DNA of 55,540 bases. It comes from Dimargaris cristalligena. Its lineage: Eukaryota. The stretch covers positions 1 to 55,540 of the forward strand of contig ML002258.1 in NCBI GenBank assembly GCA_003614675.1. Reading direction: 5' to 3'. Below the pieces are notes generated by a model. It made no database searches. It was given only the letters and a program-made list of their open reading frames with translations, and was not told the DNA's origin. The position numbers were made by a program, and so were the translations under genes. This document shows, one piece after another, positions 1 to 55,540 of the stretch; within the stretch, counting starts at the first letter, position 1; each line of letters starts with the position of its first letter.

Positions 1-200
1 GGAAGTTAATAGATTACAATATGGTTTGGAAAAGATGGGTTCATAGTGGGGTAAAAATAAAAGGCGATATTCGCATTATTAAATGCCAAATGGCAGACGT
101 CCCTGATTAAAATAGAAGTAAGAGAACTGGCGGGGAACTCGAAATATATATTTATATCGACATTTAAATTTATAAAGAAAGCAACAAAAAAATATCTACA

Positions 201-987
201 CTAACGATCACCCTGTTGGGTATAGTGGGAAATATCTTGGTGATAATTTTGGATTTCTTTGGTAAGGTGTTTGTCGAGGACCTCTCGAACCAAGTGCACA
301 CTGGTCTGGAGATCCGCCACCTGCGTCTCGAGTCGCTCGTTAGCCGTCGTTTGACGTTGCATTTCCTCCCGCAATGCGACATTATCCTGTTCCAACTGGG
401 CTAACGTGTCATCGACGAGGTTTTTACGGTCGCGGGCGGCCAAACGGGAACGTTGGTTTTCGAATAAAATGACACTGCCCGCCACACTAAAAATGATGGC
501 CTCGCTTAGGAAATTGGCGCCCGTTTCGATGGCTTTGGCATCGTTGAGGGGTCGGATGTGGTCCTGTTTATAGCCAAAGAACCGCATTTTAAGGTTCATT
601 TCCACCCGGTGGCCGGTTTGCGCTAAACTAATGCATACTTTACGGAAATTGGGGTGGCTTTTGGCCTGGGATTTGATGGAGTTGGCGACTAGTCAAGGGA
701 TGGCGGGAGGTAGTAGTAGTAGCGGTGGTGGTGGTTGTGGTTCGAATTGTAGTTGTGGCTGTTAATTTATGCAATAACGTGGTAAACACCTCGAGCACCG
801 GTCAGTACGTCCGAGGGTCAGGAATAATAAGGTCCTAGGAAATAGACTGTGGAGGAGGGTGAGGAAGAAGTACAGCCTGAGCAGTGGATGGGGCCGATTC
901 AAGCGGGACGGTGGAGGTAGTAGAGGGGTACTTACTCGGTTTGGCAATGGTCCGAATCAGCAGTGACGCGAATTTTATAGTGCTCAT
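201..987 (-). CDS. OPA3: OPA3-like mitochondrial protein, 2 exons (987-936, 688-201), 179 aa
   Basis: Spliced translation MSTIKFASLLIRTIAKP|IANSIKSQAKSHPNFRKVCISLAQTGHRVEM...IRPLNDAKAIETGANFLSEAIIFSVAG is the OPA3 family signature. The intron (GTAAGT donor at 935, TAG acceptor ending 689) keeps frame. C-terminus is coiled-coil-like. Confidence 0.93.
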
Positions 988-2319
988 GGTCAGTATAGAG
1001 GTATAAAAAAAGTCGTAGATACGTTGGTTGCCTGGGCTTAAGGCTCTAGGGTTCAAGGAACTCAAACAGGGTCAGCGGATGGGCCAATGCAACGGGTTCG
1101 CGAATTCGCTATAAGTAGTAGGCGGATAAACGGTGGATAAGGTGAGAGAATATAGCTGAGGAAAAGTCCTATTGAATGCACTAGGGTCAGACTTGAGGGA
1201 CCAGCCAGGTCTGCTCACCCTTATTGCTATTGGGCCATTATTGGGCGGAGTATACTTGTGGGTTGTGTATGCGTCAGTTCATTGCGTTAGTTACGACGGG
1301 GTATATGGGACTTGTGGCGCAGCCCGTACCTCCAATTTGGCAGCGTCTTTCCAGGTCAGCATATAGGGTATTAGAAGCACCAGTTAATTATCCCCTAGTA
1401 ACAGGAGCTGGAATTGGCAGTGTGGCAGTGGTGGGTTATTATGGATAGGCCTCGTCATCCTGGAGATATATCAGGTCAGCCGCTGGGGATTAGGTGTCAC
1501 GTGATTTGAGTCCAATGACCTGCTGAGGTAGGTATTTCCCCAACCAACCAAGTCACGCTGACTTGGCGGGATAGAATGGGGGAGGGACATCCTCACCCAA
1601 TACTTCTCTACATGCCACCGTTATTATCTCCATGGAGCTATGAATTGTAGAAAAGAAGCCACATAGTGGTTATTATGGTATAGCAGATATAATAGATACA
1701 CCCAAATAAAATAGTCTCTAGCTGAGATCTCGACATAGCAAAGCTGTTCAGTGGGCCTTGCACACCACAGTACGCTTGAAGGAGGTGTTGAATTGGCCAG
1801 GTGTTGCTATACTCGTATAGAAAACATCGGAATAAGCAAAGTATTAGTAAATCTAATGGCTAGGGACAAAGCCCAAAACGCTTCACGCGCGGGTGAGGAT
1901 GTGGATAGTTCATTAAATAGGAGCATGAAGGGCCAAGAAGAAGTAGTAGATTGCGTACATATAGGCCAATCGACGAGTCCTCCCAAGGGATTGTAGAGAA
2001 CACCTGTTGTATAGTGTAGTGGTTTCCCCAAACCCAAACCCAGACCCAACCATCACTATCATACTGACTATGCGGGAGCCAGTAGGAGAGGAGAGTAATA
2101 GTATAGTCCCTTCCTCCCCACTTTCTGCTAGGCAGTTGAATCTGCCCCACCAGCCCTCTCACTCTCTCCCCTCACCTCTCTCATACCAAACGACTTTGAT
2201 CTTGCTCTATTTGGTAGTTGTCCTTCTATCTTGAATTGCGCCGATCTTGCCGCTCATCTAGTCGTTTCCTTACTTATATATTTTCTCGTTTCCCTTGTGT
2301 GGCTCTCATTACCCGCAAT

Positions 2320-2622
2320 GTAAGTCCCCGAGAAGCGGCGACCCTCTTCTACTTGCTCGATTCATCAAAAACAACTCCAGCCTGTCTCGAACCCTCTGGA
2401 TTCCAAGCCGGAGCCGTACGGGGAACCCTTCCCCTTCGAATCTCACACAGGGAGGGTGGTGGTAATTCCCCCGCCCGTCGATTGAAGATTCAATCTGTTT
2501 GACTTATAGTCTATTAGACAGGAGAGAAGAACTGACCAAGTTGACTAAACCTGACTGCATATATGCCTGCTTGCCCTTTTTTTTTTCTATACAACCTCAC
2601 CCGACCGCAAATCCCCTTGTAG
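2320..2622 (+). other. Probable 5'-UTR intron of ATP3
   Basis: AAT|GTAAGT donor at 2320, pyrimidine tract and TGTAG| acceptor ending at 2622, one base before the ATG at 2624. Confidence 0.6.
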
Positions 2623-2623
2623 C

Positions 2624-3881
2624 ATGTCTTCCGCTCTTACTACTGGCCGCAGCCTCATGGCCGCCATTCCCCAGGCCTCCGTGAAGTAGGTCCAGCTATA
2701 TATATATATATATATTATTCGGTTTATATTAGGTTCATTATAACCGGTACTGGGTCACCCCCCCCCCCCCCGCGCGCGCACTATAACATATGTTAAATAG
2801 ATTGGGGCACCGTATACTAACAGTCTTTATTCGACACCACCTCTCGTCTAATTATCTACCCTCTTCACACCACCATCAGTGCCCAACAGGCCCGTAACAT
2901 GGCTACCCTTCGTGAAGGTAAGTATATTATTGATTACAATTCCCCCCTATATATTCCAATATGCGATAAATTAACCCGAATCACCACTATATTCACGACT
3001 GGACCCAATACCCTCTCGGCCGGCCACTCACCCACACTATGATTTATCTTGATACCCCCCCCACACACGTCTACAACCACACCCTGGCCTACCCAGTGCA
3101 AATGCGCCTCAAGTCTATTTCCAACATCTCCAAGATTACCAAGTCCATGAAGATGATTTCCTCCACCAAGATGGCCCGTGCTCAGAAGAGTATGACCCAG
3201 GCCCGCCAGTGGGGTTTGACTTCCCAGGCCTTCGTGGATAACGCCGAAGTGGCCCCTGACGCCGCCCAGAAGACCCTGTACCTGACCGTCTCGTCCGACA
3301 GCGGTCTGTGCGGTGGTATCCACAGCAGCGTCTCCAAGCGGACCAAGAAGGCCCTCGCGGAGGACCCCGAAGCCGGTTTGATGATCATCGGTGACAAGGC
3401 CAAGGCCCAACTGCAGCGTGTGTACCGCGACCGCATTTCCATGTCCTTCAGCCAAGTGGGTAAGAATGTCCCCAGTTTTGCCGAATCCTGCGCCATCACT
3501 GACTGCATCCAGGCCCAGAACACCGAGTTCGACCAGATCAACATCGTCTACAACCACTTCAACTCGGTCATTTCGTACGAGTCCCGCATCATCCCCGTGT
3601 ACACCGAAAGCGCCCTGGTTTCGGCCTCCAAGTTCTCCGCCTACGAAGTTGAAGACGACACTCTATCCAACCTTCAGGAGTTCCTGATGGCCAACTCCAT
3701 CCACTGGGCCCTGGTCGAAGGTCACGCTTCCGAAATGGCCGCTAAACGTACCGCTATGGAAAACGCTACCAAGAATGCCACGGACATGATCGACCGACTG
3801 ACCATGATTTACAACCGTGGTCGCCAGGCCGTCATTACCAACGAGCTGGTGGAAATTATCACTGGTGCTTCTGCCCTTTAA
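2624..3881 (+). CDS. ATP3: Mitochondrial F1 ATP synthase gamma subunit, 3 coding exons (2624-2685, 2880-2917, 3097-3881)
   Basis: Presequence followed by MATLREVQMRLKSISNISKITKSMKMISSTK, SSDSGLCGGIHS and C-terminal YNRGRQAVITNELVEIITGASAL. Both GT-AG introns are phase-consistent. Confidence 0.97.
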
Positions 3882-6800
3882 ATCGGAACATTGGGTACTT
3901 GGAGGGTGGGCTTTTGCTTTGAAGGTTTCTTTTTATTCGAAATGTCGAAGGAGAGGGGGTGAGAGAGGGTTTAAAGCAGCAATTATCTCTCGTATAGACC
4001 CACTACACCCCAAACCCTAGGATGAATAGATCATATCCACCACCAGTGGGTTGATCTTGTTGCCCTTTTCTTTCGCGCCCCCCCCCCCCCCCACCCGTAT
4101 AAGTTTTCTGACATTTGTTCATTTCCTCAGAGTACTATTTTGGACAATGTCCGTATTCTATCCTAGAAATTCAACAGGGCCATCGGATTATTTTATTTAT
4201 ATGCAACCGTTAGTAAAATCAGGATCTAACTGTGTGATGGTCAATGTCATTTTGGGGAAAACAACTTGGTTATTCGATGTAATGCATTGCAGATTATGGG
4301 AAGTCGAGTCCCAGGATCGATGGTTGTGATACTTCGGCCTACATAGGGTGGCATGGTGGGGGGGGACATATATATAAACCGACACATTTGTGCGTGTATA
4401 TGTGGGTGTGATGGTGTATCCTCAACCCAGTCAATGACGACACTAATGCTTGATGGGTATCAAATGTAACTAGGGAATGCTCCAGACTAGGCATTAAGTA
4501 GATGAAATTTCCCTCATTTTAACCTACTACTTCCCTCACTCCATGGTTCGAAGGATGGGAATGCTTTGCTATTCCAATACCAGGAGTTGGGGAGCATACT
4601 CATACCCATGCTCTTCCGCGTTCCCATCTATCCAGATCCTTGTGTATTTCTGTCAGTAGCACGTTCTCGGATGATTATTTCCTGCAATGCTGAATAAAAC
4701 CGGATGTGACTAGAATTGGGTTTATACGCAAGGTTAGGCGCATTCCGTTTAGGCCCATGGCCCTTCCCATTGTCCGCTTGACCTCACAGTGGCCATGGGT
4801 TCACTACTGCTAGTCCACACACTCTAGGGAGGGTGAAGATGGTGCTGCAACATTTACTAATACACTCATCACAATGGAACGTATATAAAAAGGAAGTCCC
4901 TTGGGTTTGATTGCTTAGGGGGAGAGAGAGAGTGTGTGTGTGTGTTGAAAAAGGATGAGTATGGTGAGGTGGGTGTATGGGTTAGGTGGTATTGGGTTTT
5001 TGGGGGACCCTGGTTAGACATGGATTCAGTTTGGTTTACTGCCCTGTGGGGCAATGTGTGAGATGCGGACTACGGCCGATTATTAGAGTAGGGTAGCGTA
5101 GAGTAGGTTAGGTTAGGGAGTAGGGAGGTGGGGGCAATGATTAGGCCAAGTCGGCTTGTTCACCGACTTCAGTATAAAGAAGTTCAATGTGAGAAAGGGA
5201 GAGGTGTGTGTGTGAGTAAGTGAGTAAGAAGAATCATTAGTTAAAGGGCAAGGGATGTAAGGATCTAAGGGGTTTCCCAGTCGGCTGAATGGGCAGCCAA
5301 GCGAGTGGGTCGCCGGTGAGTGCGGGGGGGGGGGAGAAAGTAGGTATTAGAATGATTAGGGAGAGTAGGGCGACAGGGCCAGTTGATGATTCTGTCTGGC
5401 ATCCGCCACTATCACGTTGGCCGAGTGTCCCTGATTAGAGCGGATTATTAGAGGAATCGCTGCTAGTAGAGCTACACACATTCACTACCTGGGGTGGTGT
5501 CCTTTCGGTCTCTCCGCCCCCTTGGTCCATTTTCTCCGGAAAGGCAAACTGGCCGATCGGCTGGGCTAGTGGTGGGAGGAGCCAGCTAGTTTAACTGGTG
5601 GTAATGAATACTGTACTATGATGCTCTCTGAACGGTCTGAGTCTCATCAACAGAATTAATAGGGAATATTGCACTAATAGAGTTGAATGGCTCTCCTTTC
5701 TTGATGCATTCCATACTGTAGTTAAGAGTGAAGAGATACACGAATGGCTTAGGACCTGGTGGGTAGAAACGGGAATTTCTCGGGTACAGAAATATGGGCC
5801 AGGGTATAGAGCCTGAGAAGATGTCAAGGCACGTGCTTGGTGTGTCACCCATACCCATAAATGGGGGATTTGGGAGGTACACAATGGCATATAACTGGAG
5901 CAGAGGGTTCACAAGATTTTTCGGAACGGAGACCGGGGGAATACTTGGCCGAATCAATTAGCGTGGCGCTGGTTTGTAGAGCAATGTTCATATAATATAT
6001 ATATATATATAACTAATTTACTAGAGACGATCCGGCTTAATAATGGATGCCTGGCCAGTAGCATATCAACGTCCCGCCTAATTCAGGAATGTATGGGAAG
6101 TCCTGATGAAAGGACTCAGAGGCAGGAGAATTAAGAGGGCGGGCTATGATTGGGTGGGAGGGATTGCCCATGTTTTGAAAAAAGCGGCCAATGTCACGGC
6201 GATAGACACCGTAATCCTATAGCCCTTCTGAAGGCAAAGGGGAGCAGCAGTGTCTTCTTTATAAACCTAGGCAGTCGCGCTGCCGCGGGCGTCCGTTGCT
6301 TGTCTTTGAGTTGTTGGCGGGACTTCTTCACTCTTCTCTTACTTCTTGTCTATATCCCTTTTTTATATTCTCCGTTGACCTTGTATAAGGCAACTCCCCA
6401 CCCGCGCCTCCTTCTCCTCCTCCTTGTCCTTCTTTATAGTCACCTCCTTCTTGTAACGACTGTCCTTCTCAGTGCCCAACTCCCGTTCGCGCTCTCTTCC
6501 TCCTTCGAATCCACGTCGTTGGCGACGGATATCCGCCAGTCTGGATCCACTTGCTTTGTAGTGCAACGAGCCAACCCCAACTCTGTTCAACCCCATTTTT
6601 GTTTCACAGGTGTGTTGTCGTGTCTCTGTTAGTCATCCTGCGAGCTGCGCCGGTCCACCTCTTCTCTTCCTTGCCTTCCTTCCTTCCCACCCACTGGTGG
6701 TTTTCTTCCCCTGGTCTATAATATCACCTCGTATCTTCAGTGACTGGTCCGTCTCCCCTGAACACTCGCGCCCCTTTCTCCCGTCATTTTCCAACTCCGC

Positions 6801-6924
6801 CGCCCGTGTCCGCTTCGACTGCACGTTGGCCGAATACTATCACCCTGGCCTTTGACCGTCACCGATAACACCATTCCTGGGTCAACCCCTTCACCCAATA
6901 CTGGTCTGTATCCCCGCATTCACC

Positions 6925-9041
6925 ATGTTTCACGCTCCTAAGGTAATTGGATCATCCATCTTCTATAGGTACTCTTGGGGGACATGTCCCCTAGGGCGTA
7001 CCCTCAGAATACGGTTCTGTCGTGAAGACCTTCTGTTTTTCATTAAGATCATACTTTCAGATACCCAATGGTATCTCGTTGATCCCTGAAGTTTAAAGCC
7101 AATCTTTCTTTTCTATCGATGCCATGACTGCTTCGCATTAATCGAATGAATCATGTCTTTGTGCTGGTTGTTCCGCCCCTGCGCCGATCTCCTTCGTGAA
7201 ACCATTGGTTTTCCCACCCGTGATATTTCGAACCATCCAGTATACCTTATATTAACTTAGTGCGTCTTTCTCCCACTTTCAAAAAATCATCTCGACTCAC
7301 CTTTCTACTCCCCTATTTATCTTACTAGTCCGTCGTCGTACCTCATACTCGAACCATCGGAATGCGCAAGGCTAATGCCATCTCGGCCGATGAAAACGAA
7401 GTCCCCAAGGGCTTGGCCGCTACCACTGCCACCGGTAAACTCATCAAGGCTGCATCGGGTACCGGCAACACCATTCCATCCGGCCATACACATTCTCTCA
7501 AGGCCAACTCCACAGGGGCCCCGAAGCCCCTGGTCAAACGTTCCAATTCCGCCCTGGTCACCAAACCCCTAGGTGCCCGTCGTAATAGCAATGTCATTGA
7601 CAAGGACGAAGCCGCCACCGACAAGCCTTCCCTGCGGGGCGTCCGCCAACGGTCGTCGTCGTCTAGCCTGGTAACCGGGGCCCGACCCCAGGGTGCCTTA
7701 CGGTGTAAGTTGAATGGGGCCGGTCCGAATAGTGCTGCCAGCGGTAATGTGTCGTTGCGTGGCGGAGGAGGACCGCGGAAAGTACCCGGAGAGGGGGGTG
7801 TTCGGAAGCGCAGCTCGTCCGCTATGCTGTCCTCGTCGCTACCCATCTCTCGGCCCGGTTTGCGCTCAAAGGGCTCGTCTGCTTCGCTCTCAGCCGTTGA
7901 TATTCGGTCGGCTGTGGTAGCCGTGGGTCCTTCCAACGTGATTGTATTGGACACCATTCCCACAACCTCCACCACAGCCGCCCCCACTCTCTCGAAGGCC
8001 ACCCCTATCGCCCAACCCCTTCGTCGCCTGGACAGTGATGCTACGGCGGTCGATGACAATGAGTCAGCTGCTACTACTCGCAAAATGGAGCTGGATGGGC
8101 GTAAGGAAGATAGTTATCGGGACGCCGAAGACACGGAATCGGAGAGTTGTCCCGGCGACACCAATTCGTCCACCGAACTCCCCCTCAAATCAATTTCGAC
8201 TGACCCCACTTCCTTGGAGTACATCATGGCCAATTACCAAGAGGATCTGGATATGTTTGACACGACTATGGTGCCCGAATACGCCAACGAGATTTTCACC
8301 TACATGCACAAGCTAGAGCTCCGGATGTTGCCCGCCGGCGACTATATGGATCGCCAAAAGGAGCTGGAATGGAGCATGCGGGGCATACTTATCGATTGGT
8401 TGGTGCAGGTCCACATGCGCTTCCGCCTCCTCCCCGAAACCCTCTTCCTGTGCGTCAACTACATTGACCGCTTCCTTACCCGCAAAGTGGTGTCGCTCGA
8501 GAAACTCCAACTGGTTGGTACGACCGCCCTCCTGATCGCCTCCAAATTCGAGGAAGTTCAGGTGCCCTCCGTCTCCGACTTTGTGTACATGGTCGACCAC
8601 GCCTACACGGTGGACGAAGTCCTCAAAGCCGAGCGATTCATGGTTAGTCTGTTGGACTTTGATCTGGCCTTCCCGGGACCTATGAGTTTCCTGCGCCGCA
8701 TTTCCAAAGCCGACGACTACGATATTCAAACGCGTACTTTGGCCAAGTACCTAATCGAAGTCACCATTATGGACGAGAAGTTCCTCCCGTTCCCCATATC
8801 GCACACCGCCGCCGCCGGGCATTATCTGGCCCGTAAAATGCTCAGTAAGGGCAGTTGGACCGACGCCCATGTATATTATTCCGGTTTCACCGAACCCATG
8901 TTACAAGATGCCGCCCAGCTACTGCTACGGGCCTTGGCCCAGCCCAAGGGACACAATGCAATTTACGAGAAATACACCGACCGTAAATTCATGAAGGCAT
9001 CCTTGTTTGTGCAGCAGTGGTTGGCGAGTCACCCCGTCTAA
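6925..9041 (+). CDS. B-type (G2/M) cyclin, 2 exons (6925-6942, 7329-9041)
   Basis: Cyclin box MRGILIDWLVQVHMRFRLLPETLFLCVNYIDRFL...KLQLVG...IASKFEE and PGPMSFLRRISKADDYD (Clb3/4-Cig-like). Micro-exon ATGTTTCACGCTCCTAAG|GTAATT splices in frame to TAG|TCC at 7329. Long low-complexity N-terminus. Confidence 0.93.
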
Positions 9042-12000
9042 TCTTTATCACACACACCCTTCTCTTTCTCTCTCCTATACCCCAATTATTATTATTATTA
9101 TTATTTTCCGTTCATTTTAAAACAGGTTCCTATTTTTATATATATACTAATATTCGATTATCACATCTATACTTCCCTTTCACCAAATTCTTTATACTTC
9201 GTTTTTATGTATTATTGCGTCCATGGTTTAGATTCCCATCTCTCCCCTCCATCCATTCATACCCCTATCCTGGGATTTTTCTACCACCTTTACCCAACTA
9301 GTCTAACTTTTTAACTGGCTTATTCATTCATTTATTTCTATTAATATTGTTTTTTCAGGTCAACGATGTTTGATTATGCTGAGATTCCCCGCGCCCTCTT
9401 GCCCACCATCTCACCCATTCCTTTAGCCATACATTTTCATCAAAGTATTGACAAGTGCTATCCTCCTATCCACTTTAAACGGGAAAGTACACCTGATTTT
9501 CACATTTAGCTTGCATCCATCTCCCTAACATATACCTTTTTTTTATTTTATTTTTTTAAGACTCTTCAGCCCAAAGCTAATAATGAATCCTTCTTGGAAT
9601 ATTGTTGAAGTATTTAAATTATTGTGGTCGAACTTAATGTCGCACGACAATAGGGCTAGATAACCTCATATCAGTACCAGTTGGAGCAATGGCAGCCCAG
9701 TGGTAAACTTGAGATCTCCAGGAAAAACTCGCCCTTGGCGGGGACGAATCTTGTCTAGATTTCAGACAGGGACAACTAGGCAACCGGAGATCACTTAGGG
9801 ATCCTTCTAGTACGCGGCGGATAGGGCTTAATGAATGGGCTTAGGCCAAGTGGCAACGCCGATAAGATACTACCTGGGGCCAGGGAAAAACCAATAGAAA
9901 AATGTAATGTTGTAAAATTGCTTGCCTTTATTGGGAGAATACCTAGTGAGTATTTATAGAAAACTGGGCAGTAAATAAGAACATAAACATAGTGACCTAC
10001 TTGTGCCACTGTCGTACTGGAATACCCAATAAACAGTTATGAATAATGAAGATAGATAATTAGAAGGATGTACGAAATAATGAAGGTTGCCAATGATGGC
10101 GGGTTGGGGATATGCCCCGAGCTTCTATAGCTAAAAAGCTCTCCTAATAGAATAATGCATATTGGAAATTGGGCCCAGACCACCGAAGTGCCAGTCTGGG
10201 TGGGAAGGGTGAAGATCGACGACCTCCAGCTGGGGTCTTCACCGTTTCCAGAACTAAAATAATTTGGTTGGGGTATACTTTTAAGGTTTACGCAGACCTG
10301 GCCACAGCACCGGTCTAAGTCGGGACTCCTAGAATATGCAGTCTTAATCAGGGCTGACCTCTCATTTTGACCAGTGTTAAATGGTTGGATCCATCTACAT
10401 TGCCTTTTCTTTTGTATCAGTTCAGGTATAAAGTTAGACCCAAGGGCTCTTTCCAATTGAAGGAGGGCCCCACAGAAGATACACACGCATGGTCATTGCT
10501 GAAAAATCTGTCACTGGCTTGTGGGGAACTAAACTTATCAATATACTTTAAATTGATACATTTGAAGATGAGAGTATTGGAACCATTTGGGTGTGAAATG
10601 GACAACGGCTGAAAATACATCAATGGGTCAGTGGTTACGTGCTCAAAATTAAAAGGTGTATCATTGGTTCGTCCATAAATTCACGAAAAAAATATTCAAA
10701 AGCACCTTCTCCCGAGTGCCCCTCTCTACTCTGGTTTCACCTATGCCATTAAATCCAGACCTCTTATTTGTCAGTGGCATCTTAGTAGGTTAACCTTTGG
10801 AGATTCCAGTATTGTCCCCGCGGTTCATTCTGTTGTCAATCCTATATGCTAAAATCATTTTTTGCATACTCGTAATAGCGTCATTGAGAGAACCTGTAGC
10901 TATTAACTCCAATATTAATATAAAAATATAATAAGAAGTGGTGTATTTTGGGTGGTGTTCTACCAGAAGCCATCTAGCAGGCAATAATAGCCAGGATGGG
11001 TGGTCGTACAGTGAAGATGGGATGCAGAACATAATGGTGTGAAGCGTAATACTCCCGGTTGGATATGTATATTGCGGCTATCGAGTATGTCAGATATAGA
11101 TTTATAAAGTGGTGAGTACTGGCTGGGTCACAGGACTTACATTATAATGTAAATTCCGTATAGATAGAGATCTCTGGGGTTCCAATTCAAACAGCTGCAG
11201 TACCACTGGCTCTTTTTCTTACATGTCCCAAATAAGGGCGTAGTGCCTTAGTGGTGTATTTACAAACACTACTATCAATCAGTGGATATGCCAATAATTC
11301 TTTATTATTTCAAACCCTCCCCCCCCACTCAATGAGCATTGCGACTAATTGAACCGAGGTAATTGATATATTATCTTAGTGGATTACAGCTCACCTACCT
11401 ACAGGTATGAATTTTTGAAACAGGCCCACGTATATGGTGTTACCCTTCTGGAATGAACATTTAATGTACCAGAGTCCACTTGATCTTTTAAATAAAGAAC
11501 ACTACCGTCCAAGTGGCGTGGGTGATTTTTTATATATATTTCCAGTGAATTTAATTGGAACGGCTTCGTCCCACTCTTTGGGTCATCCGTCTAAAGCCCG
11601 GCGAGAAGGCTTAACAAGCCGAGGCTGTGGGAAGCGGAAGAATAACTAAGCCATAACCTTAGAAAAATAATGTACCGTAAAACTCATTTTCCAATTAGGG
11701 GCGAATGGTTAGCCGGTTTCTGGAATGATTTTGTGGTGAAAAAATCCGAATTGGTGGCGGGAAACATTTAAAGTAGATCATACCCTCGCTAAATAGTAGG
11801 AACTACTTCGCATGTACTTAGTTACTTTCAAGGTCGGATAGCCTGTCTTATTAGTAAACTGTACCAATTTTCCGGGAACCGTAATAACCCCTTCAGGATT
11901 TCTGCGGGTTGGAAGTTGTAATTCCATTATTTAACGAAGGAGAATTCCCACCAATCATTTTGAGCTATAGGGATATTACAGTTACACGAGCGGACCACCG

Positions 12001-12751
12001 GTGGATGCTGGATTTGTGAATTAGAGCACCGAAAATTTATGGGCACAGCCACCGCCACTACCAATGCCTAGTTCAAAATCAGGTACCCGCTGATACTGCA
12101 GTTAAGACGGTTATAGAGCCAACATTCACAAACCATTCGGAACATTCATTGAACAGCAAATGCCACAGTACCCTTCCTCTCTTTGGTCCCACCGGGACAA
12201 GAGTTTATACATACATATATATATATATATAGTGCCGACCTCTGCCCTATGATTCTCCATTACCCATTCTTCATCTCCGCAAATCAACATTCCTTGTTAA
12301 TCGCTCGGTCCATCTATAGCGTGTCTATTTGATCCCATCAACCACCTGAGCTATCCTCTCCGTTATATCAACCAACACGGCCCACAAATACTGCAATCAG
12401 CTACCTCAATTCCGTACACTTGGTATTTCTCTCCCCCAACCCTTAGCCAAAAATACGACCCATACTGACACCACATTACCATGCTGTCCTGGCTATTCTT
12501 AACTTGGTGGTAGGTGTCCATAATGAGTGGCGCTACTGGAATATGAGGTTAGTGGATCAATCCATCAATGGTCAAGTCCGAGCTCTTCATCAAACTTGCC
12601 CACACTCCAACTGCACTTGACACACCCACTTGCCAGCCTTACCATTTCTGATGCTTTACTATATACTACATCCTTAATATAATCATTAGTCCTATATTTT
12701 ACATAGTTGTACAGTCTAGAAATATTAATCATAATAAATCAACTTGATCTT

Positions 12752-13293
12752 TATTGCCTAAGTTAACTACTCTTAGTCCATCAAGAGTCCCAAGGATAGG
12801 CTTCTAACAGTAGGTGGGGCTTAGACTTAGCTAAGTAGGCTACTATTATCAGGTATAGGGCATAGTACTAACTAATAAAGGCTATGTAGTAGGCATATTT
12901 ACTAGTCAGTATAAGGGGAGTAAGTGTATATAGAGTTTATTAGGGGTAAACTAAGGGAATGAATAAGTTAAGGAATTTAGCTAGTCCTAAAGGGGTCTAG
13001 TTATATATACATAAGGACACTCCAGAGTGAGGTCCCAAGGGAAGGATACTACTAAAACTATAGGATAGATGAATAGGCTAACCAGAAGACTTGGAGGGTA
13101 ACTGGAAGAGTCTAATGGATCAGTACTGGGAGTGAGTAGTGCAAATGGGCAGGTTCTGGCTGGGGGGAGGTTATATGATATGTGATGATCCCATGGTACC
13201 AGGGGTAACTATGGGAAGGTTAATATGGTACTATAAGGCCTACTTAGTCAGATATCTAAGCCAGCTAATTTCACCAGATTAGAAGGTCTGACA
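12752..13293 (-). mobile_element. Solo LTR-like repeat, copy 1 (heavily C->T mutated)
   Basis: Alignable over most of its length to 19337-19920. On the minus strand it starts TGTCAGACC and ends CAATA, decayed from ...AACA. Internal TATATA followed by AATAAA. No CpG. No adjacent PBS/PPT or clear TSD. Confidence 0.75.
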
Positions 13294-14032
13294 GGGTATT
13301 AGCCCAACCCTCAGTCTTAATCCTGGGGCCCTACAAAATACTAATCTAACAGTATTCATGGTATGTAGGTTCAGAGTTATGGGCATAATAAGGGGATTGA
13401 AGGTTGGCAAGATAAGTGAGTTATAGAATTAAGGGTGTTTAATGACCCCACTCCCTCAAATAAGGAAATTAAATAGGGCTGCTGAAGATTGCTTTATTTA
13501 AGGCAAGAAAAAATACAAATAGTGATTCTTTGATCTACTCTAAGATAATTTAATATCAATTAATCTCACTAACTGTCAGTATAGAGAAGATATTGTGATA
13601 CCCCTCCACCCCCCTCTCCACATAGTCACCCTCCCATGACTACCAGTTAACTTACTCTTATTCAGTTCTGGAGATGAGCCTCATTATGGAGAAATAAAAT
13701 TTGTTTATCTGGGCTTACATTAACATTGAATGCACCTGGATCCAAATTGAAACTCAAAAATATGATGGGGTATTGTTGGGGATTGTAGGATTAGTAGACT
13801 TTGCTGACCACCTAGGTCACCTTGGGTATATCACTCAACTAACTATTCACATAATATGGCTGGTGTTGGAAATATAAATATGATGGTAAATGTAAGTACC
13901 TTTAATTGCAACTATAAAGATTTAAAGAAGAGAGATAGAGCTGCAAGGGGCAAAGCTAGATCCCGCGGTTGGTTTTATTGTATTGGAAATAGCAGTAATG
14001 ATGATAAAAACGTTGTTCTGAGTATAGGATGA

Positions 14033-14174
14033 TATGGGTGAAATTCGGCCCAGCTGTATAATGGTTTCAATAATATATATATGGGGAAATATATGGGATA
14101 TTTATTCTTAACCAGTAATTTTTACTTCATCTAACGGATTTTTCGTTGTACAGTTCAGTTGAATCTCTCCCATA
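14033..14174 (+). mobile_element. ~140-bp MITE-like element, copy A
   Basis: Imperfect TIRs TATGGGTGAAATTC...GAATCTCTCCCATA. Homologous to 15631-15770 and to the inverted copy at 20468-20605 (shared core CATCYAACGGAYTTTTCGTT). Confidence 0.85.
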
Positions 14175-14262
14175 TAATCATAGATAGATAATAGTCCCGG
14201 GTATTAGGACAGACCAATCAGAGTAAAGGATTCGGAGGGGCGGGAGAAATGAATTTCCAACA

Positions 14263-15190
14263 GCTGGTGCTCCGTCCCACTGCGGCCACATCCGATCGGG
14301 ACAGGGAGACGTAACCATCAATCCAGCTACTTCGGGGGGAAGGCAGCTTGTCATCTGGACTATGGTTCTGCCATTGCGAACCATCCGTTTCGGGGGCAGG
14401 AGAGGGCTTTTCCACATCACTGGCATTATTACCCATCATATCCAATGCACCATCGCTGGTATGTTCATCCAATGCAACCGAATACGACATTAAAAGCAAG
14501 CAAAATTTGGGATCAAACACCCTGGCAATCCGATCCAACTACAGGGGCTTGCCGTTACTCTGGAACACCATTTGGGTGGCCATCACTTGTTTGGACAACT
14601 GGTGCGATATCAACAACTAAGTTCCAGTGCAAACGGCCCCGTACGCCTCCAGCATAGCCATACAACGCGCATATTCCCATCGGATCGTTTTCTTAAACTG
14701 CATGTACCAGACCGGCCACTGGGCAAAGAGCTGGCTCAGCATAATCATGGTACCCACCTCTGGGCCAAGGGCCATTTGACTCTTGAGAACCCCCGTGGAG
14801 GTGTAGCTAAGCTGAACACCATGGAGGGACAGGTCCGCCATGGCCGGGGTCACTGTAACATGGGCCAGGGTGCAGAAGGAACTTAATGCTTCGCCACAGA
14901 AACCATACGTCCACATGGTAGTCAGGTCGCCAAAGGTGCACATCTTAGACATGTAGTGTTTGAGGCACAGTGCAGCACAGTTGCCCGTGGTGATCATGGC
15001 CATTGCCGGATACACCCACCAAATCCAAATCGCAGTCCTTGAATTTGGCTTCAATATGCATCGCACCAGCATTGAGACTGTTCTCCACTAGTCCCTTCAT
15101 GGCCGTGGTCAAATCAATAATGACCTGGCCTGAGCAGAACCTGTGGACAGTGGCTGGGTTAATGTGCTTCAGTAAATTGTCTTAGTACAT
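14263..15190 (-). pseudogene. PMS1: MutL-family PMS1 (human PMS2) pseudogene, 5' fragment covering the GHKL ATPase and start of the transducer domain
   Basis: Translation from ATG 15190: MY*DNLLKHINPATVHRFCSGQVIIDLTTAMKGLVENSLNAGAMHIEAKFKDCDLDLVGVSGNGH, frameshift at ~14995, then ITTGNCAALCLKHYMSK...TYGFCGEALSSFC...LFAQWPVW...EYARCMAMLEAYG...IDGYVS...GRSTS. These match the PMS1 motifs VHRICSGQV, KELVENSLDAGA, DNGxG, KHxTSK, GFRGEAL and GRS. Stops at 15184-15182, 14619-14617 and 14541-14539; truncated near MITE A. Confidence 0.92.
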
Positions 15191-15630
15191 AATGGGGGGG
15201 GGGATGTGAATGTGGAGGCTGAGAGGCCACAAATGTGAAGAAATGGAGAGTGGTGTATAGGTGGAAATAGAGCCCCGTTGGCCAATTCGGAAATGCGGAA
15301 TTGAAAAGGAGGCCCCCACGTTAAAAAACGGCCGAAAAAGCTGTCTTGGCGCCAAATAACCGAAAATGGTAAACACGGTCCCAAAGTTAGTACCAATCAT
15401 TTAGATTAAAGGTTTATACTATTCTCCAGCTGATAGAAAATAAGCGAAATTAACGATTGACTCACTATTTACCAGTGTGGGGGGCAGTCCCGAGTGATTA
15501 ATGGGTGGTTTGATTCACTGGAGTGGAGCTACAACCGAATGCCCGCCGAGAGTGACAAACCAATATTACTTGTTTAGTATAAGGAATATCGATGTGGATA
15601 ATGTTAATAAAGCACATTTAGTTGAAATGA

Positions 15631-15770
15631 TATGGGTGAAATTCGACCCAGCTGTACAAGGTTTTAAATGATGTGTATGGGAAAATAGGCAGGAGGTTCA
15701 TTTTTAATCAGTAATTTTTACCTCATCCAACGGATTTTTCGTTATACAGCCTGGTTGAACCTCTCCCATA
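15631..15770 (+). mobile_element. ~140-bp MITE-like element, copy B (same orientation as A)
   Basis: TATGGGTGAAATTCGACCCAGCTGTA...GAACCTCTCCCATA, colinear with 14033-14174. Confidence 0.85.
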
Positions 15771-16662
15771 TTTAAAAGATATTTTTCGAAAGGCAAGTAA
15801 TATTAAACTGCGGTAGAAGATATCCGTGTTATTGTAGCTAGCCGAACTATAACCAGCAAACGATCTAACCAGCCTATAATCGTCGATTTATGTCCCCTTC
15901 ATTCCCAACAACCCTATGGATAGACCAAGACCTACTCCTCAGATCTGTCCAGGCAATTGTCTGACCTAAAATAGTCACCAGCAGTCAAGCATCATTGTAT
16001 AGCAGGTATTCCAGGGCTAATGGTACCTTCGGATGCACAATAGAGCTAGCCCTGGCGTGTTTTACTCCAAATGTTCAACAGTTTGCTCATAAGTGTATAT
16101 AGGCGAGTCTCTATTATTTTAAACGGCCATGAGCTTTGGCAATAGTAAATGCTGCGCCTTGTAGTAAAATGGTGGACCTGAACGCACTAGTCTATCGACA
16201 CACCTACCAAACGCATACAACTCGTTTGCCATTCCATACCACTCGCTTCGCATTTTTTTGAGTAAACCACCGGTATTATCCATAGCCAAGCAGACCAGTT
16301 GGACATTCGAAGGCAGGATCAACTTAATTGCCTTCCCAAATCAAGTAAGGGCAGTCAGCTCAACATCGTTGAGGCCGTCGTGGATAAAATATAATGCCGC
16401 TTTAGTTGAATTTCTACTTAGTAGTAGTCGAGGAATATACCAGATTTGATTACGTAACAACTAGTCGGCGGCGACCACCATGAAACAACAGCAATAATAA
16501 TAATAAAAAACGTAGTGAGAATAGTGGAAAATAAGAGTCAACAAAAGAGAGAGAGAGAAAAAAAGAAGAACGGGGGCAACTACGTAAATATATATAGGCA
16601 TGGGCGTACGTGGGTAGGAAGACGATGGACTAGGCTGGTAAAATAGGGGGGGGTGATGGGAT

Positions 16663-17870
16663 CTATTTGTGAGCGAGCTCCGCGCCCAGTTTGTAGTTGA
16701 GAATCTTATCCCAGTCAATCTTGTTGCGAGTGACGGGCAGGTTCCGTCGCAGACCCTTGAAGATGGACTCCGACAGCTGGGTGTATGTGTCGTTGAGGGC
16801 AAACTGGTACTGCTTTTCGGACGTGCTGATTTGCTTGACCAATTGCCGGGCGTACTCCTTGATTTGGCTACGGTCCACCAGGGGGCCCACCGCATCGGTC
16901 GGAACGGTGAATTCCTTCGTCGAGTTGAGCTGGATGTTGCCGTGTTCGTAGTAATGCACCACCACATGGGCCCGGCCTTTAACTTCGCCCGACGCCAGGT
17001 TCACCGTCCATATGGAGCGCCAGCGACCGTTCCAGAAGTTCTGCGGACTGTATTTGTTGCTCACAATTAAAATGGTCAGAATCTGGACATCATCACCATC
17101 ATGCCCGGCACCGGTACGACCAGCACCGCTATCCTGTTCGTCGCGGGCGTGGTTTTCATGTTCACCTTGGTGGTCGGAGTTCGATTGGGCCGAAGCCTCA
17201 CTGCCGCCATTGATGACCATCACTGCGCCTTCGGGGAAATGCTCGCTAGCGTATTTGGACACGGCCTCGTCCACGACGGCCCGCAATTCTTCGGCGGAGC
17301 TTTCGGCAATGTGGGGCTGGGCATCGGTGGCGATTTGGCGCAGGTGATCGAATTTGAAGATTTGCTTGGAACGGGGGTCAATGAAATGGTCTGCGTCCGC
17401 ACGGTTGTGTTTGGAAATGATAACGGCCCCATCGGTGTCGGGCAGCGTGACAGTCAGTAGCTGTTCGGTGTTGTATTCTTCCAGCACCGGGGTAATGCCC
17501 ACTTGCAGGGCTTCGTCGTTGTTGATGATACCACGGATGTCTAGCAGAAGTGAGTAATGAGCCGGGGGTGGTTTATAGTAGTATATAAGCGAAGGGGAGT
17601 ATGAGTATACGGAGACCCCAACGATATCCCTTCAGCCTCAGCCCGAATGCCCCATCCTTAGGGTTGGTCTATTCAACATGTACCGACTCCATATCAAAAG
17701 TCGGGCACCGAGACTAGCCGAGTTTGAAGGGTAAGTATGGAAGTCATGCCAAGGCTCCATGGGGCCAACCTACCATTGAACACATCGTTGACCTCGCCAG
17801 GCGGGCTGCTCAAAAGAAACCCAGAGGCGATTTTAATCTTTTCTTCGACCGACAGTTCAACGTCACTCAT
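16663..17870 (-). CDS. CAP1: F-actin capping protein alpha subunit, 2 exons (17870-17774, 17540-16663), 324 aa
   Basis: FLLSSPPGEVNDVFN|DIRGII, NKYSPQNFWNGRWRSIW, VHYYEHGNIQL, FKGLRRNLPVTRNKIDWDKI. GTAGGT/TAG intron in phase 1. Confidence 0.97.
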
Positions 17871-19336
17871 CTTGGATAGGATTAGCGGCGGAGATGTAAG
17901 CAAAAATCAAAAACTAATAGTAATGAAGTAGCTAGGAAATGTAATGAGCTGGTATGCGGAATGCAAACTTGAGTTTGGGCAAAATATGGAAAGGGGAAGG
18001 GAGCAGATGGGAATGGGAGTAGTAGCGGCGGAATTCACTGCAGAAGCAACGACAAACAATAGCCCCAGGTAAATGGTCAGCCAAGAGAGTCAGTTGACCC
18101 CACAGGCAAGCAACAAGTAGCCAAGGCAGGGGGAGGTGGATTTATTGTGATGAGGAGGGGGCCAGGCACTGTGATGGGAGTATAGTGGAGCGGAGAGTGC
18201 ATCAACGACTCCAGAATGGTTGGAACTGGGGAAATGGTGCTAACAGTCAGCATAGAACTCACTGGGGAGAGATTCGATGGCCACAGTAGGGGCGACTCCG
18301 AAATGATTCCTAACAAATTTAGGTTTGTAGTTCTGGGGGTGAAAACGGATCATAACAGTCCTAATAGCAATTGGCGTTGGCGAACCACCCTCCATGGCCC
18401 GGTTTAGGAATACGGAAGATGGGGGTGGATACCATCCGTTTTTATTTCCGTTGTGCAGGTTTGTACTCCCGCAAAGAGAGGGTACAGGTGCAATGTTACA
18501 CGGAGATACAGCCCTATAAGAAAGCACCTTGAGTGAACACACTACCTGCTATTATATTCAATACTGCCAGCCTAGACTCCCTATGAAGGTATTGTGCAGT
18601 TCCATTAGAAAATAGCCCTGCCTACAGATCTCAAGGTTGGGATATTTACAGGCCTGGGGAGAGAGATTTGGTAGAATATTTATTGACTAACCTCTGATAC
18701 TCACTGTTCATGGCTACCCCTTTAAAAACCCAAAACTCCCCCATTCAACAGGGGATTGCAGTGGCAAACCTCCCACATGCCTCAAAGTCATACTTGCCAA
18801 GGTTCTTGGTCTAACATGAACTAAATAAAACAGGAAAACCATCTTTATAGACCCACATTTAACCTTATATTGTTCTTCACCCCCCTATCATATGATTCCA
18901 GGATTGTGTATCCACTGGGATGCAGCATGAATGGGTAAATATAAGGGGAGATATATGCACATGGATAAGGTGCAGGAGTTTGACATCTACTCCAAAATTG
19001 AGCATTATGGGTAGCCTAGTGGTTCAGCTTCATTACACCTGTCCAATGGGAGCAGTGGTACAGCCTGGGTAGCCCAATACTATAGTTTAGACATAATAAC
19101 TCAGCTTGTTATTATGAAACAGCTGGCTGGGTTTGGTCAAGGGCCACATGGCTAAATATTGAGTTGTAAGTTGTAATATGGGAGTAGTTCAATAAGGCTG
19201 TATAATGAAAAATCCATTTGATAAGGTACAGTCATGGCCAGTAAAAGTGAGACACCTAGTCTTAGTGTAAAAAAAAATAAAAAATGCCTATTTCCCAATT
19301 TGATGTATCTACTTATATATATATAGCTATTTATAG

Positions 19337-19920
19337 TGTTACCCAGGTTAACCACTCTTAGTCTGTCAAGAGTCTTGAGGATAGGCTTCTAACAGTAGAT
19401 GGGGCTTGGGCTCAGCCAAGCAGGTTACTAGAATTAGGTATAGACACAGTACTAACCAATAAAGGTTTCAGCATAGGTATAGGCAAGGGATATACAGTAG
19501 GCATACTTACTAGTTAGTATGGGGGGGTGAGTATATATAGGGTTTATTAGGGGTAAACCAGGGGAGTAAGAATAAACTAAGGAATCTTACCAGTTCCAAT
19601 GGGGCCTAGTTATATATATATAGGGATACCTCTGGAGGGAGGTCCCAGGGGAAGGATATTACTAAGACTAAGGTATAGGTAAATAGGCTAACTGGATGAC
19701 TATTAGTATCTGGAAGACTCTGATGGTGACCAGAAGAGTCTTTGGATTAGTACTTAAGTGATTAGTATAAAGAGGCAGAGTCCAGAAGGGAAAGGGTTAT
19801 ATGATATAGAGTAGTCCCATAGTACCAGGGATGACTATAGGAAGGTTAATATGGTACTATAAGGCCTAATAGGGATGGACACTACAGTATCTGGATTAAG
19901 GAGGATTAGATGGTCTGACA
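19337..19920 (-). mobile_element. Solo LTR-like repeat, copy 2
   Basis: Minus strand begins TGTCAGACC and ends GGGTAACA (TG...CA termini). TATATATA at ~19611-19622, then AATAAA at ~19548-19543. Homologous to 12752-13293. No CpG. Confidence 0.8.
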
Positions 19921-19984
19921 ATTGCAACACCCATTTTTTTTTAAAAAAAACCCTTATGCCAGCAAGAGCAACTCTTCCTCCTCC

Positions 19985-20248
19985 TACCCCTGTAATTTGT
20001 GTGGTAAAATATACCAGTTTTGGTAAGGCTTGACTAAGCACACAAAATTGCAATATCCCAATAGACACTATGCTTATGCTAAGTGTGACCTGGAGTTTGC
20101 TGGAAATTTGGAATACCAAAACCATTTAAAGATCCACAAACCTAAGAAGTATTTACACTGTAAATTTTGCCATCGGAAATTTATTTACAATCTGTCCTTC
20201 CAACTTCACTTGAAATCCCATACTGAGGAGAAAACCCCCTCTACCTGA
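19985..20248 (+). pseudogene. Decayed C2H2 zinc-finger gene fragment (3 fingers)
   Basis: YPCNLCGKIYQFW*GLTKHTKLQY / YAYAKCDLEFAGNLEYQNHLKIH / HCKFCHRKFIYNLSFQLHLKSH keep C-x2-C-x12-H-x3/4-H spacing. There is a TAA at 20024 and two ligand positions read Tyr (20054, 20075). Confidence 0.8.
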
Positions 20249-20467
20249 ACAATGTGTGAAGAAAAAAACATCTGACATGAAATATCTTACGGGCCGCAGG
20301 AATACTTTAGATACAAACTATTGTCACACTTCCTTCTGATTTATCAATAAATATTATTTGTCGCAATGATTATAGTAGTCACCCCTGTGTTGAAGTCCAG
20401 TGCACTGGTTAACAACCTATTGACCGGGCATGGTCATCAACCAAAACTGATGGGCAGCAAGGGTGTA

Positions 20468-20605
20468 TATGGGAGAGGTTTTGCTAAGCTATATAACGAA
20501 AAGTCCGTTGGATGAGGCAAACGTTGGTAAAAATGGATCCGACGTCTATCTTCCCCTGGAAATATTATTTAAAACCTTCTACAATTAGTCCCGATTTCAC
20601 CCACA
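20468..20605 (-). mobile_element. ~140-bp MITE-like element, copy C (inverted, more diverged)
   Basis: Reverse complement reads TGTGGGTGAAATCGGGAC...CCTCATCCAACGGACTTTTCGTTATATAG...AACCTCTCCCATA, matching copies A and B. Confidence 0.8.
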
Positions 20606-21007
20606 TTAACTTAGGCGAATAGTGTGGCCACATGAAGGTGCTGGATTTTGATCTGCCAGCCAAATTATATAAAGTAATGTTGAAAAGAAGCCACAGCAGT
20701 GGTCGATTATTTTTAGTGTATTGTAGCATTTGTCACATTTTATTGTTTTAGTTAAATACTGTGCACCTACTAAACCAGGCCGTTTACTAATTATTTTTTA
20801 GATTGCGATATTCGAGCTAATCTATAATGTGCCTTCAGTTAAATACATTTTAGAAAAACCTATAGGATAAATAATTGTAGATAAAGCCTTTGAAAATAAT
20901 AAACCGGCAGAATAAATGGTTCAGGGAAATGATAATAAGGCTACTGGTGCACTTTTGGGTGTGAAATATATATATATATAACGAATTGGCCAGATGACCT
21001 AGGTGGC

Positions 21008-24000
21008 TTAGGTGGTGGATTTACCCAGCACCAGAGCCAGAAGGGCCATGCGGACATACATGCCGTACTTCATTTGGCGGAAGTAGGCGGCCCGGGGATC
21101 GAAATCGACTTCGGGGTCAATTTCACCGATACGCGGAAGCGGGTGCATCAGAATCATCTGGGGCTTGGCCTGGGCTAACATGGCATTATTGACCACGTAG
21201 GCGTCCTTAACCCGGTCGTAATCGTCTTGATTAGAAAACCGCTCCTTTTGAACTCGGGTCACGTACACCACATCGGAGTCGCCCATGACGTCGGATAGGT
21301 CGGTGAACTCGCGCTGCGGAATACCGTACTTGGCCACTTCGGCCTTGGTTTCGGCGGGCATGCGGAGTTCGGGCGGGCTGACGTAGTTGAGAGTAACATG
21401 ATAAAGGGCAAGGAGTTTAACCAGGCTGTGCACGGTGCGGCCGTTCTTGAGATCGCCCACCAGAGTAATGGTCAGGCCATTAACAGTACCCAGCTCCTCT
21501 CGGATAGTGAAAATATCCAAAAAGGCCTGGGTAGGGTGTTCACCGATACCGTCGCCCCCGTTGATGATGGGCACGGGGGAGTGTTTCGAAGCCAGCTGGG
21601 CACTACCCGGACTGGGGTGGCGGAGAACCACCACATCACCATAAGCCCCGAAGGTTTGTACCGTGTCGGCCAGGGTTTCGCCCTTAGCTACGGAGGAGGT
21701 CATGGCATCGGCGGTAACCACCGATCCACCCAAACGCTGCATAGCAGTAGCGAACGAGCACTGAGTGCGGCTGGACGGCTCAAAGAAGACCGTGCAGAGC
21801 ACACGGCCGGGCAACAGGTTAATCATACCGTGGCGCTCCACTTGGGTGCGCATTTCCTGGGCCACTCCAAACAATACATGGAGTTCGTCACGGGAGAACT
21901 GGCGCACGGAGAGGATATGCTTATGGTAGAAGGGGGAGTGAATTCCGATGCGGGACAGGGAACTGGGCAGTCCCTCGATGAGACGAGTACGCATCTCGCG
22001 GCGGTGGTGATGGTCCACAACGGGAGAAAGCAAAGCATCAGGCATGTTAGTAGTCAGCGTGCCCGCAGAAGCGAGGGAAGATGAGCCCACCCCGCTGCCA
22101 ATAGCACCAACTGACGAGGGACCGGCCTTGGTGACCGTTCCACCCAGGATGGTAGAACCCGATACACCAGCGTGGCTCGGGCCCGCAGCTGTGGAGGTCG
22201 AAGCCACCTTCTGCATACTCACGGGGGCAGCGCCAGTGACGGCGGTTGAAGCTTCGCCGGACCCAGTGGCAACCGTCAGGCCGGTAGTCTCTCGGATCTG
22301 TCGACTTAACGAAGTGGACACCCGGTGGGTAACATCCTGGCCATGCATATTCTTGACGAAAATGTTACCGTCCAAGTACACCAGTTTGCCCCGAATAACC
22401 ACGCGAGTCACCACACCCTTCATGAGGCGTCCAGCCAGGGGCGACCAGGCGGCCGGACTGTGGCGGAATCCATTGGCCGGGACGCGGAAAGTACGGTCCA
22501 AGTCAACTTCTACGTAGGTATCGGGCTGTTCCGGAATACCGAAGATCTTGCGGGGGTTTTCGTGCAGCCGGAGGATTAGGCCTTCGATAGACAGGCGCTT
22601 ATCGGCCACCGCAGTCAGTAAGAGGGCCGTCAGACCCTCAAAGCCGAAACCGGCAATGCAGTCCCGGCCTACTTCGCTACAGATGGTACGGACAATGGAG
22701 CCCGTGCTAATGCAGTCAATGTATTTCAGGTTCTCCCAGAGGGCCTCGGAGTCCTCGAGCTTCACCCCTGCGACCTCGTTGGCTTGGCACCGATCAGTGG
22801 CATCGTGGTTAACCTGCCGGGCTTCCAGCAGTTCCTGGGTGAACAAGGCCAGGTGGGGTACATCGCAAGTCACACGGAGACCACGGTCCTTACTGAGCGC
22901 AATCAGTTCAATGTCTTGGCGGGTCGTTACGTTGGTGATGTGGATGGTACGGTTATACAGACTGGCCAGGAGCAGAATGGAAGCCAGGTCCGTCCCCTCG
23001 GCGTCGGTAATAATCAGGCCATTGGGCGTCCAGCTCTTGAAGAACCGGGAGGCCACGGTGGTCATGTTCTTCCTCGGGATTAAACGATTATGGTCCCGGC
23101 AGGGTAAGAACAGCAGAGGGGCCCGGTCCTGGAGGGGAGTGAGCGCATCGAAGTTGGCGTCCGTGGCGGTGATCTGGAACACCATGTCGCACAACGTCCG
23201 GTTTTCAATGGCGGTGTGGAGGTCATCCAACTGGTCCGCCCCAATAATCGCCTCCTTGTCGGCCACCGGATTGATACAGAGGGTAGTGAATCCACTGGCA
23301 ATAGCCGCCACCGACTGGTTGAAGTACTGGTTGCGGTTAACGTTACTGAAGGCGGCCAAGAAGGTGCTGACGTTGGTCAAACCCGGCAAGACCACCGACC
23401 GGTAGGAGGAGATGTAGTCCACGCTAGTCACATCCAGACCCTTCCAGCGGGCCAATGCCTCAATGAACAACTTGGCACACTTGACATTGGTGATCAGGGG
23501 GATCGAGTAGTCCACCGCCATACGGCGGGTGCGGTAGCCCTTACTAACGTAGCTGGCCGGGCGGCGGAAGCGGTTCTTGGACGGCAGGTTGATGTACAAG
23601 TCGATGAGATTGTTGGCCATGTGTTGGTCGAGGTTGTATTCGTCCTTGAACTGGGAAGCGGCATCGAGGCTCTTGGGGGAAGACGACCCTTCGCTGGTGA
23701 CGCCGGTGGTTACCAAGTACTGCACGGGCACACCGTGCTCTTGCATGAAATCGGCGGTACCGCCCGTACCGAACAGTCGGTAGCCCAAGGCGTGCAAGCG
23801 CTGCACCGAAGGCAGCATCTCATGCTTCTCCTTGTACGACCCAATTGAAATAAGGATATTCTTCTTCGGCAGTTGAATACCGGTGGAAAGCAGGGCCTTG
23901 ATGTAGGCCTCGTACTTGTCCCGTCCGAAGCAGGCCACCTCACCCGTGGAAGCCATTTCCACGCCGAGGATAGGGTCGGCGCCGAGAAGACGGCTGAAGC

Positions 24001-27000
24001 TGAACTGGGGCACCTTGATACCCACCACGGGGGTGGGCTGAGCACCGGGAGAGGGAACGGGCGGGGACAGAGTCGAGGCTGGGTAAGGCTCCACGGGCAG
24101 ACCCAGCATGGCCTTAGTGGCCATTTCGATGAGATCAATCCCCTTCACCTTGGACACGAACGGGAAGGAACGGGCCGCGCGAACGTTGCACTCAATCACC
24201 TTGATTTCGTTGTCCTTGGCCATAAACTGAATATTGAAGGGACCGGTTACGTTGAGTGCGCTGGCGATCATGCGGGTGGCGATTTCCACCTTGCGCACGG
24301 TCTCGGGGTCGAGGTCCTGGGGAGGCAGGATCAGGGTAGCGTCACCAGAATGGACACCAGCGTTCTCCACGTGTTCCGACACGACGTGCATAATCAGCTC
24401 GCCGTCCAGGGCCACGGCATCCATTTCGATTTCCTTGGCCTCTTCGATATACTTGGTGATAACCACGGGGTGGTCGCGCGAGACGGCCGTAGCTTCGTTC
24501 AGATAGCTGGTCAGGTCATCGGGGGAAAAAACGACATTCATGGCCGCGCCAGAGAGCACATAAGAGGGGCGCACCAGCACCGGGTAGCCCACTTTGCTAC
24601 AGAACTCGTTGGCCTCTTCGAAACTGGTCAGTTCCTTCCACAGGGGCTGGTCCACGCCAATCTTGTCCAACATACGGGAGAACTTGTAACGGTTCTCGGC
24701 AGTGTCAATCATCTCGGGCGAGGTTCCCAGGATTTTAACGCCCTGGCGGTGAAGGGGCAGAGCAATGTTGTTGGGGGTCTGTCCACCCATGGAAATCATC
24801 ACACCACTGGACTGCTCCATTTCGTAAATGTCCAGGATACGCTCCAGGGTGATGTTCTCAAAGTAGAGTCGGTCGGCCTCGTCATAATCGGTCGACACAG
24901 TCTCGGGGTTGTAGTTTACCATGACCGTCTTCATGCCATTGGCACGGAGAGTGCGGATGGCCCGGACCGCACACCAGTCGAACTCCACGGAGGAACCGAT
25001 ACGGTAGACACCGGAACCCACCACCATGATACCCTGGTCGTCAAATGTAATGTCGTTCTCGGAGGCGTTGTAGGTCATGTACAGGTAGTTCGTATAGGCA
25101 GGGAACTCGGCGGCCACCGTATCAATCTGCTTCACAAAAGGAACGATGCCCCACTCGCTGCGGCGCTGGCGGACGGCCATCTCGTGGCTACCCAGGCACT
25201 TGGCCACGGTGCGGTCGGAGAATCCGAGCTGCTTAGCCGAACGCAGAAGGGAGGGGGTCACGTCGTTGGGAGTGTAGCTGGACAGTGTCTTCTCCAGGAG
25301 AACGATGTTACGCAGCTTGTTAAGGAACCAGCGGTCGATGCGGGTCAATTCCCAGATGCGGTCCACCGAATAGCCTTGGTGCAGTGCGTTGGCAATGGCG
25401 AACAGGCGTTGGTCGGAGGGGTTGGTCAGCTCTTCGTCAATGTCCGTCACATAGTCGTTCTGGGTGAAGCCCAGGAAGGAGAACTCAACGGCCTGGATAG
25501 CCTTCTGGATTGTTTCCTCAAAGGTACGGCCAATAGCCATGACTTCACCCACGCTCTTCATGGATGAGGACAGGTTCTTACTGACGCGGGTGAACTTCTT
25601 CAAATCCCAGCGGGGGATCTTGACCACGATGTAGTCCAGGGAAGGTTCGAAACAGGCCGAGGTCTTCTTAGTCACGCTGTTGCGAATCTCGTTCAGGGGC
25701 ACGCCCAGGCCGAGCTTGGAGGCCACGAAGGCCAGAGGGAAGCCGGTGGCCTTGGAAGCCAGCGCTGAACTACGACTCAGACGGGCGTTCACTTCGATAA
25801 TGCAGTATTCCTTCGAGTCTGGGTTCAGGGCGTACTGGATGTTGCACTCACCCACTACCCCAAGATGGCGGATAACGTTAATGGCGGTGGTGCGTAGCAT
25901 ATTGTAGTCATCGTCACTCAGGGTCTGGGAGGGAGCTACTACGATGGAGTCACCAGTGTGGATACCGAGAGGATCGAAGTTTTCCATGTTACACACAGTG
26001 ATGCAGTTATCGTAGGCATCCCGGACCACTTCGTACTCAATTTCCTTCCAACCCTTCATGGACCGCTCAATGAGCACCTGGGGGCTAGAGGCGAAGGCCT
26101 TATTACACAGATCGGTGAGTTCATTTTCGTTCTCAGCAAAACCGGAGCCTAGGCCGCCGAGGGCGAAGGCGGCACGGACGATCACGGGGAACCCAATGGC
26201 CCGACCGGCGTCAAGAGCCTCCGCCACGGTGGTGGCCGAAGCGGACTGGGCGCACTTCTCGTTGATCTCCTGCATGCTCTGGGAGAACAGTTCACGATCC
26301 TCCGTGGTGATGATGGTGCTGATGGGGGTACCCAGCACCGTCACGCCCAGGGAATCAAACTCGTCCTTCATCTGAATACCGACGTTGAGGGCGGTTTGAC
26401 CACCGAAGGTCACGTAGATACCGTCCGGTTTTTCGTGCTGAATGACCTTGCGCACGCTATCAGCGGTGACGGGCAAGAAGTAGCACTTGTCGGCCAGGCC
26501 CTTGGAGGTCTGGATGGTGGCAATATTGGGATTGATAAGAATGGTATAAATGTTCTCCTCCTTCAGGGCCTTGATGGCTTGGCTGCCAGAGTAGTCGAAC
26601 TCGCCAGCTTGGCCGATACTCAGGCCACCGCTGCCCAGGATCAGCACTTTGCGCAGAGACCCGCCGCGCAGGTCCTTGTGGGCAAACTTACGGACCTGGA
26701 TGTAGGACATATTATCAGTGGTTTCGCCGGGGAACTGGAGCGGGGCCAGTAGGGTGGCGTCCTCCTCCCCGCGGTGGGCGGAGCGGTGCACCGACTCAAT
26801 GAACACTTCGAACAGATATTCGGTGTCACGCGGGCCCGGGGCGGACTCGGGGTGGAATTGGACCGAGAAGTAGGGAAGAGTCTGGTGTTGGATGCCCTCA
26901 TTGGAACCGTCATTGGCATTGACGAAACGCTCAAAGAAGGTGGATGGCAGCGACGAAGTATCGACGGCATAACCGTGGTTCTGGGAGGTGATGTAGCACC

Positions 27001-28111
27001 GACCGGTACGCACATCAGTACAGGGGATGTTTTGACCGCGGTTACCGTACTTCATTTTGGAGGTAGTCGCACCGGCCGCTAGGGCCAGGAGCTGGTGGCC
27101 TAAACAGATACCGAAAATAGGCACCCGTTCCTGGGCCATGACCCCCCGCAGGCGCTCGACTGTGATGGCCAGGGTAGTCGGGTCACCCGGCCCGTTACTG
27201 ATGAACAAACCGTCGTATTCGAGCTCTTCGGTGAGGGTGAAGTCGAAGTCCCAGGGGACCACATGCAGCTCCACCCCGCGTCGCACGAAGCAGCGGATCT
27301 GGTTGTATTTCATACCCACATCGACGGCCAGGATCCGCAGGGGCTGTCCGTTAGGACGGGTCCGCATGGGGGTCGCTACTTCGGGGGCGTAGGTGGTGGG
27401 GGTTTTGTGAGCAACCTGAGCGACCAGGTTGGTCCGGTTGGGATCAGACCAGGACACGTTGTGCAGGGGCGTCATCCAGTCCTCTTCAGTGGGACCCACC
27501 ACAGGGCCGGCCTCAGACGTAGGGGGCGCGGTCGAGGCGGTAACGTTGGCAGCCTGGACGGCCGCCATGGGTAGGAGCAGTTTACCGAGCATCACACCCT
27601 GCTGGCGAATTTTCTTGGTCAGGGCCCGGGTATCCACGCCGTAGACGGCCGGGATGTTTTGTTCCACCAACCAGGCGGATAGAGAAGACTCGGCTAGGTA
27701 ATGCGAGTAGTCCCCGGAGTAGACCCCCACGACCAGAGCGGCCACGTGGATCGAATTCGACTCGAAATACGCCGGCAGGTCCTTAAGCCAGTGGTCGACG
27801 GCCGTACGGGACGGCACACCGTAGTTGCCGACGAGGGGGTAGGTCAGGACCAGGATTTGACCACGGTAGGACGGGTCAGTCAGGGACTCGGGGTAGCCCA
27901 CCATGCCGGTCTGGAATACGCATTCGCCGGAGACGGAGTGGGTCTCGGCACCAAAGCTATAGCCCTCGACGCTGAAGCCGTCTTGGAGGACCAAAGTAGC
28001 CGGGGTCGGGGCGTGGCTGGCGCTGGGATTGGCGGGGGCCCCAGGCTTCAGGGGGGACTGTGCCACCACATTGCTGGAATGGGTGGAGGTGGTAGTAGGA
28101 ATGGGGGACAT
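21008..28111 (-). CDS. URA2: CAD-like multifunctional pyrimidine synthesis protein (GATase-CPSase-inactive DHOase-like-ATCase), single 2367-aa ORF
   Basis: GATase motifs [23 protein letters not shown] motifs [19 protein letters not shown] and [15 protein letters not shown]. ATCase motifs [26 protein letters not shown] and MHPLPR. The DHO region reads [10 protein letters not shown] instead of LPGLIDVHVH. Confidence 0.99.
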
Positions 28112-28633
28112 GGTGTCGGATTGGCAAGAGGGGAGACCGAAAAGGATAGTTATGGATACTACTAATATATACTATTGACAAAAGGAAAGTACGAGGGGGA
28201 GCGACTCAAAGGAGCAGTCAAAGGGTAAAACAGGGGCAGTCTTGAAAAACTGGGGAAAGGAACGGGAGAAGAGGTAGAGAACGAACAGAGAAAAGCACCT
28301 AGGGTCTCTCTTCTATACACAGTTTATAAGGTTTGTTCTGGACCAAATGAATGGTGTATGTGTGAGGTGGGTTTGAGGATTTCGAGCACCAGAAATCGAT
28401 GGATCAGGGAATAGAGTAGTCACACTGGCTTCAGTGTGGCGGTGGGCGTGGGTTTGCAGGGTCTGCTTCACACTCACAACCAATCGGAAGAATGGGGAGA
28501 AGGGGGTAGAGAGAAGAGGATATACAGAGGGGGGATGTGATAAGGGGGGGCTGGCTGATATAAACAGGCAGTATGGAAGAGAGCAACAGCTTCGGATTAT
28601 CAAGCTGAAGATATGTATGTGTGTAAAATGGAA

Positions 28634-29665
28634 CTGGTGAAAGAGGGCGGCGATGAGTTAGTTATGTAAATGGGCCAAAAAAATATATGTGGAATATGCG
28701 AAAATGGAACTAAGAAATATAGGAATAATGAATGAGACCGAATGCGGCCAGGAATGAAGGGGGATTTTTAAGTATTTTCAAGCAAGGGTAACAACAACAG
28801 TCGAACCCACGTTAAATAAGCGAAAAAGTGTGGAAGGGAAGGAGGGGGGGATATAGGCAATGGCAAAAATGCTATATACGATAGTGAAGACTAGAAATGT
28901 AAAAAAAAAGGTGCGGATAAAAAGCCAAGGAGGCAATATAATGCAAAAATCCAATAGGTGCAGGGCAAATGGGGTGGAAAGCCAATTAATACCTGGGAAG
29001 GTAAAACTCAATCAAGCGAAAAATGCGAGAGACGAACCAACGCGTGGTAAGTATGAGCTGATTGGAAGCAGTAGGGTGGCGAAGAGTGGAAGATACAAGA
29101 GATATCGCACTTTCCTAGGCTAGTAGTCGGCGAACGTGTGTCTATAATACATTCATTATACCAAGCCAATGAACAAAACCAGTACAATTAGCGTTGCACC
29201 AAAGAGATAACCGCAAAGTAATTCACCGTACACCGATTATATAACCCATCCGAAGTGAAAAATAAATAGATTGTGGTAGTATGGTGGGGTACGTTGCCGA
29301 GATTCGGTCCGTTGCGAGGGGCCAAAAAAAAAGGATACACAGGGCAGATAGCAATATATAGTTGGTTAACTTTAGGGTTAGTGTCTCGGATGGTTTAGGT
29401 AAAAGGAAGGGTTTGCAAGTAAAAACCAGTCCGCACCATCGACGCCTTCATCTAGGCATATATACCAGGCTGCTTATACAAGCACAATATAATTTGGTAT
29501 TGGGAAATACGGACCCAGGCGGCCTTATATAGCTGCTCTAGAGATGCCGCCAGTAAGCCACTTGTCTATAGTATTAGAGATAACGGAAGAGCAGTTTATT
29601 ATTAGGTGGTGGTTAATCAAGCCAGAGTGGAGGAGGTTATACTAATAAAGAAATGATATGCTTAC
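28634..29665 (-). other. Putative ~1-kb 5'-UTR intron of URA2
   Basis: AAGG|GTAAGC donor at 29665 lies about 100 nt downstream of a TATATAA box (~29761-29767). ACTAAC branch point, pyrimidine tract and CAG acceptor end at 28634. Confidence 0.55.
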
Positions 29666-31918
29666 CCTTTAATAATCCGAAGGTCGCGGGGAAATGGAGC
29701 CTATGGATTAAAAAAGGGAAGAGAGAAAAAGAGTATCTAGGGGGGCGGTGGGACGCATTCTTATATAGTAAAGGGCGGCCGGGGACGAAGAAGTGCAGCC
29801 CAAAGCTCCGCCTTGGTAGCTTGGATTGGGTTGGGGTGGGGGAAGAATCGAGTGGCGGGGACTTCCCTCCCATTTACTCCCATTACTCGGTGGTCCATCT
29901 ATATGCGCATATAGTCGGTTCTTACGCCGGCTATTGGAAGGTGGAAGGAGACGTTGGGGATTTTATTTTTAGTGGTTAATATACCTAGTTAAGATAATGA
30001 TGGTGGTGCCCTCTTGTTCTCTCCATCACTGGCCTCAATTTCCCACCATATCCCTAGTCCGGGAACCGGATATATGCATGCATAGAGAAGAATGGGTTGG
30101 CAAACTCACCAATACCACCACCCCCCGCTCAAAATGGCGGTGATTCTTAGCTGAAACTTAAGGATAGTCGTTTAATAAACCACACAGCCAACTAGGAGTG
30201 TGTGTTACAGCCCAAGTGGGGATTGGATCAGCTCGACTAGGTGTGTGGGAACTGTGACGATAATGGCTTGGCCCGCGCGGATCGTCTGGCTACCCGTTGT
30301 TCACCAGAGGAAGAAGAGGAAGCGATATGCAAAAAATAAGGCGGAGTCGGCGAAACGGAGGGAGGAGAGCAGAAATAATCGGATGTTAGAGAGATGTATT
30401 ATTCGCCCCACCACCAACTAAACTGGACGACGAATCGACGAACCACCAATAACATGGCTCGGTAATAAAACGAGGCGCTAATGAAGACTAGTTAACGGTC
30501 TCAATCACTCACTTTCCTTACCCGCTGAAACGAATCCCTTCCCTTTCTCCTCCTCCTCCTCCAATCTCTTTCGAAGAGGAAAGAAGGGGAGAGGGGACCT
30601 TATAAAATCCCACATTATTTTTGAAACACACCTGCACTCACCGGGGTCGTACGACTAAAATTTCGGGAATTTCGTTAATTATGAAAACTAAGGGGGGGAA
30701 GAACCCTACCCCACCATTACCAAAGATAAATAGATTATCCGAAATTGTTACAGATAAATGAAGGGACAGGACGGGAAGGAGGAGGACCCGGTTGTTTCGA
30801 TAAGTAAAGTATACCACTATACCCTGCCTTCACGCGACACCAATAGAGCTGATATCTTGGTGAGAGTATTCCAAACGGTAGGCAGTTCTGCACTTAAAAG
30901 GAAATATTGGTTACGGTGTTTTTGATTAATTAGGAATCAGGCGGTTTGGTAAGTTGGAGAAGAAGAGAAGGCGACGGAGGAAGAGGGTTTTGGTACTTTC
31001 CCCACTTCAGCATGACCGGAGAGATGCACTTCTGTTTGGGCGGGAACCCCCCTTTTCTACGTGTGTGTGTTACCCCCATTAGTGACTGTTCGAAATCAAA
31101 TCAGTACATGACACGGTGGAGGAGGGGGGGATAATTGGCCGATATCGCTTATCGGAACTGTTTCAGATGGGCCGGGAAATTCGGTATGGGGGATGGTTGT
31201 TACATCAAGAGAAGTCCCTCAGAACGGCAAGATCACTGCGCGCAATCCTCCAGAATGACTCGATGACCTAGTTGACATCCCCTCCTCACCTTCTTATCGC
31301 ACTACATAAACCGGCTATATCAGCTTCACACAGCAAAAGGGCCCGAACAATAGACCTCTAAATCGGGGTAATAAAGGTATTAGGCCTGCATAAGTTACGT
31401 GATAATATTGAGGGTTTGTTTAGCCCGATGGGAACCCAACCAAATCAAAAGGGTGGTTTTTGGTTTGGAAGGCTGACCTGGAACCGTAATGAATGCCGTC
31501 ATAGTTTGGGCTAGGGCTAGGTATCCCCACACCCCTCATTAACCATTAATCATTGACATATGCAAGTCATTTTGATACAGTTGGATTACCCAGCCAACTT
31601 TCCCCCCCTAATACAATTACAATTGAGGATGGCTTTATGTATAACTGGAATATGCTAACTGGTGTGGGCACCATTGCTTCAGGTAGTACTTGAGGTAAAA
31701 ATAAAAAATACATAGCTAAAATAAAATATAGTATAGTATGGTATGGGCTTAGGGCTAAGGAATTATAGGATTAATTTGCCCTCCCTGACACCACTTGGGA
31801 CCATAAACCTGGATTATATATATAACGAAGACGTTATGCGCTACTGTTAAATGACCGCCCCGACAATGTCACTCCCGGAAACGAACGATTACGCTAGCAC
31901 GGGTGCGGGAAACACGGT

Positions 31919-33541
31919 TTAAAAGTCGCGCTTGCTCAACCAGCGCTCAATCATATCGGCTGAACTCTCGGGCTGGTCGTAAGGGACCATATGTCCGGCA
32001 CCAAAGACCCGCAGGAAAGTGAAATTCTCGTGGGAGCGGACCTCGCCGACCTGGAGGTCCTCGGTGGGCTTCCTCTTGTTATTTGAGCGGTGGTGACGCG
32101 ACGAGCGGTTCTTATTATCGCTCTTGCCAGCGGACATGGTCCAGGCGCGATCCTTGGCGGCGGCGAATTGTTTCTGACCGGCCCAGGACAGCTCAATCGT
32201 CCAAGCCTTGTTACCATACCAGTTGCAGATGAAGTCAGCATCACCAGCGTAGACCAAAATACGAATACCCGATTCTAGTAGTTCAGGCAGGTAGCGCATA
32301 TAGGGTTTCATCCAATCGCCGGCCAGGTTGAAGCCCATGTTGACGTTCATATTACAGCCCTGGTATTTCTCCACATCGGCTCCCAATTCCGCCTTGACTT
32401 CGGGGCGGTTGAGGTACTTCTCGATGGCACCGATGATGGGGTAGCATAAGCCGCCGCTTTCACAAGGTTCCCGGACGTCATAGGGGTTCAAACCGGACTC
32501 TTGGTAGGGTCCGATGATCCCGCGGTTACAGGTGAAGGAGGCGGGCACGCAGCTCAGGGCATTCTCGTACCGGTAGCACTTCTCAATCTTTTCGGCACAC
32601 GCGGGGTAGGCATTCTCCATGCGACGGCAGGCCGACTCGGAAAGCACCGAGCCGTAGGAGGAGTCGCAGGCCATCTTGTGGTAATATTTATACTGAACCA
32701 GCTCATCAACCAATCCGTTACCAATGCCCAGACTGTCCAGGTTAATGACCTGCACGCCTTTGCCCTTCCAGAACTGGCCCACCAGCGAGGACGTATCCAA
32801 CAGCTGGCGATTTTCGCGGAAGATCTTGCTGCCGATGGCCGGGACGTAGTGTCCGCCGTAGGACTCGCCAAACACATGGAAGGGCAGACTGGCGTATTGG
32901 TTGAACTGCTGGAAGAAGAGTTGTAGGAAAGCGTACACGTCTTCGCTAGCGCTGACGGTGTTGAACACGCCGCGGCCGTAGGAGTAACCCACGTTGACGG
33001 GCTGGTCTAGGAAGATAAGGTTGGCGTGGTTATTCCAGGAGTGGGGGTTGTTGACCACACCATCGCCCTTGGCGTTGACGCGACAGGGTCCCAGTTCCAT
33101 AAGCAGACCGGTCATGGACGAGCAGCCGGGGCCACCGTTCAGCCATAACAGTACGGGGTCTTCGGCGGGCCGGTCGCGGGACTCGAAGAACCAGAAGTAA
33201 AAGTGCTTGTCCGAGTCGACGTCCAAGTAGCCCGAATACTGCTTGACGGTCGGGTCGCACAGCTTGGGCTGGCGAACGCGGAGCTTATATTGGGGGAACG
33301 CAGTGTGTTCAGCCACCATGAGCCACTTGTCGTCATCCGAACCCGTGGTGGTCCGCGGAGGGGTCGCCAAAGGGTTGGCGGGACCGCCGAGCATGGGCGA
33401 GTGGTTGGGGCTTTGGCCCAGGTGGGGACGGTTGTTGAAGACCATGGTTTCCTCCGTGTAGGAGAAGACGAACTGGTCGGTGGCTAGGGCCACCTGGCCG
33501 AGCAGGCAGGTGGCGGCCAGCAAGACCGACGCGCGAAGCAT
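31919..33541 (-). CDS. PRC1: Serine carboxypeptidase S10 (carboxypeptidase Y-like) precursor, 540 aa, intronless
   Basis: Signal peptide MLRASVLLAATCLLGQVALA, WLNGGPGCSS, catalytic GESYGG, GDADFICN and GAGHMVPYDQP. Confidence 0.96.
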   Translation of the reverse strand: MLRASVLLAATCLLGQVALATDQFVFSYTEETMVFNNRPHLGQSPNHSPMLGGPANPLATPPRTTTGSDDDKWLMVAEHTAFPQYKLRVRQPKLCDPTVKQYSGYLDVDSDKHFYFWFFESRDRPAEDPVLLWLNGGPGCSSMTGLLMELGPCRVNAKGDGVVNNPHSWNNHANLIFLDQPVNVGYSYGRGVFNTVSASEDVYAFLQLFFQQFNQYASLPFHVFGESYGGHYVPAIGSKIFRENRQLLDTSSLVGQFWKGKGVQVINLDSLGIGNGLVDELVQYKYYHKMACDSSYGSVLSESACRRMENAYPACAEKIEKCYRYENALSCVPASFTCNRGIIGPYQESGLNPYDVREPCESGGLCYPIIGAIEKYLNRPEVKAELGADVEKYQGCNMNVNMGFNLAGDWMKPYMRYLPELLESGIRILVYAGDADFICNWYGNKAWTIELSWAGQKQFAAAKDRAWTMSAGKSDNKNRSSRHHRSNNKRKPTEDLQVGEVRSHENFTFLRVFGAGHMVPYDQPESSADMIERWLSKRDF

Positions 33542-35118
33542 GGCGGAGAGGAGTAGGGAGAGGTGGGGTAAGGAGCTGGAGGAGTTGAAGGACTAAAACT
33601 AGAACTGGGGCTAGAATAGGGAAGGTACTGTGGTATGTAAAAGGGGGGAAAGTGCGGAAAGGGAAGAGAGGTAAAAAGTTCAGTGGAAAGAAGTACAGGA
33701 TATGCTATGATATATAAAGAGCAAAGCTGATTAGGGTCAAGGAACAAGGACAGAGAGAGAGGGGTCTGGCTGTATGCGTGGTAACCTAACCGCAGTCCGC
33801 CCTTATTAAATAGCCTTAGTGGGGGTGCATAGAGCGAGTGGCTCTGGCTCTGCTTAATGGTGTCCCTAGCAATCCCACCATCCCTACTCTCCCAGTTATG
33901 CAGCGTCATGGGAATGGCCGAAGCCCTTTCGGAGTGGATCCAGGGGCGGCGGCCTATTATCCCCTCTGCTTTCCCCTGTGGGAGTCCGGCAATTAAAAGA
34001 GAGAACGGGTGGCTGACGCGGCCGCTTGCTTGCTCCTTCCTCCTCTTCTATTCCCTCAAAATATACTGCCTTGCCTTATTTCCCTTGTATGGTTTCTAGG
34101 CCATGCCCACCAAAGCCGCAGTGGGGGTAGTGAGTGGATGGTGTGGTCAAGTCAGGTGACAAGTAGAAATCCCTCATGTGAGTCCAGAATTGGGATAGAC
34201 ATATTACTTACTGGCAAGGGCCAGGATGGAACCACACTAGGCGAACCCTAAGTTCCATCACCATCATCAATTAATACGGCTGGTTTTTGAGATAGCGTGA
34301 CTGGTGGATCATCCCCATTACAGGAAAGAAGGAAGGATTGTGGATGATGTGCGCGGAATAACCCCTCCACTGTATATCCACTATAGCGCGCAAGTTCGGC
34401 GAAGCCCCTCCTCCTCCTACTGCATCGTTTGATCCGCAGTGGTCTTTCGATCAACGCTGATCCTGAATAAAAAGCCACAGTCAAAGTGGCCTCTATATTG
34501 GCTAAGCGATATAATACTCTCAGTCCTTTAACCCTTTCCGCTGACTCATTTCAGTTGAACAGATACCGCTGATTATTACGATACACAATTGCAGCATTTC
34601 ATCAAACCGGCGGCGTTTCCCCATCTTAAAGCTATCCATCCCGAGTGGTTAGTGCGGTGGACCTTCTTAGTCTTGATAAACCCGCCCAGGTAGAACACCA
34701 CCACCCTACGATTTCGGAGAATAAAGTGTGTATATATACAAAAAGGAGCGGCTGAAGCCACTGGGCGGCCCCGTCGTCGTATTGGAGAAGGTGGAATTGG
34801 CCGTCTGGGTGTGCGAAGTAAACGATGCTAGTTTCAGCAACCGGTGCTCGTCGTTGCCCACACAACCCCCACTCTATACCTCCTCTGAATGTGGAAAACG
34901 GGAGGAATGTCCGAGCTCTCCCCAGCCCACCTCAGTCGAAGGCACTCCTTATTATTTATGGGAATAAGCTTCCCCGCCGAATTTGCGTATAGTAGCTCTC
35001 CCCATTCAGTCAGGCATTTTTAACGGCTCTCCCTCCCGCCACATTTCGCATTGAGTTCCTGCTCCCAGCCCCATTAGTTGCCCCTCGCTACTGTATTGCT
35101 CTTCCCCACCTTGTTCTT

Positions 35119-36288
35119 ATGAATCACGTCCGATCTTTAGTTCGTCGGGTTCTTCGCAATATGACTGCCGTACCACCCAAGAGCGGCGTTGGTCACCCCC
35201 ACATTCTATGGATCGACTGTGAGGTATGTGGTCCGAATCCCCCTCCCCTCCCCCCATTCAGACCTTTTGTCCATCGAAAAATAGATGGACACCTCTGAAT
35301 TTATTACACGGACGCAGGATATGAGGTCGACGAACTCAGCTCCGTGAATTACACCAATTCCCCCCCCCCGTACAGCCCACTCAATTTAATCTCCCATCTC
35401 GACCCTTACTTAACCGCCCCCACCTGTATTAGATGACCGGTCTAGACTCCAAAAAGGATAAAATCATTGAAGTAGCCGCCATTGTAACTGACGAAGACTT
35501 GAATATCCTCGAGGAGGTAAGTTGTCGCATTAGTAACGCCCTTCGATCGACAACCCCTAAACAAAGCCAGTGGAATTAGGACATCTTAGACCAGGAATAG
35601 TAGGGCCAAAAAGGCTGGTGAGTACAACTTCCCATTTCTTGCCTAAGCATCCACTCAGCCAAATACATTCTGCTGACTCAATGGTTTTCCTAAATGCCAT
35701 CATTTATAGGGCCCCAGCCTGGTCATTAACCAACCCAAGGCATTACTCGATAGCATGGACAACTGGTGTACCGAACAACACGGAAAGGTAAACTTAAAGA
35801 CTGATTCATCCCAACCCCCCATCCCTCCCACTGAAGGAGGGGAAGGTGATTCGATAGGCATTATTGATGATAAACTCGCCAATACACATCAGGTCATCTA
35901 AGTTACGCCAATTTCTACTTCTCCGCTCCTTTGCTGAGCACCAAAACACCGAGAAATCCCTCTCCATTCACGTTCACCCCACCACCACCAATCCTTTCAA
36001 ATTCCCTCCCTTATTTTATTTTTTTGCCTGACCACCATGACCCGTGTGATCCGTACGTAGACGGGCCTTACGCGATCCGTTCTCGAGTCGCAGGTCACTA
36101 CTGCCCAGGCCGAACGGGCCCTGTTAAAGTTCACCAAACGCCATTTCCGGACCCCTCGCGTGGCTTTACTCGGGGGTAATTCCGTGCATGCCGACCGCCT
36201 GTTTCTGGCCCAGGAAATGCCGAAACTCATTGGTCATCTCCACTACCGGTTAGTAGGTAAGCCAATCACCACCCCCTTCCCTCCCACC

Positions 36289-36321
<33 letters not shown>

Positions 36322-36956
36322 TCACGTAAATAGAGGGAGAGAGAGAGTACGCACACACATACACATACATTTGGTACATCTCTTTCATTCCGGCCTACTA
36401 CCACCGTAGCCTTCGTATTGACAGGTAAAATATTTATTACTGGCCGAATTATGTACCCTAATGTTTCTCTGAACGCTATTAATAGACGTTAGTAGTGTCG
36501 CCGAACTTTGCCGGCGATGGTACCCCGATGAAAGCCAGGCCATGCCTAAAAAGAAAGCCACCCACCGGTAAGTCCTCTGCTTTAATTCCATTATGCTGGT
36601 TAGTAGTGAATGATGGTCCCCTACTCCTCGCTCATAATTTCCCTGGCCCCGATTATGGCAGTGTGAACAGCAGATTGATGCTATTGATGACAGTTTACTG
36701 TAAATACCAGTGGATGGCCGATAAATTTGCCTCAATAGTTAGTTTGGGGTGTAAATCGATTAACCAGTTCATCAGGGGTGAATAATACCATTCACGAACA
36801 CTGATATATATTATAATTGATATACCATTTCAAATCATGTATTATCTGGAGGGGGGGTGTTCATCTTGTCCGCGTATCTATAAATATAGTGCCCTGGACG
36901 ATATCAAGGAGAGTATTGAGCAATTACGCTACTTACGTCAAAATTATTTCAAATAA
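35119..36956 (+). CDS. REX2: Oligoribonuclease (REX2/Orn, DEDDh), 6 exons (35119 or 35161-35223, 35433-35516, 35710-35787, 36061-36256, 36486-36567, 36890-36956)
   Basis: Spliced translation ILWIDCE|MTGLD...[10 protein letters not shown]...|GPSLVI...[14 protein letters not shown]...[13 protein letters not shown]...[20 protein letters not shown]...[20 protein letters not shown]. All introns are GT-AG and phase-consistent. Confidence 0.95.
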
Positions 36957-38241
36957 ATATCCGATCATCTATCTTATTTTACATTGATTAAAGAATATAA
37001 ATTCTGCAAACCAAACCGCAAAGTATAAAATAAAGGATTATTTTTATTAAATAGACTCAGGATGAGGTGTGATCTTGAGGCCAAGTGGAATCAATGGACA
37101 AAATTGGGGACACTAATGATTCCTCATATTATGGTGAAATCACCACAATTTTTGAAAAAAAGGAAAAACAATAAAAAATGAGAGAGAGAGAGACAGATAT
37201 ATGTATTTAAATATAATACGAGAGAGGTCGCGGGGACAAAATTAGACTGGCTATGTAGTAAATAATAAGAACGAGAAAAAAAGTAAATATTGGAAGATAC
37301 TATAGAACGTCCAACCACGCACACACACACATATAAACCAACTTCATAAATCAAAAGAAATAACAGCTGGAAAACAATGTAAATGGATACACAAGAGGTG
37401 AGGGCGGGGAACATAAACCAGTGGTGAGGAATGGAGTTGAGGTTCGACGTTTTTAACCCCATTATTTACAAGAAAAACATATTGGAATCGTGTCCTTTAT
37501 ATCGCTCATTCTACCAAAGACCTCAATCCTCTCCCTCCCACCATACATTACCCCTTTATACCAAAGTTAAGGTAGGAGGAAATAAAAGTGGGAGGGGGAT
37601 ATTGGGGACAAGGTCACTTGTAGAAGGCACGAAATAAATATAAAAAGGGAACAATACGACCAATTCAATATGAAAAATTAAACGACACGAATGAGAAAAG
37701 GGGGGAATAAAGAGATATTTCGCCACATTCTCCAAATGGGCATCTCCCATATATACATAAAAATATAGGAGAAAAAAGAAAAAATCACAACAGCCGCCAG
37801 GGGAGTGGAATGGAAGAGATCCAGGCCTGAACACATAAATAAAGAAATGAATGGTTAAATGCCGGATGCAGATGAAATGGAGGATGATGTGATAATGCCA
37901 AGGGGGTGTTGGTCACGCACACATATATAAAAATACATACATGTGGAACCATGATAAAATGCCGAAAACAGGAGAAGCTTGGGTGGAAGAGACAAAATGC
38001 AACGAAATAAAGAGAAAGAATGGACATGTCAACTTTTCATAAAGACGCGTATTATATAGTATACATATATATATCTGTATCGAGAAACCGACTAAATAAC
38101 TAAACTAGAGAAACACAGGGGGGAAGTAGATGGGAAAAAGAAGCCAAGGAAACGGAGCGATAGCTACGGGGAAATATATCCCGACAAAGATGTTAGAGGG
38201 GAGTGGGAGGATAAGAATCATATTGCTTAGCCCACCAGGAT

Positions 38242-40522
<2,281 letters not shown>

Positions 40523-42676
40523 TACGAAACGAGATCGGACTGAATACAGGAAGTTGAAGTGGCTTAAAAAGCGGGGGGAGGGTTTAGAGAAAGAGAGTAT
40601 CTAACACAAACAGATGAAAGAGACAAAACGGATAAGACTAGACTCAACACTAAATAGACGAGTATTTACGTGGATTAGAAATATATATCACTCAGGACAA
40701 GAAGAGTCGACTGAAGAGATTGGAGTGATGAAAGAGGAAAAATAAAAGGAAAAGAGATGGGATCAGGACAATGCAGGCGAGTGGCAGGTATATAACACGG
40801 GGATGGCGCTTGGAAAATTTATCGCGGTAGTGGTTACAGTGAGGGGAGTGGAAGGGGATATTCTTCCTTGGGTTGGTAAACTAACCAACTGTATGCAGTA
40901 GTGTATGTGGATCGTGGATGTGAAGGTGGAGAAGGGGGAAATCCCCCCACCATACGGACAAAGGCCTATTGGTATTGGCCCATTTGCCTATATGCGCGAA
41001 TCACGGAAAAAAAATCCCCCTTGGGATTATTGGCCAAGAAGGGGGAAAGTACCACCACTTACATAGTAAAATGACATATCCCTTTCCTCCCCTGCTGTCC
41101 CTTGATCTATACTCTCTCTCTCCTTTCTTTGGAATATCTCTCTTTCTGGGCTGGGCCAGGCCGCCGAGGCGAGTGGTGCATGGCCGTATATCCAATGGGC
41201 ACAGTCCGATGGATACAAAGCAGCCTCCTGTTTATTAGCATTTATAACCCATGTCGTCATTCCCACAGAGCGTTCGATGGTGCGATAGTCAGGAGAGCCG
41301 CGTTAGAGAAACAATGGTAGGAAAGAGGGTGTGCTGCTAATAACCAACCTCCCCCAACACCGCCTCGTAGATTATTAATTGTTTCCCAATCCCCCCATAT
41401 ACTTTACCAATACTCCCCCCCCCAAACTCGAGATAAACTACGCTTTTCTACTCTAAGTGGATCAATTTAAAATAGAAAATTATGCACCCACTTATTCCAC
41501 AAGTGCAGCCAATTGTTTGGACATTCTCTCGTACGCCGAGGCATGATAAGATGCAGCGAAATGGAAAGAGGATTGATTGGTACAACCCATCGCCAACTGT
41601 ACCTAAACTAATCAATCTCAAATCCAAAACTCACTATATATATATATAAGTCACGGGACCTATAGTATTCACACGTGACTCGAAGGCCTAGCCCCTGATT
41701 CAAAAACTAGCAAGAACTGAAAGCAGCGTCTGGCTAACTAGACTAGTTTGTTAGTAGGTGGGAGTGATAACTGCGCCTGATCAAGCCTGGGGCATGGAGG
41801 TCTTAAACCTAACCCTGCTGTGTGAAATCACCAATACCTAATGCCATTGGTGGAAATAAATGGGCGGGTTTCAGATAGACAAGACACACATCCCAAATAT
41901 GGAAGGACGCATGGCACGGCTCGGTGTTGCGTAGAAATGTAAGGACATATACGCTACCATTGGGGGAAATGGCTGTAAGCACAGCGCGGTCTTGGTCAGT
42001 TGGACATGCATTATTAATGATAATGATAATATTAATAGTGGCTATAGATTTAAATTTAGATTTAGTGCAGCGGAATAGATTTTAGCTGAAAAGTGCATGT
42101 GGCCTAGGTGTGATGCCTGGGGTATCTTTCGCACATAGTTGTTGCCACACCTCTTGATCCTTCCTATACGGGGAATGGCCTGGCTGCGTACCCCCGGGAT
42201 GGACTAGTAAGTAGCATGTGTCCTTTTTCCTCCAATGAAATGAAATGAAAAGCCGAGCGAGTATGCCTACTAGAATAAATAGATATGAGATATTATATCC
42301 TTAGAATAAATAGGTATGCTATATCATCATCTGCGCGGGCGCCTGTTGCATATAATTATTTAGGGTTTTACCTGCTCTCTGCTTGATTTTCCCAGCCAGA
42401 TTTATTCCATCTTTCGCATATACTCTAAAAGACAAGGGCGGGCGGGTTACAATTGCCCCACTCTTCCCACACCCCCGTGTATGCTGCTGTCCAGTCTTTC
42501 TCTTTCTCTTTCTCTCTCTCTCTCTCTATCTTTCCTGAGATCTCCTTTTATCCCGTTGACTTTATTCACCCCCCTGTATTATTTACTTCTTTTGGCACAC
42601 TGGCTTCTTTCTTTTGAATTTAGTTGGTGAGTTCTTTCCATTTATTTTCCCTTATATATATCTCTCTCTCGCCACC

Positions 42677-43234
42677 ATGGTCAAATTCTACCAGCAGACC
42701 CATGACTACGAGCACCCCTGGTCGCGCGTCACCGTTGCCTTCTGGTTGCGCTACCCGAACCCTTTTGCCGCCCATGTTCTCTCCACCGATGTCATTGACC
42801 GCCACGTCGACCCCAACGGCGTCCTGCATACCACCCGCCTGATCCTCAAGCGGGGCAATGTGCCCCGCTGGGCCCGCAGCTTCATGAAACACAACGAGGC
42901 CTTTATCCTGGAGCAGTCCCACATTGACCCGGCCACCCGCACCATGGTGTCCGTGTCCAAGAATATCTCCCACAAGCGGGCCATGGTCATTGAAGAAACC
43001 CAAACCTATACCGTGGCTCCCACTGACCCGAACCACCGCACCCGGGTCAAATACGAGGTACGCTTCCTGTCCAACCTGGGCTGGGGACTGACCTCCAAAA
43101 TCGAATCCTTCAGTCAGAAGCGCTTCGCCGATAGCTCGTCCAAGAGTCGTTTGGGCATGGCCTATATCCTCGAGAAGCTTCAGGAAAAATCGAAGCTGCC
43201 GGGCTACCTTTTCAAACCGCCCCAGGCCGCCTAG
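42677..43234 (+). CDS. UPS1: PRELI/Ups1-like mitochondrial intermembrane lipid transfer protein, 185 aa
   Basis: GCCACCATGG start at 42677. MVKFYQQTHDYEHPWSRVTVAFWLRYPNPFAAHVLSTDVIDRHVD is the PRELI signature. Confidence 0.92.
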   Translation: MVKFYQQTHDYEHPWSRVTVAFWLRYPNPFAAHVLSTDVIDRHVDPNGVLHTTRLILKRGNVPRWARSFMKHNEAFILEQSHIDPATRTMVSVSKNISHKRAMVIEETQTYTVAPTDPNHRTRVKYEVRFLSNLGWGLTSKIESFSQKRFADSSSKSRLGMAYILEKLQEKSKLPGYLFKPPQAA

Positions 43235-44088
43235 GCGTGTGGACCAACAGCCACTCCTATTACTACTCCTACTTCTAGCCCATTATGTCCCCCAAGCAAC
43301 GAATTACCAGCGCTTTCCCCTCCCGGATCAACCCCCCTCCCCACCCGTTTCTGGCCTTACTTTAGGTTGATGCCCTGGCTGCGGCTCTGAAGGTCGATTC
43401 TCGTGGCCTGACTCCGCCCCGGATTCTTCCGGTCCGAATTCCTATCCCTGACCGCATGCCGCACCAGCCCGCAATATTCCATCCCTTATGCCCTCGGCTC
43501 TGACTGAGCGTGTATTATGCTATTTTTTTAAAAAAACAAAAAGATAAAAAGAAAAAGCAGGGTGTTTTACTAGGTAAACTATCCGTTACCTACCACATTT
43601 AATTTTGATGTTCCATTGTTTTTTTAAAAAAAATCTCATTTTTGCCCATTCCGGAATCAGCCGCAACCAGTGGATTCCTTCTCCCCTATCGTCCTGTACA
43701 ATATAAGCCCCCCTCCCTTCCACGCATCCCTTGATTCCTTTCAGTCGATATTAAACTAATTGTTAGCCGGGTTGGTCCGAATTGATCATTTAGGCTTGGC
43801 TGGTATCACGCTGTCCCATTTAATCCATCCGTGTAATTGTCATTGCTTGAGCCGATTCGGGGTGGTTTCATTATTCCGGATCGCTATTTATTATATTTAT
43901 ATAAAAACTCCCATCCTCCTTTGGTATAGAGAGACTCAAATATACATATATTCCAAGCGATAGGCCAGAGATGACGTGTACCCTGGATGCAAATTGGGTA
44001 TACATTTTAGGTGAGGGGCGTTGTACACACATGGTTAAAGAGATATGTTGGGTCTATTTACCATTTGGCGACTCCGTCAATAATAGGC

Positions 44089-46365
44089 TTATTCAATGAT
44101 AACCCGGTCGTGCTGTGGTGGGTGGGGTGCCGATGAAGTACCTGTATAGTCTTTATCTGCAAGTTGATTGCTTTCATCGTCGTGGTAGGCCACATGGGCC
44201 AGGCTCCATTCCTCGATATGGCCATTTTTATCCGCCGGTTGCTGGGTTATTCCCCGACTTGTCGGTGCCATTTCTACCAGGCTATCGTCTCCTCCTCTGC
44301 ATCCATTGGTTCGGCTGTCGCTACAACCGGGGGTACCACGGCCATCCTCTTGGCCAGAGTTGTTGTCATCGTTGGGCCTGGTCTCACCATAAGATCCCGT
44401 TCCGGGGGGCAATGTTGGACGTTGATATTGGTGTTGGTGTAATGGGTTGGCCGGCGGATAACTAAGCCGGGCCGACGACGATCCATCCACTCGCCTATGG
44501 CATCCCTGACAGCTCAGTCCATCCGCCGCCAGCTTGACACAAAATTGGGCCAAATACTCCTCACGGTCAAAAAGGCTACCCCCCCCCCAGATCAACGAAT
44601 AGGAAAAATAATAGTCGGGTAAATAGGCGATCAATCATTAATCAATTGTAACTTATGCCTCCGCTTGAATGGGAAATTACGTCGATACAACTGGCTAGTT
44701 TCGTTATTTATACCAAACGCACAGTTAGAAATATTCAATTGTAAATTATCCTTACTAGCCGTAGAGAGGTGGCCCGATGCCGATCCAGATAAATACGTTT
44801 ACGGCGACAATGGTCTGGGTAGAGTATTGGCCATATTTTCGAAGTGCAAATTATAAATTGGCATTCGGATTAACACACTATGTAGTAAGGGATGCCTCAG
44901 ATTAGACCAATATTATATATATATATATTATTAATAGACACTTACTATAACATTCATAATGAATCGACCCCACGGACTTGTGCAAGATTTAGGCATCATA
45001 TTTTTTTAAAAAACAAAAACTTATTTAGCGTCGTAAAGCAGATCCACATTCCAATAACTAATGAAAGTCTCGCCCATAGCCTATTAATCCCCATATTTAC
45101 TGAGTTTGATCGGACATTGCAATGGTACTTACTAAATAACGGCCCGAAATACCCCCATAATAGCCTGTGCAATTACTAGTAGGATAAACGCGATCGAACC
45201 AAACGTCGTTTCTCGGTAATCATTGTAGGTGGCCTCGATATGGCGACAGAGGTAGTTGAGGCACTATAGAATGAGTGAGTAGTAGTAGTAGGGGTTTACA
45301 GATGTATTTCTAAAAACTCAGAATAACTAATCGTATACCCCGAAATGCAGGATGGCTTCACAGTATTTGCCCCAAAAACCCCAACTGCTGGAAAAGTAAT
45401 TAATCGGTTCACAGTAGTCCAAAAAAAAAATCGGCTTACCAATAAAACGATAATGTGGATCATCACATCAACAACACACAGGGCGGAGTACATTAACGAG
45501 TAAACGCAGTTTCCGGGATTGGGGTAATGGGTGGTACTCACTAGACGCGGCGAAGCCGTGGCACTCACCAAAACGAGGGCGGTAGGCACGCCTAGTAGGA
45601 TAGGGAACAGGTAAAACCGTCTACTCTGCCGTAAGGGGTACCGTAGGACGAGTAGCCAGTAGAGCAGGTACAGTCGGTAGGCTAAGATGGTCATGTACAA
45701 ATCAAGCCCTAGGCCATACGCCAGCCAAGGGCTGATGAGTACGCACACGGCCCGCGGTAGATTGGGACGTCCCGTGGTGAGGGAAGTCAACACTTGGCAG
45801 ACCCAGAATAGAATGCCACCTAAGGGGGATATAGGAAAGTAATAGGAGGGCCGGCCGCCGTAATCATTTAACATTCCGAAGGAGATGGTGGTATGAGGAC
45901 CTATCAAACCTGGTGGTTTGTTATTAAATTACTGATGCCTCCCGCGAGGTGGGGTTTATTTTTCCAAACATATAAAAATGGGTGTATAGTAGTAGTAAGA
46001 AGGAGATGGCACACCTTTCTTCTTTACTCCGAATCGTAAATTATATATCGATATATAAATATATATATCGTCTATCCTGGCGTAGATATGATTAAAGTGT
46101 AGGGGCATACTCCACATACCGGTCACTTACAAGCTAGCATAAACCCCAGTAGGCGCAAGTTCCGGGTGCGAAAGGGCGGGAAATGGTGACGGCGGAGCAC
46201 GATCCATCCGAATATCACCACAGTGAAGAGGTGCCAGGCCACGCCCGAGACCACCATGACCAAGTCCCACACCCCAAAAAGGTCAACCATGTCGCTTTCC
46301 TCGACCACTATTACATTGCCGGCGGGGGCCGGTAGCGTGCCATCCTCCGTTAATGAAGGTGTCAT
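44089..46365 (-). CDS. Multi-pass (7TM, GPCR-like) membrane protein, 5 exons (46365-46131, 45819-45440, 45263-45153, 44877-44756, 44575-44089); in-frame TAA at 44853-44851, possible pseudogene
   Basis: A series of hydrophobic helices (AWHLFTVVIFGWIVL, GILFWV, WLAYGLGLDLYMTILAYRLY, FYLFPILLGVPTALVLV, YSALCVVDVMIHIIVLL, FGSIAFILLVIAQAIMG, TIVAVNVFIWIGIGPPLYG|YLFDREEYL), then a polar tail. Phases fit only with a weak GTATTT donor at 45152 and one internal stop. Confidence 0.65.
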
Positions 46366-47416
46366 AAAAATGGTTCGAAAATAAATGTGGAGTATAGAGC
46401 GGAATGTACAATGCTAAATAAAATCAGAGGAATTGAACAATAATGGCGTTTTTTGTAGAAGAATTCAATGTGATGTAATAGAACAAAGCAATCGGAAATT
46501 GGCGGAGGCAGGGGATTCGGAGACCAGTTCGTTTATGTAGTGTGTAGGCTATAGAGATCGTCGACCGAACCCCTTCGTATGGTTGCCTATTCAGATAGTG
46601 GCATACTTTCACCCCTCCTTTGACGCCAACATTTTGAGTTTATTACATTTTCCTTTCTATATTACAAAGTTAAGTCGGTTTAATACATACTTAAATGATT
46701 GTCGGACTTTGTGACGTAGAGGAAACCCATTACTTTCAGGACTATGCGAATGAAATGGAAGCAAGGAAGTTGACTGATAGGTTGTGTTCAAATCGCCTTC
46801 CAAAAGAATCTAGTAGACGGTATGGTATAGCGCCATTAACTGCTGTTCAAGTGAGGTGATAGACAATAGGCCCATATGGGGATAGTAACGACAGTACAGG
46901 TCCAGAGAAGCCGAGGTTAATGAGTTTTATAGATGAAAACAACGCCAGTATCAACCGACGCAAGATATCCAGCGAATGTTAAGTTTCTACTATTGTGATA
47001 AACCCGAGTGACTTTGGTCCCCCGTTAATCGAAACACAAGCCCTACCACTTTCCCACCCCGCCCATGCTACTGAAAATTACACATCCTAGAGATAGTTAT
47101 ATAGTAGCGGGCCAGTATGTGCGTATCATTGTAAACATGACAAGCGTAACCATTGGGCAGATGAAGTGAATGAGAGAGAGAGAGAGAAAGTCTAGGCGGA
47201 CTGCCTGTTCCCAACTGTGTTACCCTCAGTAGTACTCAAGTGCCTGGGCCTGAATCCCCCTCAATTTACCGACCAACTCCATTGACCCATCCGTTACGGT
47301 CCATCGCTTCATTAACCCTAGCATTTACCCACGGGGACTTCTCCCAGGGTCCTTTTCCATGTACACTCTCGTTCACCTCATCTTCTACTGGAAATTGCCC
47401 AACTTTACATTTCTAA

Positions 47417-49903
47417 ATGACCCAACTTATTATAACCCAGGAGCTACAGAATGCGGTACGTGGCATTTACCAATGGCCTGCATTATATATATTTTGCTTC
47501 GCTCTTTATAACTAAAGAAGGCTCACATTCCAAGCCCATTGCCAAGGGTGGAACCATGGACTACGTTGGGTTTCTTCGTTAAGACCAATAAGTATCCCGT
47601 ACGCCTAATAATCCACCCATGACTATTCTGTATTTGACTTCGGGTGTACGCGCCCTCTTCCACACACACACACCTACACTTTCATCATCTCTGCCTAAAA
47701 TAGAAAAATGAGGAGGCCTGGTATCTAAACACCCAGGTGCCTACCATTATCGACGAGGCCAAAGTACAGATCCAACTGGTAGGTTAGAGCACACTCCGGT
47801 ATATCCATATGTGAGGGGAGGGGGTGGTAGCCCATTGCCTGAACCACACATACTTCCCGGGATGAATTTCCAACTGATCCAATGGGGAGATTTCAAGTAT
47901 CTAATTTTTTGCCTAACAGCTATATCATTAAATACATGTATACCACCACCACCACCACCACCACCCAACTTCTACATTTTTACTTGTTTGGACATGCGTG
48001 TAGGCTTTACTGGCCTTGGGCGATTCTCCGTTAGGTAAGCCTTGCTCGGCATTTGTTTAGAAAAATACCCTCAGCGATACCCCTGGTAACCTCCGTGAAT
48101 TGGCGGATATAATGGAAGCAGACCTATAAAGAAGGAGGTAGAAGATGTGGTTCAGGACGGCCCGCCCCAACCGTGGCTGTATTTCCCCCTAACAATTCGG
48201 CGGATATTCGCCATGAAAAGACAACCCGACTCGTGCCTTCAAAATGCAACGGAGGCCACTCAGCTATAGCCTATTACCTAATTCCCTGTATAATGCCTAT
48301 TTGAAAAACCCAAAAAAATCCCCCAACCAGATAACGATAAAGAGTCCGCCGCCGGCTCAACCCTGGCCATTTCGTCGCCGAGGTAACCCCACAGATAACC
48401 ATCATCGATTTGGGTTAGGCCAATGGATGGGTTACGATCTCCTTCTTTCGTTGTCCTCCTCCACTGCTAATCAAACCAATTTGTCTTCCTGGCTGAATTA
48501 GTTAACCACTACACTGGAATGTGTAGTGGTGGTAATACGCTCTTGTCTATTCAATCTGATTTCACTAATTTTCCAATTGTTATCTATTTCAACCGTATCT
48601 ATCCACAGCAATGATAGCATCAAGGGGTTTGTGTCCATCTTTGGCAGCCAAATAACCAAGGGGGTAAGCTGAATAATCTTTTATTTAATCTATACCGTTC
48701 GCATGGACCCGGATAGGAAGTTGTACGTGTCTGCCCCGGATTCGTGGACCCTAACCTTCAAGTCTTGTCTTTATTTTTATTTTTTACCTCACCTACATAT
48801 TTATCATTGGGCCCGCCACCCTTTAGGAACTTCATTTTTCGATCCCGCGATACCATAAAGGTCGACCAATTGTCACCCGGATTACCCCCCAGCACCCGGT
48901 TGTACTCCATCAGGTAAATGCCACTTGGGTTCACTGCTGTTTCATACCCCCCCTCTCTCCTTCCCGCGCCTTCAATTTTTACACAAACCAGTAGAGCTTT
49001 TCACTAGTCACCAATTTTAATACGATTCCTAGGCCAATTATTTGTCATGGGTGGAGGAGCCAATGATGCTTTAGGATATTGCTGGTGGTGCTGGTTTTTG
49101 ATTGGAAACTTCGGAATATAATTATTGCTAATACTTTTTCCATGGTTATTCTTCCCATGTTGCGGCGGCCCGTGCTTAGATCCAAAACATCGTCAACTAC
49201 TTACATCTAGCTTTGCGACACGTGGAATCCAGCGCCAGTCCGACTGGTAGTGTGCAGGCTATTGAATATTTCGGAGACTTACTTGGACTAATTAAAAAGG
49301 CCGAATGTATATTCACACCCGACCACTCGGCCGGCATCCAATACCCGGTCAAGGTAAAGTAGTTCATCGCCATCTGGGGGCTTTAATTGTGTTTCTAGGC
49401 TAGTTGCATACCTTTTTATTAAATAACCCTACAAAAAAAAAGTAGCACAATCCAATCAACACGCCTCCCGCTATAACCCAATATATATCACACACACACA
49501 TATACATACATACCTCTTTTCCTGCGCAATGCAATAGGACTTGGACCCACCGCTCCCGGATGATCTAGTGCTTGAATTATACATCAATCGCGTCAGTGTG
49601 ACCACTCGTGTTCACGTGCTGGACGACCTTAATTCGTCGTCGTCGTCGTCCACCACTAAACCCATCGGTCATTTATTCCCGGTGCTCGGGAAATCCGCGT
49701 CGGCCAAATCATCGTTAGCCGATGCCCACCTATTATGCCCCGGGACGCTGCACCAAGCCTCCCTGGAAACGATTTACCCCTACCTAGAGACGGCCCAGAC
49801 GGCCCTGGGCAAAGTAGGATTTCTGGCCCGTGACGTCCTAACTAAACTGAATCTCTTCCGGGGCATAGACGAGGAGATTCAGGATTTCTTGTCGTACGCC
49901 TAA
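47417..49903 (+). CDS. RAV2: RAVE complex subunit 2 / Rogdi-family protein, 8 exons (47417-47455, 47704-47778, 48004-48034, 48331-48382, 48609-48663, 48827-48913, 49180-49353, 49538-49903), 292 aa
   Basis: Spliced translation ...NEEAWYLNTQVPTII...STLAISSPSNDSIKGFVSIFGSQITKG|ELHFSIP...PVVLHQ|IQNIVNYL...|DLDPPLPDDLVLELYIN matches Rav2/Rogdi motifs (TLxLSS..SxxxKGFVT..G..IxKG; PxLPxDL). Seven GT-AG introns sum to an 879-nt open frame. Confidence 0.85.
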
Positions 49904-52900
49904 TATATGCCCTACATAAGGAATAGGGGAATCGTCCCCCCCCCCTCCGCCCCGCCATTCACTAAACGGGTATAGTTTACCCGGGGCGGTTGGTTTGTCG
50001 AAGCGAATGAAGAAGTCAATAAAGAAAAGGAAGGCCCGATGGTTACTGTTCAAACTAATATCATGTGAAGGCGGAATTGTTCAGGCGGGGGGGGGGGGTG
50101 GCTTGCATTGTACGGGATTCCAAGGACAAAGTCCAGCGCTGAGCCGAATCCGGGGGCAAAAGGGTTCAGGGCTTGCGCGAATGGGGAACATGAGGGAGGG
50201 AAGGGGGGAGGTCTGTTGAATTGGTGGGCGGCTTCTGCATCCACTGCACCTCTATTAACGGCAATAGGGTATATAACTAACGAACTAACCAACACATTAA
50301 CTAATTGGGTGGCCGATTTTAGTGGGATTTTTACATCCCTCATTAATCTCCCCATCCCTTGTCAGAAGAAGTACTTTGATGAGCATGGAACCCAGGATTA
50401 ACCAGGGATCATATTTATATAGTAGCAATACAGTCCAGAAGTGAAGAGCGCCGCCGCACTTGCGCGTTACGATAAGCTAATCCGACCGATACGATCAAGT
50501 CGCCTGGAGGAGGTGGTCCTCGCTTCCCGAATCCGATGGGCGACTTCCATTGCCTTTGATGAATACGGCGGCGGTGTTGGACACATAGCATTGCTTGTTG
50601 GTAGCCTTCCGTTTACACTCTGACCAATATTCCCGATAATAACGATCCGCCTGATGGTGATAAGCCGCCGCCGATTGTATCAAAGTCAGTGGGAGAGGGA
50701 GGCCATCCCAACCCATCCCGTCGTCGTCCACTAAATAATGGACAATAAGAATAGAGTCCACTCTGCCAGCGTTTATCCATCTGTAAAAATCACCGCGGGC
50801 TGATGATGTTCGCGATTGACTCATTGCTACGACGTTGACCCCAAACCAGGTTAATTTTCCTATTAACGATTCGTGGAAACACCTCCCCCCTTATTGCATC
50901 GGCTCTATAGTTTACCCGGATGGATGATAAATACGCCTCATTGTTAACCAGAGCAGGAGAGAGAGTGGTGGAGAAAATGCCCTAAGAGGTCGCGGCCCAA
51001 TAATGAGCCAACCAATCCTTGGGTCTGTTGGTTTCAGAAATTGCTTTGGTTCATTTTTGGCCGACTCCACACAGAGCTTCCCCCCTTTCTCCCATACATA
51101 TTACATGTGGGGAAACATACACACACCTCTCACAAAACATCCCCCGGATAAGAGAAATGACGAGAATGGGGAAGCCTTTCCTTCCGCCCAACTGGCTGGC
51201 TCAACATATAGGCGACCATTTCCCACCCACTTGCTTTTAAATACTCTCTCCGGCTGTGTTATTTCATCTCCATTTAACTTAACTCCCACTCGCAGTCCTT
51301 CTTCTTACAAACTGATAACAGGAGAGGTCCACCAATATAACCCCTCCTTAGTCTACTGTACTGAAACAACAATACAGAGATAGATAGGTAGTAGCCGGGT
51401 TACTATCGGCACACCATGCCAGTGTAATTTGCAATGTCTCCTCTATTGATAAAACACATCAGTTTACCCCACGGCAAGTGGATATCGTTATCCCCCGTGG
51501 AATAAGAAGCAACTGTTCTGTTCACATTCACCAACTCGAGACATCGTAATAGTATACCGATTTCCACAAATGGGAAGAAAGGGTGAAGAACGCAGCTCCC
51601 CTCCTCGCCACATTGATACATTTATTATTCATACACCTACCTTACCTACCTACCTAATCCCCAGCGAGCTCATCAGCCCCCAGTGGTTCACATGGCTACT
51701 AATATTAGCCCCTTAAATAGTTGCAATATCATTATTAATGGCTTCTATTATCAATATTATCAATAGTATTTCAATTATATTGGTTTTAGCCTAAAGCCGA
51801 AATGATCCGACAATGAGTTCAGTCGGGGTCGGCAAAATCAGGGATGACGCGACGATCTCTTTTATTGGAGAAATCAGGGCGAAGGTGCACTTGGTTTAGA
51901 ATACACTAATGGCGCCAATCCAAGTGTCAGTGGGAAATATCTACAAATTGACACACACTGTATATACCCTATTATTCGTTTTAATATATATATATATATA
52001 TATGTGTGTATGTGTTTATAGGAGGAGCGAATAATAGAGTCCCGGGCTCGGCACTTCTCTGGGATTAAAGTGAGGGTTTATGACGATAATCTATTGAGGA
52101 GGGACATTATAATACTATTGGGGTGTATAGAGGAGAGGAAAGGAGAGGAGAGGAGCTGGTAAATGATTGGAGAAACATTAATGGCAACAGGGGAGACTGG
52201 TGTGGTGTGGTGTGGTGATCGTCAATCCTATAAAGCCAGAAACCAATGGACCTCCCAATATGTATATAGGGGAGAGGAGGGCAATCTTCGAATATAGAGA
52301 GACCAGAAATGAGCGGATATCAGGAACTGATCCGACGCTATGTTGTCTTTGACGTCAGAGGTATTGCTTGGATCCTAAAAGGGACAATCCTCTCCCTTCC
52401 TCCACTGCCAGCGATAGACGTTTGGGAAAATATAACACACACAATAATAGTGGGGTGATCCACTACTACTACTATAAACCCCCCTAAAAACAAGTCAATC
52501 CCATATGTCTGTTTTCCATGGATCATAGACCTAAATCTATTAACCCATTGTTTGGATCGCGAACTTTATATTGGGCCCTCTCCTCCTTATTTCCCTCACC
52601 CGACCACATTACACACGTTAGATGTGAGGAGGCGCTGAGTCTAAAAGGAGGGCCCGATGAAACCAAGTGGCCGGTCTCAGGGGTGGACAATTCATGCTTG
52701 TTTTCGGGTATTTGGTCGAAAATGGACCACAACTAGGGTTCCAGAAATAGACCCTTAAAGTAGTACGAGGATAAGCCACACACCACAGAGTGATGTCTCG
52801 ATAGGAATTCACTATATATATATATATATATATATTGGAGGAGGAGGAGTGGGCGGAAATTCTGACAGGGTCCACCGCCGCACACAAATCGAAGACTAAA

Positions 52901-55485
52901 GAATGGGTGGGTGGAGGGACGAAGGAAAGTGGGCTTGACCAAGGCGTCTCTAGTGACCGCTTTTTCTTTCTTTGCCCTCTTCTTCGAAGAAAAGTGTTCA
53001 TCTGTAGATGAAGGGGTAAGTCTAGCTGGCAGTGCCTTTAGAATGTGGCGCCCAGGAGGCGGAGGCAATGGTGGGTGAGCCAATATCCCCTTTAAATCGA
53101 GGAGGAGAGGGATGCTGTCACTCAGCGGGTTTGGCCACTTTATGCCAACGACACGTTGGTGTGGCAGATTGGGCTGAGAGAGCTGGAGATTGACTTTTAA
53201 GGAGTCGGGGATATGTATAATTGTTTTGAATACATACCAGGCGAGCTGGCAAGGATCCCCTAAAATATTCTTATTTTATTTTTGGAGGTTTGGTTTTCCC
53301 AAAGCTGGTGCACCGTTAGGATGGTTGTTGTTGACCATGGGCAGGTAAATAACTCCTTGATTCGGCAGGGGCTAAACACAAGAGGGGGGGCGGAAGCAAG
53401 TCGATGCTGGAGCGGGGTTGCTATATTACGTGTCAGCAGCGCCTTACCCATATTAAAATCGTGGCATGGAACATTCGATAGTGCGCTACGGAGTGCACAG
53501 GGTGTGTCAAGCCTGGTCATGGTAAGGAGAAAAAACAGGAGGATTATGAGGGGGTAGTAGTAGTAGTAGTAGTGCTGTTGTGTACCCATTAATGAATCAT
53601 TGCCATGGGGATAGTATAGATAAAGCAAGAGGATATCTCGGGTATCGAATATTTAAGCGTACCCGGTGTGCCTCAACATAAGGTAGAGGGGGGAGGGGTG
53701 TATGAAGTTAAATGAACACCCCCAAGTACCAGCGTGGTCCCTCTCCCCTTATGACCCATTCCTATATAGCAGGGCCAGTATAATGGAGCGGGGCGGATAG
53801 AGAGACCACTGAAAGCCACATTCCGAGATTACTTGATAAGCCGGTTCTAACCCACCGGTGACTCCATCTAAGGCGTATGGGTGGGGGGAGGTCAGCCTAT
53901 ATTTCCCCACAGTGTTTTTACAAGGACATTTCAAGTGTTACTTGCCAGGTTTTCAACCTTGAAGGAATTGAAAACATGACCACATATATAAAGTTCCCTC
54001 GCGTTCAGTGAGTTTCAAAGGTCAGGCAAGAGTCAGGCATATTTAGATTGGCTACCTTGGTGATAGGTCAGACCTATCCCAAGAACGATTGGTTCGAGGA
54101 AATGGCGATGCTCCCCAGTGTAGACCAATGAAACACCCAGTATTTAACCACGATGGCCTAATATAATTGCCAACTTGAGAGCCGGAAGGGGGCCAATAGA
54201 AGGAATAGTAGGAATTGTGCAAGTTAGGCCGGATTTGGGCTAATAGATACCGAATGGCATGAATTACCTCCATGTGGGAGATATTGGGCCTAAATTTTCC
54301 GATGGTAGAGGCATCCAAAGAGAGGGGAGATGGAGTTAATGCAGGACGTGCAAAGAGAGATTGGAGTGTTGTAGTGGATAAATCCGTCCAAGGCAGCCCA
54401 TAAAACAAAACCAAACAAAAAATAACCGACGACGATTTGGTGGTATTCCAACGGATAGGGCTGAGTGATCGGAGGGAGGGGAAGCCAGCTTTAACCACGG
54501 CTATAACGAGTTGGGATGTACCGGGTCTCGTCCACATTGCACACCTATTTTACGATAACGACGATCCTAGTACCAGCCGTGTTTATCACCCATCTATCGC
54601 CAAGTACAGTGCAATGTGGACGACGGGGTCGGCTATTTTGGCATTGTCAGGTGGTGGTCATTCCAATGACCCTCTGCCCCGAAGGGGGTTTTTCCCGCTC
54701 CATTTGGTTGTATTAGCCTCGACCGGAGGGACAGGCGTGATTCGGCAGCGGAGGGGGGAGGATGGAAAATAGCTGAAGTGGTGCGAACCTCTCCCGCCGG
54801 GCTCAGGCTCAGGTAGACCCGATGAGCGAGTTTCATGATCCGTCATTACAGCAGTAGTTGTAGTTGTAGTTGTTGCTGTGGTGATGGTGATAGAGGTGAT
54901 GATGCTGTCCATCAAAATGAGTGCTGGGGGAGGGAAACGGCAACAGGGTCGATCACTCTGGAGCTGAGCATCATATGCCCATTTTACACTGGTCCATCCC
55001 TGGGATATTCTATTATTATTTTATTAGAATGGATGGCGGTGCTCCACTACCACCTACCCACCCACTGGAAGTAGGACGAGGGTCAGCGGGACTGGAAAGA
55101 ACGTATTAGCTGGGTGAGTGGGGTGGAATGGCATCATTATACCGATTTGTTGGTGTCTTATTTACATCTCCGCCAAGGAACTGCTAATAGTAATAAAATG
55201 CCTAGGAGAGAGAGAGAGGGCGGTCATCAACGATCCGCTTGACCCACTAACTTAGTAACGCGCACACTAATGCGGGGAACAGATAGGCCCGACCGAGGGA
55301 TATAGCAATGGACACGAATCCACAAAGTATTAACCACAACTTGACCATTTCGTCCCCCCGTCATATTCGTATTCGTTTTCGAACGCATGGACTTTGGACC
55401 CTTTTAATTGATTACCGGCCACGTAGGTCCTCGCCAAGGCGGTTAAATGAAACGAGCATGACTCCATTTATGGGTTTGCGTAGTT

Positions 55486-55540
<55 letters not shown>
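55486..55540. repeat. (GTA)n / (TAC)n microsatellite running to the window end
   Basis: About 18 uninterrupted GTA units. Shorter GTA runs occur at ~710, ~45280 and ~53554. Confidence 0.95.

What the first reader, a model, noticed from the sequence alone, without database searches (positions are those of the whole stretch)
12581..13963. RIP-like C->T hypermutated domain 1: ~1.4 kb with zero CpG around a solo LTR, with CpA->TpA changes
Seen: by my reading there is no CG dinucleotide between 12581 and 13963, while the genes in this window are CpG-rich. The two LTR copies differ mostly by transitions. Many are CA/TA or TG/TA pairs (copy2/copy1: cccagg/cctaag, aaccac/aactac, ctcagccaagcagg/cttagctaagtagg, taacca/taacta, gtgagt/gtaagt), alongside reciprocal CpG decay (ctgtc/ccatc from ccgtc). 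Known: CpG loss follows 5mC deamination, whereas CpA->TpA in repeats is the hallmark of RIP, described mainly in filamentous ascomycetes. Inference: this apparently non-Dikarya fungus has a repeat-targeted C->T mutagenesis system acting on both CpG and CpA, which would be a notable genome-defence finding.
Basis: partly seen in the sequence, partly recalled or inferred. Interest (0 to 1): 0.78.

Follow-up and report, generated by a model that had tools for sequence, protein, structure and literature searches.

The report
CpG-erased islands around fungal repeat copies
Two old copies of a very abundant LTR-like repeat in a Dimargaritales-like (non-Dikarya) fungus each sit in a 1.4-1.7 kb island that has lost every CpG, which looks like DNA-methylation damage; an extra RIP-like CpA-to-TpA bias is likely but not proven.

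Summary
No CG occurs between 12581 and 13963, where about 35 are expected (P about 1e-14 to 1e-16). A second island (18503-20173) is also CpG-free. Each island holds one copy of a roughly 540-585 bp, very high-copy, TG...CA-ended element. The two copies are 80% identical, with 79 transitions and 19 transversions. By DED1 similarity the host is Dimargaritales-like (Kickxellomycota), not Pezizomycotina.

The CpG loss is regional, not repeat-limited. About 1.7 kb of flanks covered by single-copy contigs is also CpG-free, and CpA+TpG there rises (o/e 1.20 v 0.98) while TpA stays at background. Other repeated DNA in the window keeps its CpGs. That pattern fits 5mC deamination in methylated islands, not duplication-triggered RIP.

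A CpA/TpG-to-TpA excess does exist:
- 30 such differences between the copies, against 11-17 expected.
- TpA o/e 1.65 in both copies.
- 5 of 6 non-CpG transitions against another isolate.
- 2 of 2 polarity-resolved cases run C-to-T.

The weaknesses are real. Polarity is unknown for the repeat pair. Equal RIP-index values occur in ordinary coding DNA of this contig. No genome was available to build a family consensus or look for DNMT genes.

Interest is moderate.

The parts
12581..13963 (.). CpG-free island 1 (the finding): 0 CG in 1383 bp, with sharp edges
   Evidence: about 35 CpGs expected, P0 about 1e-14 to 1e-16. CpG counts per 100 bp fall from 2-5 to 0 at both borders.
12755..13293 (+). 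A1: relic copy of a very high-copy LTR-like element (539 bp, TG...CA ends)
   Evidence: In one search, dozens of distinct contigs per site and summed word depth hundreds of times that of the flanking contigs lie on it, and assemblies break at its borders. TpA o/e 1.65, CpA+TpG o/e 0.75, composite RIP index 1.00.
12581..12754 (.). Left flank covered by single-copy contigs, CpG-free
   Evidence: Contigs 12300-12786 in all 4 runs show 0 differences. CpA+TpG o/e is 1.33 over 12581-12755.
13303..13902 (.). Right flank covered by single-copy contigs, CpG-free. A short part (about 13700-13820) also has a diverged paralogue elsewhere in the genome.
   Evidence: covered by unique-depth contigs; TpA o/e 1.04, CpA+TpG o/e 1.09. 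Six differences from run X5, five of them listed. The window carries the A/T allele at all five.
13903..14234 (.). Repeated block that includes B1 (14029-14176, a MITE-like 145-bp element). Island 1 ends 60 bp into this block, and the rest keeps its CpGs.
   Evidence: 8 CpGs, o/e 0.85, composite RIP index -0.38.
18503..20173 (.). CpG-free island 2 (companion domain)
   Evidence: 0 CG where about 43 are expected.
19337..19920 (+). A2: second relic copy of the same element (584 bp), in direct orientation, 80% identical to A1
   Evidence: The 5' border at 19337 is marked by loose ends with random upstream sequence. TpA o/e 1.65, composite RIP index 0.87.
19175..19228 (-). B3: truncated B-element fragment inside island 2. 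Both CpGs that the other B copies keep are lost here.
19960..20250 (+). Degenerate tandem C2H2 zinc-finger remnant across the right border of island 2. The finger outside or on the border is intact; the two inside the island are broken.
   Evidence: weak zf-C2H2 matches (E about 1e-3); an in-frame stop; Tyr where the first zinc-binding Cys is expected. No homologue was found.

Best explanation
Island 1 and its twin are silenced-transposon islands.

Shown: a copy of a very abundant LTR-like element sits in each, and every CpG is gone over 1.4-1.7 kb, including several hundred bp of neighbouring DNA covered by single-copy contigs.

Inferred mechanism: each element copy attracted cytosine methylation that spread into its flanks, and spontaneous deamination of 5-methylcytosine then converted every CpG into TpG or CpA.

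Probable extra layer: cytosines in CpA context have also been converted to TpA at about five times the rate of other non-CpG cytosines. This shows mainly inside the repeat copies and among recent differences from another isolate. I read it as a weaker non-CpG component of the same methylation-and-deamination process, or a RIP-like activity riding on it. I do not read it as classical RIP triggered by sequence duplication.

My confidence in the CpG core is about 0.8. For the whole two-layer statement it is 0.45.
For: - CpG loss: 0 CpG where about 35 and about 43 are expected.
- Flanks: the pooled flanks covered by single-copy contigs (1701 bp) have CpG 0, TpA o/e 1.02 and CpA+TpG o/e 1.20. Background (14,988 bp) has CpG o/e 0.70, TpA 1.00 and CpA+TpG 0.98. 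By my own arithmetic on those figures, the CpA+TpG gain roughly equals the number of CpGs lost.
- Family members: they keep CpG where the window copies have CA, TG or TA (loose-end consensus before 12762 in three runs and behind 19398).
- Still in progress: isolate X5 retains CpG at 13636 and 13763 inside island 1.
- Faster change in islands: window v X5 differences are denser on island flanks (8 in 1811 bp) than outside (3 in 4085 bp); odds ratio 6.0, P = 0.005.
- CpA layer, repeat pair: 30 CA/TG-TA differences against 11-17 expected for C-to-T:T-to-C rate ratios of 1-3 (P from 4e-3 to 2e-6). This needs a CpA rate of about 5 times other C-to-T.
- CpA layer, isolates: 5 of 6 non-CpG transitions between isolates are CA/TG-TA, against an expected share of 0.30-0.33 (P about 0.011-0.017).
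- Polarity: at 13761 and 14655 both X5 and a paralogous contig carry C while the window has T before A.
- Composition: both repeat copies have TpA o/e 1.65.
Against: - No 5mC measurement and no DNMT gene could be examined.
- Polarity of the A1/A2 differences is unresolved. If T-to-C is assumed, rates are flat at 22-28% in all contexts.
- The flanks show no long-term TpA gain.
- The depletion is lopsided: TpG o/e is 0.56-0.62 but CpA o/e is 0.94-1.06. The element is strongly G>C skewed (27% v 14%), so part of its odd composition is intrinsic.
- Composite RIP indices of 0.73-1.06 also occur in CpG-rich coding stretches (33151, 45251, 27351).
- Among the best-supported private changes listed, none of the four GC-to-AT changes is at CpA, and 19728 looks like TpA-to-TpG. 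That table, however, favours sites that do not vary in the family.
- The two adjacent changes at 13761/13763 could be one gene-conversion event.
- The DNA outside the islands includes coding sequence under constraint, which inflates the density contrast.
Confidence: 0.45

Rival explanations
1. CpG-only methylation decay. The islands are methylated and have lost their CpGs, but there is no special CpA-to-TpA process. The family's master copy was already rich in TpA and poor in TpG, and the CA/TA excess comes from hot spots, small samples and a genome-wide spectrum.
For: - The flanks show pure CpG decay with TpA at background.
- The composite RIP index is non-specific in this contig.
- The element has an intrinsic purine/G skew and lopsided TpG v CpA values.
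- A context-free model fits the pair data if T-to-C exceeds C-to-T.
- Near-unanimous family alleles show A-to-G private changes in the window copies (12980, 19634, 19728).
Against: - That fit requires C-to-T to be far rarer than T-to-C. By my own hand fit to the counts (no tool run), T-to-C would be about 4.5 times C-to-T, implying an equilibrium GC near 80%, whereas local non-coding DNA is about 40% GC.
- With C-to-T:T-to-C ratios of 1-3, the 30 CA/TA differences exceed expectation (P from 4e-3 to 2e-6).
- 5 of 6 non-CpG isolate differences are CA/TG-TA.
- Both polarity-resolved cases are C-to-T at CpA.
Confidence: 0.3
2. One reading: a genuine RIP-like genome defence. A homology- or repeat-triggered enzymatic C-to-T mutator acts on CpG and CpA of repeated DNA in a non-Dikarya fungus, with leakage into the flanks.
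For: - Transitions dominate (79:19).
- Both copies meet RIPper-style thresholds as I recall them (product above 1.15, substrate at most 0.75, composite above 0). Seven of the 9 windows in the contig that do so lie in the two copies.
- There is a CA/TA excess.
- Of 6 copy-by-site cases where family members show an ancestral CpG, 2 have gone on to TpA (my reading).
- Differences in copy 1 cluster by strand: 14 runs against 21.3 expected, P = 0.015.
- Precedent: composite RIP index above 0 in 24.2% of the Zoophthora radicans genome (PMC11105155, passages read).
Against: - About 1.7 kb of flanks covered by single-copy contigs is fully CpG-erased without any TpA gain.
- The 145-bp B repeats and an 822-bp segment with an 84% paralogue are not affected. 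That segment has composite index -0.94 and CpA+TpG o/e 1.51.
- GC of the copies (41%) is no lower than the neighbouring non-coding DNA.
- The strand-run signal is absent in copy 2 (P = 0.28) and is confounded by a G-rich 3' part of the element.
- A kingdom-wide screen found RIP-like signatures only in ascomycetes (PMC12543289; abstract and sections 8-9 read).
- RID presence is untested.
Confidence: 0.2
3. Editing of retroelement cDNA by an APOBEC-like deaminase during retrotransposition. The copies would then have arrived already hypermutated on one strand.
For: The composition is strand-asymmetric: C 14% v G 27%, and TpG o/e about 0.6 v CpA about 1.0.
Against: - It cannot explain CpG erasure in the flanks.
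- It cannot explain in-place changes since the isolates split.
- Differences between the copies are about equally frequent per site on both strands: 33 C/T and 46 G/A.
Confidence: 0.05
4. No mutational process in place. The islands are CpG-free because the inserted DNA was born CpG-poor, or the gap is an assembly artefact.
For: None specific.
Against: - The sequence is reproduced with 0 differences by contigs of three runs, and with 6 differences in 621 bp by a run of a second study.
- The flanks are covered by single-copy contigs and show a CpA+TpG gain that roughly matches the CpG loss.
- Family members and isolate X5 keep CpGs at sites that have decayed here.
Confidence: 0.03

Closest known systems
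Repeat-induced point mutation (RIP) of Neurospora and other Pezizomycotina (RID-dependent, CpA-to-TpA)
   Same: Transition-dominated divergence of repeat copies, TpA excess with CpA/TpG deficit in the copies, and many TAA/TAG trinucleotides.
   Different: - The host is Kickxellomycota.
- CpG is the primary and completely erased target.
- The effect covers flanks that are not repeated and spares other duplicated DNA.
- There is no GC collapse.
- RID and premeiotic timing are untested.
CpG-context (TpCpG) hypermutation of transposons in Pucciniomycotina, and CpG signatures linked to Masc2/Dnmt1-class enzymes (Horns et al. 2012, PMC3318451, abstract; Amselem et al. 2015, PMC4352252, abstract and section 12)
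   Same: CpG-directed C-to-T decay centred on transposon copies in a fungus outside the RID-bearing ascomycetes.
   Different: A different phylum. A trinucleotide preference could not be tested here. An added CpA component is suspected. The erasure here is total and regional.
Tuber melanosporum transposons with a dual CpA + CpG signature (Amselem et al. 2015, section 12)
   Same: Both dinucleotide contexts appear affected in the same elements.
   Different: Per that paper, Tuber is an ascomycete with a RID/Masc1-like gene. Nothing is known here about the enzymes.
Composite-RIP-index signal in Entomophthorales (Zoophthora radicans 24.2% of the genome; eLife 2024, PMC11105155, passages)
   Same: A RIP-index-positive signal in repeats of a Zoopagomycota-grade lineage, put forward with caveats.
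   Different: That report rests on the index alone, which one search shows to be non-specific in this contig. Here there is also pairwise, family-level and between-isolate context evidence, but only for one locus.

Membership tests
Canonical RIP | C-to-T / G-to-A transitions dominate the differences among repeat copies | tested here: met
   79 transitions against 19 transversions over 488 aligned columns. Direction is resolved at only 3 sites, none of them in the repeat.
Canonical RIP | Dinucleotide preference (CpA to TpA), giving a high TpA/ApT ratio and a low (CpA+TpG)/(ApC+GpT) ratio | tested here: inconclusive
   The indices are 1.75/0.75 and 1.61/0.74, and CA/TA differences number 30 against 11-17 expected. 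However, polarity is unknown, and coding windows reach an equal composite index.
Canonical RIP | Confined to duplicated DNA, and hits duplicated DNA in general | tested here: not met
   1701 bp of flanks covered by single-copy contigs are CpG-erased. The B repeats and the 822-bp segment with an 84% paralogue lack the signature.
Canonical RIP | Strand-coordinated tracts of mutations within a copy | tested here: inconclusive
   Runs test: copy 1 P = 0.015, copy 2 P = 0.28. The test is confounded by local base composition.
Canonical RIP | A RID/Masc1-type methyltransferase homologue in the genome; action before meiosis | not testable with these tools
   No genome is held, and no experimental data exist here.
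5mC-driven CpG decay of methylated transposon islands | Loss specific to CpG, far below the local background | tested here: met
   0 CpG against about 35 and about 43 expected.
5mC-driven CpG decay of methylated transposon islands | A reciprocal gain of TpG + CpA | tested here: met
   In the flanks, CpA+TpG o/e is 1.20 against 0.98 in the background while TpA is unchanged. This is not met inside the repeat bodies (0.75), which is the anomaly under discussion.
5mC-driven CpG decay of methylated transposon islands | Centred on a transposon, with spreading into neighbouring DNA and sharp borders | tested here: met
5mC-driven CpG decay of methylated transposon islands | 5mC present, and DNMT1/DNMT5/DIM-2-type enzymes encoded | not testable with these tools
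   No genome and no methylation data. No paper found or 46 gave DNMT or 5mC data for Dimargaritales; only some of the listed papers were opened.
Solo LTR of an LTR retrotransposon | 5'-TG...CA-3' ends with a short terminal inverted repeat | tested here: met
   Both copies begin with TG and end with CA. The family 5' consensus and the 3' end share a 5-base inverted terminus.
Solo LTR of an LTR retrotransposon | A 4-6 bp target-site duplication | tested here: not met
   None at either copy. This may be due to age and mutation.
Solo LTR of an LTR retrotransposon | Full-length relatives with an internal gag-pol region flanked by the same sequence | not testable with these tools
   No genome is held. 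There are no internal retroelement domains in the window and no ORF homologues.

The most novel reading that the evidence does not exclude
A Kickxellomycota (non-Dikarya) fungus has an active, transposon-centred cytosine-to-thymine mutator that hits both CpG and CpA: a RIP-like genome defence outside Dikarya. It would still be operating, since differences between isolates are about six-fold denser in the islands, and all 7 listed island differences are transitions, 6 of them at CpG or CpA/TpG sites. This would mean RIP-like defence is either older than Dikarya or evolved convergently from a different methyltransferase or deaminase.
Probability: 0.2. Interest if true: 0.8.

Novelty: new member of a known kind. 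Interest (0 to 1): 0.5.

Why it matters
A review I read in part (PMC13297926) describes early-diverging fungi as having almost no 5mC. A kingdom-wide screen (PMC12543289) found RIP-like signatures only in ascomycetes. Total CpG erasure with sharp borders around transposon relics, apparently still in progress between isolates, is indirect but strong evidence that a Dimargaritales-like fungus methylates its transposons. The accompanying CpA/TpG-to-TpA bias makes the question 'is there RIP-like mutagenesis outside Dikarya?' directly testable in this organism, using a defined repeat family and defined loci.

Tried and rejected
- Whole genome: not held. A family consensus, RIPCAL-type directional counts and a DNMT/RID search were therefore impossible.
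- Other family copies: two exact-word scans of the metagenome contig collection, using words shared by both copies, found nothing.
- ORF-level relatives of the repeat: none.
- Relatives of the zinc-finger remnant, wanted for polarity in the flank: none.
- Earlier notes of this scan: nothing by place, sequence or words.
- Rfam and tRNA scans of the region: no match, so there is no evidence for a SINE or structured RNA.
- Pfam on 10 ORFs in or next to the islands: only weak C2H2 hits on one, plus one marginal chance-level hit (E 0.061). Pfam on 6 other ORFs, including those of the duplicated 14.2-15.1 kb segment: none.
- Composite RIP index as a discriminator: rejected as non-specific, because a coding window tops the list.
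- Strand-run test: inconclusive.
- Majority-rule polarity from the 30-letter glimpse of other copies: by my manual reading it gave about as many changes in each direction, and it cannot handle parallel hot-spot mutation.
- B-element fragment in island 2: 2 of 2 CpGs lost, one CpA-to-TpA, one CpT-to-TpT. Too few sites to use.
- Bewick et al. 2019 (recalled reference): not held in the library.
- Supplementary tables of the papers cited were not seen. They may list DNMT repertoires or RIP scores for Kickxellomycotina.
- No RNA holder was listed among the sequencing runs.
Full report
**1. The observation**

The window is a complete 55,540-bp contig with 48% GC and 2586 CpGs (o/e 0.79). CG dinucleotides start at 12579 and then not until 13964. 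A second gap runs from 18501 to 20174. These two gaps (1385 and 1673 bp) dwarf the third longest, 329 bp.

With the local non-coding CpG density (0.0255 per bp), 35.3 and 42.7 CpGs are expected in the two gaps (P0 = 4.6e-16 and 3e-19). In 200 block shuffles that keep local composition, the longest gap never exceeded 261 bp. At 100-bp resolution the CpG count drops from 2-5 to 0 at both borders of each island.

**2. What lies in the islands**

Self-comparison finds one copy of the same element in each island, in direct orientation, with host genes between them. One of those genes is the F-actin capping protein alpha subunit. The two copies are therefore not the two LTRs of one element.

Refined borders are 12755-13293 (A1, 539 bp) and 19337-19920 (A2, 584 bp). 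Both start with TG and end with CA. The family's 5' consensus and the 3' end form a 5-base inverted terminus. No target-site duplication can be seen. There is no Rfam or tRNA match and no protein domain.

I laid the assembled contigs of four public runs (two studies, same coded organism) on 12300-20700 at 80% likeness or better. Between 3308 and 4917 pieces per run were placed, most of them 80-95% alike. Dozens of distinct contigs cover each site of the A copies, and the summed word depth there is hundreds of times that of the flanking contigs. The tool warns that this depth is not a copy number.

Assemblies break at the element's borders. Unique-depth contigs cover 12300-12786, 13303-13902/23, 14234-15261, 15745-16066, about 16.5-19.2 kb, and 19893-20700. 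So A is a very abundant dispersed family. 'Solo LTR' is a reasonable label, but it is not proven.

A second family, B, is about 145 bp long with inverted ends and looks MITE-like. It occurs at 14029-14176, 15627-15771 and 20466-20606, with a fragment at 19175-19228.

**3. The host**

The DED1-like helicase (38242-40059, minus strand) has its best named hits in four Dimargaritales species: Tieghemiomyces, Dispira and two Dimargaris, at 78-81% identity. Kickxellales, Basidiobolus and Harpellales follow. Dimargaritales belong to Kickxellomycota.

**4. The CpG layer is regional and looks like 5mC decay**

The islands extend well beyond the repeat. 12581-12754, 13303-13902, 18502-19175 and 19921-20173 are covered by single-copy contigs, yet all are CpG-free.

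| Sequence | Length | CpG | TpA o/e | CpA+TpG o/e |
|---|---|---|---|---|
| Pooled flanks covered by single-copy contigs | 1701 bp | 0 | 1.02 | 1.20 |
| Background low-GC stretches | 14,988 bp | o/e 0.70 | 1.00 | 0.98 |

By my arithmetic on these figures, about 45 CpGs are missing from the flanks and about 45 CpA/TpG have been gained. That is what CpG-to-TpG/CpA conversion predicts.

Three further observations fit decay in place:
- Other family members keep CpG where the window copies have CA, TG or TA (loose-end consensus before 12762 in three runs, and behind 19398).
- Run X5, from another sample and study, still has CpG at 13636 and 13763 inside island 1. The erasure was therefore completed recently.
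- A degenerate tandem C2H2 zinc-finger reading frame crosses the right border of island 2. The finger on the border is intact. The two inside the island carry a stop and substitutions at zinc-binding positions. This looks like collateral decay.

Other repeated DNA is spared. The three full B copies keep CpG at o/e 0.58-1.12. An 822-bp segment (14440-15261) with an 84%-identical paralogue has CpG o/e 0.47, CpA+TpG o/e 1.51 and composite RIP index -0.94. So duplication as such is neither necessary nor sufficient for the erasure. This is the behaviour of a methylated, silenced transposon island, not of duplication-triggered RIP.

**5. The CpA layer**

A1 and A2 are 79.9% identical over 488 columns, with 79 transitions and 19 transversions. 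The transitions break down as follows:
- 12 form six TG/CA doublets.
- 30 are CA/TA or TG/TA.
- 12 are CT/TT-type.
- 11 are CC/TC-type.
- 14 have varying neighbours.

Polarity decides how these are read. If C-to-T is assumed, 30 of 43 CpA sites differ, against 11 of 57 CpC sites and 12 of 70 CpT sites (odds ratio 10, P = 1e-9). If T-to-C is assumed, the rates are flat at 22-28%. Two copies cannot tell these apart.

A context-free model fits only if T-to-C is several times more frequent than C-to-T. My hand fit to the counts gives about 4.5-fold, which is at odds with the roughly 40% GC of local non-coding DNA. With C-to-T:T-to-C ratios of 1-3, only 11-17 CA/TA differences are expected against 30 observed (P from 4e-3 to 2e-6). 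The CpA rate would need to be about 5 times the rate of other non-CpG C-to-T changes.

Composition points the same way. Both copies have TpA o/e 1.65, CpA+TpG o/e 0.75, TpA/ApT of 1.6-1.75 and a composite index of 0.87-1.00.

The controls weaken this:
- The highest composite index in the contig (1.06) belongs to a coding stretch with 40 CpGs, and two more ordinary stretches reach 0.73-0.79.
- The depletion is lopsided, with TpG o/e 0.56-0.62 against CpA o/e 0.94-1.06. The element is strongly G-rich and C-poor on one strand. Part of its composition is therefore intrinsic.
- A runs test for strand-coordinated tracts is weak and confounded: P = 0.015 in copy 1 and 0.28 in copy 2.

**6. Evidence from another isolate**

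X5's orthologous single-copy contigs differ from the window at 11 sites. Eight lie in 1811 bp of island sequence and three in 4085 bp outside (odds ratio 6.0, P = 0.005). Caveat: the outside part includes constrained coding DNA.

Ten of the 11 sites are listed, and nine of those are transitions:
- 3 are CpG against TpG or CpA.
- 5 are CA/TG against TA.
- 1 is CC against TC.

Five of 6 non-CpG transitions being CA/TG-TA compares with an expected share of 0.30-0.33 (P = 0.011-0.017).

At 13761, 13763 and 14655 a paralogous contig agrees with X5. This polarises the changes as C-to-T in the window lineage: two at CpA and one at CpG. Caveat: 13761 and 13763 are two bases apart and could reflect a single gene-conversion event.

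**7. Verdict**

The CpG erasure is real and extreme. It is best explained by methylation-dependent deamination in transposon-centred islands (my confidence about 0.8).

A CpA/TpG-to-TpA bias is supported by three independent but small or polarity-blind lines of evidence, and I put it at about 0.6. Whether it reflects weaker non-CpG methylation or a RIP-like activity cannot be decided here. Classical duplication-triggered RIP fails the one defining feature that could be tested.

**8. Literature context**

- Badet and Croll 2025 (PMC12543289; abstract and sections 8-9 read) found RIP-like signatures only in ascomycetes.
- An Entomophthorales study (PMC11105155; passages read) reported composite-index signals outside Dikarya, with caveats.
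- CpG-context hypermutation is known in Pucciniomycotina (PMC3318451; abstract read).
- A dual CpA + CpG signature is known in Tuber (PMC4352252; abstract and section 12 read).
- My searches listed no paper that I could see addressing this for Dimargaritales or Kickxellomycotina. Only some of the listed papers were opened, and supplementary tables were not available to me.

Noticed in passing
window 14029-14176 (+), 15627-15771 (+), 20466-20606 (-), 19175-19228 (-, fragment): A 145-bp MITE-like element (family B) with about 30-bp imperfect inverted ends. It is high-copy in the genome according to the laid contigs. Its full copies keep their CpGs, even though one sits right next to island 1.
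   Followed up: partly
window 14029-15771: Two direct B copies flank a 1.45-kb segment whose minus-strand ORFs (151 and 106 aa) match no Pfam family. Part of it (14440-15261) has an 84%-identical paralogue elsewhere. That part shows partial CpG decay (o/e 0.47) with very high CpA+TpG (o/e 1.51). It may be a composite mobile element or a segmental duplication.
   Followed up: partly
window 19960-20250 (+): A degenerate three-finger C2H2 zinc-finger reading frame lies across the right border of island 2. The fingers inside the island are broken and the one on the border is intact. No homologue was found.
   Followed up: partly
window 33151-33700, 45251-45800, 27351-27900: Ordinary CpG-rich stretches, at least two of them coding, have composite RIP indices of 0.73-1.06. 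This warns against using the index alone in this genome. The ORF at 45296-45874 (192 aa) has no Pfam match.
   Followed up: no
window 12300-20700 against run X5: Differences from a second isolate are about six-fold denser inside the CpG-free islands than outside (8 in 1811 bp against 3 in 4085 bp). All 7 listed island differences are transitions.
   Followed up: yes
window 31497-31826 and 37017-37219: These are the next-longest CpG-free stretches (329 and 202 bp). I did not check whether they hold repeat relics.
   Followed up: no

What the first reader, a model, noticed from the sequence alone, without database searches (positions are those of the whole stretch)
18503..20173. Hypermutated domain 2: ~1.7 kb with zero CpG, extending well beyond the LTR into flanking gene relics
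Seen: no CG between 18503 and 20173, although the LTR covers only 19337-19920. The domain extends ~830 bp to the left and ~250 bp to the right, then ends before the CpG-rich CAP1 and URA2 genes. In the zinc-finger relic the three obvious lesions are all TA-creating: a TAA at 20024 (inferred CAA), a His ligand now TAT at 20054 (inferred CAT) and a Cys ligand now TAT at 20075 (inferred TGT). The TGG at 20021 may derive from CGG. Inference: the mutagenic or methylation mark spreads from the LTR into neighbours, like RIP leakage, or the flanks are themselves multicopy. The conserved ligand positions give the direction of mutation without needing an outgroup.
Basis: partly seen in the sequence, partly recalled or inferred. 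Interest (0 to 1): 0.7.

Follow-up and report, generated by a model that had tools for sequence, protein, structure and literature searches.

The report
CpG-free island around a solo LTR
A retrotransposon remnant in a mould-parasitic fungus sits inside a sharply bounded 1.7-kb stretch that has lost every CG dinucleotide, including single-copy neighbouring DNA. This is most likely the mutational footprint of DNA methylation spreading out from the repeat, a known kind of process seen here in a little-studied fungal lineage.

Summary
No CG occurs between 18502 and 20174 (1,673 bp; about 41 expected at local intergenic frequency, P~2e-18). The only other gap of this size (12580-13964) surrounds the only other copy of the same LTR. 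By protein identity the window is from Dimargaris cristalligena (Zoopagomycota).

Assembled contigs of public runs from two studies show that the LTR and a 140-bp MITE are highly repeated. The flanks 18502-19174 and 19921-20173 are single-copy, so "multicopy flanks" is largely rejected.

The left flank has the dinucleotide profile of ordinary local intergenic DNA after total CpG->TpG/CpA decay, and its composite RIP index is negative.

In the sister domain, a PMS1/PMS2-type pseudogene crosses the domain edge. Against its intact paralog, Arg CGN codons became TGG/TGT/CAT/stop. About half its CpGs are lost outside the domain and all inside.

A second strain still carries two CpGs that the window has lost, so decay happened in place and recently.

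The zinc-finger argument is weak. Only the Cys->Tyr lesion holds, and the "His->Tyr" is misassigned.

Best reading (0.57): 5mC-linked CpG decay in LTR-nucleated silent chromatin. A RIP-like process (0.2) is not excluded. This is a new member of a known kind, of moderate interest.

The parts
18502..19174 (.). Single-copy, non-coding left flank, 673 bp with no CpG. Its left edge abuts the CAP1 upstream region.
   Evidence: Contigs 16037-19204 (X1), 15744-19197 (X4) and 16575-19204 (X5) run through it at the same depth as CAP1. There is no Pfam hit in six read-through frames. Its dinucleotide profile equals local intergenic DNA after simulated total CpG decay. P(0 CpG)=2e-9.
19175..19315 (-). Degenerate copy of a ~140-bp MITE-like repeat. 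Only 19175-19228 is still alignable, and the end coordinate is approximate.
   Evidence: 85% match to the copies at 15719-15772 and 20467-20521. Both CpGs conserved in the 3 outside copies read TG and CA here. Repeat depth starts at 19174-19176.
19337..19920 (+). Solo LTR (TG...CA ends, 584 bp), highly repeated in the genome, with no CpG.
   Evidence: Aligned to 12752-13293 at 78% identity, with 85 transitions and 33 transversions. Summed contig depth is about 100 times the single-copy flanks. TpA o/e 1.65, TpG 0.56. No target-site duplication found.
19921..19948 (.). T-run/A-run spacer between the LTR end and the zinc-finger relic.
   Evidence: Read directly.
19949..20245 (+). Relic of a three-finger C2H2 zinc-finger gene. 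It has no start codon, an in-frame TAA at 20024, finger-1 second His now Gln (20051), and finger-2 first Cys now Tyr (20075). Finger 3 is intact. It is single-copy.
   Evidence: Pfam zf-C2H2. Translation. Ligand register. Single-copy contigs 19891/19893 onward. CpG o/e 0.09 and GC3 0.49, against 0.67-0.76 in live genes.
20174..20175 (.). First CpG after the domain, inside finger 3 of the relic. This is the soft right edge.
12580..13964 (.). Sister CpG-free domain 1 around the other LTR copy (12752-13293).
13650..13868 (-). Part of a PMS1/PMS2-type MutL pseudogene (aa 288-360 of the intact paralog) lying inside domain 1. It has no CpG. 7 of 8 paralog Arg codons have changed, 4 of them to stops.
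   Evidence: Pfam PF01119, E 3.4e-10. tblastn to P0122. Codon table.
14231..15181 (-). The same pseudogene (aa 4-287) outside domain 1. CpG o/e is 0.37-0.58 and TpG o/e is 1.46-1.57. This is partial CpG decay.
   Evidence: PDB PMS2 match, E 3e-14. Paralog P0122. 28 of 75 amino-acid changes are single CpG transitions. Composition.
14032..14171 (+). MITE copy outside the domain that keeps its CpGs. Other contigs show the empty site with a 4-base overlap.
   Evidence: joint 14031->14172.
20466..20606 (-). MITE copy 290 bp beyond the right edge that keeps its CpGs.
16663..17870 (-). CAP1 (F-actin capping protein alpha), intact and CpG-normal. Its upstream region meets the sharp left edge.
21008..28111 (-). 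URA2/CAD-type gene, intact and CpG-normal.

Best explanation
The 1.7-kb domain is the mutational footprint of a silent, cytosine-methylated chromatin patch. A solo LTR of an abundant retrotransposon family in Dimargaris cristalligena nucleates the patch.

Inferred mechanism: CpG methylation placed on the LTR extends a few nucleosomes into the neighbouring DNA (835 bp left and 253 bp right here; 172 and 671 bp at the sister copy). Methylated CpGs then decay by deamination to TpG/CpA much faster than other sites, until none is left.

The active CAP1 promoter region probably stops the spread on the left, giving the sharp edge. On the right the effect fades inside a zinc-finger gene that the LTR had already truncated.

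Shown: total CpG loss in single-copy flanks; CpG->TpG/CpA direction; decay in place; a step at the domain edge within one pseudogene.

Inferred: that 5-methylcytosine is the cause, and that the LTR is the nucleation site.
For: (1) The two long CpG-free gaps in the window coincide with the only two copies of this LTR.

(2) The flanks are single-copy. Long contigs from 4 runs of 2 studies cross both edges at the depth of CAP1, while the LTR and MITE bins are about 100 times deeper.

(3) The left flank has TpG 1.27 and CpA 1.24. Local intergenic DNA with every CpG turned in silico into TG or CA gives 1.34 and 1.35. Profile distance is 0.39, against 0.86 for the undecayed background. The composite RIP index is negative in all three unique flanks.

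(4) Direction comes from an intact paralog. In the PMS1-type pseudogene of domain 1, Arg is CGN in 125 of 126 URA2 codons. Paralog Arg became W(TGG) x5, C x2, H, stop, P and A, with 4 of 15 kept, outside the domain. Inside it became 4 stops, 2 H, 1 Q and 1 AGA, out of 8. Thr->Met(ATG) occurs 9 times outside.

(5) One pseudogene shows a step. CpG o/e is 0.37-0.58 outside and 0 inside. GC3 at conserved codons (0.60 outside, 0.48 inside, 0.73-0.75 expected) is roughly what CpG loss alone predicts, since 17.7% of URA2 codons have their third base in a CpG.

(6) Decay happened in place and recently. The contigs of run X5 (second study) keep CpGs at 13636 and 13763 where the window reads CA and TG. 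At 13763 the paralog contig also has C. Differences from X5 number 6 in 621 bp in the domain-1 flank against 5 in 4,525 bp elsewhere (Fisher p 8e-4).

(7) The MITE copy inside the domain lost both conserved CpGs, while 3 copies outside kept them.

(8) The LTR pair has 6 TG-versus-CA sites, the commonest double difference.

(9) Live genes have CpG o/e 0.87-1.06, so the loss is local.

(10) In Linderina pennispora, of the same subphylum, 5mC is reported almost only in repeats. I saw this as a passage in PMC11258239 that cites Mondo 2017.
Against: No methylation data and no DNA methyltransferase gene of this organism could be examined, so the link to 5mC is inference.

Some changes are not at CpG. 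3 of the 7 changed Arg codons inside domain 1 went on to TAG/TAA, which is CG->TA and needs a TpG->TpA step. The solid zinc-finger lesion is TGT->TAT. 4 of 10 listed strain differences are at TpG/CpA. In the LTR pair, 46 of 85 transitions lie in CpA/TpG context, and the LTRs have TpA o/e 1.65. Maintenance methylation of CpG alone does not predict these.

The left edge is sharper than a decaying spread would naively give.

The inside-versus-outside GC3 difference is not significant (p 0.15).

The MITE evidence is weak alone: 17 of 65 positions differ in that copy.

A review (PMC11258239, passage) says 5mC is scarce in Zoopagomycota overall.
Confidence: 0.57

Rival explanations
1. A RIP-like, repeat-triggered enzymatic C->T mutator with preference CpG >> CpA acts on the repeated LTR (and on the duplicated PMS1 copy) during a sexual or parasexual stage. 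It leaks several hundred bp into adjacent unique DNA, as RIP does in Neurospora and Leptosphaeria (leakage recalled, not from a call).
For: The LTRs pass the standard RIP indices: TpA/ApT 1.61 and 1.73, (CpA+TpG)/(ApC+GpT) 0.74 and 0.75, composite +0.87 and +0.99. 72% of LTR-pair differences are transitions, and 46 of those 85 are in CpA/TpG context although these contexts hold only 35% of C and 15% of G. CG->TA double changes occur in 3 of 8 Arg codons inside domain 1. The duplicated PMS1 copy has lost half its CpGs even outside the domain. Dinucleotide RIP indices were reported positive in another zoopagomycete, Zoophthora radicans (PMC11105155, passages).
Against: The unique flanks fail the RIP indices (composite -0.44, -0.26, -0.36) and have CpA and TpG in excess. 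The LTR's TpA richness may be native, since both copies and the family share it. MITEs at about 100-fold depth keep their CpGs unless they lie inside a domain. Another repeated piece (13893-14230) right at the domain-1 edge keeps CpGs beyond 13964. A kingdom-wide screen found RIP-like signatures enriched only in ascomycetes (PMC12543289, abstract). The strain polymorphism suggests gradual decay rather than bursts.
Confidence: 0.2
2. The flanks are not host DNA mutated in place. They are old, now unrecognisable transposon or otherwise foreign fragments that were already CpG-poor. The sharp left edge is then an insertion boundary, and the domain is a cluster of nested relics.
For: The left edge is abrupt. 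No function or homolog was found for 18502-19174. The neighbourhood is a mosaic of LTR, MITE and another repeat fragment. 'Single-copy' means only that no contig matches at 80% identity or more.
Against: The right flank is a host-type C2H2 gene relic, and the domain-1 flank is a PMS1-type pseudogene whose other half, outside the domain, still has CpGs. So CpG loss follows position, not origin. The left flank's full dinucleotide profile matches local intergenic DNA plus CpG decay. A second strain still has CpGs at two domain-1 sites.
Confidence: 0.1
3. Chance, base composition or an assembly artefact.
For: None beyond the lower G+C (40%) of the domain.
Against: P(0) is 2e-18 for the domain and 2e-9 for the unique left flank alone. 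Both edges are crossed by contigs of independent runs from two studies.
Confidence: 0.01

Closest known systems
5mC confined to repeats in early-diverging fungi (Linderina pennispora, Kickxellomycotina; Phycomyces blakesleeanus), and 5mC-driven CpG depletion of transposons in DNMT1/DNMT5 fungi such as Cryptococcus and other basidiomycetes
   Same: It targets transposon-derived DNA, is specific for CpG, produces TpG/CpA, and leaves active genes at CpG o/e near 1. The lineage match is close: same subphylum as Linderina (PMC11258239, passage; the Cryptococcus/DNMT5 part is recalled).
   Different: Here only the sequence footprint is seen. No methylome or enzyme was examined. Depletion is total, reaches 0.2-0.8 kb into single-copy DNA, and has one knife-sharp edge. 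Some CpA/TpG-context changes come on top.
Repeat-induced point mutation (RIP) with leakage into adjacent unique DNA (Neurospora crassa, Leptosphaeria maculans); recalled
   Same: Repeats and their immediate single-copy neighbours carry C->T/G->A changes. Neighbouring genes are degraded. The LTRs pass the RIP indices.
   Different: The flanks show CpG-only decay with CpA/TpG excess, the opposite of the CpA->TpA signature. Short, highly repeated MITEs are spared. RIP is established only in Dikarya (PMC11105155 passage; PMC12543289 abstract).
CpG (TpCpG) hypermutation of transposons in Pucciniomycotina such as Microbotryum (Hood et al. 2005, seen only as a reference in PMC11105155; details recalled)
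   Same: A CpG-directed transition load on retrotransposon copies in a non-ascomycete fungus.
   Different: No TCG preference here. Surviving CpGs of the half-decayed pseudogene show no depletion of TCG (o/e 0.98). Extension into unique flanks was not part of that description, as far as I recall.
Spreading of transposon methylation into flanking genes in plants and mammals (recalled)
   Same: Spread on a scale of hundreds of bp from the element edge, blocked by active promoters.
   Different: Those are epigenetic observations. Here the evidence is the fixed mutational consequence.

Membership tests
Solo LTR of an LTR retrotransposon | Terminal TG...CA dinucleotides | tested here: met
   19337 TG... 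and ...CA 19920. The copy at 12752 starts TA (TG mutated) and ends ...CA.
Solo LTR of an LTR retrotransposon | Many dispersed copies with the same ends | tested here: met
   Summed contig depth is 1e4-1e5 against about 1e2 for the flanks. Loose ends of diverse sequence lie at 12754 and 19336/19337. The tool warns that depth is not a copy number.
Solo LTR of an LTR retrotransposon | 4-6 bp target-site duplication | tested here: not met
   The five bases on each side differ at both copies. They may have been erased by mutation or deletion.
Solo LTR of an LTR retrotransposon | Association with gag-pol internal sequence, PBS and PPT | tested here: inconclusive
   No internal region lies next to either copy. 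In other loci a purine-rich segment like 13893-13959 abuts the LTR start (joint 13959->12751).
5mC-driven CpG decay domain | CpG deficit with reciprocal TpG/CpA excess | tested here: met
   Unique flanks have CpG 0, TpG 1.22-1.71 and CpA 0.97-1.24. In the pseudogene, TpG is 1.24-1.57 and CpA 1.22-1.72.
5mC-driven CpG decay domain | Direction CpG->TpG/CpA shown against an outgroup | tested here: met
   PMS1-type pseudogene against paralog P0122. MITE consensus. Strain and paralog contigs at 13636 and 13763. Most of this evidence is for domain 1. For domain 2 only the MITE copy was tested.
5mC-driven CpG decay domain | Cytosine methylation present on the region | not testable with these tools
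   All runs listed are kept as assembled contigs. No bisulfite data or raw long reads are available.
5mC-driven CpG decay domain | Genome encodes a CpG methyltransferase (DNMT1/DNMT5/DIM-2 class) | not testable with these tools
   No genome is held. None is in the window. No paper was found.
RIP (Neurospora type) | TpA/ApT above 0.89 with (CpA+TpG)/(ApC+GpT) below 1.03 (thresholds recalled) | tested here: not met
   Flanks give 0.97/1.41, 1.05/1.31 and 0.94/1.29. The test is met only by the LTRs themselves, 1.61/0.74 and 1.73/0.75.
RIP (Neurospora type) | Dependence on sequence duplication; RID-type enzyme | not testable with these tools
   This needs the whole genome.
C2H2 zinc-finger gene (relic) | C-x2-C-x12-H-x3-H units matching Pfam PF00096 | tested here: met
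   E 1.3e-7, 32.1 bits above the 25.2 cut-off. Finger 3 is intact, and fingers 1 and 2 each lack one ligand.
MITE | Short, non-coding, terminal inverted repeats, high copy number, empty sites | tested here: met
   About 140 bp, with ends ATATGGG.GA / TC.CCCATAT. Bins with copies are about 100 times deeper. An empty-site joint 14031->14172 has a 4-base overlap. The superfamily was not determined.
PMS1/PMS2-type MutL homolog (pseudogene) | N-terminal GHKL ATPase motifs plus the DNA_mis_repair domain | tested here: met
   PDB PMS2 1ea6_A, E 3e-14. PF01119, E 3.4e-10. 66-75% identity to D. cristalligena MutL P0122, with stops and frame changes.

The most novel reading that the evidence does not exclude
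Dimargaris has a repeat-directed cytosine mutator with preference CpG >> CpA. This would be a RIP-like genome defence outside Dikarya. It is nucleated at LTRs and leaks into single-copy DNA with nucleosome-scale, promoter-limited edges. By doing so it erodes neighbouring genes (the zinc-finger gene here, the PMS1 duplicate at the sister copy). The CG->TA double hits, the TpA-rich LTRs and the TpG/TpA strain polymorphisms would be its signature.
Probability: 0.2. Interest if true: 0.7.

Novelty: new member of a known kind. Interest (0 to 1): 0.4.

Why it matters
Cytosine methylation in Zoopagomycota is barely charted, and reviews describe it as scarce. These knife-edged CpG-free islands would let silent, methylated chromatin be mapped from sequence alone in an organism that is hard to grow (a mycoparasite).

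They also show that the effect reaches a few hundred bp into unique DNA and stops at an active promoter. And they give a concrete example of transposon insertions speeding the decay of adjacent genes.

If the non-CpG component proves real, it bears on the open question of whether RIP-like defence exists outside Dikarya.

Tried and rejected
Whole genome: none is held. Genome-wide copy number, CpG o/e against distance from LTRs, and a DNMT search could therefore not be done.

Earlier scan notes: nothing relevant.

tRNA and Rfam scans of the window: 0 hits.

Expression: no RNA holder was listed among 5 runs, so nothing can be said about transcription.

Intact paralog or ortholog of the zinc-finger relic: none of 8 candidates scored among longer proteins. 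The exhaustive profile-free search gave 21,470 generic C2H2 hits, with the best 150 only 23-31% identical.

Pfam on read-through frames gave nothing above noise for six frames of 18502-19176, three minus-strand frames of 10900-12753, three plus-strand frames of 20175-21010 and six frames of 17880-18503. The PMS1 pseudogene could not be followed to the left of the LTR.

TCG-specific targeting: not seen.

Target-site duplications of the LTRs: not found.

Strand-biased G->A editing of retroelement cDNA as the source of the LTR's purine skew: considered and dropped. A/G versus C/T differences (51 against 34 in the pair; 243 against 182 places in run X1) do not exceed what the G-over-C base excess predicts.

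GC3 inside versus outside the domain: the difference is in the expected direction but not significant (p 0.15).

Papers: Bewick et al. 2019 is not held. No paper in the library joins Dimargaris with CpG and transposable elements, or with DNA methyltransferase. 11 of 13 papers with Dimargaris cristalligena and methylation were listed, and none concerns this topic by title or abstract start. Supplements of PMC10538959 and PMC11258239, which may list DNMTs or 5mC for Kickxellomycotina, were not opened.
Full report
OBSERVATION

The window has 2,586 CpGs (o/e 0.79). The longest CpG-free gaps are 18501-20174 (1,673 bp) and 12579-13964 (1,385 bp). The third longest is 329 bp.

In 18502-20174, base composition predicts 65.6 CpGs. 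A neighbouring intergenic o/e of 0.62 predicts 40.7, giving P(0)=2e-18.

In 200-bp bins the left edge is abrupt, with 6 CpGs in the 100 bp before 18502. The right edge is soft, with 1 CpG at 20174 and 3 more up to 20400.

Intact genes on either side have CpG o/e 0.87-1.06 and GC3 0.67-0.76.

ORGANISM AND CONTEXT

No genome is held for the window.

Exon 2 of the gene at 16666-17541 (minus strand) is 100% identical to a protein that its source names F-actin-capping protein subunit alpha of Dimargaris cristalligena. The next species is at 59%. The window is therefore from that zoopagomycete (Kickxellomycotina, Dimargaritales) or a near-identical strain.

The 2,367-aa ORF at 21011-28111 (minus strand) has the CPSase, GATase and ATCase domains of URA2/CAD.

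The other genes in the window are ordinary housekeeping genes, and none is a DNA methyltransferase.

ANATOMY OF DOMAIN 2

The LTR at 19337-19920 aligns with a second copy at 12752-13293. There are 536 aligned positions at 78% identity, with 85 transitions and 33 transversions. Both copies end in the same nine bases.

A second repeat of about 140 bp has inverted ends. Its copies lie at 14032-14171, 15627-15772 and 20466-20606, with a degenerate copy at 19175-~19315 inside the domain.

Right of the LTR there is a T/A run, then a three-finger C2H2 relic at 19949-20245 (Pfam E 1.3e-7). The relic has no start codon, and its frame opens inside the LTR end.

No tRNA or Rfam family is present.

Five public runs from two studies hold the region. 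I laid the assembled contigs of four of them on 12000-21000 at 80% likeness or more.

Long contigs run uninterrupted across the left edge at the same depth as CAP1: 16037-19204 in X1, 15744-19197 in X4, 16575-19204 in X5 and 16473-19187 in X2. Contigs starting at 19891-19893 run across the right edge, to 21000 in X2 and X5.

Bins holding the LTR or the MITE have summed depths of 1e4-1e5, against about 1e2 for single-copy bins in X5. The tool warns that this is not a copy number.

So 18502-19174 and 19921-20173 are single-copy at this sensitivity. Only the MITE relic in between is repeated.

Three MITE copies outside the domains share two conserved CpGs. The copy inside reads TG and CA at those two sites. 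That copy differs at 17 of 65 comparable positions, so this point is weak on its own.

WHAT KIND OF MUTATION

The unique left flank has TpG 1.27, CpA 1.24, TpA 1.06 and a composite RIP index of -0.44.

I pooled 4,969 bp of local intergenic DNA (CpG o/e 0.66) and turned every CpG at random into TG or CA. That gives TpG 1.34, CpA 1.35 and TpA 0.88. The 16-dinucleotide distance of the flank to this decayed background is 0.39, against 0.86 to the undecayed one.

The right flank (-0.26) and the unique flank of domain 1 (-0.36) are also index-negative.

The two LTRs are different. They have TpA 1.65, TpG 0.56-0.62 and composite index +0.87/+0.99.

AN UNEXPECTED OUTGROUP IN THE SISTER DOMAIN

The minus strand of 13296-13967, inside domain 1, matches Pfam DNA_mis_repair (E 3.4e-10). 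The stretch 14948-15181 matches the N-terminus of human PMS2 in the PDB (E 3e-14).

A 360-aa protein that its source names MutL of D. cristalligena (P0122) is the intact paralog. It aligns as follows:
- aa 4-64 to 15181-14999 (75% identity)
- aa 67-286 to 14994-14275 (66%)
- aa 288-360 to 13868-13650 (68%)

The MITE at 14032-14171 lies between the second and third blocks. A 3,337-bp contig with 132 differences over 822 bp is presumably this paralog's DNA. One pseudogene thus straddles the edge of a CpG-free domain.

Arg is CGN in 125 of 126 URA2 codons.

Outside the domain, 15 paralog Arg positions now read: W(TGG) x5, C x2, H, stop, P and A, with 4 still Arg. Thr->Met(ATG) occurs 9 times. 28 of 75 amino-acid changes are explained by one CpG transition.

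Inside the domain, 8 Arg positions read TAG, TAG, TAA, TGA, CAC, CAT, CAA and AGA.

CpG o/e is 0.37-0.58 outside and 0 inside.

At codons whose amino acid is conserved, GC3 is 0.60 outside (202 codons) and 0.48 inside (50 codons), against 0.73-0.75 expected from codon usage. 17.7% of URA2 codons have their third base in a CpG, so CpG loss alone accounts for most of both drops. The inside/outside difference is not significant (p 0.15).

Surviving CpGs show no TCG bias.

DECAY IN PLACE

The contigs of run X5 (second study) differ from the window at 6 places in 621 bp of the domain-1 flank. They differ at 5 places in 4,525 bp of the other long pieces (Fisher p 8e-4).

At 13636 and 13763, X5 has a CpG where the window has CA and TG. 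At 13763 the paralog contig also has C. At 18123, just outside domain 2, X5 again has CG against the window's CA.

All 10 listed differences are G/C-versus-A/T, and 9 are transitions. Three lie at CpG and four at CpA/TpG.

In domain 2 itself, X5 shows no CpG-creating difference. There are only two differences there, at 18883 and 20003.

THE ZINC-FINGER ARGUMENT

In 13 of 14 ungapped BLASTP alignments to two canonical poly-zinc-finger proteins, the second His of finger 1 lies opposite Gln-35 (CAA, 20051). In the fourteenth the subject itself has Gln. The TAT at 20054 lies opposite the first linker residue. Spacing to finger 2 agrees with this register.

The real lesion would be a third-position transversion.

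The TAA at 20024 sits at a variable position, so its ancestor is unknown.

Cys->Tyr at 20075 (first Cys of finger 2) is sound. It is a G->A change in TpG context.

No close relative of the relic exists in either protein database searched.

INTERPRETATION

The evidence points to a CpG-directed transition process confined to a patch centred on each LTR. The patch covers single-copy DNA on both sides and operates in place.

The best-supported cause is CpG methylation of LTR-nucleated silent chromatin, followed by deamination.

Literature, with what I saw of each:
- 5mC lies almost only in repeats in Linderina pennispora, a member of the same subphylum (PMC11258239, passages, citing Mondo 2017).
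- 5mC is otherwise scarce in Zoopagomycota (same paper, passage).
- Coemansia and Linderina carry a CDCA7-like protein (PMC10538959, section 8).

That the CAP1 promoter region sets the sharp left edge is my inference.

WHAT DOES NOT FIT NEATLY

Non-CpG changes are the main loose end. These are the CG->TA double hits in 3 of 8 Arg codons, the TGT->TAT ligand loss, the TpG/TpA strain differences, 46 of 85 LTR-pair transitions in CpA/TpG context, and the TpA-rich LTRs.

They keep a RIP-like mutator alive as a rival at about 0.2.

On one side, RIP indices were reported positive in another zoopagomycete, and the authors stated that RIP is established only in Dikarya (PMC11105155, passages). On the other side, a kingdom-wide screen found such signatures enriched only in ascomycetes (PMC12543289, abstract).

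A third reading, that the flanks are old foreign fragments, is weakened by the pseudogene step, the dinucleotide match and the strain CpGs.

VERDICT

This is a new member of a known kind: transposon-centred CpG decay with spread, in a lineage where it has not been described in the papers I could search.

Interest is moderate (0.4). It would be higher if the non-CpG component turns out to be an enzymatic, repeat-triggered process.

Noticed in passing
window 13650-15181 (minus strand): A duplicated PMS1/PMS2-type mismatch-repair gene has decayed to a pseudogene with stops, frame changes, a MITE inserted at 14032-14171 and an LTR at its distal end. The intact paralog (P0122) lies elsewhere in the genome.
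   Followed up: yes
window 14032-14171, 15627-15772, 19175-19315, 20466-20606: A ~140-bp MITE-like family with inverted ends and very high contig depth. Other contigs show the empty site at 14031/14172 with a 4-base overlap. The superfamily was not determined.
   Followed up: partly
window 13893-14031 and 14172-~14230: The DNA around the 14032 MITE is itself repeated in the genome. A purine-rich piece like 13893-13959 abuts the LTR start in other loci (joint 13959->12751). It is possibly the 3' internal end and polypurine tract of the retroelement. It keeps CpGs beyond 13964.
   Followed up: partly
window 31497-31826: The third-longest CpG-free stretch (329 bp), in intergenic DNA next to a serine carboxypeptidase gene. 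It shows no similarity to the LTR or MITE within the window, and its copy number was not tested.
   Followed up: no
window 18000-18400 and 20175-20400: DNA just outside both edges of domain 2 has a reduced CpG o/e (0.31-0.59). One strain difference here (18123) is CG in X5 against CA in the window, hinting at a weaker halo beyond the CpG-free core.
   Followed up: partly
whole window: CC and GG dinucleotides are over-represented everywhere (o/e 1.3 overall, 1.4-1.7 in non-coding DNA).
   Followed up: no
window 16663-17870: Two public gene models of CAP1 differ. One is 324 aa and 100% identical to my exon-2 reading. The other is 294 aa and 90% identical, on a contig of exactly the window's length. 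This suggests a mis-called intron in one annotation.
   Followed up: no
window 55477-55540, 710-756, 36286-36352, 51984-52038: GTA-triplet and (TA)n/(GA)n microsatellites, including one running into the window's right end.
   Followed up: no
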